Assembly (NCBI GenBank): GCA_050733195.1
Contig: JBOHSH010000021.1
Coordinates: forward strand, 14,387 to 78,386
DNA: 64,000 nt
Direction of reading: 5' to 3'
Source of the DNA: Gemmatimonadales bacterium
Lineage (GTDB): Bacteria; Gemmatimonadota; Gemmatimonadetes; Gemmatimonadales; GWC2-71-9
In this document: positions 1-64,000 of the stretch, piece after piece
How the letters are laid out: every line of letters starts with the position of its first letter
Position numbering within the stretch: the first letter of the stretch is position 1
Made by a program: the position numbers and the translations under genes
The notes under the pieces: model-generated
Seen by the model: the letters and a program-made list of their open reading frames with translations, nothing else
Databases searched by the model: none
What the model was told of the DNA's origin: nothing

Positions 1-431
1 ACGTTCCCGCCGAGCGTACAGGCGGTCTGGCTCGAGGGATCGGGAGCGTAGTAGAGCCCGTGCGGCGCGGCGGCCTCGGAGAGCCGCGCGTTCACCACGC
101 CGGGCTCGACGACCGCGCGGCGGCGGACCGGGTCGATGGAGAGGATGCGGTTGAGCCGCGTCAGCACGACGAGCACGCTCTCCGAGGCCGCCAGCGCGCC
201 GCCCGAGAGGCCGGTGCCGGCCCCCCGAGCGACCCAGGGGACGTCCGCCTCGGCCAGCGCGCGAATCACGGCGACGACTTCCTCCCGCGAGCCCGGGAGC
301 ACGGCGAGACGGGGCCGGGACGCGTGCGTCGGAAGACCATCCGCCTCGAAGGTCCGGAGCTCCGCGGGGCGCTCCCGCACCCACCGCGCGCCCACGATGG
401 CCGCGAGCCGGGTCGCCAGCGTCGGGCTCAC
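1..431 (-). CDS. FAD-binding (PCMH-type) oxidase, GlcD/D-lactate dehydrogenase-like; N-terminal part only, gene runs off the left edge
   Basis: Open-ended, so absent from the ORF track. My translation from GTG at 429-431 reads VSPTLATRLAAIVGARWV...LAVLPGSREEVVAVIRALAEADVPWVARGAGTGLSGGA...VVEPGVVNARL...YYAPDPSS, an FAD_binding_4-type pattern. GTGA start/stop overlap with the upstream gene. Confidence 0.7.
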   Translation of the reverse strand, partial: MSPTLATRLAAIVGARWVRERPAELRTFEADGLPTHASRPRLAVLPGSREEVVAVIRALAEADVPWVARGAGTGLSGGALAASESVLVVLTRLNRILSIDPVRRRAVVEPGVVNARLSEAAAPHGLYYAPDPSSQTACTLGGN

Positions 432-1075
432 GATCGCCCTCCCCTGCCGTTCCCCCGGGCCTGGGCGTGGACGACGGCGCGGGACTCGACGTCGGCGACG
501 AGCCCGGGGAGGGCGTGCAGCAGACGAGTCACCCGCGCGGTCGCGGAGCGGGCCTCGAGAAGGCTCTGCCGGGCCTCGAACTCCCACTCGAGCAGCGCCG
601 CCACCTGAAACGACAACTCCGGCGCCGGTGTGGCCAGCTCCACGTCCAGCACCTGGTCGCGCAGCGTGTTGATCGCGAGCGCGTAGCGCTCGGCCAGCAC
701 CCGCAGGAGCGCTACTTCATCGTCGGTGGGCACCTGGGTGTCCGGCTCGTCCTCCATCCACTCCACCAGACCCGTGTGATACGGAGTGCCGGTGGGAAGG
801 GGCTCGAGAAAACGAAACCGGCGCTCCCCTCCAACCACGATGTTCGAACGCCCCTCCGGCAACGGCTGCACCGCGCGCACGAGCGCCTCGCACCCCACCG
901 TTCCCGGCCCCGGCAACCCGCCCGCCTCCCCCGGCGGCAGGAGGCCGAACCGCCGGTCTCCCGCGGTCACGTCGGCGAGCAGCTGCCGGTAGCGTGGCTC
1001 GAAGATGTGGAGCGGGATCAGCGCGCCCGGGAAGAGCACGGTTTGGAGGGGAAAGAGCGGGAGGGGCGAGGGCAC
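428..1075 (-). CDS. Lon protease N-terminal (LON substrate-binding) domain protein
   Basis: ORF 428..1075. LPLFPLQTVLFPGALIPLHIFEPRYRQLL is the characteristic opening of standalone Lon-N domain proteins. Confidence 0.75.
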   Translation of the reverse strand: MPSPLPLFPLQTVLFPGALIPLHIFEPRYRQLLADVTAGDRRFGLLPPGEAGGLPGPGTVGCEALVRAVQPLPEGRSNIVVGGERRFRFLEPLPTGTPYHTGLVEWMEDEPDTQVPTDDEVALLRVLAERYALAINTLRDQVLDVELATPAPELSFQVAALLEWEFEARQSLLEARSATARVTRLLHALPGLVADVESRAVVHAQARGNGRGGRS

Positions 1076-1085
1076 AGGGGAAGGA

Positions 1086-1210
1086 TAGACGGGCGGACGG
1101 GGAGACGGACAGACGGGCGGAAGGCACAGACGGCCGGACGGCCAGAAAACAAAGACGGCCAGGGATTGGCTCTCCCTGGCCGTCCGGCCGTCCGGCCGAC
1201 GGGCCGTCTA
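1086..1210. repeat. Tandem GACGG-type units (octamer GACGGCCG) arranged as inverted arms around a hairpin
   Basis: Left arm 1086-1144 holds degenerate GACGG units ending in 2 x GACGGCCG. Right arm 1177-1208 holds 4 x CGGCCGTC, the reverse complement. The repeat fills the spacer between the sigma gene stop and the Lon-N gene start. Confidence 0.85.
1141..1184 (-). terminator. Intrinsic terminator of the sigma-factor gene
   Basis: Perfect 12-bp stem GACGGCCAGGGA (1154-1165) / TCCCTGGCCGTC (1173-1184) with a 7-nt loop. On the minus strand it is followed by TTTGTTTTCTGG. It sits about 24 nt after the stop at 1208. Confidence 0.7.
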
Positions 1211-2119
1211 CGCAGCCACGAAGTCTTCCTCTTCCTCCTGCTTCCGGAGACTCCGCACCTCCGGGGCGTTGCGCAGCTTCTCGAAGGACCGCTCGCGGAT
1301 CTGGCGCACGCGTTCCCGGGTCACACCCAGCATCGCCCCGATGCCTTCGAGGGTGAGCGCCTCGCTTCCCTCCTCGAGCCCGTAGTAGAGCGAGAGGATC
1401 CGCTGCTCCCTCGGCGTGAGATAGCGCCGGAAGAGCGCGGTGAGGAACTCCTTGCGGAGGCCCGCGTCCACCAGGTCCTCGATGTCGGCCGTGCCGCTCC
1501 CGGCGACCCGCTCGCCGAAGGTGGCGCTGGTGGAGTCGTGGCGCTCGACCGGGGCGTCGAGCGACACCTCGACCGTCGACACCAGTCGCGCCTGGCGGAT
1601 GGTCTCCACCGGCTCATCGAGCACCTGGGCCGTCTCCGCGTCGGTCGGCGTCCGGCCCAGCTCCTGGGCGAGCAGGCTCTCGATCTTCGCCATCTTCATG
1701 AGCGCGGCGTTCTGATTGAGGGGGATGCGGACCGTGCGCGTCTGCTCCGCCAGCGCCTTGAGGACGCACTGGCGCACCCACCAGACGGCATAGCTGATGA
1801 ACTTCACGCCGTGTGCCGGATCGAACTTCCGCACCGCCTTGAGCAACCCCTCGTTGCCGATCGCCACCAGCTCGGAGAGGTCGAGTCCGTGACCCTGGAA
1901 GCGCTTTACGTAGGAGATGACGAAGCGCAGATTCGCGGTGACGAGTCGATCGATCGCCGCCTGGTCGCCCTTGCGGGCACGCTTGGCGAGCCGAATTTCT
2001 TCCTTGGGATCCTCGATCATCGGCAGCTTGCGGATGTCGAGGAGGTATTGATCGAAGGCGTTACTGGGGGCGGACCGGTGAAGGGTCCGAGGGGTCGTCC
2101 GGACACGGACGTGGTGCAT
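1208..2119 (-). CDS. rpoD: RNA polymerase sigma-70 family factor, RpoD-like, compact form without region 1.1
   Basis: ORF 1208..2344 trimmed to the ATG at 2119 (MHHVRV...), which is preceded by GGAGGTGG. Regions 2-4 are clear: ANLRFVISYVKRFQGHGLDLSELVAIGNEGLLKAVRKFDP..GVKFISYAVWWVRQ, and LTLEGIGAMLGVTRERVRQIRERSF. Whether this is the primary sigma factor is not provable from the window. Confidence 0.8.
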   Translation of the reverse strand: MHHVRVRTTPRTLHRSAPSNAFDQYLLDIRKLPMIEDPKEEIRLAKRARKGDQAAIDRLVTANLRFVISYVKRFQGHGLDLSELVAIGNEGLLKAVRKFDPAHGVKFISYAVWWVRQCVLKALAEQTRTVRIPLNQNAALMKMAKIESLLAQELGRTPTDAETAQVLDEPVETIRQARLVSTVEVSLDAPVERHDSTSATFGERVAGSGTADIEDLVDAGLRKEFLTALFRRYLTPREQRILSLYYGLEEGSEALTLEGIGAMLGVTRERVRQIRERSFEKLRNAPEVRSLRKQEEEEDFVAA

Positions 2120-2216
2120 GCCACCTCCTACGAGCCGAACCCGCGTGGGAGCGCTTGTCGCAGAGTCACCCGCGGAACCGCGGGTCTGAAGTGCGAGGGC
2201 GAATCGGTAACGCGCC

Positions 2217-2245
2217 AATCTAGGGAACAATTTTTTGACGGTCAA
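2217..2245 (-). promoter_or_regulatory. Candidate sigma-70-type promoter for the sigma-factor gene
   Basis: Minus strand reads TTGACC (2240-2245), 17 nt spacer, TAGATT (2217-2222), about 90 nt upstream of the ATG. The -35 lies in the palindrome TTGACGGTCAA. Motif match only. Confidence 0.3.
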
Positions 2246-2371
2246 GCGTTTCGCATTTCCCACATCACAAATCACATCCGGACACACGCTTCGAAGGTTC
2301 GTCAACTTTGTGCACACCACACGGATCCACGCCGGTGTGTCCAAAACGCGGTAACTAATTTACTTATATTG

Positions 2372-2380
2372 TGTTATAAT
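2372..2380 (+). promoter_or_regulatory. Perfect extended -10 element TGTTATAAT in an AT-rich island
   Basis: The sequence tacttatattgTGTTATAATgc is the most AT-rich stretch of the window. It faces antisense into the aroB 3' end. The minus strand of the same island carries TATAAC/TATAAG, which could serve the sigma gene instead. Confidence 0.3.
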
Positions 2381-2425
2381 GCTTGATCGTGTGGAGAGCC
2401 GGTGGAGAACTCCCGCAGGGACCCG

Positions 2426-3505
2426 CTATCCCGGTCGCGAACACTCGAGCACATCCCGCACAACGGCCTCGGAAACGGGCACCGTCCAATTCCTGTCTCC
2501 CCCGGACATCGTGCCGATCGAGGCCGGGAGCGCGAAGCGCAGCGTGGTGTCACGGACCTTCTTGTCGTGGCCCAACGCGGCGAGGAGGGCGTCGGTGGTC
2601 CATGACCCCTGGAGCGCGGTCGCGCTTCCCAGCCGATCGAGGGCGGTCCCCACCCGCGCGGCCAGTCCGGAGGCTGCCACGCCGATGCGCTCGGCGAGCA
2701 GCGACTCGATGGCGAGACCGATGCCGACCGCCTCGCCGTGCAGAATGGAGAACCGGGAGACCTGCTCGATCGCGTGACCGATGGTATGCCCCGCGTTGAG
2801 CACGGCGCGCCGACCCTGCTCGCGCTCGTCCTCCGTCACGATCGAGGCCTTGATGGTGACGCTTCGGCCAACCAGCTCCGTCAGCCGATCGGCGTTGGCA
2901 CCCAGGAGAGACTCCGCTTCCCGCTCGGTCCAGTCGAAGTATTCCGCATCGGCGACGAGCCCGTGCTTGAGCGCCTCGACCAGCCCGGCTCTCAGGTGAG
3001 CGAGGTGCAGGGTGCGAAGCACTGCCGGGTCGGCGAGCACGCCCGCCGGAGGATGAAACGCTCCGACCAGGTTCTTGCCGAGTCGTGTGTTGACGCCGGT
3101 CTTCCCGCCGACGGACGCGTCCACCATCGCGAGGAGCGACGTCGGCACAGCGATCCATGGAATCCCGCGGAGGTATGTCGCGGCGACGAAGCCCGCGAGA
3201 TCCCCCACGACTCCGCCTCCCACCGCCACGAGCGCACCGTCCCGGCCCAGGCCGAGGGCGAGGAGGCGATCGGTGAGGGCACCCCAGCGAGCGCGGGTCT
3301 TCGAGGCCTCGCCGGGAGCCACGACCAGAGTCGGCACCGACAGGTCGTGGGAGACCGCCCGAGCCACGGTCCGATCGGTGACGACCACGAGGCGCCTGCC
3401 GGGCAGCAGCGCGGCGCATCGGGCCGCGAGGCTCCCGATGAGCCCGGGTGCCACGAAGACGGGATAACTCCCCGCCGAGTACACGACGCGGACGACCGGC
3501 TCCAT
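2426..3505 (-). CDS. aroB: 3-dehydroquinate synthase
   Basis: ORF 2426..3535. Motifs GGGVVGDLAGFVAATYLRGIPWIAVPTSLLAMVDASVGGKTGVN and NAGHTIGHAIE..HGEAVGIG. Start set at the ATG at 3505 (MEPVVRVVYSAGSY), 1 nt after the upstream stop. Confidence 0.9.
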   Translation of the reverse strand: MEPVVRVVYSAGSYPVFVAPGLIGSLAARCAALLPGRRLVVVTDRTVARAVSHDLSVPTLVVAPGEASKTRARWGALTDRLLALGLGRDGALVAVGGGVVGDLAGFVAATYLRGIPWIAVPTSLLAMVDASVGGKTGVNTRLGKNLVGAFHPPAGVLADPAVLRTLHLAHLRAGLVEALKHGLVADAEYFDWTEREAESLLGANADRLTELVGRSVTIKASIVTEDEREQGRRAVLNAGHTIGHAIEQVSRFSILHGEAVGIGLAIESLLAERIGVAASGLAARVGTALDRLGSATALQGSWTTDALLAALGHDKKVRDTTLRFALPASIGTMSGGDRNWTVPVSEAVVRDVLECSRPG

Positions 3506-3506
3506 G

Positions 3507-4052
3507 CTACCAGGTGACGTCCGCCCGGCCGGCACGGTGGTTCGCCAGGCGGGCGAGGGTAAAGAGGTAATCGGAGAGGCGATTCAGGTAGACGAGAAAC
3601 TCCGCGGGAACGGCGGCCTCGCGCGCGAGCGCGACGACGCTTCGCTCGGCGCGGCGGCAGACGGTTCGGGCGAGGTGGAGGGCGGCAGCCTTCGGGCTCC
3701 CACCCGGGAGGATGAACGCCTTGAGCGGCGGCAGCTCGAGATCGGCGGCGTCGATCGCGCGCTCGAACTTCAGTTCCCACCCCTCGCGGATGGCGGCGCG
3801 GGCGAGGGCTTCGCGCACCCGCTCCGGATCCGGCGTGGCCAGGTGCCCGCCGACCACGAACAGGTCGCGCTGCACCGCCTCGAGCTCGGCGTCGAAGAGA
3901 TCTTCCGGCGGCGTGGCCCGGGCGACCCCGATCGCCGAGTTGAGCTCATCGACGTCGCCGTAGGCGGCCACCCGCGAGTGGGCCTTCGACACGCGTCCGC
4001 CGCCGAAGAGTCCCGTCTCACCGGTGTCGCCGGTCTTCGTGTAGATCTTCAT
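3507..4052 (-). CDS. ATP:cob(I)alamin adenosyltransferase, PduO type
   Basis: The N-terminus MKIYTKTGDTGETGLFGGGRVSKAHSRVAAYGDVDELNSAIG is the signature of PduO/MMAB-type adenosyltransferases. Confidence 0.85.
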   Translation of the reverse strand: MKIYTKTGDTGETGLFGGGRVSKAHSRVAAYGDVDELNSAIGVARATPPEDLFDAELEAVQRDLFVVGGHLATPDPERVREALARAAIREGWELKFERAIDAADLELPPLKAFILPGGSPKAAALHLARTVCRRAERSVVALAREAAVPAEFLVYLNRLSDYLFTLARLANHRAGRADVTW

Positions 4053-4096
4053 GCAGAGAAGATAGGCGTTTCGCCGAACCCGTCTATTATTCGCCC

Positions 4097-5128
4097 GTGC
4101 CGAACACGCTCACCGACATCACGATCATCGGCGCAGGCCCGACCGGGCTCTTTGGCGCCTTCTACGCCGGCATGCGGGGCGCCTCGTGCCGGCTGGTCGA
4201 CGCGCTGCCGGCCCTCGGCGGCCAGCTCATGGCGCTCTACCCCGAGAAGTTCATCTTCGACGTGGCGGGGTTTCCCCGCGTGCTCGCGAAGGATCTCGTG
4301 AAGGACATGGCGGAGCAGGCGCTTCAGTTCGGCTGCGAAGTGCGCCTGGACGAGGTGGTGACGGCCCTCACGCGCGAGGGCGATGCCGGTCCGTCGGGGC
4401 ACTTCCTCCTCTCGACCGACCGCGCGGTCCATCCGACGCGCACGATCATCATCGCCGCGGGAATCGGCGCGTTCGAGCCGCGGAAGCTGCCCGCCGAGGG
4501 GCTGGAGCCGTGGGAAGGCCGCGGACTCTTCTACAAGGTTCTCGACCCGAAGCTGTTCGCCGGCCAGCGGGTCCTGGTCGTGGGGGGGGGCGATTCAGCC
4601 TTCGACTGGGTGGTGCACCTCGAGGATGTCGCCGCGTCCGTGATGCTTATCCACCGTCGCGACGGATTCCGGGCGCACATGGCGACGGTCCGGCAGGTCG
4701 AACGCATGCAGCGGCAGGGCAAGTGCGTCGTGCGGACCTTCTGCGAGGTGAAGGCCATCGAGGGGAACGAGAAAGTCGAGCGGGTGATCCTCCACGACAC
4801 CAAGACCGGCGCCCTCGATACTCTGCCCATCGACGCCGTCATCCCTCAGCTCGGCTTCCATTCCGACCTGGGTCCCATCAAGAGCTGGGGTCTCGATACC
4901 GAGAAGGCCGACATCAAGGTCGACCGGGTGATGCTCACCAGTGTCCCGGGGATTTACGCCGCGGGCGACATCGCGACCTACGAGGGCAAGCTCAAGCTGA
5001 TCGCGACGGGGGCGGCGGAGGCCTGCACGGCCGTGAACCACGCCGTGCACTGGCTCGACCCCAAGCGGAAGATGAACCCCGGGCACAGCTCGGAGCTCAA
5101 GATCTTCGCGACCCAGCAGCACGGCTAG
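4097..5128 (+). CDS. Ferredoxin-NADP+ reductase, thioredoxin-reductase-like type
   Basis: ITIIGAGPTGLFGAFYAGMRG...GGQLMALYPEKFIFDVAGFP and a second dinucleotide fold VLVVGGGDSAFDW. The length and C-terminus match the YumC-like family. Confidence 0.85.
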   Translation: MPNTLTDITIIGAGPTGLFGAFYAGMRGASCRLVDALPALGGQLMALYPEKFIFDVAGFPRVLAKDLVKDMAEQALQFGCEVRLDEVVTALTREGDAGPSGHFLLSTDRAVHPTRTIIIAAGIGAFEPRKLPAEGLEPWEGRGLFYKVLDPKLFAGQRVLVVGGGDSAFDWVVHLEDVAASVMLIHRRDGFRAHMATVRQVERMQRQGKCVVRTFCEVKAIEGNEKVERVILHDTKTGALDTLPIDAVIPQLGFHSDLGPIKSWGLDTEKADIKVDRVMLTSVPGIYAAGDIATYEGKLKLIATGAAEACTAVNHAVHWLDPKRKMNPGHSSELKIFATQQHG

Positions 5129-5257
5129 GGGTTCTGGGTTCTGAGTACTGGGTTCTGGGTTGTCGATTTCGGACATCGAACTCAGAACTCAGAACTCAGA
5201 ACTCAGAACTCAGAACTCAGAACTCAGAACTCAGTGCATGGCCAGAACCCAGAACTC
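5129..5257. repeat. Heptamer array with inverted arms: 5 x GGGTTCT-type, a 15-nt palindromic core, 8 perfect AACTCAG, then AGAACCC AGAACTC
   Basis: Read directly from the sequence. It fills the entire convergent spacer between the reductase stop (5128) and the dacB stop (5256-5258). Confidence 0.95.
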
Positions 5258-6791
5258 ACTGTCGTCCGATTTCCACTACGAGGCTGTCGATCTGGCGGTT
5301 TATGGCGGCTCCGCCAAGATCGTGATTGTTGGTGAGGATCGAGAACACGCGGATCCGTCCCTTCGGCAGGGTGACGTAGCCCGACAGGGCATTCACCCGG
5401 AAGATCGTTCCCGTCTTGGCGAAGACCCGGCCCTCGACCGGCGTGGCCACCATCCGGCGCTCGATGGTGCCGCTCCGGCCGGCGACCGGGAGCGCGTCAG
5501 CGAAGGCCGCGAAGTTCGGATGGCGGCGCATCCAGAGCAGGAGCTTCGCGAACGCCATGGGGGAGACCACGTTCCCGTGGGAGAGGCCCGACCCGTCGCG
5601 CGGAGCCAGCTGGGTTGAGTCGAGGCCGACCGAGTCGATCAGGAACCGGCGTTCGACCATGAGCCCGGAGCGCCAGGATCCCTCTCCGCCGAACCGGCGC
5701 CCCAGCTGCTTCAGGAGCATCTCGGCGAAGAGGTTCTGACTGGGTCCGAGGATCGGGACGAGCCACTCCCGGAGCGGACGCGATTCGATCTCGGCGATGG
5801 GCGTGGCTTCCCGCGCCGACCGGTATCGCAGGGAGTCCGTTGTGGACAGCGTGGGGCCGAGCACTGCGATCCCCGCCTCGGCCAGCGCCGCGCGCAGGGC
5901 GACTGCGGCGTAGCGATTGGGGTCCGGCAGGGCGACGAAGGAGGTCCGTTCGGGACGCCCGAGCGCCATTCGGCCCAGAGCCCAGAGCCGGTGCTGGTCG
6001 CGGTCGCCTCCGATATCGAGGGCGAAGCCGCTGTCGGCCGCGGTGGTCCTCGTCCGGTTCTCGAGAACGAGATCGCCGAAGGCCGGGGTTGCGGAGATCC
6101 GCCCGGGTGCGCCGACCGAGTCCCCCGGTCCCCAGCGGATATCGACGCTGTTGTCGTTGAAGGCGAGGGCGGAGACCGGCGCGGCGTACCACCAGACGAG
6201 ATCGCCCTGCTCCCAGCTCTCGTGCAGGACGGTGGGCTCGAAGAAGCTGCCGTCCCCGACGATCGCCCCCGTGATGGTTCGGATGCCCGAGGCCCGGATC
6301 CGGCTCGCGAGCTCGCGAACCCTGGTCATCGGGTCCCGCTCGCAGACCCCGGCGCGCGCGGTGTCGGCGCCGAAGCAGCGGCGGCTCCAGGTCGGGTCGC
6401 CCCGTCCGTAGAGCACCAGGTCCCCTCGTAACACGCCGTTCGTGACCGGCCCGGTGCCGTACACGCTGGTGGCGACCCGGCTGTCCGGGGGAAGCAGCGC
6501 CGCCGCGGCCGCGCTCACCAGGAGCTTGGTGTTGCTCGCGGGGACGAAGAGCCGGGTGCCGTTGCGCTCGAAGAGGACCTTCCCGGTGGTGTCGAGCACG
6601 ACCACCCCCCACTGATGTCGCTCGAAGCCGGGCGCGTCGAGGAGGCGGGTCAGGCGCCCGGATAACGACTGAGCGAGGAGGGAATCGGTCGCTGGAGCGA
6701 CCGGACCGTAGAGGCTCGCGACCAGGAACGCCACCCGAATCGCCGGACGGCCCGGTCTACGCAAGCCGCACCCGGGGATCCACTCGAGCAT
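5256..6791 (-). CDS. dacB: D-alanyl-D-alanine carboxypeptidase/endopeptidase, PBP4 (peptidase S13)
   Basis: VPASNTKLL (SxxK), GSGLSHGN (SxN) and AKTGT (KTG), plus a signal-peptide-like N-terminus. The start at 6791 overlaps the upstream permease by 35 nt; the alternative GTG at 6734 is not excluded. Confidence 0.85.
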   Translation of the reverse strand: MLEWIPGCGLRRPGRPAIRVAFLVASLYGPVAPATDSLLAQSLSGRLTRLLDAPGFERHQWGVVVLDTTGKVLFERNGTRLFVPASNTKLLVSAAAAALLPPDSRVATSVYGTGPVTNGVLRGDLVLYGRGDPTWSRRCFGADTARAGVCERDPMTRVRELASRIRASGIRTITGAIVGDGSFFEPTVLHESWEQGDLVWWYAAPVSALAFNDNSVDIRWGPGDSVGAPGRISATPAFGDLVLENRTRTTAADSGFALDIGGDRDQHRLWALGRMALGRPERTSFVALPDPNRYAAVALRAALAEAGIAVLGPTLSTTDSLRYRSAREATPIAEIESRPLREWLVPILGPSQNLFAEMLLKQLGRRFGGEGSWRSGLMVERRFLIDSVGLDSTQLAPRDGSGLSHGNVVSPMAFAKLLLWMRRHPNFAAFADALPVAGRSGTIERRMVATPVEGRVFAKTGTIFRVNALSGYVTLPKGRIRVFSILTNNHDLGGAAINRQIDSLVVEIGRQ

Positions 6792-7677
6792 AGACGAGAT
6801 CCGTGACCAGGTTCACGATGACGAAGACGACGCTGAGGAAGAGAATGCTCCCCTGGATGGCGGGGAGGTCCCGCTTTTCGATGGCGGTGAGCACGTACCG
6901 GCCGACCCCGGGCCAGGAAAAGATCGTCTCGGTGAGGATCGACCCGGTCAGGTAGCTGCCGAAGTCGAGCCCGATGACGGTGACGACGGGCAGGAGCGCC
7001 GCGCGGAGCGCGTGCGAGACGAGGACGCGGCGCTCGCCGAGCCCCTTGGCCCTCGCGGTGCGCACGAACTCACTCTGCATCGCCTCCTGCATGGCGGCGC
7101 GACTGGTGCGGGCGAGAAAGGCGACCGAGCGCATGCCGAGCGTGAGAGCGGGGAGGACCAGAAAGGCGAGCCCGCCGTACCCCGACGGCGGCAGCCAGCG
7201 GAGCCCGACGGCAAAGAGGAGGATGAGCACGAGCCCGACCCAGTACACCGGGAACGACACCGCGAGATAGGCGCCGAGGGTGCCGATCCGGTCGAGCCAG
7301 CCGCCGGGTCGAGCCGCGCTCACCGCGCCGATCGTCACCCCCGCGATCACGGCCACCACCATCGCGGACGCGGCGAGCTGCAGGGTGGCGGGAAAGCGCT
7401 CCAGGAGGTCCTGCATGATGGGTCGGCGGGTGATGTAGGAGCGGCCGAGGTCGCCGGTGAGCACTCCGCCGGCATAGGCGACGAATCGGCGCGGCAGGGG
7501 GTCGTCGAGCCGGAGCTCGGACCGGAGCCGCGCGATGGTCTCGGCGTCGGCGCGCTCGCCCACCATCGCCTGGACCGGATCTCCAGGGACCACATGGAGG
7601 AGCAGGAAGGTGATGACGAGAACGCCGGCCAGCGTGGGGAGGAGCAGCAGGATGCGCGAGCCGAGGAGGCGGATCAC
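6757..7677 (-). CDS. Peptide/nickel ABC transporter permease, DppB/OppB-like
   Basis: The C-terminal 306 aa of ORF 6757..7992 match DppB-type permeases: HVVPGDPVQAMVGE, SFPVYWVGLVLILLFAV, EFVRTARAKGL. The GTG start at 7677 forms a GTGA overlap with the SBP stop. Confidence 0.85.
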   Translation of the reverse strand: MIRLLGSRILLLLPTLAGVLVITFLLLHVVPGDPVQAMVGERADAETIARLRSELRLDDPLPRRFVAYAGGVLTGDLGRSYITRRPIMQDLLERFPATLQLAASAMVVAVIAGVTIGAVSAARPGGWLDRIGTLGAYLAVSFPVYWVGLVLILLFAVGLRWLPPSGYGGLAFLVLPALTLGMRSVAFLARTSRAAMQEAMQSEFVRTARAKGLGERRVLVSHALRAALLPVVTVIGLDFGSYLTGSILTETIFSWPGVGRYVLTAIEKRDLPAIQGSILFLSVVFVIVNLVTDLVYARVDPRVRLA

Positions 7678-9212
7678 CGGGCGATCCGCACCTGTGACCA
7701 GCGCTGACCATTGAAGATCGCGGGAACCCGCCAGCCTTCGATCTCCGGCCTGACCGCCCAGAGGTCGACGGGGAACCAGAGGAAGAGCCACGGCGCGAGC
7801 TCGAACAGGCGGCCGTCGATCTCCCTGGAGAGAGCAGCTTTCTCTGCCGGATCGGCAGTTCGCCGCGCCCGGATGATCAGCTCGTCGAGCGCCTTGTCCT
7901 CGAGGAAAGCGAGGTTGCCGCCCGGCCCCCGGTTGCTCGAGTGGAACAGGGGCCAGGTGAAGTTCTCGGGGTCGGGATAGTCGCCGTACCAATCGGTGAG
8001 AAAGAGGTCCGTCTCGCCCTTCCGGGCAGCGGCCCTGGCGCTCGCGGCGTCCCGCTCGACGATCTCGACAGCGATGCCGACGCGCCCGAGGTCCCGCTGG
8101 ATCGCTTCGGCAACGCGGGCATAGACCGGACGGGCGGTTCGCCAGAGCCGGAGCGACAGACCCGAGGCGTGGCCCGACTCCCCGAGCAGCCGCCTGGCCA
8201 TCGCGGAATCGAGCGCAAACCGTTTCCGCGTCGAATCATGGCCCACGAGGCCGGGAGGGATGGCCCCGGCCGCGAGCACCCCGCGCCCGCCGTACACGGT
8301 TCGCAGGATGGCCTCGACGTCGACGGCGTGATTGATCGCCCGGCGCACCCGAACATCCCGGAGTGGACCCCGAGTGGTATTGATTGCTACGTACACGGCC
8401 CTGAGCGCCGATCGGCGCTGCAGCTCGGCCGGTCGGGCGGCATCCCAGCGGGCCGTCTCCCCGAACGGCACTTCGACCACCGACAGCCTCCCGGCCTCGT
8501 ACTCGGCGGCCTGCGTGAGCGGCTCGGGGATGATCCGGATCCTGAGCGAATCGGCGAGCGGCGGCCCGCCCCAGTAGGTCTCGTTCCTGGCAAAGCGGAG
8601 AGCGTCGTCGTGCTGCCAGGACACGAACCGCCAGGGGCCGCTGCCGACCGGCCGCTCGCCGAGATCGCCGGGGGCCGGCGACGGAACGACCGCCGCGACC
8701 GGCATCGCGAGGAGGGTCGGGAAGATGTTGAGCGGCTCCTCCAGCGTCAGCACGAGCGTGCTGTCGTCGCGAACCTGAATCCCCCGGAGCGCCGTGTCCC
8801 GTCCCGCCAGGCGGTTCCGGGCGCCGGCGATCGGCTCCAGAGGCCAGCTCCGGCCTCCCGTCGAGCCCGGCGCGAGGACGCGCCGGAAGGACTCGGCGAC
8901 CTCCATCGCGCGAAGCGGCCGTCCGTCATGAAACCGCACCCCCGACCGCAGATGAAAGGTGTAGGTCCGGCCGGCGCTGTCCGTCTCCCACCTGGTGGCG
9001 AGACCCGGCCCGAGCCGGCCCTCCGCGTCGAACTGCGTGAGGTTGTCGAAGAGGAGCGCCACTACTTCCCCCGTCGTCACGTCGGTCGAAAGGGCCGGGT
9101 CGAGGGACCTGGGGTCGGAGACCAGGTAGTACTGCAGCGCCGAGCCGGGCGAGGACCCGCCGCAGGCGGCGAGGCTCAGGGCCAGGGCGGAAACGAGGGC
9201 GGATCGGCGCAT
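7674..9212 (-). CDS. ABC transporter substrate-binding lipoprotein, family 5 (peptide/nickel)
   Basis: Lipobox MRRSALVSALALSLAACGG. The length and sequence are typical of family-5 SBPs (FHDGRPL..., YVAINT..GPL.DVRVRRAINHAVD). Confidence 0.85.
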   Translation of the reverse strand: MRRSALVSALALSLAACGGSSPGSALQYYLVSDPRSLDPALSTDVTTGEVVALLFDNLTQFDAEGRLGPGLATRWETDSAGRTYTFHLRSGVRFHDGRPLRAMEVAESFRRVLAPGSTGGRSWPLEPIAGARNRLAGRDTALRGIQVRDDSTLVLTLEEPLNIFPTLLAMPVAAVVPSPAPGDLGERPVGSGPWRFVSWQHDDALRFARNETYWGGPPLADSLRIRIIPEPLTQAAEYEAGRLSVVEVPFGETARWDAARPAELQRRSALRAVYVAINTTRGPLRDVRVRRAINHAVDVEAILRTVYGGRGVLAAGAIPPGLVGHDSTRKRFALDSAMARRLLGESGHASGLSLRLWRTARPVYARVAEAIQRDLGRVGIAVEIVERDAASARAAARKGETDLFLTDWYGDYPDPENFTWPLFHSSNRGPGGNLAFLEDKALDELIIRARRTADPAEKAALSREIDGRLFELAPWLFLWFPVDLWAVRPEIEGWRVPAIFNGQRWSQVRIAR

Positions 9213-9284
9213 GGGGGCGGTTCAGGGTGAGGGGAAGGCCGCCCGAGCGGTGGCGTAAGACTCGAACGGAAATAGATTTGCATC

Positions 9285-11474
9285 GTGGCGTCAATCGAGC
9301 GGACCGGCTCCGGCGTGCGTGGCCGCGCACGTCTTCCAGGCGCAATCCGGGTAGCTCTCCTCATGGGAGCGGCGCTCGCCGCGGTGCCGGCGGCGAGAGG
9401 CCAGGACCCCGGCGCTGGACTCCTGGTTCGCCAGCTCAGATTCACGGGCAACCAGTCGTTCCGCTCCGATGTTCTCGCCGCCTCCATCTCCACGACCAAC
9501 TCCAGCCTGTTCGCCCGCTCTCCGCTGCTGCGCTGGCTCGGCCTGGGCAACGAGCGGTTTCTCAACGAGCGGGAGCTCCGGCGCGACGTCGAGCGACTCC
9601 GCACTTTCTACCGGATTCACGGCTACTACGAGGCCAGGGTCGACACCGCCGTAGCGCGGACGAACACGGCGGCCTACATCACTTTCCGGATCGAGCAGGG
9701 TGAGCCGGTCCGCGTGCGAACCCTCCTGATCAAGGGCGTGGACACGATTCCCCGGCGGCGGGACCTCGTGGAAGACCTGCCCCTCCGCGTCGGGAGCCCG
9801 TACGACCGCGTGCTCCTCCTCGCCACCGCGGACACCCTCTCGCTCCGGATGCAGGATCGCGGGTATCCGTGGGTGCGGGTGCTCTCCGAGCGGAAGGACG
9901 AGTATCTCGACGTCGAGGGCCGGAGCGCCACGGTGGTTCTGGTCGTGAATCCGGGGCCGCGCGCGACGATCGGCCCGATCAAGGTGGAGGGCTCGCTCGC
10001 CGTCGACTCGAGTTTCGTCCGGTCGCTGCTGGCCACCGAGCCGGGACGGCTCTATCGGGGAAAAGATCTCGCCGACAGCCGGCTCAACCTCTATCGCTCC
10101 GATCTCTTCCGATACGCGGTGGTGGCTCCGGATACCACGGCGATCTCGTCCGACAGCACGACGGTGCCGCTGCTGGTGACCGTCACCGAGGGGTACCTCT
10201 ACCGGGTGCGTGCCGCGACCGGGTACGGCACCGACGACTGCTTCCGAGTCGGCGTGGGCTGGCTCGCCCGGAACGCCTTCGGACGCGGCCAGGCCTTCGA
10301 GGTGTCGGGACAGTTCTCCAAGCTGGGCGTGGGGGAGCCGACCTCGGCGCCGGGCATCCGCGACGTGCTCTGCAGCCGGCTGGAGCGCGACTCCCTCGGC
10401 TCGGGCAAGGTGAACTACTCCGCGGCGGTGTCGCTCCGCCGGCCGGATTTCCTGTCTCCGGCGAACACCATCACCTTCGCGCTCTTCGCCGAGCGACGAA
10501 GCGAGTTCCAGGTGTACCGTCGGGAGGACGTGGGCGGGAGCGTGACGCTGACCCGCGAGACCAGCTCCCGCGTTCCCGTGTCCCTGTCGTACCGGCTGTC
10601 CTACGGCGCGACCGAGGCGGAGCCGGTGTCGTTCTGCGCCTTCTTCAACGCCTGCACCGAGGACGACATCGAGAAGCTGCAGGAGCGGCGGCTGCTGGCG
10701 ACGCTCACGCTCGGGATCCAGAAGGTGCGCCTGAACAATCCCCTCGATCCCTCCCGCGGCACCGCCCTCTCGTTCGAGACGGCCCACAGCTCGCAGATCA
10801 TCGGCTCATCGGAGTTCGCCCGCTTCACCCGCGTCACGGGCGACGCGGCGTGGTTCTACCCCTTCGGCCGCCTGGTGCTCGCCGCGCATCTCCGGGCCGG
10901 CATCGTGCTCGCGCCCAAGCTCGTCCTCGACAGCGGCGCGGCCAACTTCGTGCCGCCCGAGCAGCGGTTCTACGCCGGAGGCGCCAACGACGTCCGCGGC
11001 TTCGACCGGAACGAGCTGGGTCCGATCGTCTACACCGTGCCGGTGCAGGACTCGGTGCAGGAGCAGCTCTACCGGGATTCCGCGGCGGCCATCCCGATCG
11101 ACGACGTCCGGTTCTCGCCGACCGGAGGCAACACGCTCGTCGTCGGCAACCTGGAGCTTCGTGCCCCGTCGCCGATCTTCGGCGACAACATGCGCCTGGG
11201 GTTCTTCGTGGATGCGGGCGCGGTCTGGGACCGGGGTGAAGCGGGCGTGGTGGGAGCGCAGCTCCGACTCACGCCGGGCGCGGGCATCCGGTACAACACG
11301 CCGCTCGGTCCCGCGCGGCTCGATGTCGCGTGGAATCCCTACGCCAGGTCGGTGGGCCGGTTGTACGGGCTGCGCACCGGCACGCAGGAGGTGACGGTCC
11401 TCCGGGAGCGGTTTCAGCCTTCCACCGAGCGGGGCCGGATCGTGATTCAGCTCTCGATCGGACACGCGTTCTGA
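9285..11474 (+). CDS. tamA: Omp85-family outer-membrane protein with POTRA region, TamA/BamA-like
   Basis: POTRA-like N-terminus (VRQLRFTGNQSF...) and a surface-antigen barrel ending in IQLSIGHAF. Called tamA because it is followed by, and 1-nt overlapped with, a TamB-like gene. The start is uncertain; the GTG at 9315 gives a better signal peptide. Confidence 0.75.
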   Translation: MASIERTGSGVRGRARLPGAIRVALLMGAALAAVPAARGQDPGAGLLVRQLRFTGNQSFRSDVLAASISTTNSSLFARSPLLRWLGLGNERFLNERELRRDVERLRTFYRIHGYYEARVDTAVARTNTAAYITFRIEQGEPVRVRTLLIKGVDTIPRRRDLVEDLPLRVGSPYDRVLLLATADTLSLRMQDRGYPWVRVLSERKDEYLDVEGRSATVVLVVNPGPRATIGPIKVEGSLAVDSSFVRSLLATEPGRLYRGKDLADSRLNLYRSDLFRYAVVAPDTTAISSDSTTVPLLVTVTEGYLYRVRAATGYGTDDCFRVGVGWLARNAFGRGQAFEVSGQFSKLGVGEPTSAPGIRDVLCSRLERDSLGSGKVNYSAAVSLRRPDFLSPANTITFALFAERRSEFQVYRREDVGGSVTLTRETSSRVPVSLSYRLSYGATEAEPVSFCAFFNACTEDDIEKLQERRLLATLTLGIQKVRLNNPLDPSRGTALSFETAHSSQIIGSSEFARFTRVTGDAAWFYPFGRLVLAAHLRAGIVLAPKLVLDSGAANFVPPEQRFYAGGANDVRGFDRNELGPIVYTVPVQDSVQEQLYRDSAAAIPIDDVRFSPTGGNTLVVGNLELRAPSPIFGDNMRLGFFVDAGAVWDRGEAGVVGAQLRLTPGAGIRYNTPLGPARLDVAWNPYARSVGRLYGLRTGTQEVTVLRERFQPSTERGRIVIQLSIGHAF

Positions 11475-14400
11475 TGCGACGACGGGTCGGACGGGCGGTC
11501 TTCATCCTGTTCTGCGGAGCGCTGGCCACGGTGCTCGGGACGGTGAGCGCCCTGCTCTGGACCGGACCGGGCCGGCGGCTGCTCGCCCGGGTCGTCGTGG
11601 AGGAGACTCGGGGGCTGGTGCGGGGAACCGTCGCGATCGGCGCGGTGTCCGGACGCTTCACCACCGGCTTTACGCTCGAGCGGGTCACCATCCGCGACAC
11701 GGCCGGGGCGGTCTTCGCGGAGGTGCCGAGGCTCGACGTGGCCTACCGTCTGGGGAACCTCGTGGCGGGCCGGGTCGTGTTCGCGTCGCTCGACCTCAGC
11801 CGGCCGCGCTTCCACATCGTCAAGCGGCGGAGCACAGGGCGCTTCAACTGGCAGGAGATCTTCCGCCTGGGTGAAGGGAAGGGCGGCGGCCCTTCTCCGC
11901 TGATCGAAGTGCACGACCTGCACGTCGATAGCGGGCACGTGACCCTGGTGCTCCCCTGGAATCCCGACGGGCGCCTGCGGACCGAGCGGCAGCGGGATTC
12001 CGCGCTCGACGCGGAGCGCGCGAAGCCCGGGCGGCGGATCGAGGCCGGCCCCGAAGGGCTCGATCTCGTCCGGACCATCGAGAACCTCAACACCGACATC
12101 TCGCTCCTCAGGCTGTCCTCGCCGGACGATCAGCCGGTCGTGGTGGAGATCGCCGGCCTCGAGGCGCGCATCAGCGACCCGATGCTCGAGGTCCGGGACC
12201 TTCGCGGCACGCTCCGCACGAAGAACGACAGCCTCGTGTTCGATCTCCCGCGGGTAGAGCTGCCCGGCACCGAGGGCACCGCGTCGGGCCGGATCGACTG
12301 GCCGCAGGACACGATCCGCTATCGCTTCGAATTCGACGCGCCGAAGCTCGCCCTGGCCGACGTGCGGTTCGTTTCTCCCGATTTCCCCTCTTTCGCCGGC
12401 AAGGCGAAGGTCCGGGCCACGTCCGTGAGCAACCAGCGCGTGGACTGGGCGATCACCGACCTCGCGGTGGGCGACTCCGCCGGGGCCATCGAGGGCAGCC
12501 TCGTGGCGATCACCGACGTCTATCGCGGCCTGGGCTTTCGCGATCTCCGCGTGGTGCTGAGCAACCTCGACCTCGACGTACCCCGCCCGTACCTCGACAC
12601 GCTGCCCTTCCACGGCCGGGTGAGCGGCCGGCTGGAGGCGGACGGTTTCTTCGATGCGATGACCGTGGACCTCGACTGGGTGTTCGAGGATGCGAGCGTG
12701 ACCGGCGGGGCGACGAACCTGCTCGTGCTCGCCGGACTGCTCCACCTGGGCGGCCCCGAGGGGATGCGGTTCTCCGGTGCCACGCTCCGCGACACCGAAT
12801 TCGACCTCCGGACGGTCCGGCTGGTCGCCCCCGCGGTGAGTCTCGAGGGCCGCCTCGGCCTGAACGGCACGCTGACGGGTCCCTGGAAGAACGTCGTCTT
12901 CGAGGGGACCGCGATCCACCAGGACGAGCAGCGACCGGTGAGCCGGGCCACGGGCACCGTTCGCCTCGACACGCGAGGTACGGCGCTCGCTCTCGACGCG
13001 GACCTTCAGCTCGATTCGCTGTCGTTCGAGGGCATCCGGCGCGGATTCCCGGATCTCAAGGCTCAGGGCAGCATCGCCGGCCGGGTGAAGCTCGCCGGAC
13101 GGCTCGACAGTCTCCACGTCGAGGGGGCCGTCGGCGGGGCCATCGGTGAGGTCGAGGCCCGCGGTCTCGCGAGCCTCGGCTCCTCGCGATTCGGCGCCGA
13201 CTCGCTCCTGCTCCGGTTCCGCGGGCTCGATCTGGCTCGGCTCCGCGGGTCGGGTGCCCGGACCTCGCTCCAGGGCCGGGTGCTCGCGACGGGCTCGGTC
13301 GACAGCGCGGAAGCGCGCGGCCGTCTCGACCTGGCACTCGGTCGTGGGACGATCCGCGAGCTCACCTTCGATTCCCTGGTCGCGCGGCTCCGCGGCGCCG
13401 AGGGCTTCGTGCGGGTGGATACCGCCGCGCTGCAGTGGGAAGGCGGCCGCATCGACGCCCGCGGGGCGATCGGATGGCGTGCCCCTCACGCCGATACCAT
13501 CCGGATCCACGCCGACTTCCAGGACCTGGTCGTGTTCGATTCGCTGGTGCGCACGCTCGCCGGCATGGGACCCGACACGACCGAAGGGGGTGAGGAGCGG
13601 CTCCGCGGGCAGGGCACCGCCGAGATCTTTGTCTCCGGAGCGGTCGATACCTTCGAGCTGGACGCGAAGGCGGTCATCGGGCGGGCCAGGTTCGCCGGCA
13701 TCCGGGCCTGGAACATCAACGGCGAAGGGAGCTGGTCCACGGTCGGCCCGCACTTCACCGCCAAGGTCCAGGCCGATTCGCTGGCGCGGGGCTCGCTCGG
13801 GCTGATCGATCTGCAGGCCGAAGCCTACGGGCGGCCGGACTCCCTGCAGTGGAGCGGAACCACCGAGGGCCGTCGGTTTGCGCGGCTCGCGGGGGCGGGA
13901 GCGTTTCGCCGGGTCGGCCCGGAGAGCGAGCTCAGGGTCGACTCCCTCGGGCTGGATCTCCTCGGTCGGGGCTGGCGGCTCCAGCGTCCCGCGGTGGCGT
14001 GGATCACGGATGCCGCCATCCGGCTCGACACCGTCCGATTCCTCACCGCCGAGGGCTCGGGGAGCGTCACCCTGGTCGGCGACCTGCCGAGCCGATCGCC
14101 GGGCGAGCTCACCGTCACCGCCCTGGGGATCCGGCTGGAGGACCTCTACGGTCTGGCCCAGCGCGATACCACGGAGATCGACGGCACCCTCACCCTCGAC
14201 CTCCGGGTGGCGGGCACGGCGGACGCTCCGGAGCTTCGGGGCCTCGCCACGGTCACCGGCCCCGTGTTCCGCGACTTCCGCGCCCCCCTCATGCGGGCCG
14301 GGCTCGACTACCGCGCGCGGCGACTCCGCTCGGACATCACCTTCTGGCGGACCGGCAGGCCGGTCGTCGACGTGAGCGCGGAGCTGCCCATCGATCTCGC

Positions 14401-15877
14401 GTTCCATCGCGTGGCGCGGCGGCAGCTGCCCGGCCAGATCAGCATTATCGCCAAAGGCGACAGCGTCGACCTCGCGCTGGTGGAAGCGTTCACGCCGAAC
14501 CTCCGGCGGGTGACCGGACGGCTCAACATGGACGCCCGCGTCGAAGGCACCTGGGAGGCGCCGCGGCTGGCCGGCAGCGTGGAGCTGATCGACGGTGCCG
14601 CCACGATGCCCGGGCTCGGCGTGCGCTACAGCGCGATCTACGGCACCCTGCGGCTGAGCGGCGACTCGATCCTGACGGAGTCGCTGAGCCTGGAGACCGA
14701 CCCCGGCACGCTCACGGTGTCGGGCGGTCTCCGCCTTCCGGGGCTCACCCGGCCGGTCTTCGACCTCACGATGGACGCGCGCGAGTTCCGGCTGATCGAT
14801 GTCGAGAACTATCTCAGCATCACGGCGTGGGGAACGGTCCGGCTGAGCGGCACCGTCTTCCGGCCCGTGCTGACGGGCGAGGGAAGCATCGCCAACAGCA
14901 CGATCTACTTCGCCGATCTCATCACCAAGGACGTGATCAACCTCGAGGATCCCCGCCTGGCGGATCTCGTGGACACGCTGGCCCTCCGCCGGCTCGACCT
15001 CCGGGCGCCGTTCCAGAGCCGGTTCCTCGACTCGCTCACCATCCGGAACCTGGAGCTGCGGCTGGGCCAGAGCGTCTGGCTCCGGTCGACCGAGGCGAAC
15101 ATCCAGCTCGAGGGGAACCGGATCCGGATCAACAAGACCCGCGACAACTACGTGATCGAGGGCGACCTGGACGCGCCGCGCGGGACCTACACGCTCAAGC
15201 TCCCGGGGATCGTCCGGACCTTCGTCGTCGAGGGGGGGAGCGTCCGGTACTTCGGCGACCTCAACGCGCAGGTCGACATCCGCGCGCGGCACGAAGTGCG
15301 AACCCCGGGGGCCACCGGCGATGTCGCGATCATCGCCCACATCACCGGCACGCTGCTCGCACCCAACCTCACGTTACGGGCGCCCGAGCGGCCGGCGCTC
15401 TCCGAAGAAGCGATCATCTCGCTGCTCGCTCTCGGTACCGCCGATCCGCAGGGCGGGCTTCGCGGAGGCGAGGCGGCCGGCATCGCCGCCGCGGTGGCGG
15501 CCTACGCGAGCTCGGTGCTGGCGAGCGAGATCGCGGCATCCGGTCAGGGGCGAACGGCGGACATCATCGAGATCCGCCCGCCGCTCGCGAGCTCCGGACT
15601 CTACGGCGGCCAGCAGGCCCTCCAGCTCTCGGTCGGCCGGGCGGTCACCGAGAAGCTCTTCCTCATCGCGAACGCCGGGTTCTGTGTGGGACGGGGCCAG
15701 CAGAGCCTCAACGCGCGGAATCTCGGCGCCAGCCTCGAGTACCGGTTCCGCCGGGAGCTCAGGGCGCTCGTCGCCGCCGAGCCGGTGGTGAGCTGTTTCG
15801 GCCAGGGCGCCGATCTCTACGGCCCGCCGCGGCGCTACCAGTTCGGCGCCGAGCTCCGCTGGGACCGGGAATACTGA
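11474..15877 (+). CDS. tamB: Translocation and assembly module protein TamB-like (DUF490 C-terminus)
   Basis: ORF 11330..15877 trimmed to the ATG at 11474 (MRRRVGRAVFILFCGALATVLG, an N-terminal anchor). About 1467 aa of repetitive beta-rich sequence. The C-terminus LEYRFRRELRALV...FGAELRWDREY is typical of TamB. Confidence 0.8.
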   Translation: MRRRVGRAVFILFCGALATVLGTVSALLWTGPGRRLLARVVVEETRGLVRGTVAIGAVSGRFTTGFTLERVTIRDTAGAVFAEVPRLDVAYRLGNLVAGRVVFASLDLSRPRFHIVKRRSTGRFNWQEIFRLGEGKGGGPSPLIEVHDLHVDSGHVTLVLPWNPDGRLRTERQRDSALDAERAKPGRRIEAGPEGLDLVRTIENLNTDISLLRLSSPDDQPVVVEIAGLEARISDPMLEVRDLRGTLRTKNDSLVFDLPRVELPGTEGTASGRIDWPQDTIRYRFEFDAPKLALADVRFVSPDFPSFAGKAKVRATSVSNQRVDWAITDLAVGDSAGAIEGSLVAITDVYRGLGFRDLRVVLSNLDLDVPRPYLDTLPFHGRVSGRLEADGFFDAMTVDLDWVFEDASVTGGATNLLVLAGLLHLGGPEGMRFSGATLRDTEFDLRTVRLVAPAVSLEGRLGLNGTLTGPWKNVVFEGTAIHQDEQRPVSRATGTVRLDTRGTALALDADLQLDSLSFEGIRRGFPDLKAQGSIAGRVKLAGRLDSLHVEGAVGGAIGEVEARGLASLGSSRFGADSLLLRFRGLDLARLRGSGARTSLQGRVLATGSVDSAEARGRLDLALGRGTIRELTFDSLVARLRGAEGFVRVDTAALQWEGGRIDARGAIGWRAPHADTIRIHADFQDLVVFDSLVRTLAGMGPDTTEGGEERLRGQGTAEIFVSGAVDTFELDAKAVIGRARFAGIRAWNINGEGSWSTVGPHFTAKVQADSLARGSLGLIDLQAEAYGRPDSLQWSGTTEGRRFARLAGAGAFRRVGPESELRVDSLGLDLLGRGWRLQRPAVAWITDAAIRLDTVRFLTAEGSGSVTLVGDLPSRSPGELTVTALGIRLEDLYGLAQRDTTEIDGTLTLDLRVAGTADAPELRGLATVTGPVFRDFRAPLMRAGLDYRARRLRSDITFWRTGRPVVDVSAELPIDLAFHRVARRQLPGQISIIAKGDSVDLALVEAFTPNLRRVTGRLNMDARVEGTWEAPRLAGSVELIDGAATMPGLGVRYSAIYGTLRLSGDSILTESLSLETDPGTLTVSGGLRLPGLTRPVFDLTMDAREFRLIDVENYLSITAWGTVRLSGTVFRPVLTGEGSIANSTIYFADLITKDVINLEDPRLADLVDTLALRRLDLRAPFQSRFLDSLTIRNLELRLGQSVWLRSTEANIQLEGNRIRINKTRDNYVIEGDLDAPRGTYTLKLPGIVRTFVVEGGSVRYFGDLNAQVDIRARHEVRTPGATGDVAIIAHITGTLLAPNLTLRAPERPALSEEAIISLLALGTADPQGGLRGGEAAGIAAAVAAYASSVLASEIAASGQGRTADIIEIRPPLASSGLYGGQQALQLSVGRAVTEKLFLIANAGFCVGRGQQSLNARNLGASLEYRFRRELRALVAAEPVVSCFGQGADLYGPPRRYQFGAELRWDREY

Positions 15878-16780
15878 GTGGCGCGAGTCCTCCTCATTAC
15901 CAGTCCGGTGGCGGCGCGCACCTCGGAGTCGGCGGGGGACCGGGTGGCGCTGGCGCTCGCCCGCACGGGATGGCGCGTCGACCGGGCGGACACGGCCCGC
16001 GTGGAAGACGCGCGCCGGTTCGCCGCGGAAGGCGTGGCCTCGGGGGTCGATGCCGTCGCGGTCTTCGGGGGCGACGGCACCACGATGCAAGCCGCCGCGT
16101 CCCTGGTGGGCACCGGGGTGCCGCTCGGGCTCATTCCCGGAGGCACCGGGAATCTGCTCGCGGGCAATCTGCGCATTCCGACGTCACTCATCGCCGCGGC
16201 CAAGGCGGTGACGCACGGGAAGCCCAGGCAGATCGATATCGGCCGCGTGGATCTGTCCGACGGCGCCCACTACTTCGGGGTCGCCTGCGGCGCCGGGGTC
16301 GACGCGCGGGTCATGGGGGAGACGCAGACGGCGGACAAGCGGCGGTGGGGAATCGGCGCGTACATCGCCACGACCCTCCGGATCCTGCCGCAGCTCAAGA
16401 GCGTGGACTGCAGGATCACCGTGGACGGGCACAGTCTCGAGGCGCCCGCCGTCGTGATCCTGATCCTCAACTGCGCCGAGATCATCCCGAGGCTGATCCG
16501 CGTGCGGCCGGAGATCAGGATCGACGACGGCGTGCTCGACCTGCTCGTGATCGCCGCCGACTCACCGGCGCAGGCGGTGCGCAGCCTGCTGCGCGTCCTC
16601 CGCAACTCGGTGGGCTCCAGGAGGGAAACGTCGTACCTCCGCTACGCGAGGGGCCGGGAGTTCCGCATCGAGACCGCGGCGACGCTGCCCGTACAATTCG
16701 ACGGCGATCCGGTGGGCGCCACACCCTTCTGCGCCAAAGTGCTACCGGGCGCGCTCACCGTCATGGTTCCGGGCAGCTAG
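15878..16780 (+). CDS. Diacylglycerol/lipid kinase family protein (YegS/BmrU-like)
   Basis: AVFGGDGTTMQAA (GGDGT motif), GLIPGGTGNLLA, and an overall DAGK catalytic-domain layout. The GTG start directly abuts the tamB stop. Confidence 0.8.
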   Translation: MARVLLITSPVAARTSESAGDRVALALARTGWRVDRADTARVEDARRFAAEGVASGVDAVAVFGGDGTTMQAAASLVGTGVPLGLIPGGTGNLLAGNLRIPTSLIAAAKAVTHGKPRQIDIGRVDLSDGAHYFGVACGAGVDARVMGETQTADKRRWGIGAYIATTLRILPQLKSVDCRITVDGHSLEAPAVVILILNCAEIIPRLIRVRPEIRIDDGVLDLLVIAADSPAQAVRSLLRVLRNSVGSRRETSYLRYARGREFRIETAATLPVQFDGDPVGATPFCAKVLPGALTVMVPGS

Positions 16781-16834
16781 CCGCCCGCGCGGGCCGGCCG
16801 CGCAGGTTGCGCTCCTCGCCGGCCGACTACATTC

Positions 16835-18169
16835 TTGACAGAGATGACCGACTCCGTCCTCCTGGTTCACGACGATCCCGATCGGCTGCGGACGCTCGGT
16901 GCGCGGTTCGAGCAGCGAGGGAGCGAAGTGTTGCGGGAACTGACGCCGGACGCGGCGGTGGCCACGCTCGACCGCGCGCGGCCGGACGTCGTGCTCCTCG
17001 CGCGACACCTCGCCAAGGATGGCACGATCGGACGCCTGGCCGGGAGCGAAGCGCCGGTGATCGTGTTCGGCGAGGGCGACGGCGCGATCGAGCCGCTGAC
17101 CGCGGGCGCGGCGCTGGTCGTGGAGCCGGGGGACGACGATCTTCTGGTCACGCTCGCCTCCCGACACGCCGCACTCGGACGCCGGCGCCGGCTCGTCGAC
17201 GCGCTCGCCAGGATGAGCGCGCCGCGTCTCGGCCTCGAGGCGCTCGGAACCTCGAACGCGATGCGGCAGCTGGCGCATCAGCTCTCCCTGCTCGCCCAGA
17301 GCGAGCGCACGACGCTCCTCCTCACCGGCGAGAGCGGGGTCGGGAAGGCCTGGGCCGCCCGGGTGATCCACGGGCTCGGCACCCGGACCGCGGGACCTTT
17401 CCTCGAAGTTCGGCTCACGGGGCAGAACCCGACCTACCTGGACTCGCTGCTCTTCGGTCACGAGAAGGCCGCGTTCGTCGAAGCCACCGAGCGGCGGCGA
17501 GGACTGATCGAGCTGGCCGACGGCGGCACGCTTCTGCTGCGGGAGATCGCCGACCTTCCCGCCGAGCTGCAGCCGAAGCTGCTCAAGGTGCTGGAGACGC
17601 GATCCTACCGGCGTCTCGGGGGGACCCAGGATCTCACCGTGGACACGAGGTTGATGGTCTCCACGCGGCGGGATCTCGGCGTGCTCGTCGAGACGGAGCG
17701 GTTCCGGCAGGATCTCTTCTACCGGCTGAGTGTGGTTTCCCTCGCGATTCCCGCGCTCCGGGAGCGAACCCAGGAGGATCGTCTGACCCTCGTGAACGCG
17801 GTGCACGGCAGTCTCCGCACCGTGCATCCGGAGGGCCCGGCGGCGATCTCCGGCGAAGCGATGGAGCGGCTGCTCACCTACGCCTGGCCCGGCAACGCGC
17901 GCGAGGTCGAGGGCGTGCTGGACCGGTGCATGGTGCTGGCGCGGGGACAGCTCGCCGTGAACGTCGAGCACCTCCCGGGAGAGTTCCGGGCCCGTCCCGG
18001 TCTCGGGGACCGCCGGCACACCCCGATGAGCCTCGACGATCTCGAGCACCAGCACATCGAGCGGACGCTCCGGTACCACGGCGGCAACCGCACGCGTGCC
18101 GCGAAGGAGCTCGGCATCTCGCGCGCCACGCTGATCAACAAGATCAAGCTCTACAGCATCACCGACTGA
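16835..18169 (+). CDS. Sigma-54-activator-like (bEBP/NtrC family) regulator with degenerate receiver, GAFTGA and Walker B motifs
   Basis: AAA+ core LLLTGESGVGKAWAARVIH, FRQDLFYRLSV, WPGNAREVE, and a C-terminal Fis-type HTH RAAKELGISRATLINKIK. The key motifs are altered; see the finding for this gene. A TTG start lies at 16835 and an ATG at 16844. Confidence 0.8.
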   Translation: MTEMTDSVLLVHDDPDRLRTLGARFEQRGSEVLRELTPDAAVATLDRARPDVVLLARHLAKDGTIGRLAGSEAPVIVFGEGDGAIEPLTAGAALVVEPGDDDLLVTLASRHAALGRRRRLVDALARMSAPRLGLEALGTSNAMRQLAHQLSLLAQSERTTLLLTGESGVGKAWAARVIHGLGTRTAGPFLEVRLTGQNPTYLDSLLFGHEKAAFVEATERRRGLIELADGGTLLLREIADLPAELQPKLLKVLETRSYRRLGGTQDLTVDTRLMVSTRRDLGVLVETERFRQDLFYRLSVVSLAIPALRERTQEDRLTLVNAVHGSLRTVHPEGPAAISGEAMERLLTYAWPGNAREVEGVLDRCMVLARGQLAVNVEHLPGEFRARPGLGDRRHTPMSLDDLEHQHIERTLRYHGGNRTRAAKELGISRATLINKIKLYSITD

Positions 18170-18173
18170 CGAC

Positions 18174-18380
18174 ATGCCCGGCCCCACGCCTCCCCATCAT
18201 CCTCCCGCCACCGACGTCATGGAGTGCCGCGCCTGCGGCCGGCAGGAGCGCGCGTCGGAGGGCTATCCCTGCACGAGCTGCGGAACCTTCATCTGCATCA
18301 TCTGCAACTTCCGGGGGGTGACCCTGTGCCGGAACTGCTCGGCCGCGGCGCCGCCGGGGTCGTCCAGTCCGCCCTCGTGA
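18174..18380 (+). CDS. Small cysteine-rich zinc-ribbon protein (four CxxC pairs)
   Basis: MECRACG..PCTSCGTFICIICNFRGVTLCRNC. It starts 4 nt after the upstream stop and its TGA overlaps the GTG of the next gene (GTGA). GC3-rich codon usage. The true start may be the internal ATG at 18219. Confidence 0.55.
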   Translation: MPGPTPPHHPPATDVMECRACGRQERASEGYPCTSCGTFICIICNFRGVTLCRNCSAAAPPGSSSPPS

Positions 18381-19153
18381 CCGCCGTTCTGGGCCGCGCC
18401 GCCGTCACGCCGGTCCTCGCGGCACCCGATCCCCGATCCGAACAAGTCACGCAGCTCCTGCTCGGCGAGGGGGCGGACCAGCTCGCCCGGGAGGGCGATT
18501 GGCACCGGGTGCGACTCCGGCGCGACGGCTACGAAGGATGGGCGCACGCCGGTTACCTGCGAGCGTGTCCGACTGCCGAAGCCGACCGGTGGCAGCAGGA
18601 GTCCTGGTGGAGCGCTGGGGCGATGCTCACGGTCGACGGCCACATGCTGCCCCTCGATCCCGGCAGCCGCGTGCTGCCCCTCGCGGAAGGGTCGGTCGAG
18701 CTGCCGGACGGGAGGCATGCGACCGTCGCGTCGGGGTCGGTCGGCCCGCCCGAGCGCATGATCGCCGAGTCGCGCCGCGAGCGGGCGGAGGAGTGGGCGC
18801 TGTCCCGGTTCGCCGGAGCACCGTACCAGTGGGGCGGGATGACCCCGCGCGGCGTCGATTGCTCGGGGCTCGTGCAGATGACGTTTCTGCTGCGCGGCGT
18901 GTCGCTGCCGCGTGATGCCCGGGACCAGGCCGAGAGCGGCCGCGCGGTGATCCCGGACGCCGTGGCCCCCTCGGATCTCCTCTTCTTCGCCGAGCGGGAA
19001 GGCCGCATCGCGCACGTCGCCTTCGCCTCCGCGACCGGTGGGCTCGTCCATGCGACCCTCGCCTGCGGCGGCGTCCTCGCGGAGCCATGGGGACCCGGAA
19101 CGCGGGCCGAGTCGCTTCGCGCGCGGCTGGTGGCCGCGCGCCGGATCGAGTGA
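18377..19153 (+). CDS. SH3b + NlpC/P60 cell-wall peptidase (YkfC-like gamma-D-Glu-L-diamino acid endopeptidase family)
   Basis: ORF 18224..19153 trimmed to the GTG at 18377. SH3b-like TQLLLGEGADQLAREGDWHRVRL..GYEGWAHAGYL. Catalytic region APYQWGGMTPRGVDCSGLVQMTF...IAHVAF...LVHAT (Cys/His). Confidence 0.8.
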   Translation: MTAVLGRAAVTPVLAAPDPRSEQVTQLLLGEGADQLAREGDWHRVRLRRDGYEGWAHAGYLRACPTAEADRWQQESWWSAGAMLTVDGHMLPLDPGSRVLPLAEGSVELPDGRHATVASGSVGPPERMIAESRRERAEEWALSRFAGAPYQWGGMTPRGVDCSGLVQMTFLLRGVSLPRDARDQAESGRAVIPDAVAPSDLLFFAEREGRIAHVAFASATGGLVHATLACGGVLAEPWGPGTRAESLRARLVAARRIE

Positions 19154-19860
19154 TGCCCCGACGCCTCGTGCTCTTCGACATCGACGGGACGCTTCTGCTC
19201 TCGGCGGGCGCGGGGCGGCGGGCCATCCTCGCCGCGCTCGCCGACCACGTCGCCGATTTCGAGACCCTCACGAAGGTCCGCTTCGACGGAAAGACCGATC
19301 CGCAGATCGTGACGGAGCTGCTGGCGGCGGCCGGCGACCCCGAGCCCGAGGAGCCCGGACGGATCACCCGCGTCCTGCAGCGCTACGTCGAGCTTCTGGA
19401 GCGCGACCTGGCCCTGAACGGTCATCGCGCCGCCACCATGCCGGGCGTGCCCGAGCTGCTCGACCTGCTCGAGGGCGACGACGCGCTGATCGGCCTGCTC
19501 ACCGGCAACGTCGTGCCCGGCGCCAGGCTCAAGCTCGCCGCGGTGCGGATCGATCCCGACCGCTTCCGCGTCGGCGCGTTCGGCTCGGATCACGCGCGCC
19601 GGTTCGAGCTGCCGCCCATTGCGGCCCGCCGAGCGGAGCCGTTCTTCGGCCGGGTGCCCTCCGGCGCGGAGGTCGTCATTATCGGCGATACGCCGGACGA
19701 CGTCTGTTGCGCGGCCTCCATCGGTGCCCGCACCGTCGGCGTGGCCACCGGCGCGTATTCGGAGGCGGAGCTCCGCGACGCCGGCGCGAGCGTCGTGCTC
19801 CCGGATTTCCGGGACGTCCCCGCCGCCCGCCGCGCCATTCTCGACGGAGACGGCCGGTGA
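19153..19860 (+). CDS. HAD-superfamily hydrolase (phosphoglycolate-phosphatase-like)
   Basis: ORF 19087..19860 trimmed to the ATG at 19153 (TGATG overlap). Motif I LFDIDGTLL, then LLTGN and IIGDTPDDV. Confidence 0.8.
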   Translation: MPRRLVLFDIDGTLLLSAGAGRRAILAALADHVADFETLTKVRFDGKTDPQIVTELLAAAGDPEPEEPGRITRVLQRYVELLERDLALNGHRAATMPGVPELLDLLEGDDALIGLLTGNVVPGARLKLAAVRIDPDRFRVGAFGSDHARRFELPPIAARRAEPFFGRVPSGAEVVIIGDTPDDVCCAASIGARTVGVATGAYSEAELRDAGASVVLPDFRDVPAARRAILDGDGR

Positions 19861-20588
19861 GCCGCGCCGCCGAACGCACGCCGGCGAGCGGCGCGGCGGA
19901 CACCGACCTCCCGGAGATCGGGCCCCTCCTGGGCGGCCTCGTGACGCCCACACCCGAGCACGTCACGACCGTTCCCGGGCTCGACGAGGTCCGGCTCGGG
20001 CTCGTGGCCAACGTGATCGAGCGCGCGGGAGAGGCGCGACGGAGCCTCGCGGGCGGGGACGGCGCGGGCGCCGAGCGGGCGCTGGGACCGGAGTCCTGGC
20101 TCCCGCCATGGGAGAGGGCGGTGGAAGCGGCGGCCGTGCGGGTTATGGGCGAGATCGAGGCCCGGCTGCGCGACGCCGCACTGCTCTCGCGCCTGCCGCG
20201 AAGGCGGCTCACCCTGGCGCTGCCATCCGAGGAAGACCGGCGGGTGCTCGCCGCCCGGCTTGCCGCCACGGGCATCGATCTGGAGGATGCGGTCCGCCGA
20301 CTGGCGGGAGCGCCGGAAAGTCCGGCATCGGCGCTCCGGCGACTCGGCGGACAGCAGGAGCTCGCGTGGGCCGGACTTGCGGCGGTCGTCTCGGCCGAGC
20401 TCGCGCTGTGGGAGCCGCGCATCGCCGAGGTTCGAGCATGGCGGCGGCCGTGGGGGCCGTTCCTCGCCGGGGTGGGCCTCGCGGCGGCGCTGGCCGCGTG
20501 GCTCGGTCTCGTGCTCGGAGGCTATCTCCCGGTCCCGCGCTGGATGCGTCCGCTCGCCGAATGGGCCTGGAGCACCGGATGGCTCTGA
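19857..20588 (+). CDS. Hypothetical protein with C-terminal transmembrane helix
   Basis: The in-frame tail of ORF 19038..20588 from the GTG at 19857 (GTGA overlap with the HAD stop). Helical Ala/Arg/Leu-rich sequence ending in FLAGVGLAAALAAWLGLVLGGYL. I recognise no family. Confidence 0.5.
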   Translation: MSRAAERTPASGAADTDLPEIGPLLGGLVTPTPEHVTTVPGLDEVRLGLVANVIERAGEARRSLAGGDGAGAERALGPESWLPPWERAVEAAAVRVMGEIEARLRDAALLSRLPRRRLTLALPSEEDRRVLAARLAATGIDLEDAVRRLAGAPESPASALRRLGGQQELAWAGLAAVVSAELALWEPRIAEVRAWRRPWGPFLAGVGLAAALAAWLGLVLGGYLPVPRWMRPLAEWAWSTGWL

Positions 20589-20962
20589 TCGGCGTGGGTA
20601 TCGATCTCGTCGAAGTCGCCGACGCCGATCGGCTGCTGGTGCGCTGGGGCGAGCGCCTGCTGGCCAAGGTGCTCACCTCGGACGAACGGGAGTACGTCCT
20701 GAGCCACGAGTTTCCCGAGAAGCACATCGCGGTGCGGCTCGCCGCAAAGGAGGCTGTCTACAAGGCCCTCGCCCCGCTGCCCGATGCCCGCGGCGTCGGC
20801 TGGAGGGATATCGAGGTCGTCCGGGCCCTCGACGGGCATCCCTCCGTCCGCCTCCACGGTCTCGCCGCCCGGATCCAGCAGCGGGACGGCCCGTTTCGGA
20901 TCTCGCTGTCCCTCTCGCATACCTCGCAGACGGCGGGGGCAGTTGCCGTCATCGAGCGTTGA
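20579..20962 (+). CDS. acpS: Holo-[acyl-carrier-protein] synthase
   Basis: MALIGVGIDLVEVADADRL...ERE...FAAKEAVYKAL...ISLSHT...A.AVAVIE pattern. The ATG at 20579 overlaps the upstream gene by 10 nt. Confidence 0.85.
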   Translation: MALIGVGIDLVEVADADRLLVRWGERLLAKVLTSDEREYVLSHEFPEKHIAVRLAAKEAVYKALAPLPDARGVGWRDIEVVRALDGHPSVRLHGLAARIQQRDGPFRISLSLSHTSQTAGAVAVIER

Positions 20963-20984
20963 CGCTGACGGTTGACGGTTGGCG
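20958..20984. repeat. GTTGACG heptamer array (4 units, one of them 6 nt)
   Basis: GTTGACG CTGACG GTTGACG GTTGGCG. The acpS stop codon TGA is inside the first unit. Confidence 0.85.
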
Positions 20985-21044
20985 GGGGCTGGCGGGGTTC
21001 GTGCAGCAGGCGCTCTAGGAATTCCGACGATTCGACTCTAGTTT

Positions 21045-23258
21045 TTGGCCCCGATGCCAGCAAGCTTGTTGAGAACAATTCTCAACGGCGCGCCCTCGCG
21101 CCCTCCCATCCCTTCGGCCGGGTCGAGGCAAGTCACCGCCCGGGCTGCGGTTGGAGCCGCATGTCTCCTCGTCCTTGTGGCCGGGATCGCCCCTCGGCTC
21201 TTGGCTCAGGACGTCGCGGCCACCGCCCGTCGAGTGGCGGCGACGGCCCAGCTGGCGGCGCAGGAATACGCCCTCGGAGTGCGGGAAGGTCGCGTCGTCG
21301 CAGCACCGGAGGTCGAGGAATCCCGCCTGTTCCTGGAGGAGGCTCGCCGGGTCGCGGCCAGGCTTCCGGCTTCGGCGGCCGGCCGCACGTCCGCCGCGCT
21401 CGACTCCATCGTGACCCTCGTCGAGCGCATCGCCGATCCGGCGGTCGTTTCGCGAAGCGTGAGCGGGATGCTGGAGCGGCTGTCGACCGACCTCGGCATT
21501 ACCCTCGACGAGATCCCGGCCGACGCTCCGTCGCTCGCGCGGGGCCGCCAGGTGTATCAGGCCTCCTGCGCGTCGTGTCACGGCACCGCTGGCCGCGGCG
21601 ATGGTCCGGCCGGCCGGGGTCTCGATCCCCCTGCCGCCAACCTTGCCGATGCCGCGGGACTCCGCGCGAGCTCGCCGCTCGATTTCTACCGGCGCGTGAC
21701 GATCGGCGTCGCCGGCACCTCGATGGCGTCGTACGAATCGGCGCTTTCCGCCGAAGATCGCTGGGCCGTGGCGCTCTATGCGTCGGTGCTCCGGCTTCCG
21801 CGGCCGGTGGGCGGCGTGCCGGATTCGCTTCGACAGTTCGCCGCCACCGCACGCATGAGCGACGCCGAGGTGCTCGCCGCGCTGGGGCCGGGGACGACCG
21901 AAGGGGGCCTGGCGGCCGTGCGGACGTTCCAGTCTCCGGGACCGGGGAGGGTCGCCATCGCCGACGTGTTCGCTACTGTTCGGCGGCGGGTCGACAGCGC
22001 GTACGAGCTGGCCCTCGATGGACGTCGGGACGAGGCGCGCTCGGCCGCGCTCGACGCGTACATGGCCTTCGAGGCCGTGGAGCGGGACCTCCGGGTGAAG
22101 AACTCGACGCTCACGGTGCATCTCGAGGAGGCCTTCTCGTCGCTCCGGACCCGGGCGGGGACCGGTGCCTCGCCGGAGCAGCTGCGCGAGGTCCGCCAGG
22201 AGCTGGCGCGCGCCCTCGAGCGCGCCGAGCGCACGGTCGGCGACCGGCTCTCGCCGCTCGGACTCTTCGGGCAGTCGCTGGTGATCCTGATCCGCGAAGG
22301 ACTGGAGGCGATCCTGGTCATCGGCGCGCTGATGGCCTTCCTGGTGAAGAGCGGCAACAGCCACAGACGCCGGGACATCCACCTCGGCGTGGGCGCGGCC
22401 ATCGCGCTCAGCATCGTCACCGCGATCGGGCTCGAGACGCTCTTCGCGCTCTCCCCGGCGCGACAGGAGACGCTCGAGGGCGTGGTGATGCTCGTCGCCA
22501 CGGCCACGCTCTTCTACGTGAGCTACTGGCTGCTCTCGAAGATCGAGGTCGCGAAGTGGAACCGCTTCGTGAAGGGGCGGATGCAGCAGGCGCTGGGGAA
22601 GGGCTCGGCGCTGGCGCTCGCCTCGGTCGCGTTCCTCGCCGTGTATCGCGAGGGCTTCGAGACGGTGCTGTTCTACAAGGCCCTCGCCGTGTCCGGCGGC
22701 GGCGCGGGGCTCGGGCCGATCGCGCTCGGCGTCGCGATCGGCGGCACGGTGCTGGCCGGAGTGTACGTCGCCGTCAACCGATTCGGCGTGCGGCTGCCGC
22801 TCAAGCCTCTCTTCGGCGTGACGAGCGGTCTCCTCTACTACATGGCGATCGTCTTCGCCGGGCAGGGCATCGCAGAGCTGCAGGAGGGCGGCGTGGTCCC
22901 GCTCACCCCCGTCGCGTGGATCCCGCGGGTGCCCACGCTCGGCCTTTATCCGACGGTGGAGTCCCTGGTCGCGCAGGCGCTGCTGCTCATCCTCGCGCTC
23001 GCGGCAGTGGTCTGGATCTTCGTGATCGAGCCCAGGCGGCTCGCCGTGACCCCGGTGCTGGTGCCGGAAGCACAGGCGACGGTACAGCGTGCCGCCCCCG
23101 GACGCCGCGGGGAGAAGCGGGACACCGATCTCCTCCGCTCGATCGAGCGCATCGAGGCGGACCTCGCGGAAGTGCGCGCGGAGCTCGAGCGGATGAAGGA
23201 CCGGGTGGAGACCGGACGCACCGACGGTCAGACGGACCGGCGGACCGGCCCGTCCTGA
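21045..23258 (+). CDS. Cytochrome c-fused FTR1-family high-affinity iron permease
   Basis: Heme motif QASCASCHGTAGRGDG in the N-terminal periplasmic part. FTR1 REXXE motifs REGLEAILVIGALMAF and YREGFETVLFY. Multiple TM helices and a coiled-coil tail. Start is TTG at 21045 or ATG at 21054. Confidence 0.8.
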   Translation: MAPMPASLLRTILNGAPSRPPIPSAGSRQVTARAAVGAACLLVLVAGIAPRLLAQDVAATARRVAATAQLAAQEYALGVREGRVVAAPEVEESRLFLEEARRVAARLPASAAGRTSAALDSIVTLVERIADPAVVSRSVSGMLERLSTDLGITLDEIPADAPSLARGRQVYQASCASCHGTAGRGDGPAGRGLDPPAANLADAAGLRASSPLDFYRRVTIGVAGTSMASYESALSAEDRWAVALYASVLRLPRPVGGVPDSLRQFAATARMSDAEVLAALGPGTTEGGLAAVRTFQSPGPGRVAIADVFATVRRRVDSAYELALDGRRDEARSAALDAYMAFEAVERDLRVKNSTLTVHLEEAFSSLRTRAGTGASPEQLREVRQELARALERAERTVGDRLSPLGLFGQSLVILIREGLEAILVIGALMAFLVKSGNSHRRRDIHLGVGAAIALSIVTAIGLETLFALSPARQETLEGVVMLVATATLFYVSYWLLSKIEVAKWNRFVKGRMQQALGKGSALALASVAFLAVYREGFETVLFYKALAVSGGGAGLGPIALGVAIGGTVLAGVYVAVNRFGVRLPLKPLFGVTSGLLYYMAIVFAGQGIAELQEGGVVPLTPVAWIPRVPTLGLYPTVESLVAQALLLILALAAVVWIFVIEPRRLAVTPVLVPEAQATVQRAAPGRRGEKRDTDLLRSIERIEADLAEVRAELERMKDRVETGRTDGQTDRRTGPS

Positions 23259-23264
23259 GCCCCG

Positions 23265-24095
23265 CTACTTCTTTGCCCGGGCGCCGAGATACGGGCCCGG
23301 CGCCAGCTTCGACCTCCACAGCACCAGCAGTGCGACGCCGAGCGCCGTCACTCCCAGTGCCGTGAGCTGGGCGGCCGTGATCGGTCCGAACACGTAGTCG
23401 CTCTTGGCCCGCAGGAACTCCACGAGGAACCGCTCGGCTCCCGCCAGCACCAGATAAAGCGCGAAGAGCCAGCCGGTGCCGCGGCCATGCTCGCGGAGGC
23501 GCCAGAGCAGCATGAAGACGCCGAGCATCACCACCGCCTCGTAGAGCTGCGTCGGATGGACGGCGAGCACGGTCTCGGGCGTGGATCCGGCCGTCATGGG
23601 AATGCCGTACTCCCGTGCCATGACACCGGCGGTGGACGGCGGGAGCCCCTGCGGGAACTGCACCGCCCAGGGGAGGCTCGACGGCCGGCCGTAGTCGTCG
23701 CCCACGAGGAAGCATCCGATGCGGCCGAGCGCGTACGCCGCGGCGAGGGCGGGCGAGGCGAAGTCGCAGGTCCACCGGAGCGGCACCTTGAGCCGGGCCC
23801 CGTTCCCGAGCACGGCGATCGCGCCCCCGAGGAAGCCGCCGTACCAGACGAGCCCCCCGCGCTCGAACAGCGTCCCGGCGTCCCCGGTCTGCGCGACATA
23901 CCAGAGTTTCGCGCCGACGATGCCGCCGATCACCGCGGCCACGGTGATGTCGGCCGCGTACTCGTGATTCCAGCCGCGACGCCGCAGCTCCCGATCGATC
24001 AGCCAGCCTCCCATGAGGAAGCCGACCATCATCATGATCCCGTAGCCGGTGATGTTGAGGCCGAGGATCTGGAGGTTGAAGGGGTAGACAGTCAC
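23265..24095 (-). CDS. lgt: Prolipoprotein diacylglyceryl transferase
   Basis: YGIMMMVGFLMGGWL, GGIVGAKLWYV, GLVWYGGFLGG, GRIGCFLVGDDYGRPSSLPWAV.FP and HPTQLYE are classic Lgt blocks. GTG start. Confidence 0.9.
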   Translation of the reverse strand: MTVYPFNLQILGLNITGYGIMMMVGFLMGGWLIDRELRRRGWNHEYAADITVAAVIGGIVGAKLWYVAQTGDAGTLFERGGLVWYGGFLGGAIAVLGNGARLKVPLRWTCDFASPALAAAYALGRIGCFLVGDDYGRPSSLPWAVQFPQGLPPSTAGVMAREYGIPMTAGSTPETVLAVHPTQLYEAVVMLGVFMLLWRLREHGRGTGWLFALYLVLAGAERFLVEFLRAKSDYVFGPITAAQLTALGVTALGVALLVLWRSKLAPGPYLGARAKK

Positions 24096-24097
24096 TG

Positions 24098-24139
24098 GGG
24101 TTCTGGGTTCTGAGTTCTGGGTTCTGGGTTCTGGGTTTT
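24098..24139. repeat. GGGTTCT heptamer array (6 units)
   Basis: GGGTTCT GGGTTCT GAGTTCT GGGTTCT GGGTTCT GGGTTTT, starting 3 nt from the lgt start codon. There is no complementary arm at this locus. Confidence 0.95.
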
Positions 24140-24163
24140 GTGAGCCGGTAAGCTAACCTGCGG

Positions 24164-24203
24164 GCTCCCTAGCTCCCTAGCTCCCTAGCTCCCTAGCTCC
24201 CTA
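24164..24203. repeat. GCTCCCTA octamer array (5 units)
   Basis: Five perfect units. On the minus strand they read TAGGGAGC. The array straddles the tsaD stop (24193-24195) and encodes its last residues, GLGS. Confidence 0.95.
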
Positions 24204-25230
24204 ACCCCGGGAGCGGCCCGCTGTCGAACGGCTCCAGGTCCCAGCCGCTGCGCTCCCCGCGGGCCAGGCGCCAGGCGCCGGCGGCGGCGATCATGGCGGC
24301 GTTATCGGTGTTGAGCCGGGGTGACGCGACTGCCACCCGGGCCACCCCGTCGAGTCGGGCCCGGAGCGCCTCCGCGAGCGCGCGGTTGCAGGCGACCCCG
24401 CCGCCGATCATGGCGATGGGCCGGCCGAGCTCCTCGGTGGCGCGGGCCGTTTTCTCGACGAGGACTTCGAGGGCGGCGTCCTGGAAGTCGCGGGCGAGGT
24501 CGGCGCGATCGCGCTCGATGTCGTCGCTGGCGCGCACCGCTCGAAGCACCGCGGTCTTGAGACCGCTGAAGGAGAAGGCCCAGCGATCGTCGCCGTGGCC
24601 ATCCAGAGTCCTGAGCATGGAGCGGGGGAACCGGAAGCGCCCGGGCCTGCCCAGCGCCGCGAGGCGCTCGAGGGCGGCGCCCGCGGGGTAGTCGAGCCCG
24701 AGCAGCGTCCCGACCTTGTCGAATGCCTCACCCGCCGCGTCGTCGAGCGTCTGGCCGAGGAGGCGATAGCGGCCCCATTCCGGGACATCGAGCAGCAGGG
24801 TATGGCCGCCGCTCACGAGGAGCGCGACGAACGGCGGGACGAGCCCGTCGTCCTCGAGGGTCGGCGCGAAGAGATGGCCCTCGAGGTGATGCACGCCGAC
24901 GAGCGGCTTGTCGAGGGCGAAGGCGAGACCCTTGGCGTACATGAGGCCGACCAGGAGCGCGCCCACGAGGCCCGGCCCCGCGGTGACGGCGAACCCGGTG
25001 AGGTCATCGAGCGCGATCCCGGCTTCCGCGAGGGCGCGATCGGCCACCGGGCCGATGGTCCGGAGGTGCTCGCGGCTCGCGAGCTCCGGCACCACGCCGC
25101 CGAACACCCGATGGACGTCCTGGGACAGGATCACGAGGCTCTCGAGAACGGGTCGGCCGTCCTCGATGCTGAGGACGGCCGCCGAAGTCTCGTCGCAGCT
25201 CGTTTCGATTCCGAGAACGCGCTCAGCCAC
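24193..25230 (-). CDS. tsaD: tRNA N6-adenosine threonylcarbamoyltransferase
   Basis: VLGIETSCDETSAAV..., HH.EGH, LLVSGGHT and GGGVACN are Kae1/TsaD signature blocks. Confidence 0.9.
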   Translation of the reverse strand: MAERVLGIETSCDETSAAVLSIEDGRPVLESLVILSQDVHRVFGGVVPELASREHLRTIGPVADRALAEAGIALDDLTGFAVTAGPGLVGALLVGLMYAKGLAFALDKPLVGVHHLEGHLFAPTLEDDGLVPPFVALLVSGGHTLLLDVPEWGRYRLLGQTLDDAAGEAFDKVGTLLGLDYPAGAALERLAALGRPGRFRFPRSMLRTLDGHGDDRWAFSFSGLKTAVLRAVRASDDIERDRADLARDFQDAALEVLVEKTARATEELGRPIAMIGGGVACNRALAEALRARLDGVARVAVASPRLNTDNAAMIAAAGAWRLARGERSGWDLEPFDSGPLPGLGS

Positions 25231-25807
25231 CGGGCTTTCCGGGCTGGCCGGCCGTCGACGCGGCCGCCTCCGACCGGAGCGGGACGCCGAGCAGGCCCGC
25301 GATGACGCGGCGGTTGGCGGGCGAGCTCCAGGGGTGCTCGCCGATCACCTTCTTCACGATCACGCCGTCCTTGTCGAGGAGGAAGCTCTCCGGCACGCCG
25401 GTCGTCTGGTAGATGCGCTGGATGTCGCCCGTCTGATCGTGAAGGATGTCGAAGGTGAGGCCGTAGTCCTTCGCGAAGGAGGCGACGTCCTCGCGAGTCC
25501 CCTCGTCGACGCTCACCGCGGCGATGCGGAAGCCGCGGGGACCCAGCTCGCGGAAGAGCTCCTCCATCGCGGGCATCTCGGTCCGGCAGGGAATGCACCA
25601 GGTCGCCCAGATGTTCACGAGGGTGACCTGGCCGCGGTACTTCGTGCTCAGACTGACCGAGTCCCCGGCCAGCGTGACCGCCGCGAAGTCGGGGGCCTTC
25701 TTGCCGACCTCCACACCCTCGATCTCGGGTCCGAACTTGACGAGCGCCGCCGCGCCGAGCACGAGCCCGGCCACGATCGCCGTCACCGCCAGCCACTGCT
25801 TCGACAT
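25223..25807 (-). CDS. Membrane-anchored thioredoxin-fold thiol:disulfide oxidoreductase (TlpA/ResA-like)
   Basis: ORF 25223..26056 trimmed to the ATG at 25807 (MSKQWLAVTAIVAGLVLG), preceded by AGGGAGGAAC. Active site NIWATWCIPCRTEMP. Confidence 0.85.
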   Translation of the reverse strand: MSKQWLAVTAIVAGLVLGAAALVKFGPEIEGVEVGKKAPDFAAVTLAGDSVSLSTKYRGQVTLVNIWATWCIPCRTEMPAMEELFRELGPRGFRIAAVSVDEGTREDVASFAKDYGLTFDILHDQTGDIQRIYQTTGVPESFLLDKDGVIVKKVIGEHPWSSPANRRVIAGLLGVPLRSEAAASTAGQPGKPGG

Positions 25808-25817
25808 CCGTTCCTCC

Positions 25818-26486
25818 CTACACCGGTGTGGCGCACGCGTCGCGAAGCCGGCGGATCGCCGCCCCCACGTCGGACTCGCCGAACACGGCCGTGCCGGCCA
25901 CGAAGGTATCGGCGCCGGCCAGGCGCGCTCCACGAATCGTGTCGACCGTGATCCCGCCGTCCACCTCGAGTGCCGCGCGGCTGTCCCGCTGATCGAGCAC
26001 CCGCCGGACCCGGCGGATCTTGTCGGTCGACCCCGGAATGTAACGCTGCCCCCCATATCCCGGATTCACCGACATCACGAGGACCAGGTCGACGTCGTCG
26101 GCAACCTCCTCCAGGTGGCCCACCGGGGTTCCGGGGTTGAGCGCGAGCCCCGCGGCCATGCCGCGCTCGCGGATGGAGGCGAGCTGGCGCTGGAGGTGCA
26201 GGGTCGCCTCCGGATGGAGGGTGAAGACCCGGACGCCTAAGTCCGCGTACTCGGCGATGTAGTGCTCCGGCCGCTCGACCATGAGATGCACGTCGAGGGG
26301 AAGACTCGAGGCCTTGCGCAGGGCGCGGATGAGCGGCGCGCCGAAGGTGAGGTTCGGCACGAAGCGGCCGTCCATCACGTCGACGTGCAGCCAGTCGGCG
26401 CCGCCGCGCTCCGCCTCGGCGATCTGCTCGCGGAGGCGGCCGAGGTCGGCGGACAGGACCGAGGGGGCGATGCGCACCGCGCTCAC
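25818..26486 (-). CDS. rpe: Ribulose-phosphate 3-epimerase
   Basis: The C-terminal 222 aa of ORF 25818..27206: IAPSVLSADLGRL, HVDVMDGRFVPN, LDVHLMV, MSVNPGYGGQ, VDGGI. The GTG start at 26486 forms a GTGA overlap. Confidence 0.9.
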   Translation of the reverse strand: MSAVRIAPSVLSADLGRLREQIAEAERGGADWLHVDVMDGRFVPNLTFGAPLIRALRKASSLPLDVHLMVERPEHYIAEYADLGVRVFTLHPEATLHLQRQLASIRERGMAAGLALNPGTPVGHLEEVADDVDLVLVMSVNPGYGGQRYIPGSTDKIRRVRRVLDQRDSRAALEVDGGITVDTIRGARLAGADTFVAGTAVFGESDVGAAIRRLRDACATPV

Positions 26487-27247
26487 GGACGGTCTGCCGC
26501 GATCAGGAGGTTCACCCGGCCGTCTTTCGGGGCGAGGATCCCGGCCGACGGCTGCTGGTCGAGCACCGTGCCGGCCGCACCGCCTTCGCGGGTCCGCACG
26601 GTCCCCACGCGGAGTCCGAGCGCCTCGAGCCGCTCGCGCGCCTCGTCGTGCGGCAGGCCCACGAGGTTGGGCACGCGGATGTCCGACGGGCCGCGGCTCA
26701 CGGCGACTTCCACGGTGGTGCCGGGGGGCCGCATCGAACCGGAACCGGGTCTCGTGCTCACGATCACGCCGGGCACCGCGCCGCTCGGAATCGTGTCGAT
26801 GCTCCCGACGCGGAACCCGGCCGCTTCGATGATCTGGCGTCCCTGCTCGAGCTCGAATTGCGCGACGTCCGGCACCGGCACGGTCGCCGGACCGGCGCTG
26901 GGGACGAGGTGCACGGTGCCGGTGCGGGGGAGCACCATCTCGGACGGCGGATCCTGCCAGACGACGCGCCCCGGAGGAATGACCGGATCGGGCACCGGCT
27001 CTTCGACGCGCACCTTGAATCCCTGTTCCTCGAGCTCCTGCTGCGCGGCGCTGATCGGAAGGCCGAGCACCCGGGCGACGGCCCGATCCCCGACGATCAG
27101 CGGAGCGGGGTAGGCCCACACCGTGATGAGATATCCGATCACGATGGCGCCGACCAGGATGACGACCGCGCTCAGGCGCTGTCGCCCGCGCACGGTTCGG
27201 GGCCACCCGCCGCGTCGCCTTCGGCGCGAGGAGCGGGGTTCGGACAT
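26483..27247 (-). CDS. PASTA-domain membrane protein (short Arg-rich tail, 1 TM, 3 PASTA repeats), no kinase domain
   Basis: The C-terminal 254 aa of ORF 26483..28129 from the ATG at 27247 (1-nt overlap with the rsmB stop). TM helix LSAVVILVGAIVIGYLITVWAY followed by three ~65-aa repeats with PASTA-like spacing. Confidence 0.75.
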   Translation of the reverse strand: MSEPRSSRRRRRGGWPRTVRGRQRLSAVVILVGAIVIGYLITVWAYPAPLIVGDRAVARVLGLPISAAQQELEEQGFKVRVEEPVPDPVIPPGRVVWQDPPSEMVLPRTGTVHLVPSAGPATVPVPDVAQFELEQGRQIIEAAGFRVGSIDTIPSGAVPGVIVSTRPGSGSMRPPGTTVEVAVSRGPSDIRVPNLVGLPHDEARERLEALGLRVGTVRTREGGAAGTVLDQQPSAGILAPKDGRVNLLIAADRP

Positions 27248-28572
27248 CAGGCGACTCGGCGAAGTCGCGCCGCGTAGGCGCCGTCCATGCCGTGCCGCTG
27301 GGGCAGGATCATCAGGTCTCCGGCAGCGGTGAGGAGGTCGGCGGGAGCGCTCGCGCCCGGCTCGCGCCGGAACCGTGTGTCGGCGGCGAGAAATGCGTCG
27401 ACCTGGGTCTCGTTCTCTTCCGGCTCGAGCGAACAGGTGGAGAAAAGTAACCAGCCGCCCGGGCGCACGATCTCGGCCTGCGCGCGGAGGAATCGCGACG
27501 CCTGCTCGGTGAGGCCCTCGAGCGCGTCGGCGGACACCCGCCAGCGCGCATCGGGATTCCGGGCCAGCGCGCCCGTACCGAGGCACGGGACGTCGAGCAG
27601 CACCGCGCCGACCGGACGGACCGGGGGCCGGTCGGCCGAGGCGAGCAGCGAGAAGGCGGGACCGCTCGCGGCGCGGCCGAGATTGCCGACGAGCCTGCGA
27701 ATGCGGTCGCGTCGGCGGTCCGCGGCCACGACCGTCCGGCCGCTCCTGGAGAGCCCGACGGTCTTGCCCCCGGGAGCGGCGCAGGCGTCGAAGACGGTGG
27801 CGGCATCGGTCTCGAAGAACCGGAGGACGAGGGCCTGCGCGGGATCCTGGACCTGGAAGGCGCCGGAGGCGAATCCCGGCAGCTCGCGAGGCCTGGACGT
27901 CTCGACCACGATGCCGGCGTCGTAGGGCGCTCGCGCCCACCGAACGCCGGCGCGGTCGAGCGCGGCCGTAATGGCGTCGGCGTCCCACCGTGCGGGCTGC
28001 AGGACGAGCGACGGTCTCCTGTTGTTCCAGGAGAGCAGTCGCTCCGTCTCGTCCAGGCCGAAGCGGGCGACCCACCGTTCCACCAGCCATTCGGGATGCG
28101 ACGAGGCCGCGGCGAGGTCGGTCGCGCATGCCGGGGCCGCCTCGACCGTCTCCGCCGCTCCGCCCCGGAGGCTCCCGCGGTCTCCGGCGGTCGCCACTCG
28201 GCGGAGCACCGCGTTCACGAAGGCGCCGACCCGCGCTCCCGACACCCGGCGCGCGAGCTCCACGCTCGTCGAGACCGCGGCGTGGGGAGGCACCCGCTCG
28301 AGAAAGAGCAGCTGATAGGCGCCGAGGCGGAGGATGTCGAGCAGATCGGGGCGCACGCTGTCGAGCCCCAGGCTCACGTGCGGAGCGATGGCGCCGTCGA
28401 GCCGGGCCCGCTGCCGGAGCGCGCCCGCCGCAAGCTCGTGGGCGAGCCGTCGGTCCGCCTCCTCGGTGAGGGCTCCGAAGGCGCGATCGATCGCCAGGTC
28501 GAAGGGGACGCCGCGGTGCACGTCGTGGAGAATACGCCAGGCGGCGGTGCGGGCGGCGAGACCCGGAGACAT
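27247..28572 (-). CDS. rsmB: 16S rRNA (cytosine967-C5)-methyltransferase
   Basis: NusB-like N-terminal domain plus methyltransferase core DACAAPGGKT and LLFSTCSLEPEENE. Confidence 0.85.
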   Translation of the reverse strand: MSPGLAARTAAWRILHDVHRGVPFDLAIDRAFGALTEEADRRLAHELAAGALRQRARLDGAIAPHVSLGLDSVRPDLLDILRLGAYQLLFLERVPPHAAVSTSVELARRVSGARVGAFVNAVLRRVATAGDRGSLRGGAAETVEAAPACATDLAAASSHPEWLVERWVARFGLDETERLLSWNNRRPSLVLQPARWDADAITAALDRAGVRWARAPYDAGIVVETSRPRELPGFASGAFQVQDPAQALVLRFFETDAATVFDACAAPGGKTVGLSRSGRTVVAADRRRDRIRRLVGNLGRAASGPAFSLLASADRPPVRPVGAVLLDVPCLGTGALARNPDARWRVSADALEGLTEQASRFLRAQAEIVRPGGWLLFSTCSLEPEENETQVDAFLAADTRFRREPGASAPADLLTAAGDLMILPQRHGMDGAYAARLRRVA

Positions 28573-28575
28573 GAC

Positions 28576-28596
28576 GGTGACCGGTGGCCGGTTACC
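28576..28596. repeat. GGTNACC-type heptamer triplet (GGTGACC GGTGGCC GGTTACC)
   Basis: Occupies most of the 33-nt thiG-rsmB spacer. It is nearly self-complementary. Confidence 0.8.
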
Positions 28597-28605
28597 GGGG
28601 TGCGG

Positions 28606-29412
28606 TCACTGCGGCTTTCCCGTCTCGGGTGAGCTTGGAACCGCCACCTCGCGCCGCGGCATCCGCCCCGCGAGGTAGGCGAGCCGGCCGGACTCGGTCG
28701 CGTGCCGCATCGCTCGCGCCATGGCGACCGGATCCCGGGCGTCGGCGAGGGCGGTATTCATGAGGATGCCGTCCACCCCCTGCTCCATCACCACGCAGGC
28801 ATCGGAAGCGGTGCCGACACCGGCGTCGACGATCACGGGAACCGAGAGCCGGCGCTTGATGGTCCGGATCGCGTACGGGTTGAGCAGCCCCAGTCCGCTG
28901 CCGATCGGCGAGGCGAGGGGCATGACCGCCGCGCAGCCCGCCTCTTCCAGGCGCAGCGCGGTGATGAGGTCCTCGTTGGTGTACGCGAGCACCTGGAACC
29001 CTTCCCGCACGAGCACCCGCGTCGCCTCCAGCAATCCCGCGACGTCGGGGAGCAGCGTCTCCCGGTCGCCGATGACCTCGAGCTTCACGAACTCGTTGAA
29101 GCCGGCCTCGCGCCCGAGGCGCGCAAAGCGGATCGCTTCGTCGGCGGAGTAGCATCCGGCCGTGTTGGCGAGGAGGAAGAAGCGCGCCGGGTCCAGATGG
29201 TAGAGGATCCCTTCCTCGCGGCGCCTGTCGAGGTCGACGCGGCGGACCGCCACGGTCACGACTTCCGCACCGCTCGCCTCGAGCGCGGCGACCATCTCCG
29301 CGTTCGACCGGTACTTGCCGGTGCCCACGAACAGGCGCGACCGGAAGGGCCGTCCGCCGACGACGATCGGATCGTCGAGGGCGGACACCGGACTGTCGAC
29401 CACGCCGGTCAT
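28606..29412 (-). CDS. thiG: Thiazole synthase
   Basis: FRSRLFVGTGKY..., LKLEVIGD..TL.PD, AVMPLASPIGSGLG and VIVDAGVGTASDA are ThiG blocks. Confidence 0.9.
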   Translation of the reverse strand: MTGVVDSPVSALDDPIVVGGRPFRSRLFVGTGKYRSNAEMVAALEASGAEVVTVAVRRVDLDRRREEGILYHLDPARFFLLANTAGCYSADEAIRFARLGREAGFNEFVKLEVIGDRETLLPDVAGLLEATRVLVREGFQVLAYTNEDLITALRLEEAGCAAVMPLASPIGSGLGLLNPYAIRTIKRRLSVPVIVDAGVGTASDACVVMEQGVDGILMNTALADARDPVAMARAMRHATESGRLAYLAGRMPRREVAVPSSPETGKPQ

Positions 29413-29414
29413 TT

Positions 29415-29639
29415 TCAGCCTCCTCCCACGAAGTGCACCAGCTCGACCGAGTCCCCGTTCGCCAGCGAGGTCCGCTCGAGGTCGGGTCGGCGCACGATGC
29501 GCCGATTCACCTCGACCACGACGGTATGAGAATCGAGGCCGAGATGCTCCAGCAGTCCCGCCGCCGTTGCGGGCGCCGGAATGCGGCGGACTTCGCCGTT
29601 CACCGTCAGCACGACCTCGGATGTTGTGCCAGTCATCAT
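29415..29639 (-). CDS. thiS: Sulfur carrier protein ThiS
   Basis: 74-aa tail of ORF 29415..29825 from the ATG at 29639. LTVNGEVRRIPA...VVVEVNRRIVRR...SLANGDSVELVHFVGGG, with a C-terminal GG. Confidence 0.8.
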   Translation of the reverse strand: MMTGTTSEVVLTVNGEVRRIPAPATAAGLLEHLGLDSHTVVVEVNRRIVRRPDLERTSLANGDSVELVHFVGGG

Positions 29640-30262
29640 CAGCTGCTCTCCGTCCACGGTGCGACCAGCGCCGCCGCGGCCGACGCCGGGTCGGCCGCTT
29701 CCCAGGCGGCGGAGATCGCCGCGACCCCCCAGGCTCCGGCCGCTCTGGCTTCGGCGGCCCGGTCCGCCGTCACGCCGCCGATCGCGAACACGGGCCGTCC
29801 CGCGGCGGTGATCCCCTCGAGCCATCCGAGCCCCTTCGCCGGCCGGCCGGGATGCGACGCGGTCTCCCAGACGTTGCCGGCGAGGAGGAAGTCGGCGCCG
29901 TCGTCCACCGCCTCCCGCGCCTCGTCGGCGGAGTGCACCGAGGCACCGATCCAGGCGGTTCCGGCGACGGCGCGCGCGTCGCCCGGGGAGAGGTCGGTGC
30001 GGCGTTGCACGACGCCTTGCGCGGCGACCGCCCGGGCGAGATCCGGCCGGGCGTGCACCAGGAGCGACGCTTCCGGCGGCCGGCAGAGCGCGGCCACGCG
30101 CTCGGCGAAGGCGGCGTGCTGCGCCGCGGTGGACCCGGGCGCGCGAACCACGATCCCCACGGCCGGTCCGGTGGCCGCGATCGCGGCGGCACGCACGCCG
30201 AAGTCAGGGGATCGGCAGAGGGCATCGGTGGTGAGCGCCAGCAGCCGCGGCAACGGTCTCAC
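29639..30262 (-). CDS. thiE: Thiamine-phosphate synthase
   Basis: Tail of ORF 29639..30487 from the GTG at 30262 (GTGA overlap with the fmt stop). LALTTD..., LLVHARPDLA, IGASVHSADEA, GADFLLAGNVWET.SHPG, VFAIGGV. Confidence 0.75.
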   Translation of the reverse strand: MRPLPRLLALTTDALCRSPDFGVRAAAIAATGPAVGIVVRAPGSTAAQHAAFAERVAALCRPPEASLLVHARPDLARAVAAQGVVQRRTDLSPGDARAVAGTAWIGASVHSADEAREAVDDGADFLLAGNVWETASHPGRPAKGLGWLEGITAAGRPVFAIGGVTADRAAEARAAGAWGVAAISAAWEAADPASAAAALVAPWTESS

Positions 30263-31191
30263 GCGAATCGGGCTCCGCCGCGGAGGCGGTCCGCGCGTCC
30301 CCGCGCCCACGCGACGGCCGACATGCGGGGCCGGCCGGCGGGCTGTACTTCCGCAATCTCCACCGCTCCCCTTCCGGCCGCCACCCGGAGCGCCGGGTGG
30401 GTGGCGAGAATCGTCCCCGCCGCGCCGGAAGCCTCCAGCACCCTCGGGCCGAACACCTTGAGATCGGAACCGGCGATCGTGGTCCACGCCGCCGGCACGG
30501 GGTCGAAGGCGCGAATCTTCCGGGTGACCGCCTCGGCGGAGTCGGACCAGTCGATCCGGGCGAGCGACCGGTCGATCTTGGGCGCGAAGGTGGCGTCGGC
30601 GCCGTTCTGCGGCCGACGCGGGAGCCGCCCGAGGCGCATCAGGGCGAGCGCCTCCAGGAGCGCATCGGCGCCGAGCCGGGCGAGCCGTAGCGTGAGCTCC
30701 CCGCCGGTCTCGTCGGGCTCGATCGGCGTCTCGACCTGGTGCAGGATGTCTCCGCTGTCCATTCCGCGATCCATCTGCATGATCGTGACACCCGTCGTGG
30801 TGTCGCCGCGGAGAATCGCATGCTGGACCGGCGCGGCGCCGCGGAGTGCGGGCAGCAGGGACGCGTGAACGTTGATCATGCCGCGGCTGGGCAGCCCGAG
30901 CACGGACGGCGGGAGCAGATGCCCGTAGGCGACCACGACGCCCAGCTCGGGATGCCAGTGCCGGAGATGCTGCAGGAAGACGTCGCCGGCGGGCTTCTCC
31001 GGCTGCAGCACCTCGAGCCCGTGGGCCCGCGCGAGCTCCTTGACGGGCGGCGGCACGAGCGTCGAGCGGGAGCGCCCGCGCGGGCGATCGGGCTGGGTCA
31101 CGACGCCGGCGACATCGGCCCGCTCCGCGAGGAGTGCCTGCAGCGTCGGCACCGCGAACGCGGGGGTGCCGAAGAAAACGATCCGCATCAC
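30259..31191 (-). CDS. fmt: Methionyl-tRNA formyltransferase
   Basis: RIVFFGTPAFAVPTL, VVTQPDRPRGR, INVHASLLPALRGAAPVQHAI and the C-terminal beta-barrel domain. Confidence 0.9.
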   Translation of the reverse strand: MMRIVFFGTPAFAVPTLQALLAERADVAGVVTQPDRPRGRSRSTLVPPPVKELARAHGLEVLQPEKPAGDVFLQHLRHWHPELGVVVAYGHLLPPSVLGLPSRGMINVHASLLPALRGAAPVQHAILRGDTTTGVTIMQMDRGMDSGDILHQVETPIEPDETGGELTLRLARLGADALLEALALMRLGRLPRRPQNGADATFAPKIDRSLARIDWSDSAEAVTRKIRAFDPVPAAWTTIAGSDLKVFGPRVLEASGAAGTILATHPALRVAAGRGAVEIAEVQPAGRPRMSAVAWARGRADRLRGGARFA

Positions 31192-31721
31192 TCCGGCCGC
31201 GCGGGTTCCGGCCGGATGGTCTTGAGGATGCCGTCGCCGCGGTGCTCGCGCTTGTAGCGGGCGAGGAGGAGCTGGCGCTTGAGGGCGGTCAGGTGATCGA
31301 TGAAGAGGATGCCGTCGAGATGGTCGATCTCGTGCTGAATCGCGCGGGCGAGGAGACCCTCCGCCTCGAGACGGTAAGGCAGACCCGAGCGGTCGAGGGC
31401 TTCCAGGACGACCCGCGCCGGACGGGACACCTCCGCGTAGACGTCGGGGATCGAGAGGCAGCCTTCCTCGGCGCGGTCGGTGCCCTCGGCGCTCACGATG
31501 ACGGGATTCACCATCGCGAGCCGGTCGTGCTCGACGCCCACGACGGCCACCCGGTCCGCGACGCCCACCTGATTCGCCGCGAGACCGATGCCCCGGGCGG
31601 CATCCATCGTCTCGAAGAGATCGTCGACCAGGCGCCGGGTGTCGTCTCCCACCTTCCCGACCCCGGCGCTCCGCTGCCGGAGCGCGGGAGAGCCAAGGAG
31701 GTGGAGGTCGCGCACCGCCAC
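31188..31721 (-). CDS. def: Peptide deformylase
   Basis: Tail of ORF 31188..32096 from the GTG at 31721. GIGLAANQVG, EGCLSIP, HEIDHLDG. Confidence 0.9.
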   Translation of the reverse strand: MAVRDLHLLGSPALRQRSAGVGKVGDDTRRLVDDLFETMDAARGIGLAANQVGVADRVAVVGVEHDRLAMVNPVIVSAEGTDRAEEGCLSIPDVYAEVSRPARVVLEALDRSGLPYRLEAEGLLARAIQHEIDHLDGILFIDHLTALKRQLLLARYKREHRGDGILKTIRPEPARPE

Positions 31722-31723
31722 GG

Positions 31724-32044
31724 TCAGGCCGTCGGCGAGACGACCTCGCCCACGCGGATGATCCGGCCCCGCTCCACCACGAGGGTGGAGGTGCCGCTCT
31801 CGATCGTGACCCGGTCGTCCTTGATGTCGCGGACCCTGCCGATGATGCCGCCGGCGGTCGTGATCTCGTCGCCCTTCTTGAGCCCGGCGAGGAGCGTCGC
31901 GTGCTTCTTGCGCGCCTGGGACTGCGGCCGGATGAGCAGGAAGTAGAAGATCAGGATGATGGCGCCGAACTGGAACAGGAGGATGGCGAAGCCGCTGCCC
32001 CCGCTTCCGGTCGGCGCCATGAGGTCGAGCAGCCAGGTCGTCAT
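31724..32044 (-). CDS. yajC: Preprotein translocase subunit YajC
   Basis: ILLFQFGAIILIFYFLLIRPQSQARKKH...LKKGDEITTAGGIIGRV. The ATG at 32044 forms an ATGA overlap with the tgt stop. Confidence 0.85.
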   Translation of the reverse strand: MTTWLLDLMAPTGSGGSGFAILLFQFGAIILIFYFLLIRPQSQARKKHATLLAGLKKGDEITTAGGIIGRVRDIKDDRVTIESGTSTLVVERGRIIRVGEVVSPTA

Positions 32045-33186
32045 GCGCAGTCTCGTCCGTGGTAGCGCCGGAGCCACCCGCGGCTCCAGCTATCAAACTC
32101 TCCCGAGAGAATCGTCGCCCGCGCGGCTCCGGCGAGCCGCAGCAGGAACCGCACGTTGTGCAGCGACACCAGCCGGAGCCCGAGAATCTCCTCGGCCACG
32201 AACAGGTGGCGCAGGTAGCCGCGGGAGAACCGCGCGCAGGTGGCGCAATCGCAGCCGTCCTCGAGCGGCCGTTCGTCCGTCCGGTGGGCGGCCTTGCGGA
32301 TGTTCACCCGCCCGTCGGCGGTCCAGGCGCTGCCGTGCCGGCCGTTCCGCGTGGCGGCGACGCAGTCGAAGAGGTCGACGCCTCTGGCGATTCCCTCGAG
32401 GAGATCCTCGGGGAAACCGACGCCCATAAGATAACGCGGGCGGTCGGCGGGGAGCCGCTCCGAGAGGAGGTCCAGCACGCCGTACATCACCGGCTTGGAT
32501 TCGCCGACCGAGAGGCCGCCGACGGCGACGCCGGTCCAGGGACCGCGCTCGAGCGTGCCCTCGAGCGAGCGAAGCCGGAGGTCGTGATGAATACCGCCCT
32601 GGATGATGGGCCAGAGGGTCTGACGTCCGTCCGTCTGCCCCCCTGCCAGGCCTTCATGCCGTGCCCGGCACCGGTCCAGCCAGCGCAGCGTCCGCTCCAT
32701 GCCCTCCTCCGCGAGCTCCCGCGAGGCCTGCCCGGGGACCACATGATCGAACGCCATCGCGATGTCGGCGCCGAGCGCCCACTGGATCTCCATCGAGCGC
32801 TCGGGCGTGAGCGTCCGGGCGGAGCCGTCGATGTGGCTGGTGAAGGAGACGCCTTCTTCCGCGACGGTCCGCAGGCCCGCGAGGGAGAAGACCTGAAAGC
32901 CACCGGAATCGGTGAGCATCGGACGCGACCAGCTGATGAACCGGTGGAGCCCGCCCATCGCGCCGATCGTCGCTTCGCCGGGACGCAGGTGCAGGTGATA
33001 GGTGTTGGCGAGCATGATGCGCGCCCCCGCCTCCTCCACCTCCGCGGGATGCAGGCCCCGCACGGCGCCGTACGTGCCCACCGGCATGAACGCCGGGGTC
33101 TCCACCGCGCCGTGCGGGAGCACGAGACGCCCGGCGCGGGCGCGCCCTGTGGTCCGCTCGATGGTCAGGTCGAACATGGCGCGCAA
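32041..33186 (-). CDS. tgt: Queuine tRNA-ribosyltransferase (tRNA-guanine transglycosylase)
   Basis: GRARAGRL.LPHG.VETPAFMPVGT, TDSGGFQVFSL, and the zinc motif CDCATC....YLRHL. Confidence 0.9.
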   Translation of the reverse strand: MRAMFDLTIERTTGRARAGRLVLPHGAVETPAFMPVGTYGAVRGLHPAEVEEAGARIMLANTYHLHLRPGEATIGAMGGLHRFISWSRPMLTDSGGFQVFSLAGLRTVAEEGVSFTSHIDGSARTLTPERSMEIQWALGADIAMAFDHVVPGQASRELAEEGMERTLRWLDRCRARHEGLAGGQTDGRQTLWPIIQGGIHHDLRLRSLEGTLERGPWTGVAVGGLSVGESKPVMYGVLDLLSERLPADRPRYLMGVGFPEDLLEGIARGVDLFDCVAATRNGRHGSAWTADGRVNIRKAAHRTDERPLEDGCDCATCARFSRGYLRHLFVAEEILGLRLVSLHNVRFLLRLAGAARATILSGEFDSWSRGWLRRYHGRDCA

Positions 33187-33201
33187 AGGTAACCCCCGGG
33201 C

Positions 33202-34251
33202 TCACCACACGAGCATCGCGTCGCCGTAGGAGTAGAAGCGATACCGATGCTCGGCGGCGTGGCGATAGGCCGCCATCGTCGTCTCGTAGCCCGCGAAGGC
33301 CGCGACCAGGAGGAGCAGGGTGGACCGAGGGAGATGGAAGTTCGAGAGCAGCCCGTCCACGGCCCGGAACCGGTATCCCGGCGCGATCATCAGCCGCGTC
33401 TCGCCGCCGCCGGCGGCGACAGTGCCGTCCTCGCGCGCCGCCGACTCGAGCGCCCGTACGACGGTCGTCCCGACGGCCCAGACCCGCGCCCCGCGGCTTC
33501 GGGCCTCCGAGACCGCGCCGGCGGCGGCGGGGGGAATCTCGTAGCGCTCGGGGTGCATCGGGTGGCGGCGGTAGTCCGCTTCCTCGACCGGCCGGAAGGT
33601 TCCCGGGCCGACCTCGAGCTCGAGCTTCGCGACGCGCACCCCCTTCGACAGGAGCTCCTCGAGAAGCGCTGTGGTGAAGTGCAGGCCCGCCGTGGGCGCC
33701 GCGACGCTGCTCTCCCGCTCGGCGAATACGGTCTGATACCGGTGGTCGTCCTCGTCCGCAGGCTCCCGCTCGATGTAGGGAGGAAGCGGGAGACGGCCGA
33801 AGCGGCGCATCGCCTCCTCCGCGGTGGCGCCGATTACCCGCACGCGGCGGTAGCCCTCGTCCAGCACCTCGAGGGTGAGGATCTCCACGCCCTCGCCGAT
33901 CGTGATCCGCCGGCCGGGGCGCAGCGCGCTGCCCGGGCGTCCCATCGCCACCCAGGTCTCGTCGGCCGCCGGGTGGATCAGCAGCACTTCGGCGGGGGCT
34001 CCCGAGGGGCGGTGGCCGAGGAGTCTCGCGTGCCGCACTCTGGAGCTGTTGAGGACGAGGAGGTCGCCGGGGGGAATGAGGTTGGGGAGATCGGAGAAGT
34101 GAAAGTCTTGCAGACTGGGTGTCTGAACGTTCTCCCGTCGAACCACGAGCAGCCTGCTGTCCCCGCGCCGCGCGGACGGCGTCTGGGCAATGAGCTCGGG
34201 CGGGAGGTGATAGTCGAAGTCGGCGGTCCGGAGCGCCGCCGGATCACGCAT
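33202..34251 (-). CDS. queA: S-adenosylmethionine:tRNA ribosyltransferase-isomerase
   Basis: Tail of ORF 33202..34665 from the ATG at 34251. [26 protein letters not shown]...[13 protein letters not shown], and the C-terminal SYGDAMLV. Confidence 0.9.
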
Positions 34252-35281
34252 CGAAGAGCGCGGCCTGCCCTTCTCCTCCGGGGCGCGCCGGCGGCGTGAT
34301 GCCGAAGCGCCGGTAGGCATTTGCGGTCGCGAGGCGGCCCCGCGGTGTCCGCTCGAGGAATCCCTGCTGGAGGAGATAGGGCTCGTACACTTCCTCCAGC
34401 GTGCCGGCGTCCTCGCCGACGGCGGCGGCGATCGTGTTGAGGCCGACCGGGCCTCCCGAGAACTTCTCGATGATGGTGGTGAGGATGCGCGCGTCCATGT
34501 CGTCGAGGCCGAACTCGTCGACGTTGAGCCGCGCCAGCGCTTCGGCCGCCACCGCGGCGGTGACCACGCCGTCGGCCTTGACCTGGGCGTAATCGCGCAC
34601 CCGGCGCAGGAGCCGGTTCGCGATCCTGGGCGTGCCGCGGCTGCGCCGGGCGAGCTCGGCGGCACCCTCCGTCTCGATCGCGACCCGGAGAATGCCCGCC
34701 GACCGGAGCACGATCTTCGCGAGATCCTCGGGCGGATAGAAGCTCAGCCGTTCCACGATCCCGAACCGCGCCCGCATCGGCGGCGTGAGCTGCCCGAACC
34801 GGGTGGTTGCGCCGACCAGGGTGAACCGCTCGAGCTGCATCGGAATGGTCTGGGCGTTGGGGCCGTCGCTGATCCGCACGTCGACCCGATAGTCCTCCAT
34901 GGCGGGATAGAGGAACTCCTCGAGCTGGGGCCGGAGCCGGTGGATCTCGTCGATGAACAGGACGTCGCCGTCGCCGAGGCCGGTGAGGAGGCCCACGAGA
35001 TCTCCCGGCCTCTCCAGCACCGGCCCCGAGGTCGTGCGGATCTGGACCCCCATCTCCTTCGCGAGGAGCAGGGCGAGCGTCGTCTTCCCGAGCCCCGGCG
35101 GTCCGAAGAAGAGGAGATGGTCGAGCGGCTCCCGCCGGCCCCGCGCCGCGTCGATGGCGATCTGGAGCGACGCCTTGAGCGGCGCCTGGCCCACGAATTC
35201 GTCGAGCCGCGAGGGCCGGAGGGCCGCATCGGCGCTGCCCTCCTCGGGAAGCGCGGCGGGGGTCGTGATCTCTAGAGGCAT
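34244..35281 (-). CDS. ruvB: Holliday junction branch migration helicase RuvB
   Basis: [12 protein letters not shown], Walker [16 protein letters not shown], Walker [27 protein letters not shown]. Confidence 0.95.
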
Positions 35282-35437
35282 GTTCTGAGTTCTGAGTTCT
35301 GAGTTCTGGGTTCTGGGTTCTGGGTTCCGGGTTCTGGGTTCTGGGTTTCGGTTCCAGGGACTCAGGTCCGCCCGTGCCGTGAAACCAGCTCTGGCACGAA
35401 GCCAGAACCCAGAACTCAGAACTCAGAACTCAGCACC
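35282..35437. repeat. Largest heptamer array: 11 x GTTCTGR-type arm, 44-nt core, 5 x CAGAACY arm
   Basis: Read directly from the sequence. The left arm is 35282-35358 and the right arm is 35403-35437, its reverse complement. The array occupies the whole spacer between the small Zn-ribbon gene stop and the ruvB start codon. The plus strand carries six GGG tracts with 4-nt loops. Confidence 0.95.
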
Positions 35438-35623
35438 TCATTTCGCACTTGCCTCCCACCTGACCGGTCGCGGTCCCGGGCGGATCACGTGCGGCGTGTG
35501 ACAGGACACACAGCGATCCTCCGCCCGGGTCGTGCCGGCGGCCACGAACTTCCGATTGGTCGAACCGCAGCTCGTGCACTGCCATTCGGCGGTCACGTGG
35601 GGAGCGGTAGAAGCGGCGATCAT
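35438..35623 (-). CDS. Small zinc-ribbon protein (CxxC-X18-CxxC), 61 aa
   Basis: MIAASTAPHVTAEWQCTSCGSTNRKFVAAGTTRAEDRCVSCHTPHVIRPG.... The ATG at 35623 forms an ATGA overlap with the ruvA stop, in frame with ORF 35438..36052. Confidence 0.5.
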   Translation of the reverse strand: MIAASTAPHVTAEWQCTSCGSTNRKFVAAGTTRAEDRCVSCHTPHVIRPGPRPVRWEASAK

Positions 35624-36225
35624 CCGCGTCCTCCGCGGGCATTCGTGAGGTGCTGAAGGGCACGACGCACGAGCGCGGGCGTGTCTTCCGCGGTGCCGTC
35701 TTCCAGCGCCGCGCGGACGGCGTCGTCCGCCGCGGCCGGTCCGTAGCCCAGGTTCCCGAGCGCGCGGACTGCGGCGTCGGCGGCACGGGCCGGGCGCGGC
35801 GAGGGGTGGGCGCGCTCGAGATCGGCGAACCGGTCGGACAGCTCCACGATCAGCTTCTCCGCCCGCTTCTTCCCGATGCCGCTTACCGTGGACAGCGCGG
35901 CGACGTCCTTGCCCGTGATGGCGCGCACCGTCCGTTCCGGGCCGAGGCCGGACAGGATCGCGAGGGCGAGACGGGGTCCCAGGCCGCTCGCGCCGAGGAG
36001 CCGCTGAAAGACGGTCCGCTCCTCCGCTCTGTCGAAGCCGTAGAGCGTCCACCCGTCTTCCCGGATGACCAGCTCGGTGTGCAGCGAGCAGCGGGCCCCG
36101 CGCGGCGGCAGGCGCTCGAACACGCCGAGGGGCACCGCGACCGCGTAGCCGACGCCGCCGTCGGTCTGGATGACCACCGAGTCTCCGTCGCGCTCGGTGA
36201 GCACGCCGGAGAGGCTCGCGATCAT
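35620..36225 (-). CDS. ruvA: Holliday junction DNA helicase subunit RuvA
   Basis: 201-aa tail of ORF 35620..36639. MIASLSGVLTE...VVIQTDGGVGYAV.VP, FGF...ER..F..LL...G.GP..AL.ILS, GIGKK.AE.L. ATGA overlap with the ruvC stop. Confidence 0.9.
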   Translation of the reverse strand: MIASLSGVLTERDGDSVVIQTDGGVGYAVAVPLGVFERLPPRGARCSLHTELVIREDGWTLYGFDRAEERTVFQRLLGASGLGPRLALAILSGLGPERTVRAITGKDVAALSTVSGIGKKRAEKLIVELSDRFADLERAHPSPRPARAADAAVRALGNLGYGPAAADDAVRAALEDGTAEDTPALVRRALQHLTNARGGRG

Positions 36226-36734
36226 CGCCGGAGTCCGCCCGACGCCGGCGCCGCCCGCACCGGGCGGAGGAGATGGGTCAGGGCCACCGCGACGGCGTCG
36301 GCCGCGTCGGCCGGCTTCGGGGGCGCCTGGAGCTGCAGCAGGCGCGCGACCATGTAGCCCACCTGGGCCTTGAGCGCGCCGCCGGCGCCGACGACCGTCT
36401 TCTTCACGACTCTCGGCGCGTACGAGGTCACCGGCACACCCGCTTCTTCCGCCGCGAGGAGGATGACGCCGCGCGCGTGGCCGAGCACGACGGTCGTCCG
36501 CACGTTGGGACCGTAGAAGATGTCCTCGACCGCGAGGGCGTCGGGGCGATGCCGCTCGAGCAGCTCGCCCATTCCCGCATGGATCTGCGCGAGCCGGCGC
36601 GGCAGCGTGTCCCCGGCGCGCATCCGTACCACGCCGCACTCGACGAGGCGCGCGGTCCGGCCCAGGCGTCCCGTCGACTCGATGATGCCGAAGCCGACCG
36701 TGGCGGTCCCGGGGTCGATGCCGAGGATCTTCAC
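36222..36734 (-). CDS. ruvC: Crossover junction endodeoxyribonuclease RuvC
   Basis: MKILGIDPGTATVGFGIIE..., AVEDIFYGPN, ADAADAVAVALTH. Confidence 0.9.
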   Translation of the reverse strand: MKILGIDPGTATVGFGIIESTGRLGRTARLVECGVVRMRAGDTLPRRLAQIHAGMGELLERHRPDALAVEDIFYGPNVRTTVVLGHARGVILLAAEEAGVPVTSYAPRVVKKTVVGAGGALKAQVGYMVARLLQLQAPPKPADAADAVAVALTHLLRPVRAAPASGGLRR

Positions 36735-36750
36735 GCGCAGCGGACCGGGC

Positions 36751-37500
36751 TCACGCCTCCGCCTCGGCCAGCGTCGCCGCGTCGATGTCGAAGTTCGAGA
36801 ACACCTTGGAGACGTCGTCGAGATCCTCCAGCGCCTCCACGAGCCGGAGAAGCCGCTCGGCGTCCTGCCCCTCCACCTTCACCGTGTTGCGGGGCACCAT
36901 CGCGAGCTCGGCCGAGACCGGAGTGTAGCCGCGGCTCCGGAGCGCGTCCCGCACCGCGTGGAAGTCCCCGGGAGCGGTGGTGACGACATACTGGTCGCCG
37001 TCCCGGACGAGGTCTTCCGCGCCGGCGTCGAGCGCGGCCTCCATCGTGGCGTCCTCGGCGTGCCGCGACACGTCAAGCGTGATCTGCCCCTTCCGGTCGA
37101 ACATCCACGCCACGGAGTTGGACGCGCCGAGATTGCCGTGCTGGCGGCTGAAGGCATGCCGCACCTCCGCGACGGTGCGGTTGGCGTTGTCCGTGGTCGC
37201 CTCGATGAAGATCGCGGCGCCGCCCGGGCCGTAGCCCTCGTAGGTCACCTCGTCGTAGCTCTCGCCCGCGAGCTCGCCGGTGCCCTTCTTGATGGCGCGG
37301 TCGATGTTGTCGTTGGGCATGTTGACCGCGCGCGCGGCATCCACGGCGGTGCGGAGCCGGGGATTCATCCCGGGGTCGCCGCCTCCCGCCTTCGCGGCGA
37401 CGGTGATCTCCCGGATGCACTTCGCCCAGACCGCCGAGCGCTTGTTGTCGGCCGCCGCCTTCTTGTGCTTGATCTGCTTCCACTTGCTGTGGCCGGCCAT
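36751..37500 (-). CDS. YebC/PmpR-family DNA-binding transcriptional regulator
   Basis: MAGHSKWKQIKHKKAAADNKRS..., GGGDPGMNPRLR, YEGYGPGGAAIFIE. Confidence 0.9.
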   Translation of the reverse strand: MAGHSKWKQIKHKKAAADNKRSAVWAKCIREITVAAKAGGGDPGMNPRLRTAVDAARAVNMPNDNIDRAIKKGTGELAGESYDEVTYEGYGPGGAAIFIEATTDNANRTVAEVRHAFSRQHGNLGASNSVAWMFDRKGQITLDVSRHAEDATMEAALDAGAEDLVRDGDQYVVTTAPGDFHAVRDALRSRGYTPVSAELAMVPRNTVKVEGQDAERLLRLVEALEDLDDVSKVFSNFDIDAATLAEAEA

Positions 37501-37548
37501 GGGGACTCCGGGCAGGGACGCTGCAGCAAATATAGGAGAGTTCCGCGT

Positions 37549-37926
37549 TCAGGACCCAGCGCTCTTCGCCGCCCTCGCCGCTTTCGCCAGCGCGTCGGCA
37601 GCCTCCGGACCCAGCGTCTCGCGGGCGGGGGCGACGAGTTGCTGCAGCACGATGGGGGCGACGCCGGGCTTGGGCTCCTCGAGGGCCGCGACCGCGGCGC
37701 CCAGAGCGCGGCGGAGCGGGGCGGGAAGCGTCAGGCTCGAGAGCCGCTGGCCCAGCGCCGCCGCCCGCCGGCGCGCGGCGCGATCCGGCTGGGGCGGCGC
37801 GAGGAGCAGGTCTTCGGCGAGCCGCACCACGAGCCAAAGGGCGAACGCGCCTTCCCGGCGGGGCCCGCGGGGAGCTTCCGTCATGAGCCGGATGAGCGTG
37901 ACGCCGGCGGGAGAGAAGCCGCTCAT
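37549..37926 (-). CDS. Hypothetical protein (helical, Ala/Arg/Leu-rich, 125 aa)
   Basis: ATGA overlap with the upstream glycosyltransferase stop and GC3-rich codon usage. I recognise no family. Confidence 0.5.
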   Translation of the reverse strand: MSGFSPAGVTLIRLMTEAPRGPRREGAFALWLVVRLAEDLLLAPPQPDRAARRRAAALGQRLSSLTLPAPLRRALGAAVAALEEPKPGVAPIVLQQLVAPARETLGPEAADALAKAARAAKSAGS

Positions 37927-38930
37927 CGGGGCAGCTTCCGAAGTGCTTCCAGCACTTCGTCCGGCATGAGGTCCTGGAGACAGCGATGATGACGGAGGGG
38001 GCAGACGGGGCCGCCGTGGGCGCTGCAGGGACGGCAGGGCAGCTCCTTTTCGACCACCGTGGCCTTGGCACCGTACGGGAAGAACCCGAAGCGCTCGACG
38101 GTCGGACCGAAGAGCGCCACGACCGGCGTGCCGACGGCCGTCGCGAGGTGCATCACGCCCGTGTCCCCCCCGATCAGGGCCCGCGACCGCTTGAGGATCG
38201 CCGCCGTGCCCAGGAGATCGAACGCGCCGGCCGCGTTGGCCGCGCGCTCACCCACCGCGCCGGCCACCTGCGCCCCGAGCAACAGGTCGTCCGGTCCGCC
38301 GACGACCACGAGGTCGTTGCCGGACGAGACCAGGTGCCGGGCGAGGGACGCCCAGTGGTGGACGGGCCAGCGCTTGGTGGCGTGCGCCGCTCCGGGCGCC
38401 AGTGCGATCAGCTGGCGCGCGGTGCCGATCCCCCGCTCGCGGAGGAAGTCATCGGCCTCCCGTACCGCCGCCGCCGAGACGAAGCATTCGGGCGGGCCAC
38501 CGTCCGGCTCGACGTCGAGGCCCCGTGCGGCGTCGAAGTAGCGCTCGGCCACCGGCCGGCGATCCCGGTACCAGTCCCGCTTCCACCGGATGAGCGCGGT
38601 GCGCGCGAGCCGGAGCTTGGGGTAGCCGGTCCACCGGCCCCCCATGCGCCAGCGCAGCCACCGGCTGCGCATGCTCCCGTGCAGATCCAGCCGGTGGGTA
38701 AACGGGCGGGCGCGGAGCTCGCGCGCGAGCCGCCCGATCGGGGTGCCCGGTTCCCAGGCGATCACCTCGGTGAGATGGGGATTCCTGGCCAGCAGCGGCG
38801 CGTACGCCGCCCGCGTGACGTACGTGATCGCGGCCGAGGGATGCCGCGCGCGCAGGGCGCGGACCAGCGGAGTCGTGAGCAGGATGTCGCCGATGGCGCT
38901 GAAGCGGACGAGCAGGATGCTGGGAGCCAC
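37923..38930 (-). CDS. Glycosyltransferase family 9 (heptosyltransferase-like)
   Basis: The C-terminal 335 aa of the 974-aa ORF: ILLVRFSAIGDILLTTPLVRAL, IALAPGAAHATKRWP, GGDTGVMHLATAVGTPVVALFGPT. GTG start at 38930. The rest of the ORF is antisense to msbA. Confidence 0.8.
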   Translation of the reverse strand: MAPSILLVRFSAIGDILLTTPLVRALRARHPSAAITYVTRAAYAPLLARNPHLTEVIAWEPGTPIGRLARELRARPFTHRLDLHGSMRSRWLRWRMGGRWTGYPKLRLARTALIRWKRDWYRDRRPVAERYFDAARGLDVEPDGGPPECFVSAAAVREADDFLRERGIGTARQLIALAPGAAHATKRWPVHHWASLARHLVSSGNDLVVVGGPDDLLLGAQVAGAVGERAANAAGAFDLLGTAAILKRSRALIGGDTGVMHLATAVGTPVVALFGPTVERFGFFPYGAKATVVEKELPCRPCSAHGGPVCPLRHHRCLQDLMPDEVLEALRKLPR

Positions 38931-38984
38931 CGCAGGGAATGTAGGCCTCGTGAATTGCTTCGGCCAGCGCGTTAGCTTGCATTC

Positions 38985-40805
38985 ATGGCGACCACGACGG
39001 CTCGACGACTGCTCGCGACGGCGGGTCCGTACGCGGGACTGTTCGGACTCGGTCTTGGCGCCACGCTGCTCGCCTCGGTCCTCGACGGGGTCACCATCGT
39101 CGTGCTCGTGCCGCTGCTCAAGGCGCTCTTCGGCACGGCCGGTGCGCTGGCCGAGCAGGCCACGGCGCTCGAGCGCGTCGCGGACCGGGTCTTCGCGCCG
39201 CTCGTGGCGGGCCTTTCCCCCCGGGCCGCGGCGGGGCGGCTCGTCTTCGTGCTGCTCACGGTCCTCCTGCTCAAGAACGCGATGCAGTACGCCGCCAATC
39301 AGCTGTCGGTCGCGGTGCAGGAGGGCCTGGTGCGCGATCTCCGCGTGCGGCTCTACCGGCACCTGCTCACCCTCGACCTCGCCTTCTTCCAGCGCACGAG
39401 AGCCGGCCTGCTCATCTCGGGGGTGATCGCGGACGCCGACCGGGCCAAGCTCGCGGTGACCGCCTCGCTCGCGGCGCTGTTCCAGAATGCGGTCGTCATC
39501 CTGATCACGCTCGGCATACTCGCAAGCCTCTCCTGGCGGCTCACGCTCATTACGCTGGCCGCCGCTCCGGTGCTGGTGCTCGGCATCCGGCTCGTGCTCA
39601 ACCGGCTCCGGCGTCACGCGCGGCTCTGGCACGTGGAGCAGGCGGAGCTGACCGCCACGGTCACGGAACGGCTCGGCGCGATCAAGCTGGTGCGGGCGTA
39701 CGGCGGAGAGCGGGCCGAAGGGGAGCTCTTCGCCGGGCAGGCGGACCGGTATCGGCGCCGGGTGCGGAAGACCCAGCGCTACGCGTCGCTGACGAGCCCG
39801 GTGAGCGAGGTCTTCGGCGGTCTCGTGATCATCCTCATCATCTGGTCCGCCGCGCATCCCGCGATGAGCGGCGTTGCGCTCGGTCCCGCGGCGACCATCG
39901 GGTTCCTGGTCGCCGCGCTCCGGATGATGTCGCCGATCAAGTCGATCTCGCAGTTCCCCACGTCGTGGGCTCTGGCCGCGACGAGCGCCGAACGGGTGTT
40001 CGCGATTCTCGACCGCCCCGGCGTGGAAGCGGATCCGCCGGGTGCGCTGCCCGCGCGGTTCGAGCGCGAGATCGCCTTCGACCGGGTGAGCTTCGCGTAC
40101 GACGGCGAGGAGCCGGTGCTGCAGGACGTCACGTTCACCGTGCCGCGCGGACGAGTCACCGCCGTCGTGGGGCCGAGCGGGGCGGGGAAGACGACGCTGC
40201 TCGAGCTGCTGCCCCGCTTCCACGAGCCGGGCGCGGGAGAGATTCGCCTCGACGGCGTCCCGCTCCACCGGCTCGAGCGCCATTCCCTCCGCGCCCTGCT
40301 CGGCGTCGTCAGCCAGGACACGGTGATCCTCAACGACACCGTCAGGGCCAACATCGCCTACGGTCGTCCCGGGGCCGAGCGGGACGCCGTCGAGGCCGCC
40401 GCCCGTGCCGCGAACGCCCACGATTTCATCACCCAGCTCCCGGGCGGATACGACACACTGCTCGGGGAGCGGGGGACACGGCTCTCGGGCGGGCAGCGGC
40501 AGCGGATCGCGATCGCCCGGGCGCTGCTCCGGGATCCCCCGATCCTGCTGCTCGACGAGGCCACGAGCGCGCTCGACACCGAGTCCGAGCGTCTGGTGCA
40601 GGACGCGATCGACCGGCTGATGCAGGACCGGACGGTGCTGGTCGTGGCGCACCGCCTCGCGACGGTGCTGGATGCCGACCAGATCCTCGTGCTGGACGGC
40701 GGCCGGATCGTGGAGCGCGGCACGCACGGCGAGCTGCTCGCCGAGAGCGGGCTCTATCGTCGACTCTACGAGCTCCAGTTCCGCGGTGCGGAGATCCTCG
40801 CATGA
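38985..40805 (+). CDS. msbA: ABC transporter, fused permease/ATPase, MsbA-like lipid exporter
   Basis: Six-TM N-terminal half, Walker A GPSGAGKTT, signature LSGGQRQRIAIARAL, Walker B ILLLDEATSALD. The envelope-glycan gene context supports a lipid A/LPS flippase-type role; the symbol is tentative. Confidence 0.75.
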   Translation: MATTTARRLLATAGPYAGLFGLGLGATLLASVLDGVTIVVLVPLLKALFGTAGALAEQATALERVADRVFAPLVAGLSPRAAAGRLVFVLLTVLLLKNAMQYAANQLSVAVQEGLVRDLRVRLYRHLLTLDLAFFQRTRAGLLISGVIADADRAKLAVTASLAALFQNAVVILITLGILASLSWRLTLITLAAAPVLVLGIRLVLNRLRRHARLWHVEQAELTATVTERLGAIKLVRAYGGERAEGELFAGQADRYRRRVRKTQRYASLTSPVSEVFGGLVIILIIWSAAHPAMSGVALGPAATIGFLVAALRMMSPIKSISQFPTSWALAATSAERVFAILDRPGVEADPPGALPARFEREIAFDRVSFAYDGEEPVLQDVTFTVPRGRVTAVVGPSGAGKTTLLELLPRFHEPGAGEIRLDGVPLHRLERHSLRALLGVVSQDTVILNDTVRANIAYGRPGAERDAVEAAARAANAHDFITQLPGGYDTLLGERGTRLSGGQRQRIAIARALLRDPPILLLDEATSALDTESERLVQDAIDRLMQDRTVLVVAHRLATVLDADQILVLDGGRIVERGTHGELLAESGLYRRLYELQFRGAEILA

Positions 40806-41770
40806 AGGTGCTGCCGGTGCTGGTTGTCGCCTCCTTCGATGAAGCACACCACGCCCACGCGGCGCAGCGCTGCCGGGCCCTCGAGCGCCTGGGGTGCCGG
40901 GTGGAGGTGTTCGATCTGCTGAAGCGCCCCGGGCTCCTCGGGCGGCTGGCCGGCAACGATCTTCGCTCCCGGCTGCTCCGGAGCGTGGAGGCCGCCAACG
41001 CGCGCCTCGTGCTCGTCATCGGCGCTCCGGAGCTCGAGCCCGATCTGGTGACCACGCTGCGCAAGGAGACCCGGCTCCCCTGGGCCAACTGGTTTCCCGA
41101 CGACCTTCGGACGGCGTACGACGCCTGCCGGCGCGCCGCCGCCTACGATCACGTGTTCGTGACGGGATCCGACGTGGCGGCCCGCATGGAGACGGAGCTC
41201 GGCCGGCCGGTCGAAGTAGTGCCGTTCGCGGCCGACCCCTCCGTCTATCGCCCGCTCCGCTCCAAGGATCAGTACCGCGCCAATGTCGTCTTCGCCGGCT
41301 CCGCGACGCCGCGGCGGGAGCTGCTGCTCACGGGGCTCACCGGGTTCGGTCTGGCGCTCTGGGGGCCCGGCTGGCGGCGCACGACGCTCAAGGATTACTG
41401 CCGCGGCGAGGTGGCCAGCACCGACGATTACGTGCGGGCCTACGGGGGCGCGTCCGTGGCGGTGAACATCCACCACACGGCGGGCGGCAACGGGGCGGAC
41501 GAAGGCACGGTGAATCAGCGGCTCTTCGAGATCGCGGCCATCGGCGTGCCCCAGGTCGTGGACGCGCGGGCGGATCTGCCGGCGATGTTCCAGACCGGCG
41601 AGCAGGTGATGGTCTTCCAGGATGCGGCCGAGCTGCGCTCGCTCGTGGAGGCGGCGCTCCACGATCTCCCGTCGATGGAGCCGATCGCCGCCGCGGCGCG
41701 ACGGGAGGCGCTGGCGCGGCACACGTACATGCATCGGCTCACCCGGATCGTCGACTCGGTGACGCGTTGA
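40802..41770 (+). CDS. CgeB-like glycosyltransferase (DUF3880 / Glyco_trans_1_2 type), copy 1
   Basis: Tail of ORF 39965..41770 from the ATG at 40802 (ATGA overlap with the msbA stop). WANWFPDD, VVFAGS...R, VNIHH, NQRLFEIAAIG and a C-terminal HTY..R. The layout is shared with copy 2. Confidence 0.65.
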   Translation: MKVLPVLVVASFDEAHHAHAAQRCRALERLGCRVEVFDLLKRPGLLGRLAGNDLRSRLLRSVEAANARLVLVIGAPELEPDLVTTLRKETRLPWANWFPDDLRTAYDACRRAAAYDHVFVTGSDVAARMETELGRPVEVVPFAADPSVYRPLRSKDQYRANVVFAGSATPRRELLLTGLTGFGLALWGPGWRRTTLKDYCRGEVASTDDYVRAYGGASVAVNIHHTAGGNGADEGTVNQRLFEIAAIGVPQVVDARADLPAMFQTGEQVMVFQDAAELRSLVEAALHDLPSMEPIAAAARREALARHTYMHRLTRIVDSVTR

Positions 41771-41800
41771 CGGTTGACGGTTGAGAGTTGACGGTTGAAC
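41766..41800. repeat. GTTGACG heptamer array (5 units)
   Basis: GTTGACG GTTGACG GTTGAGA GTTGACG GTTGAAC. It essentially fills the 36-nt convergent spacer. The upstream gene's TGA lies in unit 1. Confidence 0.95.
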
Positions 41801-41806
41801 GAGGAT

Positions 41807-42718
41807 TCAGCCGGACAGCGAGCCCGTCCTGACCACCCGTCGATAGAGCTGCTCGTAGTCCTCCGCCATCCTGCGGTGCGTAAACCGCTCGACCGCGCGC
41901 GCGCGGCAGGCCGCCGGGTCGACGCGGTCGATGGCGTTCCTGAGCGCGACGAGCTCCTCCAGCGTATTCCCGAGACAGCCCACCTCCGGCGTCACGACCT
42001 CCGGCAGCGCGCCGCGGCGCGTGCCGAGGACGGGCGTGCCCGAGACCAGCGCCTCGACCAGGGTGAGCCCGAACGGCTCATCCCAGAGCGCCGGCATCCA
42101 GAGACAGGCGGCGTCGGCGAGCAGCTCGCGCTTCCCCTCGTCCTGAACCGTTCCCGCGTAGCGCAGGCCGGTGCGCAGCGACGGACGCCAGCCGCCGGCG
42201 ACGACCAGACGCCGCCGCGAGGCGCGGGCGCCGTGCACTGCCCAGCGCCAGCCCTTTTCCCGGTGCAGCCGGCCGAGGAAGAGATCGAATCCCCGCTTCA
42301 CGGGCCCGAAGCGGTACTCCGAGGGGTCGAGACCGTTGTGCACCCAGGCGTCCGCGCAGGAGCGGCGTGCGTGATCGGCGCTCAAAGCCACGAGGTTGGG
42401 CGGGTAGGTGGCGCGGGAGGGCAACCCGTGCAGCGTCCAGAGCGCGGGCAAGTCCGGAAAAGGCCCGATCGGACGGTGGGCGTGCAGCACCTCGACGCCC
42501 GGCGGCAGATGCGGCCGCGGATCGAAGTCGATTCGCTCCGCGGCCGCTGCATCCAGGGGAACGAGACGCGCCTCGGGGACCCGGGAGCCGTGGGGCGCGA
42601 GCAGCGTCACCGCGTGACCCCGCTCGGCGAGACCGCGAGCCAGCCAGACGACCACGCGCTCGGTCCCGCCGTAGCCCGAAACCGGCAGCCGGACGTGATG
42701 GAGCAGGGCCACCTTCAT
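41807..42718 (-). CDS. Glycosyltransferase family 4 (GT-B, group 1)
   Basis: MKVALLHHVRLPVSGYGGTERVVVWLARGLAERGHAVTLLAP and EPFGLTLVEALVSGTPVLG. Start taken at the internal ATG at 42718. Confidence 0.8.
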   Translation of the reverse strand: MKVALLHHVRLPVSGYGGTERVVVWLARGLAERGHAVTLLAPHGSRVPEARLVPLDAAAAERIDFDPRPHLPPGVEVLHAHRPIGPFPDLPALWTLHGLPSRATYPPNLVALSADHARRSCADAWVHNGLDPSEYRFGPVKRGFDLFLGRLHREKGWRWAVHGARASRRRLVVAGGWRPSLRTGLRYAGTVQDEGKRELLADAACLWMPALWDEPFGLTLVEALVSGTPVLGTRRGALPEVVTPEVGCLGNTLEELVALRNAIDRVDPAACRARAVERFTHRRMAEDYEQLYRRVVRTGSLSG

Positions 42719-42753
42719 CGGCGGGCAAGGTAGCATCGGTATAGCTTTCGCGC

Positions 42754-43707
42754 GTGTCTCGACCGCACGCAGGCACTCGCGTTCTCCTCGTCGCCAAGTT
42801 CAACCCGAGGTACCACCGCACCGGCGGGGTTCTGCGCGAGGCGCTCGAAGGCCTGGGATGCGACGTGGCGATCTGCGAGGAGCGGACCCGGGGGCTCGAC
42901 GCCCTCCTGCGCCGCTCGCTCGGGCGCCGCCTCCGCGAGACGATCGGCCGGCACCGTCCCGATCTCGTCCTCGTGTTCAAGGGCGGCTCGCTCCCTCCCG
43001 AGGTGATCGACGCGGTCCGGCCGTGCGGCACGGCGCGCTGGGCGAACTGGTGGCCGGACAGTCCGCATCTGCTCGATCTCTCCCTCACCATCGGTCGTGC
43101 CTACGACCGGCTCTTCCTCTTCGACACGTCCATGGTGGCGCGCCATCGGGAGCTGGGCCGGTGGGCGGAGTACCTCGCGGAAGGCTGTGAGCCGGCCTAC
43201 CACCGTCCGCTGCCGGACGCGCGGATGCCGCGGACCCCGATCGCGTTCGTGGGCTCGATCGAGGATCAGCGCGCCCGCGCCCTCGCGGTCGTGGAGGACC
43301 TGGGACTTTCCGTGTGGGGTCCGGGATGGCCGCGGGGGCCGCTCTACGGCGACGACTTCGTCCGCGCGTTCTCCCACGCCGATGTGGCGCTCAACATCCA
43401 CCAGTTCTTCGGCGATCCGCCCGAGAGCGGGCGCTACGGGACCGGCGCGAACCGGCGGGTGTTCGAGCTCGCGGCCATCGGCACGGTGCAGCTCGCCGAC
43501 GCGAAGGCCGACATCACCCGGAGCTTCGCCGAGGACCGGGAGATCGTCCTCTTCCGGACGCCGGCCGAGCTGCGCGAGCGGGCGATCGCCCTCCTGGCCG
43601 ACGAGCCCCGCCGAATGGAGGTCGCCGCGCGCGCCCGAGACCGCGCGCTCCGCGAGCACACCTGGAGCCACCGGCTGGACGAGCTCCTCGCCCGGGCGCT
43701 CGCATGA
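42754..43707 (+). CDS. CgeB-like glycosyltransferase (DUF3880 / Glyco_trans_1_2 type), copy 2
   Basis: WANWWPDSP, IAFVGS, LNIHQ, NRRVFELAAIG, EHTWSHR. Same block order as copy 1. Confidence 0.65.
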   Translation: MSRPHAGTRVLLVAKFNPRYHRTGGVLREALEGLGCDVAICEERTRGLDALLRRSLGRRLRETIGRHRPDLVLVFKGGSLPPEVIDAVRPCGTARWANWWPDSPHLLDLSLTIGRAYDRLFLFDTSMVARHRELGRWAEYLAEGCEPAYHRPLPDARMPRTPIAFVGSIEDQRARALAVVEDLGLSVWGPGWPRGPLYGDDFVRAFSHADVALNIHQFFGDPPESGRYGTGANRRVFELAAIGTVQLADAKADITRSFAEDREIVLFRTPAELRERAIALLADEPRRMEVAARARDRALREHTWSHRLDELLARALA

Positions 43708-44570
43708 CACTTTCGGGCTTCGCCATCGTCCGCGACGCGACCCGCCTCGATTTCCCGATCGAGGCGAGCCTCGGCTCGATTCTGCCGTTGTGCGACGAGC
43801 TCGTGGTGAACGTCGGCCGGTCCGACGACGGCACGCTCGAGCGCGTCCGCGCGATGGGCGATCCCCGCATCCGCATTCTCGAGACCGAGTGGGACTTCAC
43901 CGTGGGTGAGGCGCTGCTCCGCACCGAGACGCTGCGCGCGATGCGGGCCTGCCGCAACCCCTGGGGACTCGGTATCCAGGCCGACGAAGTCCTCCACGAG
44001 GACGGCCTCGATCCGCTGCGCGACGCCATCGAGCGTGCCCGTGCCGACGACCGCGCGGACGGCGTCGCGCTCCGCTACCGCCATCTCTTCGGAAGCCCCG
44101 ACCTCGAGGCGGTGAACCGGCGCTGGTACCGGCGCGAAGTCCGCGCCGTGCGACTCGACCTCGCGCGCGGCGTCATGCCGTTCCGCGACGCGCAGGGCTT
44201 CCGGGTCGAGCCGGGACACCGCCGGGTGCGGGCGGTGCTGTGCGAGGCGGAGATCTTCCACTACGGCTGGCTGCGCTCCGCCGCGGCGCTCCGCGCGCGC
44301 GGCGAGGTGGACCGGCGGCTCTATCCCGGCCGCTGGGTGCCGCCGCGGCAGGAAGCCGCGGTGCTCCGCTGGTTCCCCGGACTCCGCCCCTTTCGCGGGC
44401 GACATCCGGCGATCGTCCGGGAGTGGGTCGAATCCCGGCGGCACGATCCCGATCGCGTGGTGACTCCGCCCTACTTCGAGCTGGAGCACATTCGCTTCTA
44501 TCTCTCCGACGCGCTCGAGCGGGTGCTCGGCGTACGGCCGTTCGAGTTTCGGAACTACGAGCCGGTGTGA
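43704..44570 (+). CDS. Glycosyltransferase (GT2-like family commonly annotated in LPS/EPS loci)
   Basis: Tail of ORF 43314..44570 from the ATG at 43704 (ATGA overlap). SGFAIVRDATRLDFPIEASLGSILPLCDELVVNVGRSDDGT, QADEVLHE, WYRREVRAVR, RDAQGFR, HYGW. I recall this block pattern from a widespread GT2-annotated family. Confidence 0.6.
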   Translation: MTLSGFAIVRDATRLDFPIEASLGSILPLCDELVVNVGRSDDGTLERVRAMGDPRIRILETEWDFTVGEALLRTETLRAMRACRNPWGLGIQADEVLHEDGLDPLRDAIERARADDRADGVALRYRHLFGSPDLEAVNRRWYRREVRAVRLDLARGVMPFRDAQGFRVEPGHRRVRAVLCEAEIFHYGWLRSAAALRARGEVDRRLYPGRWVPPRQEAAVLRWFPGLRPFRGRHPAIVREWVESRRHDPDRVVTPPYFELEHIRFYLSDALERVLGVRPFEFRNYEPV

Positions 44571-44571
44571 C

Positions 44572-45582
44572 GTGAACGACGTTCGCTGGTTCGCTCCCAA
44601 CCGGTACTGCACGCTTCCGGCGACCCGGCTCGAGGCCATGGGGTTCACGGTGGCCCTGGAGGGCGAGGCCCCGGCGCGGCTGGCGCTCGCGGCGGACGGC
44701 GAATGTGCCGTCGCCGCCTACGAGTGGGCGCACCGGCACGGCGTGCCGCTCGGTCTCTATGTCTGGGATCTCCCGCCGTGGCGACTCGGCAGGGGACGCC
44801 CCGATCTCGTCCTCGACCTGGGCGGCCGTCTCCGCACCGTGCCCAGTCCGCTGCTGCGCTATCCCGGCCGGCCGGGGCACTACAGCCGGCTCCGCTTCGT
44901 GGCGCGGCGCGCGGCGGCCGTCTGGTGTCCCTCGAGTCAGACCGCCGCGGACCTGGCCGCGCGCTTCGGGGTGCGGGCGGCCGTGGTGCCCTTCTGCTAC
45001 GACAGCGACCGCTTCACCCGCGACTCAGCGCCGGAACGGCCCTGGAAGGTCGCGCTCGGCCGCGCGGCCCGGCCCATCGTCCTCGCGGTCTCCCGCCTCG
45101 TGCCGCACAAGAACCACGCGGCGCTGATCCGGGCCGCCGCGGGATGCCTCCCCAAGCCGCTGGTTCGTCTCGTGGGTCGGGGGCCGGAGGCTCCGGGCCT
45201 TCGCGCTCTGGCGCGCGATCTCGGCGTGCCGGTCGATCTCGAAGACCGGTGGGCGACCGACGAGGAGGTGCTCCGGGCCTACCGCGCGGCGGATCTGGTG
45301 GTCGCGATCAGCCGCTTTGAGGGCTTCGGGCTCACCCCGCTCGAGGCGCTCGCCTGCGGAGTGCCGGTCGTGGCCTCCGATATTCCGCCGCACCGCGAAG
45401 CGCTGGGTGCGCGGGTGGGCCTCGTGCCGCTCGATGACCCGGCCGCCCTGATCGACGCCATGGGCACGGCGCTGCGTACCCCGCCGGATCGCGTGCCCGA
45501 GCCGCCGGTTGCGCTCACCATCGACGCCTGCGCCGCGCGCTTCCGCGACCGCCTGCTGGATCTGCTCGGCCGCGTAGCATGA
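44572..45582 (+). CDS. Glycosyltransferase family 4 (GT-B)
   Basis: C-terminal GT1 core: LAVSRLVPHKNH, ISRFEGFGLTPLEALACGVPVVASD. GTG start 1 nt after the upstream stop. Confidence 0.75.
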   Translation: MNDVRWFAPNRYCTLPATRLEAMGFTVALEGEAPARLALAADGECAVAAYEWAHRHGVPLGLYVWDLPPWRLGRGRPDLVLDLGGRLRTVPSPLLRYPGRPGHYSRLRFVARRAAAVWCPSSQTAADLAARFGVRAAVVPFCYDSDRFTRDSAPERPWKVALGRAARPIVLAVSRLVPHKNHAALIRAAAGCLPKPLVRLVGRGPEAPGLRALARDLGVPVDLEDRWATDEEVLRAYRAADLVVAISRFEGFGLTPLEALACGVPVVASDIPPHREALGARVGLVPLDDPAALIDAMGTALRTPPDRVPEPPVALTIDACAARFRDRLLDLLGRVA

Positions 45583-46787
45583 CGCCGCGGCCGGATCTCC
45601 TGCTCACGTTCGACTTCCCGCCGATGGGAGGCGGGATCGCGCGGTGGATGGCCGAGCTCGCTCTGCGCTATCCGGCCGGCGAGCTGATCGTCTCCACCGG
45701 GCAGCCCGACACGCCGGCCGACGATGCCAGGTTTCCGAACCGGATCGACCGGCTCGCCCTGCCGTCGCGACGGCTCAAGACGCTGGCCGGTCTCGTGCTC
45801 TGGTCGCGGCGGGTGACGACCATCCTGCACGACGAAGCGCCGGGGTTCCTCTGGTGCGGCAACCTCCGTCCCGCCGCCTATCCGGCAAAGTGGGCGCACG
45901 AGCGGAGTGGGATTCCGTACGGGGTCATGGTGCACGGGGGAGACCTGCTTGGCCTGCGACACAACTACCGCGAATCCCGGGTGAAGCGCCTGGCCGCGCG
46001 GACGCTGCTCGGGTCCGCCGAGGTGCTGGTGGCCAACAGCCGATGGACCCACGATGTCGCGTGTGAAGTGCTGCGCGAGCTGGGTCTCGCGGATCGCACG
46101 CTCCGGGTCCGGGTCGTTCCGCTCGGCACGGATCCGGACGTGTTCCGGCCGGGTCTCGATCCCGCACCGCTCGTGGCGAGCCACCGTCTTCCGCCGGGCC
46201 GATGGCTCACCACCGTCGCCCGTCTGGTGCCGCACAAGGGGATCGACACCACCATCCAGGCGCTCGCGATCCTCGGGGCCGAGTTTCCCGAGCTCCACTA
46301 CGCGATCGTGGGGGAGGGAAGTCATCAGCCGTCCCTGGAAACGCTCGCCGCCGAAGCCGGCGTCGGCAGCCGCGTGCATTTCCTCACCGACGTGACGGAC
46401 GAGATGCTGCCGTTCGCCTACGCGCTCTCCGATGTCTACGTCGGCGTCTCACGGCAGACGGCCAGGGACGTGGAAGGATTCGGGATCGCGCTGCTCGAAG
46501 CCTCGGCGTCGGCCCGGCCCGTGGTGGCGGGCCTGTCGGGCGGAATGCCGGACGCGGTGAAGGACGGGGAGACGGGATTCCTGACGAACTCCGAGGACCC
46601 GGCGGCGGTGGCGTCGGCGATCGCCCGAATCCTCCGGGACCCCGCCCTCGCCCGTCGGCTCGGGGCGGCGGGGCGGGGGGCGGTGGAGAGCTTCTACAAC
46701 TGGGACCGCGTGGTCGGCGATCTCCGGGCCCTCAGCGCGACGGCGGCACCGGCTCGGCCGCGATCGCGCGGGTCGGGCAGGCCGTGA
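45579..46787 (+). CDS. Glycosyltransferase family 4 (PimB/RfaG-like)
   Basis: FDFPPMGGGIARWM, VARLVPHKGID, EGFGIALLEASASARPVVAGLSGGMPDAV.DGETGFL. 4-nt overlap with the upstream gene. Confidence 0.8.
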   Translation: MTPRPDLLLTFDFPPMGGGIARWMAELALRYPAGELIVSTGQPDTPADDARFPNRIDRLALPSRRLKTLAGLVLWSRRVTTILHDEAPGFLWCGNLRPAAYPAKWAHERSGIPYGVMVHGGDLLGLRHNYRESRVKRLAARTLLGSAEVLVANSRWTHDVACEVLRELGLADRTLRVRVVPLGTDPDVFRPGLDPAPLVASHRLPPGRWLTTVARLVPHKGIDTTIQALAILGAEFPELHYAIVGEGSHQPSLETLAAEAGVGSRVHFLTDVTDEMLPFAYALSDVYVGVSRQTARDVEGFGIALLEASASARPVVAGLSGGMPDAVKDGETGFLTNSEDPAAVASAIARILRDPALARRLGAAGRGAVESFYNWDRVVGDLRALSATAAPARPRSRGSGRP

Positions 46788-47793
46788 GGAGATAGTCGCC
46801 GATCGGCGACCACCACTGTCGCTCGACCCGCACTTCGGCGATGCCGTCCGGGCGCAGGCGAAAGGTGTCCGGCGCGCGCGCCACGCACACGCCGCAGCCG
46901 ACGCACTTGGCGGCATCCACCGAGACCCGCATCTCGCGCTGGGGATGGATGCCGTGCGGAAGCTCGTTCAGCTCCTTCGGCAGGAGGTCCAGGGTCTCGA
47001 TGGTCGCCCGATAGCCTTCGGCAATGAGGAAGGGGGTGCGATTGAAGGCGAACATCGAGATCCGCGCCACGCGCGGGCGGATGAGCACGATGGGCGGATC
47101 CGTCCATTCGCGGAGATGCTCGCCGGCGAGGCTCTGCATGACGATCTCGAGGCCCCGGCTGTAGGTCGCCGCGAAGCCCATCCGCTCGATACCCGCCCGC
47201 TCGACCCGGGCGCCGCCGATGTCGACCGCGATGATCGGGGACCGGCTCACGGCGACGGCCGCGCGCACCGGAAGGTTCTCCACCACCGCGCCGTCTACGC
47301 ACACCCGGCCGTCGATGGCCCGGGGCGGAAGGATCCCGGGGAGCGCGCAGGACGCGAAGACCGCGTCGGCGACCTTCACGCCGTCGAGCCCCGGCAGGCC
47401 CCAGAGGACCTGCTGGCCGGTGTTCAGGTCGACGGTGTTCACGATGAGGCGCCGCGGGAGCTCGCGGAACGTGACGTCGCCCACGAGACCATGGATCAGG
47501 GCATCCAGCGGCTCCCGGCGATAGACGGCCGGCGCGAGCATCCGGCGGAGCGCCATGTCCAGGTGGGCGATCCGGAAGATGTCCGTCCGCTGGACCGCGA
47601 GCGCCCGGTTCTCCATTTCCTCGATGCTCTGGCCGCGGGCCCACGCGGCCGCGACCAGCGAGCCCATGCTGCAGCCGATCACCGCCTGGGGATGAAGACC
47701 CCGCTCCGCGAGCGCGCGGAACACGCCGATGTGGGCGAGCCCCTTGAGCCCGCCGCCGCCCAGCACCAGCGTGAATTGAGACGGTGCGTCCAT
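46732..47793 (-). CDS. Patatin-like phospholipase fused to a C-terminal single-cluster ferredoxin domain
   Basis: Patatin motifs LGGGGLKGLAHIG, GCSMGS (GxSxG) and VDGAV (catalytic Asp). The C-terminal ~65 aa read VDAAKCVGCGVCVARAPDTF...ACPTRAI (CxxCxxC...CP). No stop codon lies between the two parts. Confidence 0.8.
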   Translation of the reverse strand: MDAPSQFTLVLGGGGLKGLAHIGVFRALAERGLHPQAVIGCSMGSLVAAAWARGQSIEEMENRALAVQRTDIFRIAHLDMALRRMLAPAVYRREPLDALIHGLVGDVTFRELPRRLIVNTVDLNTGQQVLWGLPGLDGVKVADAVFASCALPGILPPRAIDGRVCVDGAVVENLPVRAAVAVSRSPIIAVDIGGARVERAGIERMGFAATYSRGLEIVMQSLAGEHLREWTDPPIVLIRPRVARISMFAFNRTPFLIAEGYRATIETLDLLPKELNELPHGIHPQREMRVSVDAAKCVGCGVCVARAPDTFRLRPDGIAEVRVERQWWSPIGDYLLTACPTRAIAAEPVPPSR

Positions 47794-47810
47794 TCAGGGA
47801 TATTACTTCC

Positions 47811-48635
47811 GTGTCAGCTCATCCCGCCCGGCTTCTCGACGACCGGCGACTCCTGGCCGGTCTCCTGCTCCTCGGACTCGTCATCCTGGCGGGCGTCTTC
47901 GCGCCCTGGCTCGCCCCCGCCGACCCCGTCGCGGGCGACCTCGCGGCCTACCTCAGAGGCCCGGACGCGGACCATCTGCTGGGTACGGATTCCCAGGGCC
48001 GCGACGTCCTGAGCCGGGTGCTCTACGGGGCACGCATCTCCCTCGTCGTGGGGCTCGTTTCCCAGAGCGTGACCCTGCTGCTCGGGGTGACCTTGGGCCT
48101 GCTCGCGGGGTGGTACGGCCGTTGGGTCGAGTCGGGGATCATGCGGTTCGCCGACGTCACGCTCGCCTTCCCGACGCTGCTCCTCTTGATCGCGATCGCG
48201 GCCGCGGTTCCACCCTCGCTCACGGTCACCTTTGCCGTCATCGGATTCGTGGGCTGGGCGGCGATGGCCCGGCTGGTGCGGGGCCAGGCGCTGGTCCTGC
48301 GGGAGACGGAATACGTCGCGGCGGCTCGGGCGCTCGGCGCCCCCGCGCGGCGCATCCTGCTTCGGCATCTCCTCCCCAACCTCCGCGCCCAGGTGATCAT
48401 CGCCGCCACGCTCGGCGTCGCGGCGGCCATGATGGCGGAGGCCGCGCTCTCGTTCGTCGGGCTGGGTGTGCAGCCGCCCACGCCGAGCTGGGGCAGCATG
48501 GTCGCGGAAGGCCGGGACCTCCTGCGGGTGGCCCCCTGGGTCTCGGTGGCGCCGGGTCTTGCGCTGGGCGCCGCGGTGCTCGGCCTCAACCTCGTGGGCG
48601 AAGGCCTCCGGGAGCGCTGGGAGCCGAGACGGTGA
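47811..48635 (+). CDS. Peptide/nickel ABC transporter permease, DppC/OppC-like (orphan)
   Basis: LLGTDSQGRDVLSRVLYGARISL, AFPTLLLLIAIAA, YVAAARALGA...LLRHLLPN. The GTG at 47811 is preferred; the track start at 47784 would overlap the divergent patatin gene. Confidence 0.8.
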   Translation: MSAHPARLLDDRRLLAGLLLLGLVILAGVFAPWLAPADPVAGDLAAYLRGPDADHLLGTDSQGRDVLSRVLYGARISLVVGLVSQSVTLLLGVTLGLLAGWYGRWVESGIMRFADVTLAFPTLLLLIAIAAAVPPSLTVTFAVIGFVGWAAMARLVRGQALVLRETEYVAAARALGAPARRILLRHLLPNLRAQVIIAATLGVAAAMMAEAALSFVGLGVQPPTPSWGSMVAEGRDLLRVAPWVSVAPGLALGAAVLGLNLVGEGLRERWEPRR

Positions 48636-48658
48636 CGGGTGACCGGTAACCGGTAACC
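48631..48658. repeat. GGTNACC-type heptamer array (GGTGACG GGTGACC GGTAACC GGTAACC)
   Basis: Read directly from the sequence. The permease TGA lies in unit 1, and TGA/TGA/TAA/TAA at 7-nt spacing cover all three frames. Confidence 0.9.
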
Positions 48659-48673
48659 GAAGGCCCCGGCCGT

Positions 48674-48973
48674 CTACTTCTTCGCGACCGTCTCTTCCTT
48701 CAGCACCTTCTTGGAGAACCAGAACACGAGCAGCGCGACGATCAGAAAGTCCACGATCGCCGCGAGCAGGGGACCCACCTTGAATTCCTGCCCGCCGATG
48801 ATCGCGCCCCAGGTCTTCCAGTCGCCCCCGATGGGGATGAGGCCGATGACCGGCATCAGCAGCCCGTCGACCAGCGCGGTGACGAGGCCGTTGAGCTTGC
48901 CGCCGATGATCACCGCGATGGCGAGGCCGATGATCCCGTAGGTCCTCAGGAACGCCATGAACTCCCGGCCCAT
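48674..48973 (-). CDS. mscL: Large-conductance mechanosensitive channel, short form
   Basis: FLRTYGIIGLAIAVIIGGKLNGLVTALVDGLLMPVIG and FLIVALLVFWFSKK are the MscL TM1 and TM2 patterns. At 99 aa it lacks the usual C-terminal helix. Confidence 0.8.
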   Translation of the reverse strand: MGREFMAFLRTYGIIGLAIAVIIGGKLNGLVTALVDGLLMPVIGLIPIGGDWKTWGAIIGGQEFKVGPLLAAIVDFLIVALLVFWFSKKVLKEETVAKK

Positions 48974-49005
48974 AAAGCACTCCTTGCAGGGGTGGAAGGG
49001 GCCCG

Positions 49006-50271
49006 CTAAGGCCTGACCGCTACCAACGCGTAGTGGCGCCGTCCTTTCTGCAGCACGATGTAGCCGCCCGCCAGCACGTCGTCGGGCCCGAGCTTGCGGT
49101 CCGCGGCGGTCTTCTCGCCGTTCACCGCGAATCCGCTCTGCGCGAGCCCCCGGCGGGCATCCGCCTTGGAGGAGGCCAGACCGGCACCCACGAGGGCGTC
49201 GGCCAGCGGAACGCCGCTCTCGATATCGGCCGACCGGACCGAGTGCACCGGCACCTCGCCGCTCACCACGCGAAAGGTCTCCTCGTCTGCCGACCGGAGG
49301 TCGCCGCCGCCGAACAGGATCTCGCTCGCGGCGGTCACCCGGGCGGTGGTCGCCCTGCCGTGCACGGTCGCGGTGACCTCGCGCGCCAGCCGCCGCTGGG
49401 CGGGCCGGCGGCCGGGGTCGGTGGCCTGCTCGCGCATGATCCCGGAGATCTCCTCCAGCGGGAGAAAGGTGAAGATCCCGAGCAGGCGCTCCACGTCCCG
49501 GTCGTCGGTGTTGAGCCAGAACTGATAGAAGCGGTACGGGCTCGTGAGCGCGGGGTCGAGCCAGACGTTCTCGCCCTCGCTCTTCCCGAACTTGACGCCC
49601 GAAGCGGCGGTGAGCAGCGGGCAGACGAGCCCGTGCGCCGCCGCGCCTTCACGGCGCGCGATCAGCTCGATCCCGGCGGTGATGTTCCCCCATTGATCGC
49701 TCCCGCCGAGCTGGAGCTCGCATCCCTCGGTCCGGAACAGGTGATGGAAGTCGTGGGCCTGGACCAGCATGTACGCGAACTCGGTGAACGAGATTCCCGT
49801 CTCCATGCGGGCCCGGACCGATTCCTTCTGCAGCATGTAGTTGACGGTGAAGTGCTTCCCCGTCTCCCGGAGGAAGTCGAGCAGCGGCAGCGGCCGGAGC
49901 CATTCGGCGTTGTTGAGCAGCCGGGCGGCGTTCTTGCCTTCGAACGAGACGAACCGCTCGAGCTGCGCCCGCATGGCCGCGGCGTTGGCCTCGATCTGCT
50001 CCCGGGGGAGCACCGGCCGCTCGCTGCGCTTGCCGCTCGGGTCACCCACCATCCCGGTGCCTCCACCGACCAGCGCGATCGGGCGGCCGCCGAGCCGCTG
50101 CAGCCAGGCGACCGCCATCACCGGCACAAGGTTCCCCACATGCAGCGACTCGGCCGTCGGGTCGAAGCCGACGTACCCGGTAATGGGGCCCGCGGCGAGA
50201 CGGGACGCGAGGTCCGGCGTCGCGTCCTGGACCAGGCCGCGCTCGGTCAGAACTTCGAGAAGGGAGGGCAC
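49006..50271 (-). CDS. tyrS: Tyrosine--tRNA ligase
   Basis: [16 protein letters not shown] (HIGH), KFGKS (KMSKS) and a C-terminal S4 domain. The GTG start at 50271 is preferred over the ATG at 50307. Confidence 0.9.
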
Positions 50272-50325
50272 GGGGCAACAGTAGGGGGATGAGCGGGAAG
50301 CGGTCAATGTGTAGGGGGAGCGTGG

Positions 50326-50413
50326 GTGCTGAGTTCTGAGTTCTGGGTTCGAGCGCCTGCCGGGGTGTCATTCGCCGATCATGGCCGGATCCCAGAACTC
50401 AGAACCCAGAACC
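50326..50413. repeat. Heptamer array with inverted arms (4 x GTKCTGR-type, 39-nt core, 3 x CAGAACY)
   Basis: Read directly from the sequence. It lies in the divergent tyrS/PBP1A spacer and ends 15 nt before the PBP1A ATG. Confidence 0.9.
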
Positions 50414-50428
50414 CCTTACTTTTCCCCC

Positions 50429-52570
50429 ATGTCCGCCGCCCGCCTGTCCCGCTGGTGGCACACGCCGAGGCTCCGCCGGAAGTTCCTGATCGGGGCCGGG
50501 GCTGTGTCGTTGTTCTTCCTGGCCCTGGGCTGGGGGATATGGACCCGGGTGTGTGCCGGTGGCGTCTGTCCGTCCATCGCCGGCCTCACCAACTACGACC
50601 CCGAGCAGGCCTCGAAGGTGTACGCCGCCGACGGCCGGCTCATCACCGATTACGGCCAGCAGCGCCGCACGGTGATCGCGCTCAACCAGATGTCGCCCGC
50701 GGTGCCGGCCGCCTTCCTCGCGGTCGAGGATCAGCGCTTCTACCAGCACAACGGCGTCGACTGGATCCGGGTGATGGGCGCGGTCTGGAACAACCTCCGG
50801 GTGGCGCTCTTCGGAGGGAACCGCCAGGGGTTCTCCACCATCACGATGCAGCTCGCCGGCAATCTCTGGCCGGACGTGATCGATCGCCGGCAGCGGGAAG
50901 GCTTCGCCGGCCTGACCCGGAAGGTTCGCGAGATCCGGATGGCGTTCGAGATCGAGCGGAACTACTCGAAGGATCGGATCCTCGAGCTGTACCTCAATCA
51001 GATCAACCTGGGCAACGGCGCCTACGGCGTCGAGGCGGCCGCCCAGCGGTACTTCGGCAAGTCCGCCCGCACCGTGAACGTCGCCGAGGCGGCGATGCTC
51101 GCGGCGCTGCCCAAGGGTCCCGCGCGCTACAACCCGCGACGGAACCCGCGGCTCGCGGTCCAGCGGCGCAATCTGGTTATCACCATGCTCGAGGATTGGG
51201 GGAAGGTGACCCCGGAGTCGGCGGAGGCGTGGCGCGCCTACCCGCTGTCGCTGTCCTCCCGCTCCGATTACAGCGGCGTCGCCGAGTACTTCGTCGAGTA
51301 CGTGCGCCAGATCCTGTCCGCCCGGTTCGGCGCCGACCTCTACCGGGCCGGCTTCCGGATCCATACCACGATCGACCTCGACATGCAGGAGGCCGCGGAG
51401 CGGGCGCTCGAGCAGCAGCTCCAGGCGATCGAAGCGGGTGAGCTCGGGCACTACCCGCACCCGACCTATCGCCAGTACATCGAGACCCGGAAGGACCGGG
51501 AGAAGGACGAAGAGCAGGAGGTGGGGCCGTTCAGCCCCTACCTGCAGGGGCTCATGGTGACGATCGAGGCGAAGACCGGCTACATCCGCGCGATGGTGGG
51601 CGGCCGCGACTTCGAGGACAACAAGTACAACCGCGCCGCCCAGGGACTCCGCCAGGCGGGCTCGGCCTTCAAGCCGTTCGTCTACGCGGCCGCGCTGCGC
51701 GCCGGCATCCCGCTCTCCCAGGTCTTCGAGGACTCGCCGGTCTCGGTGACCATCCCCGACCAGCCGGTGTGGGAGCCCAAGAACTACGACAACCAGTTCG
51801 ACGGCCCCATGCCGATGCGGCGGGCCCTCTACATGTCGGTCAACACGATCGCCGTGCGCATCGGGCTCAAGCTCGGCGAGGAGGCCGTCATCGGCGAGGC
51901 GGCGAACTTCGGGATCACCACCCGGATTCCGGCCGTGCCCTCGATCTTCATCGGCTCGGCCGACGTGGTTCCGCTCGAGCTGATCGGCGCGTATACCGCG
52001 TTCGCGAACATGGGGGTGCGGACCACACCCCAGCCGATCCTCCGGGTGGAGGACCGCGAGGGAAACATCATCTGGCAGCCCGAGGTCAAGGAGAACCGCG
52101 TGATGGACCCCGATCACGCCTGGCTCATCCTCGACGCCATGCGTGACGTCGTCCGGCGCGGGACAGCGTACACCGCGGTAACCGGCCGCGGCTTCAACGT
52201 GCCCGCGGGCGGCAAGACCGGAACGACCAACGACGGAATGGACGTCTGGTTCGTCGGCTTCACCCCCGACCTCGTGACCGGGGTCTGGATGGGCTTCGAC
52301 CGGAAGACCAAGATCAAAGGCGACGCCCAGGGCGGAAAGCTCGCCGCCCCGGCCTGGACCGCGATGATGAAGGAGGTCTACGAGCGGCGGCCCGCGCCCG
52401 CGCCGTGGTTCATGCCGGACGGGATCTATCAGCTCGAGCTCGACCGCAGCACCGGCTTCCTGGCCACGCCGTTCTGCCCGCGGGACTCCGTCGCGCTCGA
52501 GTACTTCTACCCGGGTACCGAGCCGCTGGAGCGTTGTCCGATTCACAGCCCCTTCCGCGGCGGGCCGTAA
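50429..52570 (+). CDS. mrcA: Penicillin-binding protein 1A (bifunctional glycosyltransferase/transpeptidase)
   Basis: GT51 motifs AVEDQRFYQHNGVD, GFSTITMQLA, RKVREI; transpeptidase motifs SAFKP (SxxK) and KTGTT. N-terminal TM helix. Start at the ATG at 50429. Confidence 0.9.
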   Translation: MSAARLSRWWHTPRLRRKFLIGAGAVSLFFLALGWGIWTRVCAGGVCPSIAGLTNYDPEQASKVYAADGRLITDYGQQRRTVIALNQMSPAVPAAFLAVEDQRFYQHNGVDWIRVMGAVWNNLRVALFGGNRQGFSTITMQLAGNLWPDVIDRRQREGFAGLTRKVREIRMAFEIERNYSKDRILELYLNQINLGNGAYGVEAAAQRYFGKSARTVNVAEAAMLAALPKGPARYNPRRNPRLAVQRRNLVITMLEDWGKVTPESAEAWRAYPLSLSSRSDYSGVAEYFVEYVRQILSARFGADLYRAGFRIHTTIDLDMQEAAERALEQQLQAIEAGELGHYPHPTYRQYIETRKDREKDEEQEVGPFSPYLQGLMVTIEAKTGYIRAMVGGRDFEDNKYNRAAQGLRQAGSAFKPFVYAAALRAGIPLSQVFEDSPVSVTIPDQPVWEPKNYDNQFDGPMPMRRALYMSVNTIAVRIGLKLGEEAVIGEAANFGITTRIPAVPSIFIGSADVVPLELIGAYTAFANMGVRTTPQPILRVEDREGNIIWQPEVKENRVMDPDHAWLILDAMRDVVRRGTAYTAVTGRGFNVPAGGKTGTTNDGMDVWFVGFTPDLVTGVWMGFDRKTKIKGDAQGGKLAAPAWTAMMKEVYERRPAPAPWFMPDGIYQLELDRSTGFLATPFCPRDSVALEYFYPGTEPLERCPIHSPFRGGP

Positions 52571-52628
52571 CGCCCCCGTCTCCGATCCCATTCGACCGAT
52601 CCGCCTGAGCTCGCGGTGGGCGCTGCCG

Positions 52629-53876
52629 ATGGCCGGCGCCCCGCTCCGCGACGCGGCGATCCTCGTCGACGAAGGCCGCATTGCCGCCGTCGGTCCGGAC
52701 TCCTCGGTGCCGGTGCCGGACGAAGCCCGGCGCGTTCACCTGGGCGAGGCGATCCTCCTCCCCGGTCTCATCAACACCCACACCCATCTCGAGCTCACGG
52801 GTCTCGACGCGGGGAGGCCCGACGATGATTTCACGGTCTGGATCCGGCGGATCCGCACCCTCAAGGAAGCGCGCACGGCGGAGGAGTACCGCGCCGCCGC
52901 GGAGCAGGGCCTCCGGGACTGCTGGGCCGGCGGCGTCACCACCGTCGCGGAGACCGGCGACTCGGGCGCGGTGCTGCGTGCGCTCGCCGAGCTCGGCGGG
53001 AGCGGAATCGTGTACCAGGAGGTCTTCGGACCCCACCCGGTCCAGGCGGAGGAGAGTCTGGACGGACTCCGCCGCAAGGTCGCGGGCCTTCGGCCCTGCG
53101 CACGCGACCGGGTTCGCATCGGCGTGTCGCCCCACGCGCCATACACGGTGAGCGGGATCCTCTACCGGGCCGTCGCACTGTGGGCGCGCTCGGAGGGACT
53201 CCCGCTCGCCGTGCACCTGGCCGAGTCGCGCGCGGAGACCGAGCTCGTCGCCACGGGAACCGGAGCCTTCGCGGAGGCGTGGACGAAGCGGGGGATTCCG
53301 GTGCCGGAGCAGACGGCCGGACGGCCGGACGGCCGGACGGCCGGTGGCTTCCATTCACCGGTGCGATACCTAGACTCTCTACGGGTCCTCGGTCCCGACA
53401 CGCTCTGCATCCACACCGTGCAGCTCGACGCCAAGGACGTGAAGGTGCTGGCTTCGCGCGGGGTGGCGATCGCCCATTGTCCGGTGTCGAACCGCCGGCA
53501 TGGCCACGGCGACGCCCCGCTCGACGCCCTCAGGAGGGCGGGGCTCCGGATCGGCGTGGGCACCGACTCGGTTGCCAGCGTGGGGCGGCTCGATCTCCTG
53601 GCCGAGGCGCGCGCCGCCCGGGGGCTCGCGGGTCTGTCGGCCGGGGAGGCGCTCGAGCTCTGCACCCTGGGCGCCGCCCGGGCGCTCGGACTCGAATCGG
53701 AGGTCGGGAGCCTGTCGCCCGGGAAATGGGCCGATCTGGCCGCCGTGGTTCCCGGCCCCGGAGCGGGCGATCCGGAGGAGGGGGCGCTGGCCGCGACCTC
53801 CGGAGACGTCGTCCTCACGGTCGTCGGGGGCCGGATCGTTCACGACCGCTTGATCCGGGGCCGGGGACTCTGGTAG
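52629..53876 (+). CDS. Metal-dependent amidohydrolase (chlorohydrolase / nucleoside-deaminase-like family)
   Basis: LLPGLINTHTHLELTG (HxH), VSPHAPYT, VHLAES, IHTVQL, GVGTDS. The exact substrate cannot be inferred. Confidence 0.75.
   Translation: MAGAPLRDAAILVDEGRIAAVGPDSSVPVPDEARRVHLGEAILLPGLINTHTHLELTGLDAGRPDDDFTVWIRRIRTLKEARTAEEYRAAAEQGLRDCWAGGVTTVAETGDSGAVLRALAELGGSGIVYQEVFGPHPVQAEESLDGLRRKVAGLRPCARDRVRIGVSPHAPYTVSGILYRAVALWARSEGLPLAVHLAESRAETELVATGTGAFAEAWTKRGIPVPEQTAGRPDGRTAGGFHSPVRYLDSLRVLGPDTLCIHTVQLDAKDVKVLASRGVAIAHCPVSNRRHGHGDAPLDALRRAGLRIGVGTDSVASVGRLDLLAEARAARGLAGLSAGEALELCTLGAARALGLESEVGSLSPGKWADLAAVVPGPGAGDPEEGALAATSGDVVLTVVGGRIVHDRLIRGRGLW
53312..53343. repeat. GACGGCCG octamer x4 inside the amidohydrolase CDS
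   Basis: Four perfect units encoding TAGRPDGRTAG. The same unit forms the arms of the repeat at 1086-1210. Confidence 0.9.
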
Positions 53877-53879
53877 AAT
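53850..53879 (+). promoter_or_regulatory. Candidate sigma-70-type promoter for the HNH gene
   Basis: TTGATC (53850-53855), 18 nt spacer, TGgTAGAAT (extended -10, 53871-53879). GGAG lies just before the ATG at 53900. Motif match only. Confidence 0.35.
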
Positions 53880-53899
53880 GGTATGTCCTCCATGGAGTT

Positions 53900-54451
53900 A
53901 TGATCGTGCGCTGTCTGGCGCTCAACGCCTCTTACGAGCCGCTGACCATGGTGCCCCTCAGGCGGGCTCTGCGTTTGGTCATCGACGGCAAGGCGGAGAT
54001 CTATGAGGCCGACAGCGGCGAGCGCATTCGAAGTCCGCGGGTTTCTCTGCCGAAGCCCGCGATCATCCGGCTGGTCAAGTTCGTCCACGTTCCCCGCAAG
54101 TTCCGCCGGCAGGTCACCAACACCTTCCTCTTCGCGCGGGACGACTATCGCTGCCAGTACTGCGGGCGAGCGCAGCCCCAGCTCCGGGCGCGGGAGTGCC
54201 TGACCCGGGACCATCTCGTGCCGATGAGCAGGGGTGGGGGGAACCAGTGGACCAACTGCGTGACGGCCTGCAGCAGCTGCAACACCCGGAAGGGGAACCG
54301 GCTGCCGTCGGAGTGCGGGATGCACCCGATGCACTCGCCGGTCGAGCCTCACTTCGTACACCTGACCTGGGCCGTTCGGCGGCTCACGGCGGTGCAGATG
54401 AAGTACATCCGGTACTTCTACGGAGAGGCGGCGCTCCGGGCCATCCGGTAG
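53900..54451 (+). CDS. HNH endonuclease (McrA-like, standalone)
   Basis: Tail of ORF 53180..54451 from the ATG at 53900. RCQYCG...LTRDHLVPMSRGG.NQWTNCVTACSSCNTRKGN (HNH/zinc motif), with the conserved N-terminal LALNASYEPL domain. Confidence 0.85.
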   Translation: MIVRCLALNASYEPLTMVPLRRALRLVIDGKAEIYEADSGERIRSPRVSLPKPAIIRLVKFVHVPRKFRRQVTNTFLFARDDYRCQYCGRAQPQLRARECLTRDHLVPMSRGGGNQWTNCVTACSSCNTRKGNRLPSECGMHPMHSPVEPHFVHLTWAVRRLTAVQMKYIRYFYGEAALRAIR

Positions 54452-54458
54452 CCGGTCG

Positions 54459-55103
54459 CTATTCCGGCGTCCCCCCGATCGAGAACTTCTCGGTCCGCAT
54501 CTCGAGCTCTTCCCAGGGCAAACCGGCCATTCTGAGGAGCAGCCGGCGGAGACTCCGCGCCAGCGGGCTCCGCTCGCGCTGCGCGTTGGGCTGCCCCGCG
54601 AGGAACTGCTCGAGCTCGTCCATGTCCTCGTCCGTGAGCGCGGTGATTCTGAGCCGCACGGTGTAGTAGAAGCTTCCGGCCCTCCGGGGGAGCACCTCGA
54701 CACTCCGCGGCGTGGCCATGTAGCGCTCGAGCTCGGCCCGGGTCGGGAACCGGCTCTCCGTGGTTCCCGCCAGCAAAATGGTGGTGACGCGGTACTGCTC
54801 TTCGAGCGGCTCCCGCTGGATCACCATCGACCATTCCGTCGCCCGCTGGAACTCGTCGATCCAGCCCTCGCGCGAGCGCCAGATCTCCACCTTGAACGCC
54901 AGCCGGATCGGGAACGCCTGGTCGAGCGCTTCGGACCAGCGTTCGTCGCGCAGGAGGTTGGTGACGCGCACGAGGGGCTCCCGCCCCGTGCCGGGCGTGG
55001 CCGAGGGCATGAGGCTCACGACGAGCCCGACCCGCGGCGACTGGGCCGCCGCGGTGCCGCCGGCTCCGAAGACCAGCGCGAGAAGGAGTCCGGCGCGTCG
55101 CAT
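54459..55103 (-). CDS. Secreted DUF4390-like protein
   Basis: Tail of ORF 54459..55220 from the ATG at 55103 (signal peptide [21 protein letters not shown]). The assignment rests on my recollection of the family's block layout and needs an HMM check. Confidence 0.5.
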   Translation of the reverse strand: MRRAGLLLALVFGAGGTAAAQSPRVGLVVSLMPSATPGTGREPLVRVTNLLRDERWSEALDQAFPIRLAFKVEIWRSREGWIDEFQRATEWSMVIQREPLEEQYRVTTILLAGTTESRFPTRAELERYMATPRSVEVLPRRAGSFYYTVRLRITALTDEDMDELEQFLAGQPNAQRERSPLARSLRRLLLRMAGLPWEELEMRTEKFSIGGTPE

Positions 55104-56863
55104 CAGAAGCGGCGCTGCAGCCGGACGGTGATGGTGAGCGGCCGGCCGTCGGTGAACGGCTGCGCGATGTACACGCCGATGCCGCCGGCATCCATGCCGA
55201 AGCCGAGGTCGTACTTCCACTCGTCCAGGTTGGGGAGGCGGTCGCTCGGCACCCGGCCGGGTCCGTCACCCGCGAGCCACGCCTTGCCGGCGTCGCCGAA
55301 GATCACCACGTCCGGCTCGACGATGCCCAGCAGCCGCTGCAGCCCGGCCAGATAGGGGTCGTTCGTGCGGAGGGGCAGACCGATCCGGCTCCTCGTCCGC
55401 ACTTCCAGCTGGACCGCGAGGAGGCGATCGCAGAGCGCGGGGTGAGCCGGATCGCTGAGCGTCGGCGGGACACAGTTGAAGGCCCGGAACGGATAGCCCG
55501 GCAGGATGTCCGGACCGCCGAGCGACAGCCGCCGCTGCACCGGCAACGGATCGCCGTCGAGCCACCCGCCCCCGACGACGCGAAGGCTGGTCCGCACCGA
55601 CGGGTTGAACCGGGCGTACCGGCGGGCGTCGACCCAGAAGCTGGAGAACGCGTACCGCTCACCGGCCGGGACCGGGTCGCGGACGTCGGGCGGCAGCGAC
55701 AGCGGTGACGCGTCCGTGCTCCGGCCGTGCTCCACGCGGGCGCGAACGAGCCACCCGGCGGTCGGGTGCACGAGATCGTTCCGCGTGTCGAGCGCGAGGC
55801 CCGCCCGCCAGGTGGTGTAGTGGCCGTCGTCGATGAGCGCGTTGGGCCGCCACGCCTGGTTGCGGAGCAGCGAGATCGGATCGTTCGCGGGGATGCTCCG
55901 CTCCGCCGCGCGGTCGAGCGATCCCTCCAGGGTCAGGTGCCGGGTCAGCGCGTACGACGCGTACCCGCCCACACCGGTCGACTGTACGTAGTCGCGGTAG
56001 TCGCGCTGCAGGAGGAACGACGCCCAGCCGGCTTCGCTTCGGGAAAGCGGGCTCTCTTCCGTCGGAGTCACCAGCCGGTAGAGCCGGCCGCCGAGGAGGA
56101 GGCGGCGGGATTCCCCGAACCGGAACTCCAGGCGCGACAGGTACCCGAAGTCGGCGCGGCGGTCGGAGCGATCCGGCGCGGTCCAGACGATCCCGCGCAG
56201 GTCGAGCCGGCCGTCCACGTCGGGCAGTCCTTCGCGGGCGATGGTCGGTCCGAAGACGAGCGGCAGGCCTTCGATCCGGTTGTAGGTCCTGCCCGTCTCG
56301 ATGTTGATGGTGGTCGTGAAATGTCCGCTGGTGATCGTGCGCCTGGCGGACGCGATCTCCCCCAGCGTAATGGGGCGGTCGCGGATCGCGAGCGTGCCGT
56401 CGTTCGCGCGGTAGAGCTGCGGCGTCTCGGCGTAGGCCCGGCGAGTCCCGCCCGAGTGGAGGCCGCCGGGGCGGAGGTCGATGCGCCCTCCCACCACCAG
56501 GACGTCCCCCTCCACGGCGCCGCCCGGCTCGATGACGAGGTCGCCGTTGATCACCGTGAGGGATCCGGCGATGGTGCCCTGGACGCGCAGGTTGCCGCGA
56601 TAGACCGCGACGGTACCGGTGAGCCGGGCCCCCGGCGGGAGGACGAAGTGCCCGCTGATCCGCGCGGTGAGGGAGTCGTTCCAGGCCGCCACCGCCTGCA
56701 GCAGGACGCCCCGGGGAAGCACGCCCGGACCGAGCGAGTCCGGCGATCGGGCCTCGGGTCGGATCCGGATCGGGGGCGGGAGCGTATCCTGGGCGGCCGC
56801 TGCTGCCGGCGTCGCAAGAGCGAGCGAACCCAGAACCCAGAACCCAGAACTCAGAACCCTCAT
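55103..56863 (-). CDS. Omp85-family outer-membrane beta-barrel with N-terminal bactofilin-like beta-helix instead of POTRA domains
   Basis: Tail of ORF 55103..57646 from the ATG at 56863 (ATGA overlap with the regulator stop). Signal peptide [26 protein letters not shown]-x-hydrophobic repeats [49 protein letters not shown]. The barrel has [14 protein letters not shown] and a terminal ...TVRLQRRF. Confidence 0.7.
56824..56858. repeat. CAGAACC heptamer array (5 units) inside the first 13 codons of the Omp85-like gene
   Basis: Plus strand reads GCGAACC CAGAACC CAGAACC CAGAACT CAGAACC. The sense strand reads ATGAGGGTTCTGAGTTCTGGGTTCTGGGTTCTGGGTTCGC. Confidence 0.95.
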
Positions 56864-58236
56864 AGTCCCAGCCTCTTCATCCGCCGGTAGAGGTTCGCCC
56901 GGTCGGTCTGGAGCGCCCGCGCGGCCTCGGCGACGTTCCCGGCCGCCCGTTTGAGCGCCGCGCCGATCAGCGCCCGCTCGTAGTCGTCGAGCACGTTGGA
57001 CAGCGAGCGCCCGCCGAGGTCCGCGATCGAGAACGACGTCCCCGACTCGGTCACCGTCGGGGCCTCGAAGCGGGGCGCGCCGGCTCGCGGCAGCACCTGC
57101 CGGACGAGCGCGGCATCCACCTCCTCGCCCCCCAGGATCGAGAGCCGCTCGACGATGTTGGCGAGCTCCCGCACGTTCCCGGGCCATTCGTAGGAGGCGA
57201 GCAGCGCGAGCGCTTCCGCCGTGAACCGGACGGGCTGGTGGGGACGCACCCGCTCGGCGAGGTGGGCCACGAGCTCGTTCAGGTCCTCGAGGCGCTCGCG
57301 GAGCGGAGCCAGCTCGATGGGGAAGACGTTGAGGCGGAAGTAGAGGTCCTCGCGAAAGGTGCCCGCGGTGACCGCCTGCTCGAGACGCTGATTGGTAGCG
57401 GAGAGAACGCGGATGTCCACGCGCTGCGAGCGCTCCGCCCCGACCCGCTGGATCTCCCCGGTTTCCAGCACGCGCAGGAGCTTGGCCTGCGCCTCGAGGT
57501 TGAGGTCTCCGACCTCGTCCAGGAACAGCGTGCCGCCGTCCGCGAGCTCGAAGCGGCCCAGCCGACGGTCGGTGGCGCCGGTGAAGGCACCCCGTTCGTG
57601 GCCGAACATTTCGCTCTCGACCAGATCGCGGGGAATCGCGGCGCAATTGACGGAGACGAACGCCCGTCCCGCCCGGAGGCTCGCGCGATGAATGGCGTGG
57701 GCGACGAGCTCCTTCCCGGTGCCCGACTCCCCCATGATCAGCACCCGGGCTTCCGTGGGCGCCACCTGGCCGATCAGGCCGCGAACCGCCTGCATGCGCC
57801 CGCCCGCGCCCACGAGCTCGGCGCGGGGGCCGAGCTGCGATCGCAGAGCGCGGGCTTCCGCCCGGGCGCGGGTCAGCTCGAGTGCGGACCGCAGCGCCAC
57901 CAGCACCGCTTCCGGGGTGAGCGGCTTCTCGAGGAACTGGAAGGCGCCGAGCTTGATCGCGCGCACCGCGTCCGTGAGCTGCGCTTTGCCGCTCATCATG
58001 ATGACCGGCGTCGTGCCGTCGCGCTCCCGGATCTGCTTCAGGGTTTCGAGCCCGTCCGGGCCGGGCGGCATCTGCAGATCGAGCATGATGGCGTCGGGGT
58101 GTGCCTGGTCGAGCATCAGCAGCGCGGCATTGCCGTTGGGGGCCTCGTCCGCCTCGAATCCTTCCGAGCGGAGCAGGGCGGCGAGCATGCGGCGGATGTT
58201 CGCCTCGTCGTCCACGATGAGCACGCGGGGCTTCAT
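56860..58236 (-). CDS. Sigma-54-dependent response regulator (NtrC/NtrX family)
   Basis: Receiver domain VLIVDDE...[10 protein letters not shown]. Canonical AAA+ motifs [38 protein letters not shown]-terminal [25 protein letters not shown]. Confidence 0.9.
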
Positions 58237-59498
58237 TCGGTCCTCCGTCGCCGGTCGGCGACGCGACGTTCGATAGAGGGAGTGCGGGTCCCTACGGCGG
58301 GCGCGGCCTCGAGGGTTCGGGGGAGGCGGATCGTGAAGGTCGCACCGCCTCCCGGCGTCTCGGAAACCTCGATCGTTCCGCGATGGAAATCCACCGCCTG
58401 CTTCACGATGGCCAGGCCGAGCCCGGTGCCCCCCGCCTTGTCGGTGAAGTACGGCTCGAAGATCCGGCTCCGCTTCTCCGCCCGGACGCCGGGACCGTGA
58501 TCCGCCACCGACACGCGGACGCCGTCGCCGTCCGGAAGGATCGCGATGTCGAGCGCACCTGTTCCACCGCTCGACTCGGCCGCGTTCCGGATGATGTTGG
58601 CGAAGGCGCGCCGGAGCGGCTCATAGTGACCCACGATGTGCAGGCTCCCGGGGTGCTCCGCGATGGCCGCCCGCATCTCCGCGGGCAACGAGGTGCGGGC
58701 CAGCTCCCGCAGCAGCTCGCCCAGGTCCACCTCCGCCGCTGGACCCTCCGGCAAACGTCCGAGGTTGGCGAAGTCGCGGGCGAGCTGTTCCAGCCTCGCG
58801 GTCTCCACGCGGAGCACCTCGAGCGCTTCCTGATCGTCTGGGCGTGCCCCCCGACCCAGGGACTGAATGGCGAACCGCACCGGTGTGAGCGGGTTCTTCA
58901 TCTCGTGCGCCACCCGCCGGGCCACTTCCCGGAAGGCCCGGAGCCGCTCACCCTCGAGCTCGGCCGCGCGGGCTTGCTGGAGCGACGCCGCCAGCTCGCG
59001 AAGGGCGACCCGGAGCGCCGCCAGCTCCGGCGGGCCGCCGCGATCCGGGGTCTCCGGAAGCGGCTGGCTCCTGCGGATCCGGCCGGTCCAGCCGATCAGC
59101 TCGTCGATGGGATTGGCGAGCTGCCGGGAGAGGTTCCCGGCGAGCCGTACCGACAGGTAGACGAGGAGGGCGCCGAGCCCCGTGACCGCGATGGCCAGGG
59201 CGAACGCGCGGTAGCGGGCGAAGAAGAGGGCCCGGCGCGAGGTCGTCAGCGCCGCGTTGAGCGAATCGACGTGGGAGTGGAGTGCCCGCTGCTCCGGCCG
59301 GCTCAGCCTGGCGGTATCGAGCACCCTCAGGAGCTGCCGGCCGGAGCTCCGGACCGGCTCGAGTGCCGCCTGGCTGGCGCGGGCCGGGTTATAGCGCAGC
59401 AGGGTCGCGGCCCAGCCCACTATCAGCACCGAGGAGGGCAAGGCGCCGAGCAGGAGCAGGGCAATCAGGAGGCGGTGGCGAAACGAGAGGGCGGCCAC
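58233..59498 (-). CDS. Sensor histidine kinase (2 TM, HAMP, HisKA, HATPase_c)
   Basis: H-box [14 protein letters not shown]-box [10 protein letters not shown]-boxes DHGPGV and [13 protein letters not shown] overlap with the regulator start. Confidence 0.9.
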
Positions 59499-59530
59499 GT
59501 CCCGCTATAATACCCACCCCTCCCCAGGGC

Positions 59531-59546
59531 GGGCTTGGAGCTTGCG
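59531..59546 (+). promoter_or_regulatory. Candidate sigma-54 (-24/-12) promoter
   Basis: GGGCTTGGAGCTTGCG against the consensus TGGCACG-N4-TTGCW. GG and GC are correctly spaced and TTGC is intact. It lies about 90 nt upstream of the membrane-protein ATG. A perfect TATAAT also lies at 59506-59511 on the same strand. Confidence 0.3.
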
Positions 59547-59638
59547 GTGGGGTGTCTTACGGAATCCCCGGCCGCAATCCATAATTATCCGCAACCCGGT
59601 TCCGGCTTCGTTTCCCGCTCTTCCTCGGAAGGACCCCC

Positions 59639-60148
59639 ATGTCCGAGCGTGTAGTGCGCACGGCCCGTCCCGGCTCCGAAGCGGCCAGCGCCCTCGTGCC
59701 CACGCCTGAGCGCGCGTGGCGGATCGCCTGGTGGATGGGGCTCGTTTTCTTCGCGGTCGGGGCCGTCGACCTGCTGCTGGTGTGGTATCCGCCCAACTTC
59801 GGCACGGCGGAGTGGGAGTTCGGGTCCTCGGCCGCCATGCTCAACGGGCTCCCGGTCCCCACGCTGGGCGCGCTGCTGATGACCGCCTCCGCGGTTGCCC
59901 TCGGCTGGTCCTGGTACTTCTGGCCTGGCGTGGCGGTGCTCGTGCTCAGCTTCCTCGCGATCGTGGGCGCGGGCATTCTGTTCGGGACCACGTTCCCGAT
60001 CGCGCTCAAGGCCGTGACCGAGCCGGTACTGCTGACGGGGATCAAGAAAGCTGTCCTGAAATCGTTCCTCCAGGTGGGGCTTTACTCGGTTGCCTATCTC
60101 GGTGCGCTGAAACTGCTGTGGGGGTGGCGACCGAAGCGGGGGAAGTGA
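59639..60148 (+). CDS. Hypothetical integral membrane protein (about 4 TM)
   Basis: The hydrophobic segments IAWWMGLVFFAVGAVDLLLVW, LPVPTLGALLMTASAVALGW, WPGVAVLVLSFLAIVGAGILF and LQVGLYSVAYLGALKLLW. I recognise no family. Confidence 0.6.
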   Translation: MSERVVRTARPGSEAASALVPTPERAWRIAWWMGLVFFAVGAVDLLLVWYPPNFGTAEWEFGSSAAMLNGLPVPTLGALLMTASAVALGWSWYFWPGVAVLVLSFLAIVGAGILFGTTFPIALKAVTEPVLLTGIKKAVLKSFLQVGLYSVAYLGALKLLWGWRPKRGK

Positions 60149-60416
60149 ATCGAACTGCGTGGTGGCTGCGCCATTGTCTGGTGTGGGGGACATGCTACAT
60201 GAGAGCGCGCTAATGGTTGCATCGGAGCCCCGTTCCGCCCCTGGTTGAAGTGGCGTAATCTGTTGATTGGGATGAACTTGACTCTAATCACCGTAACGAC
60301 TCGTTACAGTCGAGATTCTCGACAATTTCGGCCTGACTCTTGCGAACTCCGGACGTGAAGTCGTCTACCCATACTCCGACCTGACCCTCAAGGGTCACTT
60401 CGCCGGAGAAGTTCGT

Positions 60417-61169
60417 ATGAAGCGTGCGCGCTACCTCGTCCTGCTCGGCGCTGTCGCGACAGCTCAGCCCGCGGCGGCCCTCGGCACGGCGACCTGGAAT
60501 CAGATCTGCAGCCAGGCCGGCCTTGGAATCGCCACCTTCGCGACGTGCGCCTCGGCGACCGTGAACGTCGCCGCGAACGGCATGGTGACGATCAACTACT
60601 GGAACCTGGCCGGCCTCAACGGCACCTTCGCCGACGCGATCATGACCGCGATCGGCCTCGAGAACATGCCGGGCATCACCGACATCCGGAACCTCACCGT
60701 GTTCCGGGTCGACGGCTCGACGTTCAGCGGCTGGACCATCGCGGGCGGCGGCGGCGGGATTCCGGGGCCGTCTATCGCTCTGGGTGCGACCACCAGCGGA
60801 ATCGGAGGCGGGGTCGCTAGCGAGTTCCACTCGGGTACTCCCGTCCAGGAGCAGACCGACTTCTCGAGCGGCTTCGGCTCCGGCTTCGTCCAGTTCAACT
60901 TCCAGACGGGGAGCTGCACGGGCAGCGGCAAGGGCCAGGTCTGCGTCTGGGGCATCGACTTCGATCCGAACGTGACCCGACTCGGGCTCCACGTTCAGGG
61001 CGGACCGAACGGGCAGTCGTCCGGGTACTCCTGCGCGCCGACCGGCGTCCAGGACGCGCTCTGTCTCCCGCCGACGGTCATCCCCGAGCCGATGACGCTC
61101 ACGCTGCTGGCGACCGGGCTCGTCGGTCTCGCTGGAGCCGGCTTCATGCGCCGTCGACGGAACAACTGA
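60417..61169 (+). CDS. PEP-CTERM sorting-domain secreted protein
   Basis: Signal peptide MKRARYLVLLGAVATAQPAAALG. The C-terminus VIPEPMTLTLLATGLVGLAGAGFMRRRRNN shows PEP, a TM helix and an Arg cluster. The middle is Gly/Ser-rich. Confidence 0.85.
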   Translation: MKRARYLVLLGAVATAQPAAALGTATWNQICSQAGLGIATFATCASATVNVAANGMVTINYWNLAGLNGTFADAIMTAIGLENMPGITDIRNLTVFRVDGSTFSGWTIAGGGGGIPGPSIALGATTSGIGGGVASEFHSGTPVQEQTDFSSGFGSGFVQFNFQTGSCTGSGKGQVCVWGIDFDPNVTRLGLHVQGGPNGQSSGYSCAPTGVQDALCLPPTVIPEPMTLTLLATGLVGLAGAGFMRRRRNN

Positions 61170-61189
61170 ACACGTCGACCCCGCTCCCC

Positions 61190-61224
61190 CGACGCCCCGC
61201 CCAACGGCGGGGCGTCGTGTTTTT
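61190..61224 (+). terminator. Intrinsic terminator after the PEP-CTERM gene
   Basis: Perfect 12-bp stem CGACGCCCCGCC / GGCGGGGCGTCG with loop CAAC, followed by TGTTTTT. Confidence 0.8.
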
Positions 61225-61310
61225 CCCCCAGTCGTTGCCTCCGACCCACAGCCCTCCCAGATTGTCCCCAGGGTCCCGCAGGACGGCCGCCCCAGTCTTG
61301 GCTCCGGGTG

Positions 61311-61326
61311 CGGCACTGCTCCTGCA
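61311..61326 (+). promoter_or_regulatory. Candidate sigma-54 (-24/-12) promoter
   Basis: CGGCACTGCTCCTGCA against TGGCACG-N4-TTGCW. GGCAC and TGCA are intact and correctly spaced. It lies about 50 nt upstream of the receptor ATG, and its -12 element lies inside the inverted repeat CCTGCAG-N15-CTGCAGG (61321-61349). Confidence 0.35.
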
Positions 61327-61380
61327 GAGTAACCGCCGATCGCTGCAGGACTTCATCGATTCCCCACACGCAGGATGGGT

Positions 61381-64000
61381 ATGACTGGCGTCCGGAAACG
61401 CAGGACATGGGAACGTGCGGGGATGGTCCTCGTCGTCCTGCTCGCGGCACTGGCGACCACCGCGGTGGGGCAGAGCCTCACGGCAGGCACCCTTCGGGGG
61501 AGCGTTCGCACGCTCGAGGGGGGCGGTCTCGGCGGGGTGGTGATCACCCTGGAGCGAGCCGACGGGGGAACGAGCCGGTTCCTCGAGAGTGAGGACGACG
61601 GCTCCTTCGAGCTCCGCATGCTCCAGCCGGGTCAGTACCGCGTGCTGTTCGAGCTCCCCGGCTATCAGCCCGTGCGGCGGACCGGGATCGTGGTCGCCAG
61701 CGGGCGCGTCACGACGGTGTCGGTCTCCCTCGAGCGACGGCCCCCGCCGATCACCGCGCCGACCGAAGTCGACGGCGCCGCCGCGACGAGCGGTGGCCCC
61801 GTTCGTCTGGTGAGCGGCTTCGAGCTCGAGCGCCTCGACTATCGACGGGATGGCACGGACCTCTCGCGCGGCGCCTCGGAAGTGGATCCCGCGCGGGACG
61901 GCCGGAGCGGGTTCGCGCACAGTGCCGGAGGTCTTCCGGGCACGTATTCCCGGCTCTTCGTGGATGGGTTTCCGGAGCTGCTGCTCCGTCATCCCGGGCT
62001 CCCGGCGGAACCGGCCCAGGCTCCCAGCTTCGCCCGGGACGGTCTCGCGCAGGGTCAGATCATCGGCCGTGCGACGGACGCGGAATGGCGTGGGGTGCCG
62101 GGGACGGTGCTCGGACTCGAGACGAAGCGCGGCTCGAACCGCATCCGGTTCTCGCCCTACGCGACCTACAGCGCGGCCGGCATCGGGGGGCGCGGCGTCC
62201 AGAACCCGTCGGACAGCAGCGGCAATTCGTTCCAGGTGGGCGCCAGCCTGGGCGGCTCGCTGGTCCCCGACACCGCGCACTTTCTGCTCCGGGCGGACTA
62301 TCAGTCGCTGATGATCCCCTCGGCCTTCGCCTGGGAGAACGACACGGCGGCGGTCGGCGGCCAGCCCACCTCCATTCGCGAGGCGATTCTGGCCGCCGGT
62401 GACGACACGTTCGGACGGAGTCTCGCCGGGGCGCTGGCGCCTCCGGTACGGACCTGGAAGGGCGGCACGGCTTCGGGCCGGGTCGACTGGCAGATGTCTC
62501 CGCGTCACGGGCTCATGGCGCGCGCCGGATTCGCGAGCTGGAAGGAACGGAACCCGCTGCTCGGTGCCGACCTCTCCGGCGGTATCGGCTCGGCGCTCGA
62601 CGCCCGCGACATCTCCGGCGCCATCGCGGTGACCTCGATGGGATCCCGGGTGGCCAACGAGGTCCGCGCCGGCTTCGCCTCGTCGAGGCGGGACTGGACC
62701 GGACCGGCCATTCCGCTCACGACGTTCGTGGCGGAAGGCGTCGCGATCGGCGGCAGCGGCGCCCTGCCCGCGGCCTTCGACCGCCGCATCGTGTCCGTGA
62801 GTGACGCCTTCCAGTACCGGGGCGGCCGGCACCTGTTGAAGCTCGGCGCCAACGCCGACTTCAACAGTCATGAGCAGGATTACCGGTACGGCGCCGCGGG
62901 CGTCTTCCACTTCGGCGACCTGACCCGATTCGGCCAGGCGGAGGGCACCTGGTTCCAGACCCTTGCGACCGCGCCGTCGACGCGATTCTCGACCGTCGAC
63001 GCCGGCCTCTTCCTTGAAGACACCTGGAGCGTCGCGCCCGGCGTCCAGCTGCTCCTCGGTCTCCGCTACGAGACGCAATCGCTGCCGGAGAACCGGATCA
63101 CCCTGAACCAGGACTGGCTCGACGCGTCGGGCCTCCGGAACGACTCGATCCCGCGCGACCGCCGCGGTGTCTCACCCCGCGTCGGATTCAGCTGGGACGT
63201 GCAGGAGCGAGGCGAGTGGATGGTGCAGGGGAGCGGCGGGCTCTACTACAGCGGCCTCGACCTCGCGACCTTCGCCGAGGCCGTCCTTCACGATGGGGGC
63301 GTCACCGTTCGCCGCGGCCAGGGGACGTTCACGGGCTGGCCGTCCTCTTCCGGCGGGCCGGTGCAGGACGCGGGCGCGCGCCTCACGATGTTCACCAGCT
63401 CCTATCGGGCGCCCCGCACGCTCAAGGGGGAGCTCGGCGTCACCCGGGCGGCCGGTGGCCTGCTCGTGCGGGTGGGCGGCAGCTACAACCACACCGACTA
63501 TCTGCTCCGGCGCAACGATCTCAACCGCCCGGGCGATCCGCTCGCCACGACGCAGGAAGGCCGGCCCGTCTACGGCCTGCTCGCCAAGCAGGGCGGGCTG
63601 GTGGCCCCGGTCCCGGAGTCGAACCGCCGGTTCACCGATTTCGACATGGTCTCGGCGCTCACGCCCACGGGCTTCTCCGACCATTACGAGCTGACGGCCG
63701 CCGTGGAGCGGCGCGTCGTCCGTGCGGTTTCGGTGATCGCCTCCTATACGTACTCCCGCACCCGGGACAATCTGGTTGGTGCGCTCGCGCAGGACCCCGC
63801 GGATCAGCTCTCCCCGTTCCCGACCGGCCTCGACGGAGCCGACTGGGACGAAGGACGCTCCGACCTCGACGTGCCTCACCGGCTCGCCGGGACCATCACT
63901 TACCATGGCGAAGGGCGTACCCCGATCACCCTCGGCGCGCGTGCCCGCTGGCGCTCGGGCCTGCCGTTCACGCCGGGCTTCCGCCCCGGTGTGGACCTGA
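61381..64000 (+). CDS. Outer-membrane receptor-like beta-barrel with N-terminal carboxypeptidase-regulatory-like domain (TonB-dependent-receptor-like); 3' end beyond the window
   Basis: Open-ended, so absent from the ORF track. I translated the frame by hand from 61381 to 63999 and found no stop. MTGVRKRRTWERAGMVLVVLLAALATTAVGQ (signal peptide), GTLRGSVRT..GGGLGGVVITLER.....DGSFELRMLQPGQYRVLFELPGYQP (CarboxypepD_reg pattern), then beta-rich sequence (LGLRYETQS, SPRVGFSWDV). An alternative ATG lies at 61375. Confidence 0.75.
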   Translation, partial: MTGVRKRRTWERAGMVLVVLLAALATTAVGQSLTAGTLRGSVRTLEGGGLGGVVITLERADGGTSRFLESEDDGSFELRMLQPGQYRVLFELPGYQPVRRTGIVVASGRVTTVSVSLERRPPPITAPTEVDGAAATSGGPVRLVSGFELERLDYRRDGTDLSRGASEVDPARDGRSGFAHSAGGLPGTYSRLFVDGFPELLLRHPGLPAEPAQAPSFARDGLAQGQIIGRATDAEWRGVPGTVLGLETKRGSNRIRFSPYATYSAAGIGGRGVQNPSDSSGNSFQVGASLGGSLVPDTAHFLLRADYQSLMIPSAFAWENDTAAVGGQPTSIREAILAAGDDTFGRSLAGALAPPVRTWKGGTASGRVDWQMSPRHGLMARAGFASWKERNPLLGADLSGGIGSALDARDISGAIAVTSMGSRVANEVRAGFASSRRDWTGPAIPLTTFVAEGVAIGGSGALPAAFDRRIVSVSDAFQYRGGRHLLKLGANADFNSHEQDYRYGAAGVFHFGDLTRFGQAEGTWFQTLATAPSTRFSTVDAGLFLEDTWSVAPGVQLLLGLRYETQSLPENRITLNQDWLDASGLRNDSIPRDRRGVSPRVGFSWDVQERGEWMVQGSGGLYYSGLDLATFAEAVLHDGGVTVRRGQGTFTGWPSSSGGPVQDAGARLTMFTSSYRAPRTLKGELGVTRAAGGLLVRVGGSYNHTDYLLRRNDLNRPGDPLATTQEGRPVYGLLAKQGGLVAPVPESNRRFTDFDMVSALTPTGFSDHYELTAAVERRVVRAVSVIASYTYSRTRDNLVGALAQDPADQLSPFPTGLDGADWDEGRSDLDVPHRLAGTITYHGEGRTPITLGARARWRSGLPFTPGFRPGVDL

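Follow-up and report, generated by a model that had tools for sequence, protein, structure and literature searches.

A heptamer inverted-pair array in the ruv operon of a Gemmatimonadales bacterium and its possible role as a tunable bridge between genes

Described heptamer repeats and their relation to the ruv spacer

Intergenic simple sequence repeats (SSRs) with heptamer units have been catalogued in Xanthomonas and Nostoc. According to the survey by Rehm et al. (2015, PMC4692102), GGGAATC repeats number 186 per Xanthomonas genome, are 89-93% intergenic, form 70-75 convergent inverted pairs, lie near the upstream ORF and vary among relatives, while the unit in Nostoc PCC 7120 is GGGGA(C/T)T. 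The same survey reports that GGGAATC repeats fold into G-quadruplexes (G4) in vitro and that the Xanthomonas repeats were tested with no function found, and it cites three tandemly repeated heptanucleotides in Calothrix PCC 7601. Other heptamer repeats are (GATAGRA)n in Chloroflexus (PMC6749651) and the TAACTGA direct repeats of Beggiatoaceae, cyanobacteria and Bacteroidetes, for which a role in translation was proposed (MacGregor 2015, PMC4679880). In H. influenzae, the (ATCTTTC)n hairpin of the hmw1A 5'-UTR is processed by RNase III, a function demonstrated experimentally (PMC12721329).

Here we analysed a 64-kb stretch of Gemmatimonadales DNA (the window), in which heptamer arrays occupy a 156-bp spacer upstream of ruvB. 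This ruv spacer is of the same kind as the intergenic heptamer repeats of Xanthomonas and Nostoc. The earlier note had not recognised it as a described repeat class, a view contradicted by the match to those SSRs in PMC4692102. Common traits are tandem heptamers (here of the form G3-4 plus N3-4 in only some of the units), a preference for intergenic DNA (~90% there) with under-representation between divergent genes, many convergent inverted pairs led by the G-rich arm, arrays adjoining the end of the upstream ORF, housekeeping neighbours (ruvA is among the genes marked there), and variation in length and sequence among close relatives. The differences lie in the phylum and the units, in the coexistence here of several unit families, octamers and units without G3, and in arrays that often fill the entire stop-to-start gap. 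Inter-arm compensatory change and insertion into an overlapping stop/start also distinguish the Gemmatimonadales arrays from the repeats in the accessible part of PMC4692102. In our own data, we found a 7-nt tandem unit far above chance, a strong non-coding bias, G-rich-first pairs and unit-number variation.

Cyanobacterial heptamer repeats, which reportedly owe the name STRR and their units to Mazel et al. 1990, are alike in being tandem and intergenic, with several heptamer families per genome and no assigned function, and differ in their AT-richer units and their phylum. The TAACTGA repeats (PMC4679880) are unlike ours in consisting of a single unit across phyla, nearly all direct (one indirect), without hairpin pairs. 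The hmw1A repeat (PMC12721329) is likewise a transcribed heptamer SSR before a gene, forming one arm of a long RNA hairpin with a variable number of units; in contrast to ours, it is part of a surface-adhesin contingency locus, a G-rich region without repeats supplies the other arm, and its polarity is opposite, with the pyrimidine-rich repeat arm first. Regarding contingency loci, the ruv spacer showed unit-number polymorphism, and the neighbours of the arrays were unrelated housekeeping genes.

Several other classes were considered and rejected. The REP/BIME/REPIN elements of proteobacteria are also intergenic, often within operons after stops, and form inverted-pair hairpins in genome-specific families. 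However, REP is an imperfect palindrome of 20-40 nt with a fixed sequence, mobilised by RAYT, whereas tandem units of 7-8 nt in variable number make up the arms here, without a conserved palindromic unit. A MITE was dismissed because pairwise alignment of five GTTCTGR elements confined similarity to the arrays, with unique cores and no clean target-site duplication, and a CRISPR array because the period is 7-8 nt and no spacers separate the units. On these points, and on the cores being unrelated, the earlier note proved right: when the five cores were compared by BLAST with the window and 200 loci, only the arrays matched, and the 44-nt ruv core matched only the ruv spacer of one near-identical assembly (L196). 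At the ruvB junction ATG stood on both sides, yet the flanks gave no clean duplication. A LexA box (GAAC-N4-GTTC) was likewise rejected on inspection, as the GAAC/GTTC units are direct repeats with 7-nt spacing next to unrelated genes. Rfam returned 0 hits in the window at the gathering threshold and, under permissive settings, only matches to generic miRNA hairpins, which scored 18-30 bits where 65-100 are required. A literature search with the unit string retrieved only T-cell-receptor primers. Finally, (GTTCTGR)4 occurred in more than 115 stretches from more than 20 phyla, and since those genomes are rich in other heptamer units too, we do not claim GTTCTGR as special.

Anatomy and predicted fold of the ruv spacer

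The ruv locus comprised the following features.

34244-35281, minus strand: ruvB, 345 aa, ATG at 35279-35281, assigned by its translation and RuvB Pfam domains
35282-35358, minus strand: array adjoining ruvB, the 3' arm on the mRNA, with 11 AGAACYC-type heptamers, C-rich in the sense strand and abutting the ruvB AUG
35359-35402, minus strand: unique 44-nt core with an inner stem, CGTGCC (35373-35378) / GGCACG (35393-35398)
35403-35437, minus strand: array adjoining the stop codon, the 5' arm on the mRNA, with 5 heptamers, G-rich in the sense strand, directly after the zinc-ribbon ORF stop
35438-35623, minus strand: 61-aa zinc-ribbon-like ORF (CxxC...CxxC) between ruvA and ruvB, stop codon TGA at 35438-35440
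35620-36225, minus strand: ruvA, with RuvA_N, HHH_5 and RuvA_C domains

A Gemmatimonadales MAG in the database encodes a RuvB of 100% identity to this one, whose N-terminus, MPLEITTP, aligned with orthologues. The zinc-ribbon ORF overlapped the end of ruvA by 4 nt, was called as a gene in L196 and was kept in most relatives; against Pfam it gave a sub-threshold match to Zn_ribbon_8 only. Gene callers run through such spacers, leaving RuvB annotated as N-terminally extended or fused proteins of 365-393 aa.

With ruvB starting at 35281 and the zinc-ribbon ORF ending at 35438, the array element fills the whole 156-bp spacer. The anatomy first read from the letters (11 GTTCTGR-type units, a 44-nt core and 5 CAGAACY units) was confirmed base for base. 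On the plus strand, the longer array reads three GTTCTGA, three GTTCTGG, one GTTCCGG, two GTTCTGG and the degenerate GTTTCGG and TTCCAGG, and the shorter one CAGAACC, three CAGAACT and CAGCACC, which in mRNA sense become GGTGCTG, three AGTTCTG and GGTTCTG. TRF scored the two arms at 9.4 and 5.7 copies.

The mRNA strand of the spacer folded at -92 kcal/mol, compared to -53.6 +/- 4.4 in 200 shuffles (z = -8.8), in agreement with the long hairpin ending at the ruvB start codon that had been proposed. In the predicted structure, a stem of ~38 bp loops out the entire insert, the 5' arm pairs perfectly with the 3'-arm units nearest the AUG, and the zinc-ribbon stop codon and the ruvB AUG face each other at the stem base, where one basal helix contains the U and G of the AUG together with G12 and A13 from the stop codon. 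The absence of a Shine-Dalgarno (SD) sequence before ruvB, which the earlier note had pointed out, turned out not to be a special feature: an SD-like 5-mer preceded only ~10-12% of the predicted genes, versus 8-9% in a control region, and genes of this genome ordinarily lack one. A promoter and terminator scan of 33000-38500 gave nothing on the coding strand; the single terminator call fell on the opposite strand and was no more than shuffled sequence would yield, and no U-run followed any stem. A tRNA/tmRNA scan found none.

Arrays in the window and in related genomes

The remaining arrays of the window are listed below, with the z-scores of their predicted folds.

1087-1208: inverted octamer pair, AGACGGGC x7 / GGCCGTCC x4 (TRF), in a co-directional spacer; z = -5.8
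5129-5257: inverted pair, GGGTTCT x4.7 / GAACTCA x8.1 plus CAGAACC CAGAACT, filling the convergent spacer between a trxB-like gene and PBP4; z = -6.1 (plus strand) and -4.9 (minus strand)
20958-20985, plus strand: weak array, GTTGACG x4.1, beginning at a stop codon; z = -0.6
24098-24203, minus strand: hybrid element, in sense octamer TAGGGAGC x5 and then heptamer AGAACCC x6; weak fold, z = -2.6
28575-28598, minus strand: weak array, CGGTGAC-type x3.4, filling the 33-nt spacer before rsmB; z = -2.3
41760-41798: single array, GTTGACG-type x5.4, in a 36-nt convergent spacer; z = -1.0
48630-48659: weak array, CGGTGAC/CGGTAAC x4.3, in a convergent spacer; z = 0.1
50326-50414: inverted pair, GTTCTGR / CAGAACY, in the divergent spacer between tyrS and PBP1A; z = -4.8 and -6.1
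53312-53344, plus strand: perfect octamer array, GACGGCCG x4.1, within an amidohydrolase CDS at about residues 228-239; z = -3.9
56826-56859, minus strand: single array, GAACCCA x4.9 on the plus strand and G-rich in sense, abutting the stop codon of an NtrC-like gene; no structure, z = +1.4

In the hybrid element, the octamer part includes the tsaD stop codon and the heptamer part stops 2 nt short of the lgt start. Only 3-4 imperfect copies make up each of the weak arrays at 20958, 28575 and 48630, and two elements have the degenerate terminal unit GGTGCTGAG in common. TRF recovered all eleven arrays previously claimed for the 64 kb, but their assignment to spacers failed for 53312-53344, which lies inside a gene whose Pfam Amidohydro_1 match covers residues 42-404. 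The idea of a window-wide repeat family was borne out, as was an abundance beyond that of chance sequence: a strict detector found 6 period-7 and 2 period-8 arrays, compared to 0.0 in 40 order-2 Markov simulations, and 15 of the 21 TRF arrays of period 7-8 fell in the non-coding 6.1% of the window (P = 2.5e-14), with arrays making up 13.6% of its non-coding bases. A second assembly, GCA_975101925.1, carried the same arrays, with an identical 5129-5257 element and, at 1087-1208, an equal unit count and one core SNP.

The class extends through related Gemmatimonadales contigs, which were pervaded by period 7/8 arrays with their own units in each lineage. The window and its relatives (792 kb) contained 72 period-7 and 30 period-8 arrays, versus 0 and 1 in the order-2 Markov control. 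Several unit families stand side by side in one genome, units differ freely among lineages, and arrays come and go at the same junctions. The layout of the class is a G-rich arm, a unique core and a C-rich arm. In co-directional spacers, sense G-rich arrays abutted the upstream stop (median 0 nt, 17/18) and sense C-rich arrays the next start (median 7 nt, 20/24). Divergent, promoter-bearing spacers held ~0.08 arrays per kb compared to ~1 per kb in tandem and convergent ones, i.e. ~12-fold fewer. In all close pairs (gap of up to 150 nt) with clear GC skew, the G-rich arm stood to the left of the C-rich one, and the opposite arrangement was limited to successive elements 250-400 nt apart and one pair of near-zero skew; GTTCTGR inverted pairs in other phyla were also G-rich-arm-first (9 vs 0). 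At rsmB, the arms were 214 nt apart with host coding sequence between them, and some arrays lay inside coding loops with the reading frame kept.

Orthologous junctions had been suggested as a check on the ruv spacer. In three close relatives (L001, L197 and L198; RuvB identity 87-90%) the spacer, core included, was absent, and the junction was a GTGA/cTGA stop/start overlap. The comparison shows a recent gain at a junction where the zinc-ribbon stop and the ruvB start formerly overlapped, and the ancestral GCTCTGAGCC there seems to resemble the unit TTCTGAG, which is suggestive. L196, from the second assembly, has a 100% identical RuvB, and a separate 15-kb stretch of that assembly matches the window at 99.74% identity, with 0 indels. 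The L196 ruv spacer was exactly 14 bp (2 units) shorter, in the 3' arm (35282-35358), with 2 further SNPs within the array, a difference between two short-read MAG assemblies. L006 and L007 had 2 and 5 units, respectively. Between near-identical strains, the length of the ruv spacer is thus shown to change, as judged from these assemblies, in whole units.

The ruvB-queA junction carried an equivalent hairpin in 10 relatives, where 90.7% of the cells were paired, compared to 80.2% in shuffles (0/500 reached this value), and structures shifted by 1-3 columns were only 27-52% paired. The alignment contained 31 double-change cells versus 12 in shuffles (0/500), repeated units within one sequence being non-independent observations in these counts. 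The pairing of this hairpin is shown to be kept in the relatives through apparent compensatory changes, which concerted evolution, by slippage and inter-arm copying, could also produce without selection. G.U and A.C mismatches were about equally common in the aligned hairpins, and therefore nothing favours selection on RNA over DNA.

Explanations for the arrays and their meaning

We give a probability of about 50% to the reading that the ruv spacer recently joined a class of hypervariable period-7/8 inverted-pair microsatellites that runs through the whole lineage, with a putative bridging or tuning role. Arrays would lengthen and shorten through replication slippage, and would persist mainly outside coding sequences because steps of 7 or 8 nt break no reading frame there. 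As to the function of the ruv spacer, we infer roles both in translational coupling and as a target of RNase III. On terminating at the zinc-ribbon stop, a ribosome would melt the stem base and free the adjacent ruvB AUG, for which reason the insert would be tolerated within the operon; despite the 156 nt inserted, coupling would thus be preserved in a genome where SD sequences are scarcely used. RNase III could plausibly act on the long perfect duplex, and the number of units could tune ruvB expression or mRNA stability, which is the way the heptamer hairpin of H. influenzae hmw1A operates. The hairpin cannot be the whole story, since 24098-24203 obeys the position and polarity rule with barely complementary arms and single arrays are unstructured.

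The arrays might instead be a neutral or selfish by-product of a lineage-specific replication or repair bias that makes period 7-8 arrays, which accumulate where harmless and have no cell function; the hairpin itself would template repair and slippage and so keep the arms complementary. We regard this as possible, though the less probable account. It fits the free differences in units among lineages and the several unit families per genome, the gain and loss at the same junctions beside unrelated housekeeping genes, the arrays in coding loops, the heptamer-rich genomes with many different units in many phyla, and the Xanthomonas tests that gave no function (PMC4692102). Against it, the ruvB-queA hairpin persists, paired, in lineages with ~77-81% RuvB identity to the window, and the strict polarity, the stop/start adjacency and the depletion from divergent spacers point to at least purifying constraints. 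An RNA element resembling REP/BIME, which as a 3'-end stabiliser or partial terminator/attenuator would set the expression of its neighbours (here ruvB below ruvA), seems unlikely. E. coli REP elements act in these ways, and the arrays do follow stop codons in co-directional and convergent spacers and form very stable stems; nevertheless, the lack of a U-tract and the empty terminator scan on the coding strand argue against it, and the stem runs on into the next start codon, more than 3' protection requires. Moreover, RuvA and RuvB act as a complex, and a terminator between their genes would therefore be unexpected.

It is improbable that the element acts at the DNA level, with G-rich arrays forming G4, or pairs forming cruciforms, that modulate transcription or replication. 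The six-tract G4 motif noticed earlier is present on the plus strand (35308-35345, canonical G3 tracts with 4-nt loops), another lies at 24167-24208 on the minus strand, the window holds 13 such motifs versus 7.2 +/- 2.1 expected, and GGGAATC repeats of like form make G4 in vitro (PMC4692102). However, for the ruv operon the plus strand serves as template, its mRNA contains a single GGG in the G-rich arm, and in inverted pairs a complementary arm stands opposite the G-rich one. Only 2 of ~20 window arrays follow the G4 rule: GGGTTCT units do, whereas GAGTTCT variants and most units of the relatives (GCGGAAT etc.) do not. As most of the latter have no G3 tract, G4 formation is not what unites the class. 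A non-autonomous MITE- or REPIN-like element whose transposase recognises the heptamer arms would account for one genome-specific unit at no fewer than 5 loci in 64 kb, for a ruv spacer that is new in its entirety and for the terminal unit shared by two elements, but we consider it very improbable given the unique cores of different lengths, the varying arm lengths, the missing target-site duplication at the ruvB junction, the arms that flank host CDS at rsmB and the mixed-period arms of 24098-24203. That the arrays are artefacts of a metagenome-assembled genome is hardly credible. Short-read assemblers handle tandem repeats poorly, and the two-unit difference could be such an error; yet two independent assemblies share the arrays, with equal unit counts at 1 kb and 5 kb, and dozens of unrelated metagenome contigs and isolate genomes show this architecture too. 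The arrays are therefore real, as the earlier note had taken them to be.

The question why bacteria over-produce heptamer repeats, and to what end, goes back to the surveys of 2007 and 2015. This lineage contributes a dated hairpin gain exactly at an overlapping stop/start junction, a whole-unit polymorphism between near-identical strains and the compensatory evolution of both arms at an orthologous junction, which make the ideas of a coupling bridge and of RNase III tuning directly testable. On a wider and quite unlikely view, inverted heptamer/octamer arrays go beyond slippage debris and are selected operon "junction bridges" or else the footprint of a dedicated repeat-building mechanism. 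A common rule may hold in the Gemmatimonadales studied here and in the Xanthomonas literature, with a G-rich sense arm running from the stop, a C-rich arm running to the next start, and a stem that may set the stop and start codons side by side. Alternatively, the G-first polarity and the 7-8 nt period would be the trace of that dedicated mechanism. If the arrays were bridges, they would preserve the coupling of translation or offer RNase III a place to cut, with the number of units as a quickly mutating control over ruvB and other housekeeping genes.

Anatomy and folding of the ruvB spacer

The earlier note had divided the 156-nt gap between the small ORF and ruvB into 11 units, a 44-nt core and 5 units, and this anatomy matched exactly. 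In window coordinates, the features are:

ruvA, end at 35620, minus strand
35623-35438, minus strand, 61-aa CxxC...CxxC ORF, 4-nt overlap with the ruvA end
35403-35437, plus-strand order, five CAGAACY heptamers
35359-35402, plus-strand order, 44-nt core in which CGTGCC and GGCACG make a small stem
35282-35358, plus-strand order, eleven GTTCTGR-type heptamers, the final two degenerate
ruvB, start at 35281, minus strand

Read along the mRNA, the stop codon is followed by the G-rich arm of 5 units, the core, the C-rich arm of 11 units and finally the AUG. The window has a G+C content of 71% and derives from a Gemmatimonadales MAG, as shown by a database RuvB of such a MAG that matches its own at 100% identity. 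Most Gemmatimonadales relatives have this zinc-ribbon-like ORF (61-64 aa) at the same place, with translational coupling to both ruvA and ruvB (2097-2282 in L196, from a second assembly, and 2810-3004 in L198, from a close relative); against Pfam, no family exceeded the threshold (Zn_ribbon_8, 19 bits, cut-off 34). RuvB proteins of 365-393 aa result from gene callers sometimes fusing this ORF to ruvB or reading through.

The mRNA strand of the spacer folded at -92 kcal/mol, whereas shuffled controls gave -53.6 ± 4.4 (z = -8.8). The 5′ arm pairs without mismatch with the AUG-proximal units of the 3′ arm, and the GAG and GGG variants follow one another in mirror order in the two arms. The predicted helix is very stable. 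Its basal segment takes in two bases of the upstream UGA (G and A) and two of the ruvB AUG (U and G), which places both codons together at the foot of the stem. The inverted pairs at 1 kb, 5 kb and 50 kb also folded far better than shuffles (z of -4.8 to -6.1), single arrays in the window showed no excess folding (z near 0), and the 24098-24203 element, in which an octamer and a heptamer array show little complementarity, gave z = -2.6.

Several other readings of the spacer were considered. No Rfam family matched, the scan found neither a promoter nor an intrinsic terminator, and a CRISPR array was rejected, as was a MITE or REP element, the cores being unique and the likeness limited to the arrays. 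The proposed G-quadruplex motif is present, but it belongs to the strand that serves as template for the operon, and the mRNA G-rich arm holds one GGG; since most units in relatives are without G3 tracts, G4 formation is not what the arrays have in common. The missing ruvB Shine-Dalgarno sequence mentioned in the earlier note turned out to be ordinary here: an SD-like 5-mer precedes just 10-12% of predicted genes versus 8-9% for the control region.

Abundance, polarity and placement of the arrays

Using a strict detector, we found six period-7 and two period-8 arrays in the window and none in 40 order-2 Markov simulations. When TRF arrays of period 7-8 with at least 3 copies were counted (n = 21), 15 fell within the non-coding 6.1% of the window (P = 2.5e-14), and arrays made up 13.6% of its non-coding bases. 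In 792 kb of sequence, comprising the window and 80 related metagenome contigs, we counted 72 arrays of period 7, 30 of period 8, four of period 6 and two of period 10, against no period-7 and one period-8 array in the control for 792 kb. Array abundance exceeds chance. All eleven arrays that the earlier note listed exist, although three are weak and another (53312-53344, plus strand), a perfect octamer array of 4.1 GACGGCCG copies, occupies no spacer and lies inside an amidohydrolase coding sequence (Pfam match over residues 42-404).

Polarity and placement were strict. Close inverted pairs, with arms no more than 150 nt apart and a clear GC skew, had the G-rich arm of a given strand first on that strand without exception, those from other phyla among them; for the GTTCTGR unit elsewhere, this order was found 9 times versus 0. 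In co-directional spacers, sense-G-rich arrays adjoined the upstream stop codon (median 0 nt, 17/18) and sense-C-rich arrays the next start codon (median 7 nt, 20/24), and divergent spacers had arrays about 12-fold more rarely per kb. Arrays reach right to the coding boundary. Their neighbours are ordinary housekeeping genes (lgt, tsaD, trxB-like, PBP4, tyrS, PBP1A and an NtrC-like regulator). The tsaD stop codon TAG lies within the first unit of an octamer array of five TAGGGAGC copies (24164-24203, minus strand), and in relatives too the stop codon opens the first heptamer (TAA-CGCGGAA, TAG-TGCGGAA).

Arrays were also seen inside genes. An rsmB-like methyltransferase gene of relatives carries an in-frame inverted heptamer pair, CGGGATG / CGCATCC, with 214 nt between the arms (L021 17188-17220 and 17435-17465; also L015, L016, L022 and L023). 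These arrays encode the linker peptide SRDAGCGMRDAGE, their arms covary across lineages (CGGGGAG / CCGCTCC in L015), and in the window orthologue (27247-28572, minus strand) this site holds an insertion that is not a repeat. Likewise, a QueA loop is encoded by a heptamer array (L021 11320-11350; L016 4601-4635; L012 4963-4993; L033 10877-10913; window queA, 33202-34251, minus strand), its short form GKRETGN corresponding to 3.4 copies of ACGGGAA. In some lineages this loop is expanded by 7 aa, GMRDAGSGMRGSGGK, that is, 21 nt or three units, so that slippage by multiples of three units makes protein length variants.

History of the ruv junctions

In most relatives, the stop codon of the zinc-ribbon ORF touches the ruvB start codon or overlaps it (0-20 nt), and in the closest ones (L001, L197 and L198; RuvB identity 87-90%) a GTGA/cTGA overlap is present; these comparisons show that the ruvB spacer is a recent gain at an overlapping, translationally coupled stop/start junction. 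In further lineages, array-type spacers built from other units arose at this junction (GTGAGCG / CCGCTTA in L008, octamers in L013, and L003), and L010 has one between ruvA and the zinc-ribbon ORF. In L016 (~3150-3280), the ORF/ruvB junction holds a long non-array inverted repeat instead (CGGCAGTGCCGGTAAAC ... GTTTACGGGCACTGCCG, flanks GCCGCGACT / GCCGCGAGT), another kind of hairpin insert at the same place. A second recurrent array site of the ruv operon is the spacer between a 126-aa gene and a yebC-like gene, with octamer arrays of the AGACGCAC/TAGACGCA type in L006, L007, L015, L021 (7039-7072), L023 and L039 and none in the window (37501-37548).

The assembly GCA_975101925.1 represents a closely related strain (99.74% identity over 15 kb, 40 SNPs, 0 indels). 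Its 1-kb and 5-kb arrays have the same unit counts as those of the window, and its ruvB spacer has exactly two units fewer, plus two SNPs within the array. Unit number thus changes by whole units between near-identical strains, a difference that is the signature of slippage, and the shared arrays together with the two-unit difference argue against an assembly artefact. In the same assembly, a C-to-A difference at window position 1546 (1692 in stretch L200) creates a stop codon in a sigma-70-family gene (1208-2119, minus strand), and gene calling then yields two ORFs, Sigma70_r2/r3 and r4. The difference reflects either a pseudogene peculiar to that strain or an error in sequencing.

At the sister junction downstream of ruvB, ruvB and queA overlap by 8 nt in the window (34244-34251) and are also overlapping in other relatives, and in 14 relatives (among L006-L040, e.g. 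L021 11018-11114) an inverted heptamer pair spans the junction, from the stop of ruvB to the start of queA. The units vary by lineage (GCGGAAT, GCGGAGT, GCGGATT, GCGGAAC), with the opposite arm altered to match. When ten of the 14 spacers were aligned and compared to 500 shuffles, 90.7% of cells were paired versus 80.2% (0/500 reached this value) and 31 versus 12 cells had changed on both sides (0/500); units inside one array are non-independent, and arm-to-arm concerted evolution could look like selection. Structures shifted by 1-3 columns paired at just 27-52%. The alignment indicates that pairing has been kept long-term at this junction. According to the main rival explanation, the arrays would be neutral by-products and concerted evolution would keep their arms complementary.

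Known heptamer repeats and a candidate mechanism

The earlier note did not recognise the spacer as belonging to a described class, but heptamer SSRs of this class are already published for Xanthomonas and Nostoc. According to Rehm et al. 2015 (PMC4692102), Xanthomonas genomes carry ~185 GGGAATC arrays each, 89-93% of them intergenic, with 70-75 convergent inverted pairs. The mean distance to the upstream ORF is 28 nt. The arrays occur beside housekeeping genes and rarely between divergent genes, differ between Xcc and Xac and form G4 in vitro, and a function was sought and none found. The paper also describes GGGGA(C/T)T repeats in Nostoc, a further cyanobacterial case (Calothrix) and a 2007 survey of prokaryotic SSRs that noted a general heptamer excess and a polymerase-slippage hypothesis. 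Other examples are TAACTGA directly upstream of start codons in Beggiatoaceae (PMC4679880) and (GATAGRA)n in Chloroflexus (PMC6749651), and a 2025 survey described prokaryotic phyla enriched in 6-9 bp units (PMC12699852). Our literature search found no report on Gemmatimonadota or on the GTTCTGR unit.

More than 20 phyla are represented among the more than 115 stretches that contain (GTTCTGR)4 (L081-L195; e.g. L152, L174, L150, L126 and L161), mostly as single arrays, and many of the 8-kb (GTTCTGR)n stretches hold several more heptamer arrays with unrelated units. Among the arrays of the cyanobacterial stretch L152 are some of the TAACTGA type. Genomes rich in heptamer arrays are dispersed over the bacterial tree, and the cross-phylum spread of GTTCTGR does not show the unit to be special. 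The ruvB spacer is a real, well-supported case of an already known, functionally unsolved kind of repeat.

In the most likely mechanism, replication slippage would create and alter the arrays, which may persist where steps of 7-8 nt leave reading frames intact; within operons, looping-out of the insert by the stem would make them tolerable. The G-first polarity might, speculatively, avoid an exposed C-rich, Rho-loading stretch or reflect the need for a G-poor leader ahead of start codons. A ribosome halting at the UGA would melt the stem base and expose the AUG opposite, which would preserve coupling in an SD-poor genome. In H. influenzae, the (ATCTTTC)n repeat of hmw1A supplies one side of a 5′-UTR hairpin; RNase III cleavage of this hairpin leads to higher expression, and the hairpin is required for repeat-number change (PMC12721329). 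At ruvB, the predicted duplex is perfect over more than 30 bp and likewise a probable RNase III substrate, and unit number could thereby tune ruvB output.

Follow-up and report, generated by a model that had tools for sequence, protein, structure and literature searches.

A conserved operon of Gemmatimonadota encodes a two-component system together with a POTRA-less Omp85-type barrel and a DUF4390 protein

At this locus a histidine kinase and a sigma-54-dependent response regulator are encoded together with an outer-membrane barrel and a DUF4390 protein. The locus lies in a window of 64,000 nucleotides, the whole stretch of DNA analysed, from a Gemmatimonadales MAG that represents a soil-dwelling member of the Gemmatimonadota. 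Direct reading of the open reading frames placed the genes on the minus strand at 59498-54459 in the order kinase, sigma-54 regulator, outer-membrane barrel, DUF4390 protein, at the coordinates that the first-pass annotation had given for all four. All three junctions had been described as overlapping, and they read so directly: an ATGA overlap joins kinase and regulator (58236-58233, GAATGAAG), a second joins regulator and barrel (56863-56860, CTATGAGG), and a 1-nt overlap in TGATG joins barrel and DUF4390 protein (55103, TTCTGATGCGA). Overlapping junctions are by themselves commonplace in high-GC operons; it is conservation across genomes, not the overlaps alone, that raises the four-gene unit above chance. 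An intergenic region (59499..59638, no strand assigned) separates the kinase gene from a divergently oriented gene for a membrane protein, and the operon promoter is presumed to lie there. Consensus searches found no sigma-70-like or sigma-54-like match in this region, and no sigma-54 promoter near or internal to the operon. Conserved synteny ends here, as the genes further upstream vary between loci.

Gene order was compared across 80 species-representative genomes, with counts taking in only those loci that have enough flank. The order kinase-regulator-barrel-DUF4390 was kept wherever the contig reaches far enough, with DUF4390 after the barrel in 73 of 73 loci, the regulator before the barrel in 69 of 69 and the kinase before the regulator in 62 of 62; the barrel is present in every Gemmatimonadota locus examined. 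Overlaps were retained in about half of the loci (-4 in 35/70, -4 in 34/78 and -1 in 39/80, with start codons picked heuristically). The barrel/DUF4390 junction is the tightest of the three, showing the 1-nt overlap in those 39 of 80 loci and a gap of more than 150 nt in none, as would suit two subunits that are made together. At least regulator-barrel-DUF4390 is retained in three deeper lineages of Gemmatimonadota whose flanking genes are different (L007, L088 and L091); in L088 and L091 the set of four is complete, and L007 has no adjacent kinase. At two further loci (L080 and L083), an opposite-strand gene sits between kinase and regulator. Of the four members, the kinase is thus the most loosely attached. 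The overlaps and the conserved order together uphold the earlier proposal that the four genes form one compact unit, and the module proved syntenic across the sampled Gemmatimonadota when related genomes were checked as that proposal had advised.

The sensor histidine kinase (58233..59498, minus strand, 421 aa, GTG start) was described from Pfam matches, hydropathy and conservation over 64 orthologues. Two transmembrane segments (TM1 at ~9-33, TM2 at ~97-120) enclose a periplasmic loop at ~34-96, and are followed by a weak HAMP match at 123-175, HisKA at 191-251 (E = 5.5e-12) and HATPase_c at 292-395 (E = 2.6e-26). The H-box reads HEMKN (H198), an HExxN form by which the kinase is predicted to be of the bifunctional kinase/phosphatase type. 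The nearest solved structures are ZraS, CpxA and EnvZ. The loop itself, delimited by hydropathy and orthologue alignment (59211..59399, minus strand, ~62 residues), evolves faster than any other part of the module, with a mean distance of 1.12 vs 0.48 in the cytoplasmic part of the kinase, and few of its positions are conserved (GR.L, D61, E69, AL and H76). A Pfam search of the kinase returned no NtrY_N, PDC or PAS match. As a recognisable periplasmic sensor domain is absent, delegated sensing is plausible.

The NtrC-family regulator (56860..58236, minus strand, 458 aa, from Pfam and direct reading) has a start codon that overlaps the kinase stop, with GGAGG 5 nt upstream. It comprises a REC domain at 5-115 with D53 (Response_reg, E = 4.4e-30), an AAA+ domain at 142-308 (Sigma54_activat, E = 1.8e-69) with Walker A GESGTGKE and an intact GAFTGA at 216-221, and HTH_8 at 416-456 (E = 8.1e-10). 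Its nearest solved structures are Aquifex NtrC4 and NtrC1, FleQ and Brucella NtrX. The first-pass annotation had compared the pair with the NtrY/NtrX-type proteins of beta-proteobacteria, but neither is demonstrably of that type: the kinase lacks the three NtrY-associated domains searched for and has only the short loop, and the regulator matches the NtrC, AtoC and NtrX models equally well, under every equivalog cut-off.

The third gene encodes an outer-membrane protein of 586 aa (55103..56863, minus strand), read from the ATG that overlaps the regulator stop and modelled with AlphaFold2. The NCBI annotation of the identical protein (539 aa, 100% identical) starts 47 codons downstream, and therefore lacks the signal peptide found by direct reading at residues 1-24 (56792..56863, minus strand; PAAAAA before QD). 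Q25 and D26 are near-invariant in 57 homologues. The mature N-terminus, residues 25-47 (56723..56791, minus strand), is predicted to be disordered, with AlphaFold2 pLDDT below 50 for residues 16-47, and in the homologue alignment it has the consensus AQDT..VIRPEA...DS with P36 and D42 invariant among the 57. It is a candidate docking motif, not kept in the deeper lineages. A helix at residues 51-66 with a conserved Y/F-N-D-S motif then leads into a bactofilin-like beta-helix at residues 67-160 (56384..56665, minus strand), identified from the AlphaFold2 model and from Pfam hits within the family. This domain is modelled as 15 short strands in ~5 turns, mostly at pLDDT above 90 (84-87 at its C-terminal end), and contains the invariant glycines G90, G96, G100, G119, G125 and G126. 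Residues 172-586 form a 16-strand Omp85-type barrel (55106..56350, minus strand; AlphaFold2, Foldseek and conserved motifs) with an L6-like motif, an FGDAG motif, an invariant cysteine pair (C464/C478) and a terminal Phe (RLQRRF).

On the window protein alone, the Pfam matches to Bactofilin (residues 75-122, E = 7.5e-5, 23.4 bits, gathering cut-off 27.9) and Omp85 (residues 344-461, E = 1.7e-4, 21.7 bits, cut-off 24) both fall below threshold. Both calls are backed by the AlphaFold2 model and by hits at the family level, where Omp85 matches 56 of 57 homologues (best 6.5e-11) and Bactofilin 32 of 57 (best 7.9e-8); a weak DUF5686 match was also seen in 11 of the 57. The best PDB matches listed by Foldseek for the barrel model are the barrels of BamA, Sam50 and Toc75 (E ~1e-9, probability 1.0), with BamA barrel 6fsu_B at E = 7.4e-10 and a TM-score of 0.54 normalised to the target, and by sequence there is a weak match to Fusobacterium BamA 9ccg. 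For the beta-helix domain, the top two profile matches in the PDB are bactofilins, 6ria (E = 0.14) and 2n3d (E = 0.73), neither of them significant. Pfam detected no POTRA domain in the window protein or in any of the 57 homologues, so that the earlier description of a POTRA-less Omp85-type barrel with a C-terminal Phe is confirmed. The bactofilin label given to its N-terminus holds for the beta-helix repeat and the family-level hits but not for a cytoplasmic cytoskeletal bactofilin, a polymer role that is ruled out for this domain by the signal peptide and the fusion to an outer-membrane barrel. Annotation pipelines label some members of the family "polymer-forming cytoskeletal protein" or "CcmA". 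This Omp85 subfamily with a bactofilin-like beta-helix, set in a two-component operon, lies outside the classifications in PMC4104836 and PMC11358297; such an N-terminal type is absent from those portions of the two papers that were available.

The last gene encodes a protein of 214 aa (54459..55103, minus strand; Pfam, direct reading and structure prediction), and in the window its ATG is not preceded by a purine-rich Shine-Dalgarno sequence. The suggestion that it belongs to DUF4390 was correct: it matches the family at E = 4.2e-10 (39.8 bits, cut-off 27), and PF14334 matches 52 of 62 diverse relatives. Residues 1-20 are a signal peptide, Q21 is invariant, and there is no lipobox Cys. The predicted structure has a pLDDT of 85.9, and its best fold match, the lipoprotein carrier LolA, is not significant (E = 0.019, probability 0.28). 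The first-pass statement that no function is established for DUF4390 is outdated, since genetic evidence supports the Bordetella DUF4390 protein PlrP, which carries a signal peptide, as a third component of the NtrYX-type system PlrSR (PMC13001219; Wolber et al., J Bacteriol 2026). PlrP restrains the phosphatase activity of the kinase PlrS, is essential only if PlrS is phosphatase-capable and requires the PlrS periplasmic domain for its effect (PMC13001219). In beta- and gamma-proteobacteria, genes for DUF4390 proteins are found alongside ntrYX homologues (PMC13001219), and the arrangement beside rsmB given in the first-pass annotation is real in beta-proteobacteria as rsmB-DUF4390-ntrY-ntrX (PMC13001219), Burkholderia lata included (PMC5192318). 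The proposed link between DUF4390 and two-component systems in more than one phylum thus stands, for two phyla. The first-pass wording that this link has here acquired an outer-membrane partner presupposes an evolutionary direction.

The content of the operon suggests an envelope-spanning signalling chain. The reading that we tentatively favour, while holding it somewhat short of probable, is a three-component system of the PlrP type with an additional partner in the outer membrane, in which a PlrP-like kinase modulator is tied to the barrel. The DUF4390 protein would act as PlrP does and, as a third component located in the periplasm, determine how far the sensor works as kinase or as phosphatase; through its N-terminal beta-helix, taken as periplasm-facing, the barrel would bind or sequester that protein; and the state of the outer membrane would be relayed through both proteins to the kinase and on to sigma-54-dependent transcription. 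In favour of this reading are the inseparable and presumably in most cases translationally coupled barrel and DUF4390 genes, the order kept in 80 genomes, the retention of the module with different neighbours in L088 and L091 (four genes) and L007 (three), and the PlrP genetics (PMC13001219), with a kinase H-box, HEMKN, analogous to HEIKN of PlrS; NtrYX systems and sigma-54 regulons have moreover been linked repeatedly to the cell envelope (PMC7240162, PMC3162934). Against it, orthology of the kinase and regulator to NtrY/NtrX is not demonstrable, the search for sigma-54 promoters yielded none near the operon, and Bordetella PlrP is thought to work via a PDC domain that the window kinase is missing. 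The kinase is also detached in L007 and separated in L080 and L083, and mirror-tree comparison gave no specific signal, DUF4390 correlating as well with an unrelated HNH gene (0.42) as with the kinase loop (0.41) or the barrel (0.40). We know of no Omp85-family protein in signalling.

The same genes could be read as output rather than input, which we consider rather unlikely. Barrel and DUF4390 protein would then form a machine for outer-membrane biogenesis or transport, built from a specialised barrel, BamA/TamA-like or LptD/LptE-like, together with a protein that serves as its accessory subunit, plug or chaperone. The role of the two-component system of the same transcript would merely be to control or autoregulate its expression, and the proteobacterial genetics would mean that the kinase responds when an envelope function is lost. 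According to the available portions of PMC11358297 and PMC4104836, all superfamily members characterised so far assemble or translocate proteins, and the window barrel retains the superfamily motifs and fold; its junction with DUF4390 is tighter than that of kinase and regulator, and the kinase is detachable. Proteobacterial DUF4390 proteins, however, have no barrel partner, and their essentiality hinges on the phosphatase activity and periplasmic domain of the kinase (PMC13001219), while no internal sigma-54 promoter places barrel and DUF4390 under the regulator. The very weak LolA match and the conserved neighbouring gene for PBP1A would suit such a machine, but the former is not significant and the latter is encoded on the opposite strand and missing from L007, L088 and L091.

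Type V-like secretion is improbable. Here the beta-helix would be a surface passenger exported via the barrel, as with the patatin domain of PlpD (type Vd), or the DUF4390 protein would be a small TpsA-like cargo, with the two-component system regulating expression. Autotransporter and TpsA passengers are typically beta-helical, the passenger-then-barrel order is that of types Va and Vd, the barrel gene lies beside that of its would-be cargo, as in two-partner secretion, and the option has been discussed for POTRA-less Omp85 proteins in an available section of PMC11358297. Yet this barrel has no POTRA, of which type Vd and TpsB transporters require one or more, the linker from helix to barrel is only ~12 residues, the beta-helix is small (~95 residues) and bactofilin-like rather than pertactin-like, the Foldseek matches listed are BamA, Sam50 and Toc75, and the published model puts PlrP action in the periplasm (PMC13001219). 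Very improbable, finally, is the absence of any functional unit, with synteny inherited in a slowly rearranging region and overlaps ordinary at 70% GC. Gemmatimonadales do conserve a whole 10-kb block (HNH 53/53, amidohydrolase 52/53, PBP1A 52/53, TyrS at most loci), so that synteny inside the order does not single out the four genes. The module is nevertheless kept in three deeper lineages where all flanking genes differ, its genes share a strand and overlap at their junctions in about half of 80 species, and DUF4390 is independently tied to kinase/regulator pairs in another phylum (PMC13001219).

Among known systems, the favoured PlrP-type reading draws on PlrP-PlrS-PlrR, which has in common with the window operon a secreted protein of ~200 aa that is nearly all DUF4390, a kinase with an HExxN H-box (HEIKN in PlrS being the mark of a bifunctional kinase; PMC13001219) and an NtrC-family regulator encoded in the same cluster, 4-bp junction overlaps and strict co-localisation over many genomes. 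The two differ in that DUF4390 lies 5' of the kinase there but is the last gene, with no adjacent rsmB, in the window; that the kinase there has PDC, HAMP and PAS domains, against two transmembrane segments and a ~62-residue loop here; and that an Omp85-type barrel gene lies between regulator and DUF4390 at the Gemmatimonadota loci, the published proteobacterial cluster being without it. The comparison also crosses from Proteobacteria to Gemmatimonadota, where the function of the operon is a proposed one. Caulobacter NtrZ-NtrY-NtrX, as cited in PMC13001219, shares the concept of a small periplasmic protein controlling the phosphatase side of a kinase that works with an NtrC-family regulator, NtrZ lowering NtrY phosphatase activity; NtrZ is not a DUF4390 protein, has no outer-membrane partner, and its gene does not adjoin that of the kinase. 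The POTRA-less Omp85 subfamilies ("noNterm", metalloprotease-Omp85 and WD40/peptidase-Omp85; Heinz and Lithgow 2014, PMC4104836), of which Leptospira has noNterm paralogues (PMC11358297), likewise have a 16-strand barrel with the superfamily motifs; in the available portions of these sources they differ from the window family, which has a structured bactofilin-like beta-helix and is fixed in a two-component operon. With bactofilins (BacA, CcmA and Thermus bactofilin; PF04519) that family shares the glycine-punctuated triangular beta-helix repeat, and some members pass the Pfam model, whereas the window domain sits behind a signal peptide, is fused to a barrel, has ~5 turns and scores below the cut-off. 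In the Rcs system, RcsF threaded through BamA and other outer-membrane proteins signals to IgaA, and FecA-FecR is a case of cell-surface signalling. The components of these systems are not homologous to those of the window save for the Omp85 fold of BamA, and RcsF is a lipoprotein, unlike the DUF4390 protein without a lipobox; speculatively, the common logic may be that a barrel in the outer membrane and a small protein of the envelope inform an inner-membrane signalling protein of the condition of the outer membrane.

The four genes lie on the minus strand at 54459-59498, where local GC is about 70%, and encode in order a histidine kinase, a sigma-54 response regulator, an outer-membrane barrel protein and a DUF4390 protein. 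The overlaps that the first-pass annotation had claimed for all three junctions could be read directly: the kinase and regulator genes share ATGA at 58236-58233 (GAATGAAG), the regulator and barrel genes share ATGA at 56863-56860 (CTATGAGG), and the barrel and DUF4390 genes have one base, 55103, in common (TTCTGATGCGA). The regulator start has GGAGG 5 nt upstream and the barrel start AAGAGG 8 nt upstream, and direct reading found no purine-rich element 5' of the DUF4390 start, which would fit termination-coupled reinitiation after the barrel gene. Neither sigma-70 promoters nor terminators were found in a scan of 54200-59800. Matches to the sigma-54 promoter (TGGCAC-N5-TTGC) were fewer in the window than in shuffled sequences, with none near the operon, and CGGCGCGGGCGCTGCA, the sole recurrent match between regulator and barrel genes across 80 loci, was rejected as a promoter because it encodes AARALQ of the regulator HTH.

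Upstream, 140 bp of intergenic sequence lie between the kinase gene and a divergent gene (59639-60148) for a 169-aa membrane protein without a Pfam match. This adjoins the gene for a 250-aa protein (60417-61169, plus strand), which has an N-terminal signal peptide, no Pfam match and the C-terminal end PEPMTLTLLATGLVGLAGAGFMRRRRNN, a terminus that looks like a PEP-CTERM sorting signal. On the other side, an HNH endonuclease gene (53900-54451, plus strand) is convergent with the DUF4390 gene, with 7 nt between the stop codons, and beyond it lie genes for an amidohydrolase (52629-53876, plus), PBP1A (50381-52570, plus) and, last in this block, the tyrosyl-tRNA synthetase TyrS (49006-50307, minus).

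The third gene had been described as encoding an Omp85 barrel without POTRA repeats, and this was borne out. Its 586-aa product carries an N-terminal signal peptide and has RLQRRF as its last residues. Pfam Omp85 (PF01103) matches residues 344-461 at 21.7 bits against a cut-off of 24, and matches were obtained in 56 of 57 homologues (E < 0.01, best 6.5e-11), many of which carry PF01103 as a precomputed match; DUF5686 was matched by 11 of the 57. A sequence search of the PDB with the whole protein gave a marginal match to BamA alone (E 0.2), so a fold search was needed to place the barrel. The AlphaFold2 model made from the 57 homologues (pLDDT 77.5) consists, in order, of a disordered, conserved segment (residues 25-47), a helix with an invariant N-D-S motif, a beta-helix and a 16-strand barrel (172-586). 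Foldseek matched this barrel to BamA, Sam50 and Toc75 (E 7e-10 to 1e-8, probability 1.0), with TM scores of at most 0.61 when normalised to barrel-only targets, which identifies the Omp85 fold. An FGDAG motif and a C-terminal Phe are both present and conserved, and the loop-6 motif, assigned by eye, has Pro where Arg is expected. With E values up to 1 allowed, Pfam gave no POTRA match to the window protein, and it gave none for any of the 57 homologues; the modelled N-terminus is a helix and a beta-helix, not the beta-alpha-alpha-beta-beta domain of POTRA. Two invariant cysteines, C464 and C478 (55427-55474, minus; ...FNCVPP...ALCDR...), adjoin a loop-6-like LGG..LPGY motif and are kept in deep lineages as DCGAR...GCDR, a pattern that suggests a disulfide in a barrel loop.

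The proposed bactofilin-like character of the N-terminus stood in part. Pfam Bactofilin (PF04519) matches residues 75-122 of the window protein at 23.4 bits, which is under the cut-off of 27.9, but 32 of the 57 homologues match it (best 7.9e-8) and a beta-helix is modelled at residues 67-160, with 15 strands and pLDDT above 90 over most of its length, falling to 84-87 at the C-terminal end. In a profile search of the N-terminal domain against the PDB the best two matches were the bactofilins 6ria and 2n3d, both non-significant (E 0.14 and 0.73). A cytoplasmic location like that of polymer-forming cytoskeletal bactofilins was rejected, because a signal peptide precedes the domain and an outer-membrane barrel follows it in the same chain. 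The window protein is 100% identical to P0001, a hypothetical protein from a Gemmatimonadales MAG (NCBI ACRENB_02085, 539 aa), whose start was placed 47 codons 3' of the ATG shared with the regulator stop. The stretch left out (56723-56863, minus) comprises the signal peptide and the conserved N-terminus of the mature protein, and alignment of the 57 homologues supports the longer form. Names given to barrel homologues include "polymer-forming cytoskeletal protein", "cytoskeletal protein CcmA (bactofilin family)" and "hypothetical" as well as "BamA/TamA family outer membrane protein" and "outer membrane protein assembly factor BamA", and across databases the naming of both exported proteins is inconsistent (relatives P0436, P0476, P0023, P0035, P0139 and P0140).

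Gene 4 had been taken to encode DUF4390, and its 214-aa product does score over the Pfam cut-off for this family (PF14334; 39.8 bits against 27, E 4.2e-10, residues 54-154), and 52 of 62 diverse relatives match PF14334 (best 7.3e-13). Direct reading of the protein shows a secretion signal with a hydrophobic core, an AxA site and an invariant Q21, and reveals neither a Cys for a lipobox nor a membrane anchor. Although modelled with a pLDDT of 85.9, the protein has no significant match in the PDB by fold search, where LolA came best (E 0.019, probability 0.28, TM 0.16), or by sequence-profile search; LolA/RseB-like lipid binding, an idea considered here, is speculation. JGI calls two of the DUF4390 homologues "dsDNA-binding SOS-regulon protein". 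A 503-aa "DUF4390 fusion", P0291, from locus L090 (ERZ25039547 contig_177042) is a frameshift artefact of long-read assembly, all genes of the block there being split over several frames.

For the proteobacterial neighbourhood of DUF4390 we relied on a study of Bordetella (Wolber et al., J Bacteriol 2026, PMC13001219), in which the DUF4390 protein, named PlrP, has a signal peptide and belongs with the NtrYX-type kinase PlrS and the regulator PlrR. All 94 good plrP homologues lie no more than 5 kb from a plrS homologue (PMC13001219), and an operon of Burkholderia lata listed earlier contains DUF4390, rRNA methyltransferase, regulator and kinase genes (PMC5192318); the beta-proteobacterial association with an NtrY/NtrX-type pair given in the first-pass annotation is correct. 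PlrP is dispensable only in cells that lose PlrS phosphatase activity, lack the PDC domain of PlrS or no longer require phospho-PlrR, and it was proposed as a third component that keeps strong PlrS phosphatase activity in check (PMC13001219). The earlier statement that DUF4390 has no established function is outdated because these genetic results on PlrP have been published.

The kinase (421 aa) contains HisKA and HATPase_c domains with a marginal HAMP match in Pfam, and has hydrophobic segments at residues ~9-33 and ~97-120 that flank a periplasmic loop of ~62 residues. Its H-box is of the HExxN type (HEMKN, residues 198-202), which marks the kinase, as judged from sequence, as the bifunctional type. 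Among solved structures, the kinase is closest to the catalytic cores of ZraS, CpxA and EnvZ. The regulator (458 aa) has REC, sigma-54 AAA+ and HTH_8 domains, all well over their Pfam cut-offs, and D53, Walker A and an intact GAFTGA at 216-221 were read from its sequence, as in the NtrC family. Of the suggested NtrY/NtrX-type pairing, a kinase and an NtrC-family regulator beside DUF4390 were borne out, but the specific types were not. The kinase has no match to NtrY_N, PDC or PAS at E up to 1 and hence not the NtrY architecture, and the regulator scores 391.6 bits for the NtrX equivalog against a cut-off of 600, about equal to its scores for NtrC (415.1) and AtoC (395.9), and falls under every one of these cut-offs. 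The solved structures closest to the regulator are Aquifex NtrC4 and NtrC1 and FleQ, with Brucella NtrX only fifth-best.

To follow the module across genomes, one genome per GTDB species was scanned, which gave 186 barrel relatives, and the best 80 loci were scored with local HMMs; neighbours were counted at loci whose contig reaches far enough, and one DUF4390 locus that was flagged proved to be a coordinate artefact. Among these best 80 of 186 loci, DUF4390 lies 3' of the barrel gene in 73 of 73, the regulator 5' of the barrel gene in 69 of 69 and the kinase 5' of the regulator in 62 of 62. With heuristic starts, the -4 overlap recurs at 35 of 70 kinase/regulator and 34 of 78 regulator/barrel junctions and the -1 overlap at 39 of 80 barrel/DUF4390 junctions, while the barrel-DUF4390 gap is no more than 150 nt in all 80 loci. 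Barrel and DUF4390 form the tightest pair. All named homologues of these two proteins are from Gemmatimonadota; a deep profile search returned 396 DUF4390 representatives, and of 20 examined 5 were placed, all 5 of Gemmatimonadota type (Longimicrobium by its named source, and L006, L088, L089 and P0241 by locus context). One locus labelled "uncultured Gammaproteobacteria bacterium" (L024, CAVRAZ010000007.1) has the same sequence as L002 and contains the Gemmatimonadales-type block complete, kinase through TyrS, and its MAG taxonomic label is probably wrong.

The four genes are syntenic in related genomes, which keep the order, and also outside the local context. The latter matters in that the HNH-amidohydrolase-PBP1A-TyrS block equals the operon in its conservation across Gemmatimonadales (HNH in 53 of 53 loci, the next two genes in 52 of 53), so that synteny at the level of the order is not specific for the four-gene unit. 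The block with HNH does not adjoin the module in L007, L088 or L091, however, and L088 (a stromatolite metagenome) and L091 (a 4.46-Mb contig) retain all four genes among wholly different neighbours. That the four genes are adjacent through inherited synteny alone is therefore very improbable, the module occurring in differing genomic contexts. A Longimicrobium-like locus, L007, has regulator, barrel and DUF4390 genes without an adjacent kinase, L080 (4285-5442) and, at the matching position, L083 carry an opposite-strand gene for a 385-aa signal-peptide protein between kinase and regulator, and L006/L043 have a 68-aa ORF (4689-4895) at that junction. Of the three junctions, insertions are tolerated only at this one. 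From the arrangements in L088, L091, L007, L080 and L083, the invariant core is regulator-barrel-DUF4390.

These data show a conserved operon of an HExxN kinase, a sigma-54 activator, an exported POTRA-less barrel and an exported DUF4390 protein. The reading we favour, tentatively and at somewhat less than an even chance, is that DUF4390 controls the kinase in the manner of PlrP and has the barrel as its outer-membrane partner. By analogy with PlrP, DUF4390 would act from the periplasm to set how far the enzyme works as a kinase or as a phosphatase. The barrel is put forward as its physical partner because the genes are coupled and the kinase lacks a sensor domain; contact would presumably be made through the beta-helix, taken as periplasmic, or through the conserved N-terminal peptide, and the barrel would thereby make DUF4390 availability depend on the state of the outer membrane. 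RcsF/BamA-IgaA and FecA-FecR signalling follow a logic akin to such a relay. A wider version, in which an Omp85 barrel would have been recruited to signalling, in place of inserting or secreting proteins, in a four-component envelope-spanning relay to sigma-54 transcription across the sampled Gemmatimonadota, is plausible, if unlikely in this full form; the beta-helix would keep a PlrP-like DUF4390 at the outer membrane, and perturbation of that membrane would free or capture DUF4390 and so flip the kinase between phosphatase and kinase modes.

Alternatively, the barrel and DUF4390 could be output rather than input, that is, an outer-membrane biogenesis or transport unit with the two-component system merely on the same transcript. 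This matches the activity of every characterised Omp85 protein, and we regard it as somewhat doubtful. Mirror-tree partial correlations over 36 genomes, meant to reveal any co-evolution of DUF4390 with the kinase loop or the beta-helix, recovered the positive control (kinase cytoplasmic part against regulator, 0.53). For DUF4390, they were 0.41 with the kinase loop, 0.40 with the barrel and 0.14 with the beta-helix, none of them over the 0.42 obtained with the unrelated HNH gene. Display or secretion of a type V-like kind is improbable given that POTRA is lacking.

Control of an NtrYX-type kinase was tied to DUF4390 only recently, genetically and in one genus (PMC13001219), and the operon extends the DUF4390-kinase association to a second, distant phylum. 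As the kinase architecture differs in Gemmatimonadota, the link belongs to DUF4390 and not to NtrY. The Omp85-type barrel, its beta-helix taken as periplasmic, becomes a candidate physical partner, which makes what DUF4390 senses open to binding and genetic tests, and, if the relay is true, DUF4390 proteins may generally report envelope state to kinases. The architecture of Omp85, a superfamily tied so far only to protein assembly and secretion, is widened, and annotations are corrected both for the variously named barrel homologues and for the database entry of the window protein without its signal peptide. The first-pass observation was confirmed and its descriptive interpretation largely correct.

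BamA, TamA, TpsB and PlpD each have at least one POTRA domain, whereas the window barrel protein has none. Omp85 subfamilies on record, in passages from two classifications, have POTRA, WD40/peptidase, metalloprotease or no N-terminal domains, and N-termini of beta-helix or bactofilin type are absent from these passages (PMC4104836, PMC11358297). No publication naming both "bactofilin" and "Omp85" occurs in the literature searched, and a subfamily such as this one, with an N-terminal module neither POTRA nor absent, is absent from the same literature. As in the PlrP system, DUF4390 is encoded together with a histidine kinase and an NtrC-family regulator, here in one operon, and since DUF4390-assisted two-component signalling was published in 2026, the operon is not categorically new. 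The order in the PlrP cluster is rsmB-plrP-plrS-plrR, whereas here it is kinase-regulator-barrel-DUF4390 with no rsmB adjacent. What is new here is the phylum, the kinase architecture, the gene order and the addition of an Omp85 subfamily without a description in the literature searched.

Follow-up and report, generated by a model that had tools for sequence, protein, structure and literature searches.

A heptamer array at the 5′ end of an Omp85-like outer-membrane protein gene probably belongs to a dispersed class of 7- and 8-nt boundary repeats of Gemmatimonadales that resembles the STRR heptamers of cyanobacteria and the GGGNATC repeats of Xanthomonas; at this locus, it would be translated incidentally into a signal peptide and held in frame, without acting as a switch. 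The array lies in a 64,000-nt stretch of DNA (hereafter, the window), whose initial annotation had interpreted it as a possible slipped-strand on/off switch combined with an mRNA G-quadruplex at the start codon. It belongs to a four-gene operon on the minus strand, which shows the identical gene order in relatives and is conserved and syntenic in >200 Gemmatimonadales contigs. The operon and the elements around the array are as follows:

58233–59498, minus strand: sensor histidine kinase gene, which opens the operon and ends in a stop that overlaps the start of the regulator gene
56860–58236, minus strand: gene for an NtrC-family sigma-54-dependent response regulator (458 aa)
56860–56863, minus strand: ATGA overlap, in which the Omp85-like ATG (56863–56861) shares bases with the regulator TGA (56862–56860)
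55103–56863, minus strand: gene for the Omp85-like outer-membrane protein (586 aa), whose N-terminal segment is bactofilin-like, assigned from Pfam and homologs
56825–56859, minus strand: heptamer array of five units (GGGTTCT, GAGTTCT, GGGTTCT, GGGTTCT, GGGTTCG), with the sense strand G-rich, forming codons 2–13 of the Omp85-like gene
56792–56863, minus strand: predicted Sec signal peptide of 24 codons with cleavage before QDT, identified by inspection
54459–55106, minus strand: DUF4390 gene, the last of the operon, starting at the Omp85-like TGA (TTC TGA TGC)

The Omp85 domain (PF01103) scored 21.7 bits in the 586-aa protein against a Pfam gathering score of 24, and the Bactofilin match likewise fell slightly under its gathering score; a comparison of the protein with NCBIfam returned no match. 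Among homologs at 60–77% identity, many carry PF01103 and the NCBI name BamA/TamA family. A GC3-based gene map missed several genes, the Omp85-like one included, and was used only for Pfam-confirmed genes. The DUF4390 reading frame opens with CTG at 55106, and the codon after it is ATG; the N-terminus of its product in the window likewise resembles a signal peptide. No sigma-54 promoter (GG-N10-GC spacing) was seen by eye within or beside the array.

On the minus strand, the array begins directly 3′ of the stop codon of the NtrC-like regulator gene, preceded by ATGA and followed by CTCGCT. TRF placed it at 56826–56859, with a period of 7, 4.9 copies, 92% matches and a score of 61. Because the second unit reads GAGTTCT and the fifth ends in G, the longest perfect run is short (~2.9 units, or ~20 nt). 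The initial annotation had described five translated 7-nt units from codon 2 onward, an ATG overlapping the stop of the upstream sigma-54 regulator, and four GGG tracts with loops of 11, 4 and 4 nt. The minus-strand read, TRF and the translation all bear out the units, the overlap is found at 56860–56863, and the tracts are present as G3-N11-G3-N4-G3-N4-G3. A second in-frame TGA of the regulator follows two codons after the first, within unit 2 (CTA TGA GGG TTC TGA).

The proposal that the array encodes a signal peptide is supported by inspection and by conservation among orthologs. The predicted peptide is laid out as an MR n-region, a 15-residue h-region and TPAAAAA, followed by QDT, with the n-region and most of the h-region supplied by the array. 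Orthologs keep the AAQD(T/S) motif at an equal alignment position, and the length of 24 residues matches that of the array-less orthologs P0002 (24 residues) and P0003 (23). The deposited annotation reads the locus differently: PGAP calls a 539-aa product (P0001) starting at the GTG of codon 48, as does IMG with a 538-aa call in relatives, so that the array would be an untranslated spacer ahead of a shorter protein. We regard this as very improbable, since an Omp85-family protein would be left without a signal peptide, residues 25–47 are conserved across orthologs, and an untranslated array should show frame-breaking lengths, which were seen in none of 34 alleles. The NTGA overlap, in turn, is kept in 36 of the 37 near-clade orthologous junctions in which the regulator end was found, both with and without arrays, and no alternative in-frame start was found between array and h-region. 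This conservation of the NTGA start implies that the array is translated as the n- and h-region of the predicted signal peptide. Short calls (538, 554, 570, 575 and 577 aa) were also considered as frameshifted OFF alleles; in the DNA of P0121, P0122, P0165 (L010), P0175 and P0142, the NTGA is in frame in every case, and the short calls are therefore start-calling artefacts. Judged from sequence, the PGAP GTG start of the Omp85-like gene is probably wrong, and the practical gain at this locus is that a conserved gene for an outer-membrane protein has its start codon and signal peptide corrected.

Inspecting the remainder of the window revealed many further copies of the repeat. The 14-mer GRGTTCTGRGTTCT (≤1 mismatch) occurs 36 times in the 64 kb, as compared to 0.05 occurrences expected from shuffles, and the GGGTTCT family comprises nine arrays at six loci, implying that the array is a member of a dispersed family and not peculiar to the Omp85-like gene. 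The adjoining genes are lgt, tsaD, ruvA/ruvB, tyrS and those for PBP1a, an S13 peptidase and an oxidoreductase:

5129–5163, plus strand: five GGGTTCT units, from 1 nt past the stop (TAG) of an oxidoreductase gene on the plus strand; left hairpin arm
5177–5257, minus strand: eight GAGTTCT units plus GAGTTCTGGGTTCT, at the TGA stop (5256–5258) of a minus-strand S13 peptidase gene; right hairpin arm
24098–24139, plus strand: six GGGTTCT-family units, abutting the GTG start (24095) of minus-strand lgt (sense AGAACCC)
35282–35347, plus strand: 9.4 GGGTTCT-family units, abutting the ATG start (35281) of minus-strand ruvB (sense AGAACYC)
35404–35431, minus strand: four GGGTTCT-family units, downstream of the stop of ruvA (35620), with the sense strand of ruvA-ruvB G-rich
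50324–50351, plus strand: four GGGTTCT-family units, upstream of minus-strand tyrS; sense strand C-rich
50394–50414, minus strand: three GGGTTCT-family units, 15 nt ahead of a PBP1a-type gene on the plus strand (ATG at 50429); sense strand C-rich

A single polarity rule covers the window arrays (8/8): those immediately past a stop codon are G-rich on the sense strand, and those immediately ahead of a start codon are G-rich on the antisense strand. The array in the Omp85-like gene fits this rule relative to the stop of the NtrC-like regulator. Lying beside housekeeping genes in fixed polarity, the repeat family therefore represents a genome-wide structural repeat class rather than a contingency locus. 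The arrays at 5129–5163 and 5177–5257 form a hairpin pair between convergent genes (−61.4 kcal/mol for the fold of 5126–5260; z = −6.4), and those at 35404–35431 and 35282–35347 pair similarly (−74 kcal/mol; z = −7.8). The array in the Omp85-like gene has no inverted partner, and an Rfam scan of the whole window gave no matches.

We next considered the repeats across Gemmatimonadales. Over 605 kb (the window plus 80 loci), arrays of at least three copies predominantly have a period of 7 (60 arrays) or 8 (23 arrays), with any other period represented at most four times. Period-7 arrays comprise three (n = 32), four (n = 32), five (n = 13) or at least six (n = 15) copies, and the shoulder at four to five copies is equal for units with and without G3 tracts. 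Arrays of this class lie 0–7 nt away from a stop or start codon; where orthologous operons carry arrays, the first one behind a stop is mostly G-rich and its partner C-rich. The unit sequence varies between lineages yet is homogeneous within an array, and about half of the orthologous units lack a GGG tract (for example GTCAACG, CGGTGAC, ACGGTCA and CTCGGCR). In 79 aligned operons, arrays were located at the kinase|regulator junction (15), the regulator|Omp85 junction (26), the Omp85|DUF4390 junction (1) and after DUF4390 (24), and gene bodies contained approximately none. Roughly one third of species representatives, and ten of ten JGI contigs with the junction, carry an array at regulator|Omp85, as compared to 1 of 76 at Omp85|DUF4390, even though the DUF4390 product in the window also begins with what resembles a signal peptide; passive tolerance alone does not explain this excess. 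Within one 90% protein cluster, L112 has the array and L113/L114 do not. The array of L047, a member of a distant clade, was considered as a possible out-of-frame case; it lies in a real ~100-nt spacer upstream of the start, where frame is therefore irrelevant.

The initial annotation had further argued that the reading frame would change right behind the ATG whenever a single unit was added or lost. This holds: the first stop would fall at codon 102 with one unit fewer and at codon 404 with one unit more. Programmed phase variation, in which frequent slippage in unit number toggles the Omp85-like and DUF4390 genes and leaves the regulator untouched, could build on this property, given a unit that is not a multiple of three in the 5′ coding region, a predicted outer-membrane protein as target, and the NeuO AAGACTC heptads as a precedent. 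Slippage, moreover, appears to be active in the repeat class where array length is unconstrained: a 74%-identical relative is represented by nine contigs at strain level, recovered from separate samples, and the length of an untranslated array differs by exactly one 7-nt unit between near-identical strains of this relative. Local runs of one variant unit (for example GAGTTCT x8 at 5177–5232) and the homogeneity of lineage-specific units within arrays point the same way. Nonetheless, we consider such a switch quite improbable. In the same nine contigs, the regulator|Omp85 junction is always 176 nt long, with an invariant unit number. Among the 34 distinct array-bearing alleles at this junction, all of them from relatives rather than the window's own allele, none is frameshifted (OFF frequency below ~9% at 95% confidence) and 33 are intact from the NTGA start, the exception, L081, lacking the ATG by a T-to-G substitution. 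The comparison of unit counts suggested in the initial annotation thus uncovered no out-of-frame length variant in relatives. In addition, the window array has five imperfect units with a perfect run of ~2.9, versus 13–24 units in HMW1A and 3–53 (mode 20) in NeuO; the same repeats adjoin housekeeping genes; the operon is conserved and syntenic, unlike accessory contingency genes; and close orthologs (P0002, P0003 and L113/L114, at 77% identity or in a common 90% cluster) encode the signal peptide from non-repetitive DNA. The relatives thereby show what the initial annotation had itself named as evidence against a switch. The on/off reading is hence not supported by the available sequences, and a frame-sensitive repeat at the 5′ end of a gene is insufficient to call a contingency locus. 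As assemblies give the majority sequence, minority OFF cells are invisible in these data. The closest relatives of the Omp85-like protein that were found are 77% identical; scans with this protein gave nothing above 68% identity in JGI metagenomes and a best hit of 65% among GTDB species representatives, and an exact look-up of the regulator protein in an assembly index returned no record. In the relative's population, substitutions are ~12-fold denser in the array region than in the flanking coding sequence, which points to some local process; a diversity-generating retroelement was considered as its source, and neither a template repeat nor a reverse transcriptase was seen near the locus.

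With respect to the RNA, a G-quadruplex formed by the four GGG tracts in codons 2–12 had been proposed to govern translation initiation. The motif is present, and the published GGGNATC class forms G-quadruplexes in vitro with four units preferred, but the ViennaRNA G-quadruplex model selected none in the minimum-energy fold of either the array or the initiation region. The 64-kb window contains 45 motifs of this kind (0.7 per kb), GGG tracts are missing from around half of the orthologous arrays, and the copy-number shoulder is alike with and without G3 tracts. This role is accordingly highly unlikely. In the minimum-energy fold, CUGGGACU does pair with the array in a hairpin that would sequester the start codon, yet shuffled sequences fold about as well as the initiation region (z = −0.07) and the array itself (z = −0.5). 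A different function would be that of a boundary element, the G-rich array after the regulator stop acting at the level of RNA or DNA (for example, through translational coupling, RNA processing or stability, Rho loading, or protein binding) with translation into a signal peptide as a side effect. Consistent with this are the strict polarity and close spacing to stop and start codons, the enrichment at three of the four operon boundaries with near-absence from the fourth, the very stable hairpins of paired arrays, the recurrence of arrays with unrelated unit sequences at the regulator|Omp85 junction, and suggestions in the literature that STRRs stabilise transcripts or couple translation. The window array, however, is unpaired and folds like shuffled sequence, many orthologs have no array at all, there is no match to a known RNA family, and the published analogues are without demonstrated function; we therefore deem this explanation unlikely. 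Similarly doubtful is a broader proposal, namely that stop-anchored 7/8-nt arrays, often as hairpin-forming inverted pairs, constitute an operon-punctuation system across Gemmatimonadales with units turning over by concerted evolution, and that at stop/start overlaps they serve as both intercistronic signal and signal-peptide code, with live slippage tuning the distal genes heritably or, rarely, silencing them.

The reading that we favour, of an incidentally translated boundary repeat, suggests the following course of events. Arrays would grow and turn over by replication slippage, and the window array, placed after the NtrC-like regulator stop, follows the polarity rule. As the next gene starts inside this stop (ATGA), there is no spacer, so the array would fall in the least constrained part of the Omp85-like gene and be translated as the n- and h-region. 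A heptamer array yields the same seven-residue cycle in any frame, here GFWVLGS, which is probably hydrophobic enough for an h-region. Purifying selection may then confine the array to in-frame lengths, alleles that occasionally slip being presumably null mutants and not one state of a programmed switch, and the GGG tracts would be a by-product of the unit sequence rather than a dedicated G-quadruplex regulator. With arrays repeatedly translated into signal peptides and their frame unbroken, the operon offers a natural comparative system, suited to asking whether the arrays function and how a microsatellite writes a working targeting sequence.

A literature search for such repeats in Gemmatimonadetes/Gemmatimonadota found nothing relevant. 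The nearest published counterparts are the dispersed G-rich heptamers GGGAATC of Xanthomonas and GGGGA(C/T)T of Nostoc (Rehm et al. 2015, PLoS One, PMC4692102), which are G-rich on the coding strand 0–50 bp past a stop codon (overlap included) and on the non-coding strand 0–50 bp before a start codon. The GGGNATC class forms G-quadruplexes in vitro with a preference for four units; no function was demonstrated for these repeats, and their authors judged phase variation unlikely (PMC4692102). The arrays described here share the 7-nt unit opening with a G tract, the many genome copies at gene boundaries, the polarity, the commonness of four to five units, the inverted pairs and the mostly housekeeping neighbours; the modal size of ~4 in the Rehm class agrees with that of the period-7 arrays, the window array having five units. 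They differ in phylum (Gemmatimonadota), in the unit (GGGTTCT) and in that relatives use many different 7- and 8-nt units, half of them without G tracts. The window array also departs from that class in its position, in frame within the Omp85-like open reading frame, because the start of this gene overlaps the upstream stop. Polar, boundary-anchored heptamer and octamer arrays, earlier described only in Xanthomonas and cyanobacteria, thus extend to Gemmatimonadales, with many lineage-specific units.

Cyanobacterial STRR heptamers are similar in being tandem, intergenic, hairpin-capable 7-bp units. They also occur inside operons, as between hupS and hupL, and roles in stabilising transcripts or coupling translation have been suggested for them. 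There are only a few STRR families, each conserved throughout a genus, whereas Gemmatimonadales units turn over between close lineages; STRRs are not known to encode signal peptides. The (AAGACTC)n repeat of NeuO from the E. coli K1 phage CUS-3 is likewise a heptamer array that lies in 5′ coding sequence and is translated, and it permits a full-length protein only at in-frame unit numbers. NeuO has 3–53 perfect units with a mode of 20, is OFF in 65.6% of 64 genomes, and shows neighbouring lengths co-existing within one culture, unlike the five imperfect units, the 0 of 34 frameshifted related alleles and the nine invariant strain contigs found here. The (ATCTTTC)n heptads of HMW1A/HMW2A in Haemophilus influenzae also accompany a surface-protein gene; in contrast to the window array, they lie between promoters, number 13–24 or more units, grade transcription and are untranslated. 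Lastly, TAACTGA direct repeats in Beggiatoaceae, Cyanobacteria and Bacteroidetes, for which a post-transcriptional role was proposed (MacGregor 2015, PMC4679880), resemble the present arrays as heptamers a few nucleotides upstream of the start codons of many unrelated genes, some of them essential, but differ in having one fixed unit across phyla, mostly two to six copies, a location confined to 5′ UTRs and no reported stop-codon rule.

At the junction with the upstream gene, the regulator's frame reads CTA TGA and that of the Omp85-like gene ATG AGG GTT CTG AGT TCT GGG TTC TGG GTT CTG GGT TCG (minus strand). The initial annotation had correctly described the overlap of the ATG with the regulator's stop, the five heptamers that follow, and four GGG tracts separated by loops of 11, 4 and 4 nt; its frame arithmetic for a heptamer unit also holds. 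Tandem Repeats Finder assigned this short, imperfect tract a period of 7, 4.9 copies, 92% matches and a score of 61. The features concerned are:

56860..58236, minus: NtrC-family sigma-54 response regulator, 458 aa, upstream of the array and preceded by a histidine kinase
56859..56825, minus: focal array, directly past ATGA: GGGTTCT GAGTTCT GGGTTCT GGGTTCT GGGTTCG
ATG at 56863, minus: Omp85-like ORF, 586 aa, with weak Bactofilin and Omp85 Pfam matches
Next in the operon: DUF4390 gene, starting at the stop of the Omp85-like gene

Homologs of the Omp85-like protein carry PF01103 and are named as BamA/TamA family. The four-gene operon (histidine kinase, NtrC-like regulator, bactofilin/Omp85-like, DUF4390; window 54459-59498, minus; orthologous loci L081-L093) is conserved across Gemmatimonadales; L081-L092 have, downstream of it, an HNH endonuclease gene on the other strand. 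One contig labelled ‘uncultured Gammaproteobacteria bacterium’ (L017, CAVRAZ010000007.1) has a Gemmatimonadales-type operon (56% identity), probably through mis-binning or mislabelling of the MAG. The GAGTTCT variant unit gives the regulator a second in-frame TGA two codons past its stop (CTA TGA GGG TTC TGA; 56848-56862, minus).

In the NCBI version of the protein (P0001), the PGAP start is the GTG of codon 48, which leaves the repeat out. Start codons were surveyed over 80 orthologous loci from GTDB species representatives, and over JGI and Logan contigs: of 37 near-clade junctions with a locatable regulator end, 36 have an NTGA start (ATGA or GTGA), whether repeats are present or not. This, and an ORF that is open and in frame from NTGA, argues against the GTG start, which is probably wrong and has very little chance of being the correct one. 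In orthologs, the stretch from NTGA to a conserved AAQD(T/S) motif resembles a signal peptide, and in the window no further in-frame start separates the array from the hydrophobic region. Given the conserved in-frame NTGA, the signal-peptide-like leader and the lack of another start, the focal array is therefore translated. By inspection, the predicted signal peptide has 24 residues, with cleavage before QDT, and its n-region and most of its h-region come from the array; the conserved NTGA, the open frame and the AAQD(T/S) motif support the earlier assignment of the array to the signal peptide. Signal peptides are equally long in array-less orthologs with 77% identity (24 residues in P0002, 23 in P0003). 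Read from the sequence, the array takes the place of an ordinary leader and is not an addition to it.

The PGAP and IMG callers often miss NTGA when a repeat follows (window 56722-56863, minus; L010, L082-L086, L109, L111), yielding products of 538-577 aa that lack a signal peptide. At the L081 junction, a T-to-G change (CTAGGAG) removes the TGA of the regulator along with the ATG of the Omp85-like gene, so that IMG called a 567-aa read-through regulator; the change may be genuine variation or an error from low coverage.

The same heptamer recurs in the window: the 14-mer GRGTTCTGRGTTCT (at most one mismatch) has 36 matches against 0.05 expected, forming nine arrays at six loci. Genes adjoining these GRGTTCT-family arrays are housekeeping genes by Pfam. 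Among the arrays are:

5129-5163: begins 1 nt past the stop of an oxidoreductase gene
5177-5257: begins at the stop of a convergent S13 peptidase gene
24098-24139: adjoins the GTG start of lgt
35282-35347: adjoins the ATG start of ruvB
35404-35431: downstream of ruvA
50324-50351 and 50394-50414: upstream of divergent tyrS and a PBP1a-type gene

The eight arrays whose neighbour could be assigned all obey one polarity rule, by which GRGTTCT is on the sense strand if the array directly follows a stop and on the antisense strand if it directly precedes a start; the focal array fits this rule relative to the regulator's stop. Two inverted pairs form long hairpins, one between convergent genes (5126-5260, plus; -61.4 kcal/mol, z = -6.4) and one between ruvA and ruvB in their operon (35279-35428, minus; -74 kcal/mol, z = -7.8), and such pairs may act as terminators, attenuators or stabilisers. 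In both, the G-rich arm precedes the C-rich arm. Arrays of other 7- or 8-nt units were listed at seven sites in the window, all at gene boundaries:

1087-1208: AGACGGGC/GGCCGTCC inverted pair, after a stop
20958-20985: GTTGACG, at a gene boundary
24164-24203: GCTCCCTA x5, after the tsaD stop
28575-28598: CCGGTNA, adjoining an ATG
41760-41798: CAACCGT, after a stop; its C-rich sense strand seems to break the polarity rule
48630-48659: CGGTGAC, overlapping a stop
53312-53344: GACGGCCG x4, at a gene boundary

Across the window and the 80 orthologous loci (605 kb), arrays of at least three copies had a period of 7 (n = 60) or 8 (n = 23), with at most four for any other period; the 7/8-nt class is order-wide. 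In 79 operons aligned on the Omp85-like gene, arrays lay at gene boundaries only, with essentially none in gene bodies: 15 between kinase and regulator, 26 between regulator and Omp85-like gene, one between the latter and DUF4390, and 24 just past DUF4390. The first array past a stop was usually G-rich and its partner, if any, the C-rich complement. Arrays at the regulator/Omp85-like junction, present in 11 of 36 species representatives (about one third) and in all ten JGI contigs with the junction, started 0-7 nt past NTGA with many different units of 7 nt (ACGGTCR, GTGAACG, GGTGAGC, GGGGAGC, CGGTGAC, GTCAACG, GGGGTCA, GGTTCCG, GGCGGTC, CTCGGCR) or 8 nt (GGGGARCC, GGGGCAGA, GTGGGCCR, GCACTGCC). 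A second array, TGCCTGT x8.7, is found at some junctions and encodes the h-region CLLPVACCLL. In L087-L090 (P0124, 623 aa), L039, L053 and L055, the reading frame runs through both arms of an inverted pair at this junction (MSRFRVPGSGFRV...NPALRTRNSEQS in P0124, for example); in the latter three loci, the C-rich arm encodes the h-region (FPLSLFPLPLLLPL in L039). L096 has at least ten GTGGGCCR units from ATGA on, a 24-nt period translated as VGQWAGGPVRQWAGGPVRQWAGGP at the ortholog's N-terminus.

Length variation was seen in the nine strains with GGGGTCA junction arrays, whose untranslated array just past DUF4390 is polymorphic by a clean 7 nt, with either two or three CTGAGGA units. It lies ~60-90 nt past the DUF4390 stop, in the right arm of an inverted pair, among near-identical strains (three units in L081 and L085; two in L082, L083, L084, L091 and L093). 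Local stretches of a single variant unit, and units that are lineage-specific and internally homogeneous, also imply unit turnover. Given this turnover and the slippage at the untranslated array, out-of-frame variants of the translated array must arise; the data say that they do not reach consensus. The translated GGGGTCA array of the nine contigs (L081-L086, L091-L093) has 10 variable sites in 52 nt versus 10 in the next 639 nt. Over the ~52 nt past ATGA, the same variant units occupy differing positions with the length unchanged.

The initial annotation had read the array as a slipped-strand on/off contingency locus. A genuine heptad switch, NeuO (AAGACTC)n, spans 3 to 53 units with neighbouring lengths within one culture, and 65.6% of 64 complete genomes have it out of frame. 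In contrast, among 34 distinct array-bearing translated alleles at the junction, 33 were intact from NTGA, one (L081) had lost its ATG by the T-to-G change, and none was frameshifted. The loci were retrieved via the mature part of the protein, so out-of-frame alleles would still have turned up; their frequency is below ~9% at 95% confidence (0/33, alleles of relatives). Short gene calls, considered as candidate out-of-frame alleles, were start-calling artefacts in all cases checked at the DNA level. Unit number was also invariant in one relative, whose nine contigs from separate JGI samples all have GGGGTCA x6 in a 176-nt junction, and four contigs of another relative with the translated inverted pair were identical. 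Orthologs, moreover, encode the leader from non-repetitive DNA, both in P0003 (77% identity) and within a single 90% protein cluster (L113/L114, next to the array-bearing L112). Constant unit number and repeat-free leaders, seen here in relatives, are the two kinds of observation that the initial annotation had named as speaking against its switch reading. With a tract this short and imperfect, and an operon conserved and syntenic in >200 contigs, unlike accessory contingency genes, a true phase switch appears quite unlikely.

Less probable by far is a regulatory RNA G-quadruplex, which the GGG tracts had suggested. ViennaRNA with its G-quadruplex model on predicted none in the array or the initiation region, and such motifs (G3+, loops 1-12) are common in the window (45 in 64 kb). 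GGG tracts are missing from about half of the orthologous arrays, and the shoulder at 4-5 copies is alike for units with and without G3 tracts. A cis-acting boundary function of the array is about as unlikely as a phase switch; the focal array lacks an inverted partner, and folding gave ordinary structure both for it (z = -0.5) and for the initiation region (z = -0.07). The earlier interpretation thus stands in its anatomy (translated leader, ATG/stop overlap, frame arithmetic) and is unsupported in its functions, switch and RNA G-quadruplex. Rather, the focal array is probably a boundary-anchored dispersed heptamer repeat of known kind, translated because regulator stop and next start overlap: this overlap would bring a boundary array into translation, and selection would keep it in frame.

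Literature searches returned no description of such arrays in Gemmatimonadetes/Gemmatimonadota. The closest described class, by comparison of the repeats, is that of Rehm et al. 2015 (PMC4692102), G-rich heptamers in Xanthomonas (GGGAATC) and Nostoc (GGGGA(C/T)T) that are dispersed, boundary-associated and typically of four units; phase variation was judged unlikely there and function left open. Both sets follow the same polarity rule, including stop-codon overlap, and include inverted pairs; theirs adjoin ordinary metabolic genes. The Gemmatimonadales arrays differ in belonging to another phylum, in their many lineage-specific 7- and 8-nt units, often without G tracts, and foremost in that the focal copy is translated. 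Further analogues are the cyanobacterial STRRs, as in the hupS-hupL spacer, and the TAACTGA repeats of Beggiatoaceae (MacGregor 2015, PMC4679880).
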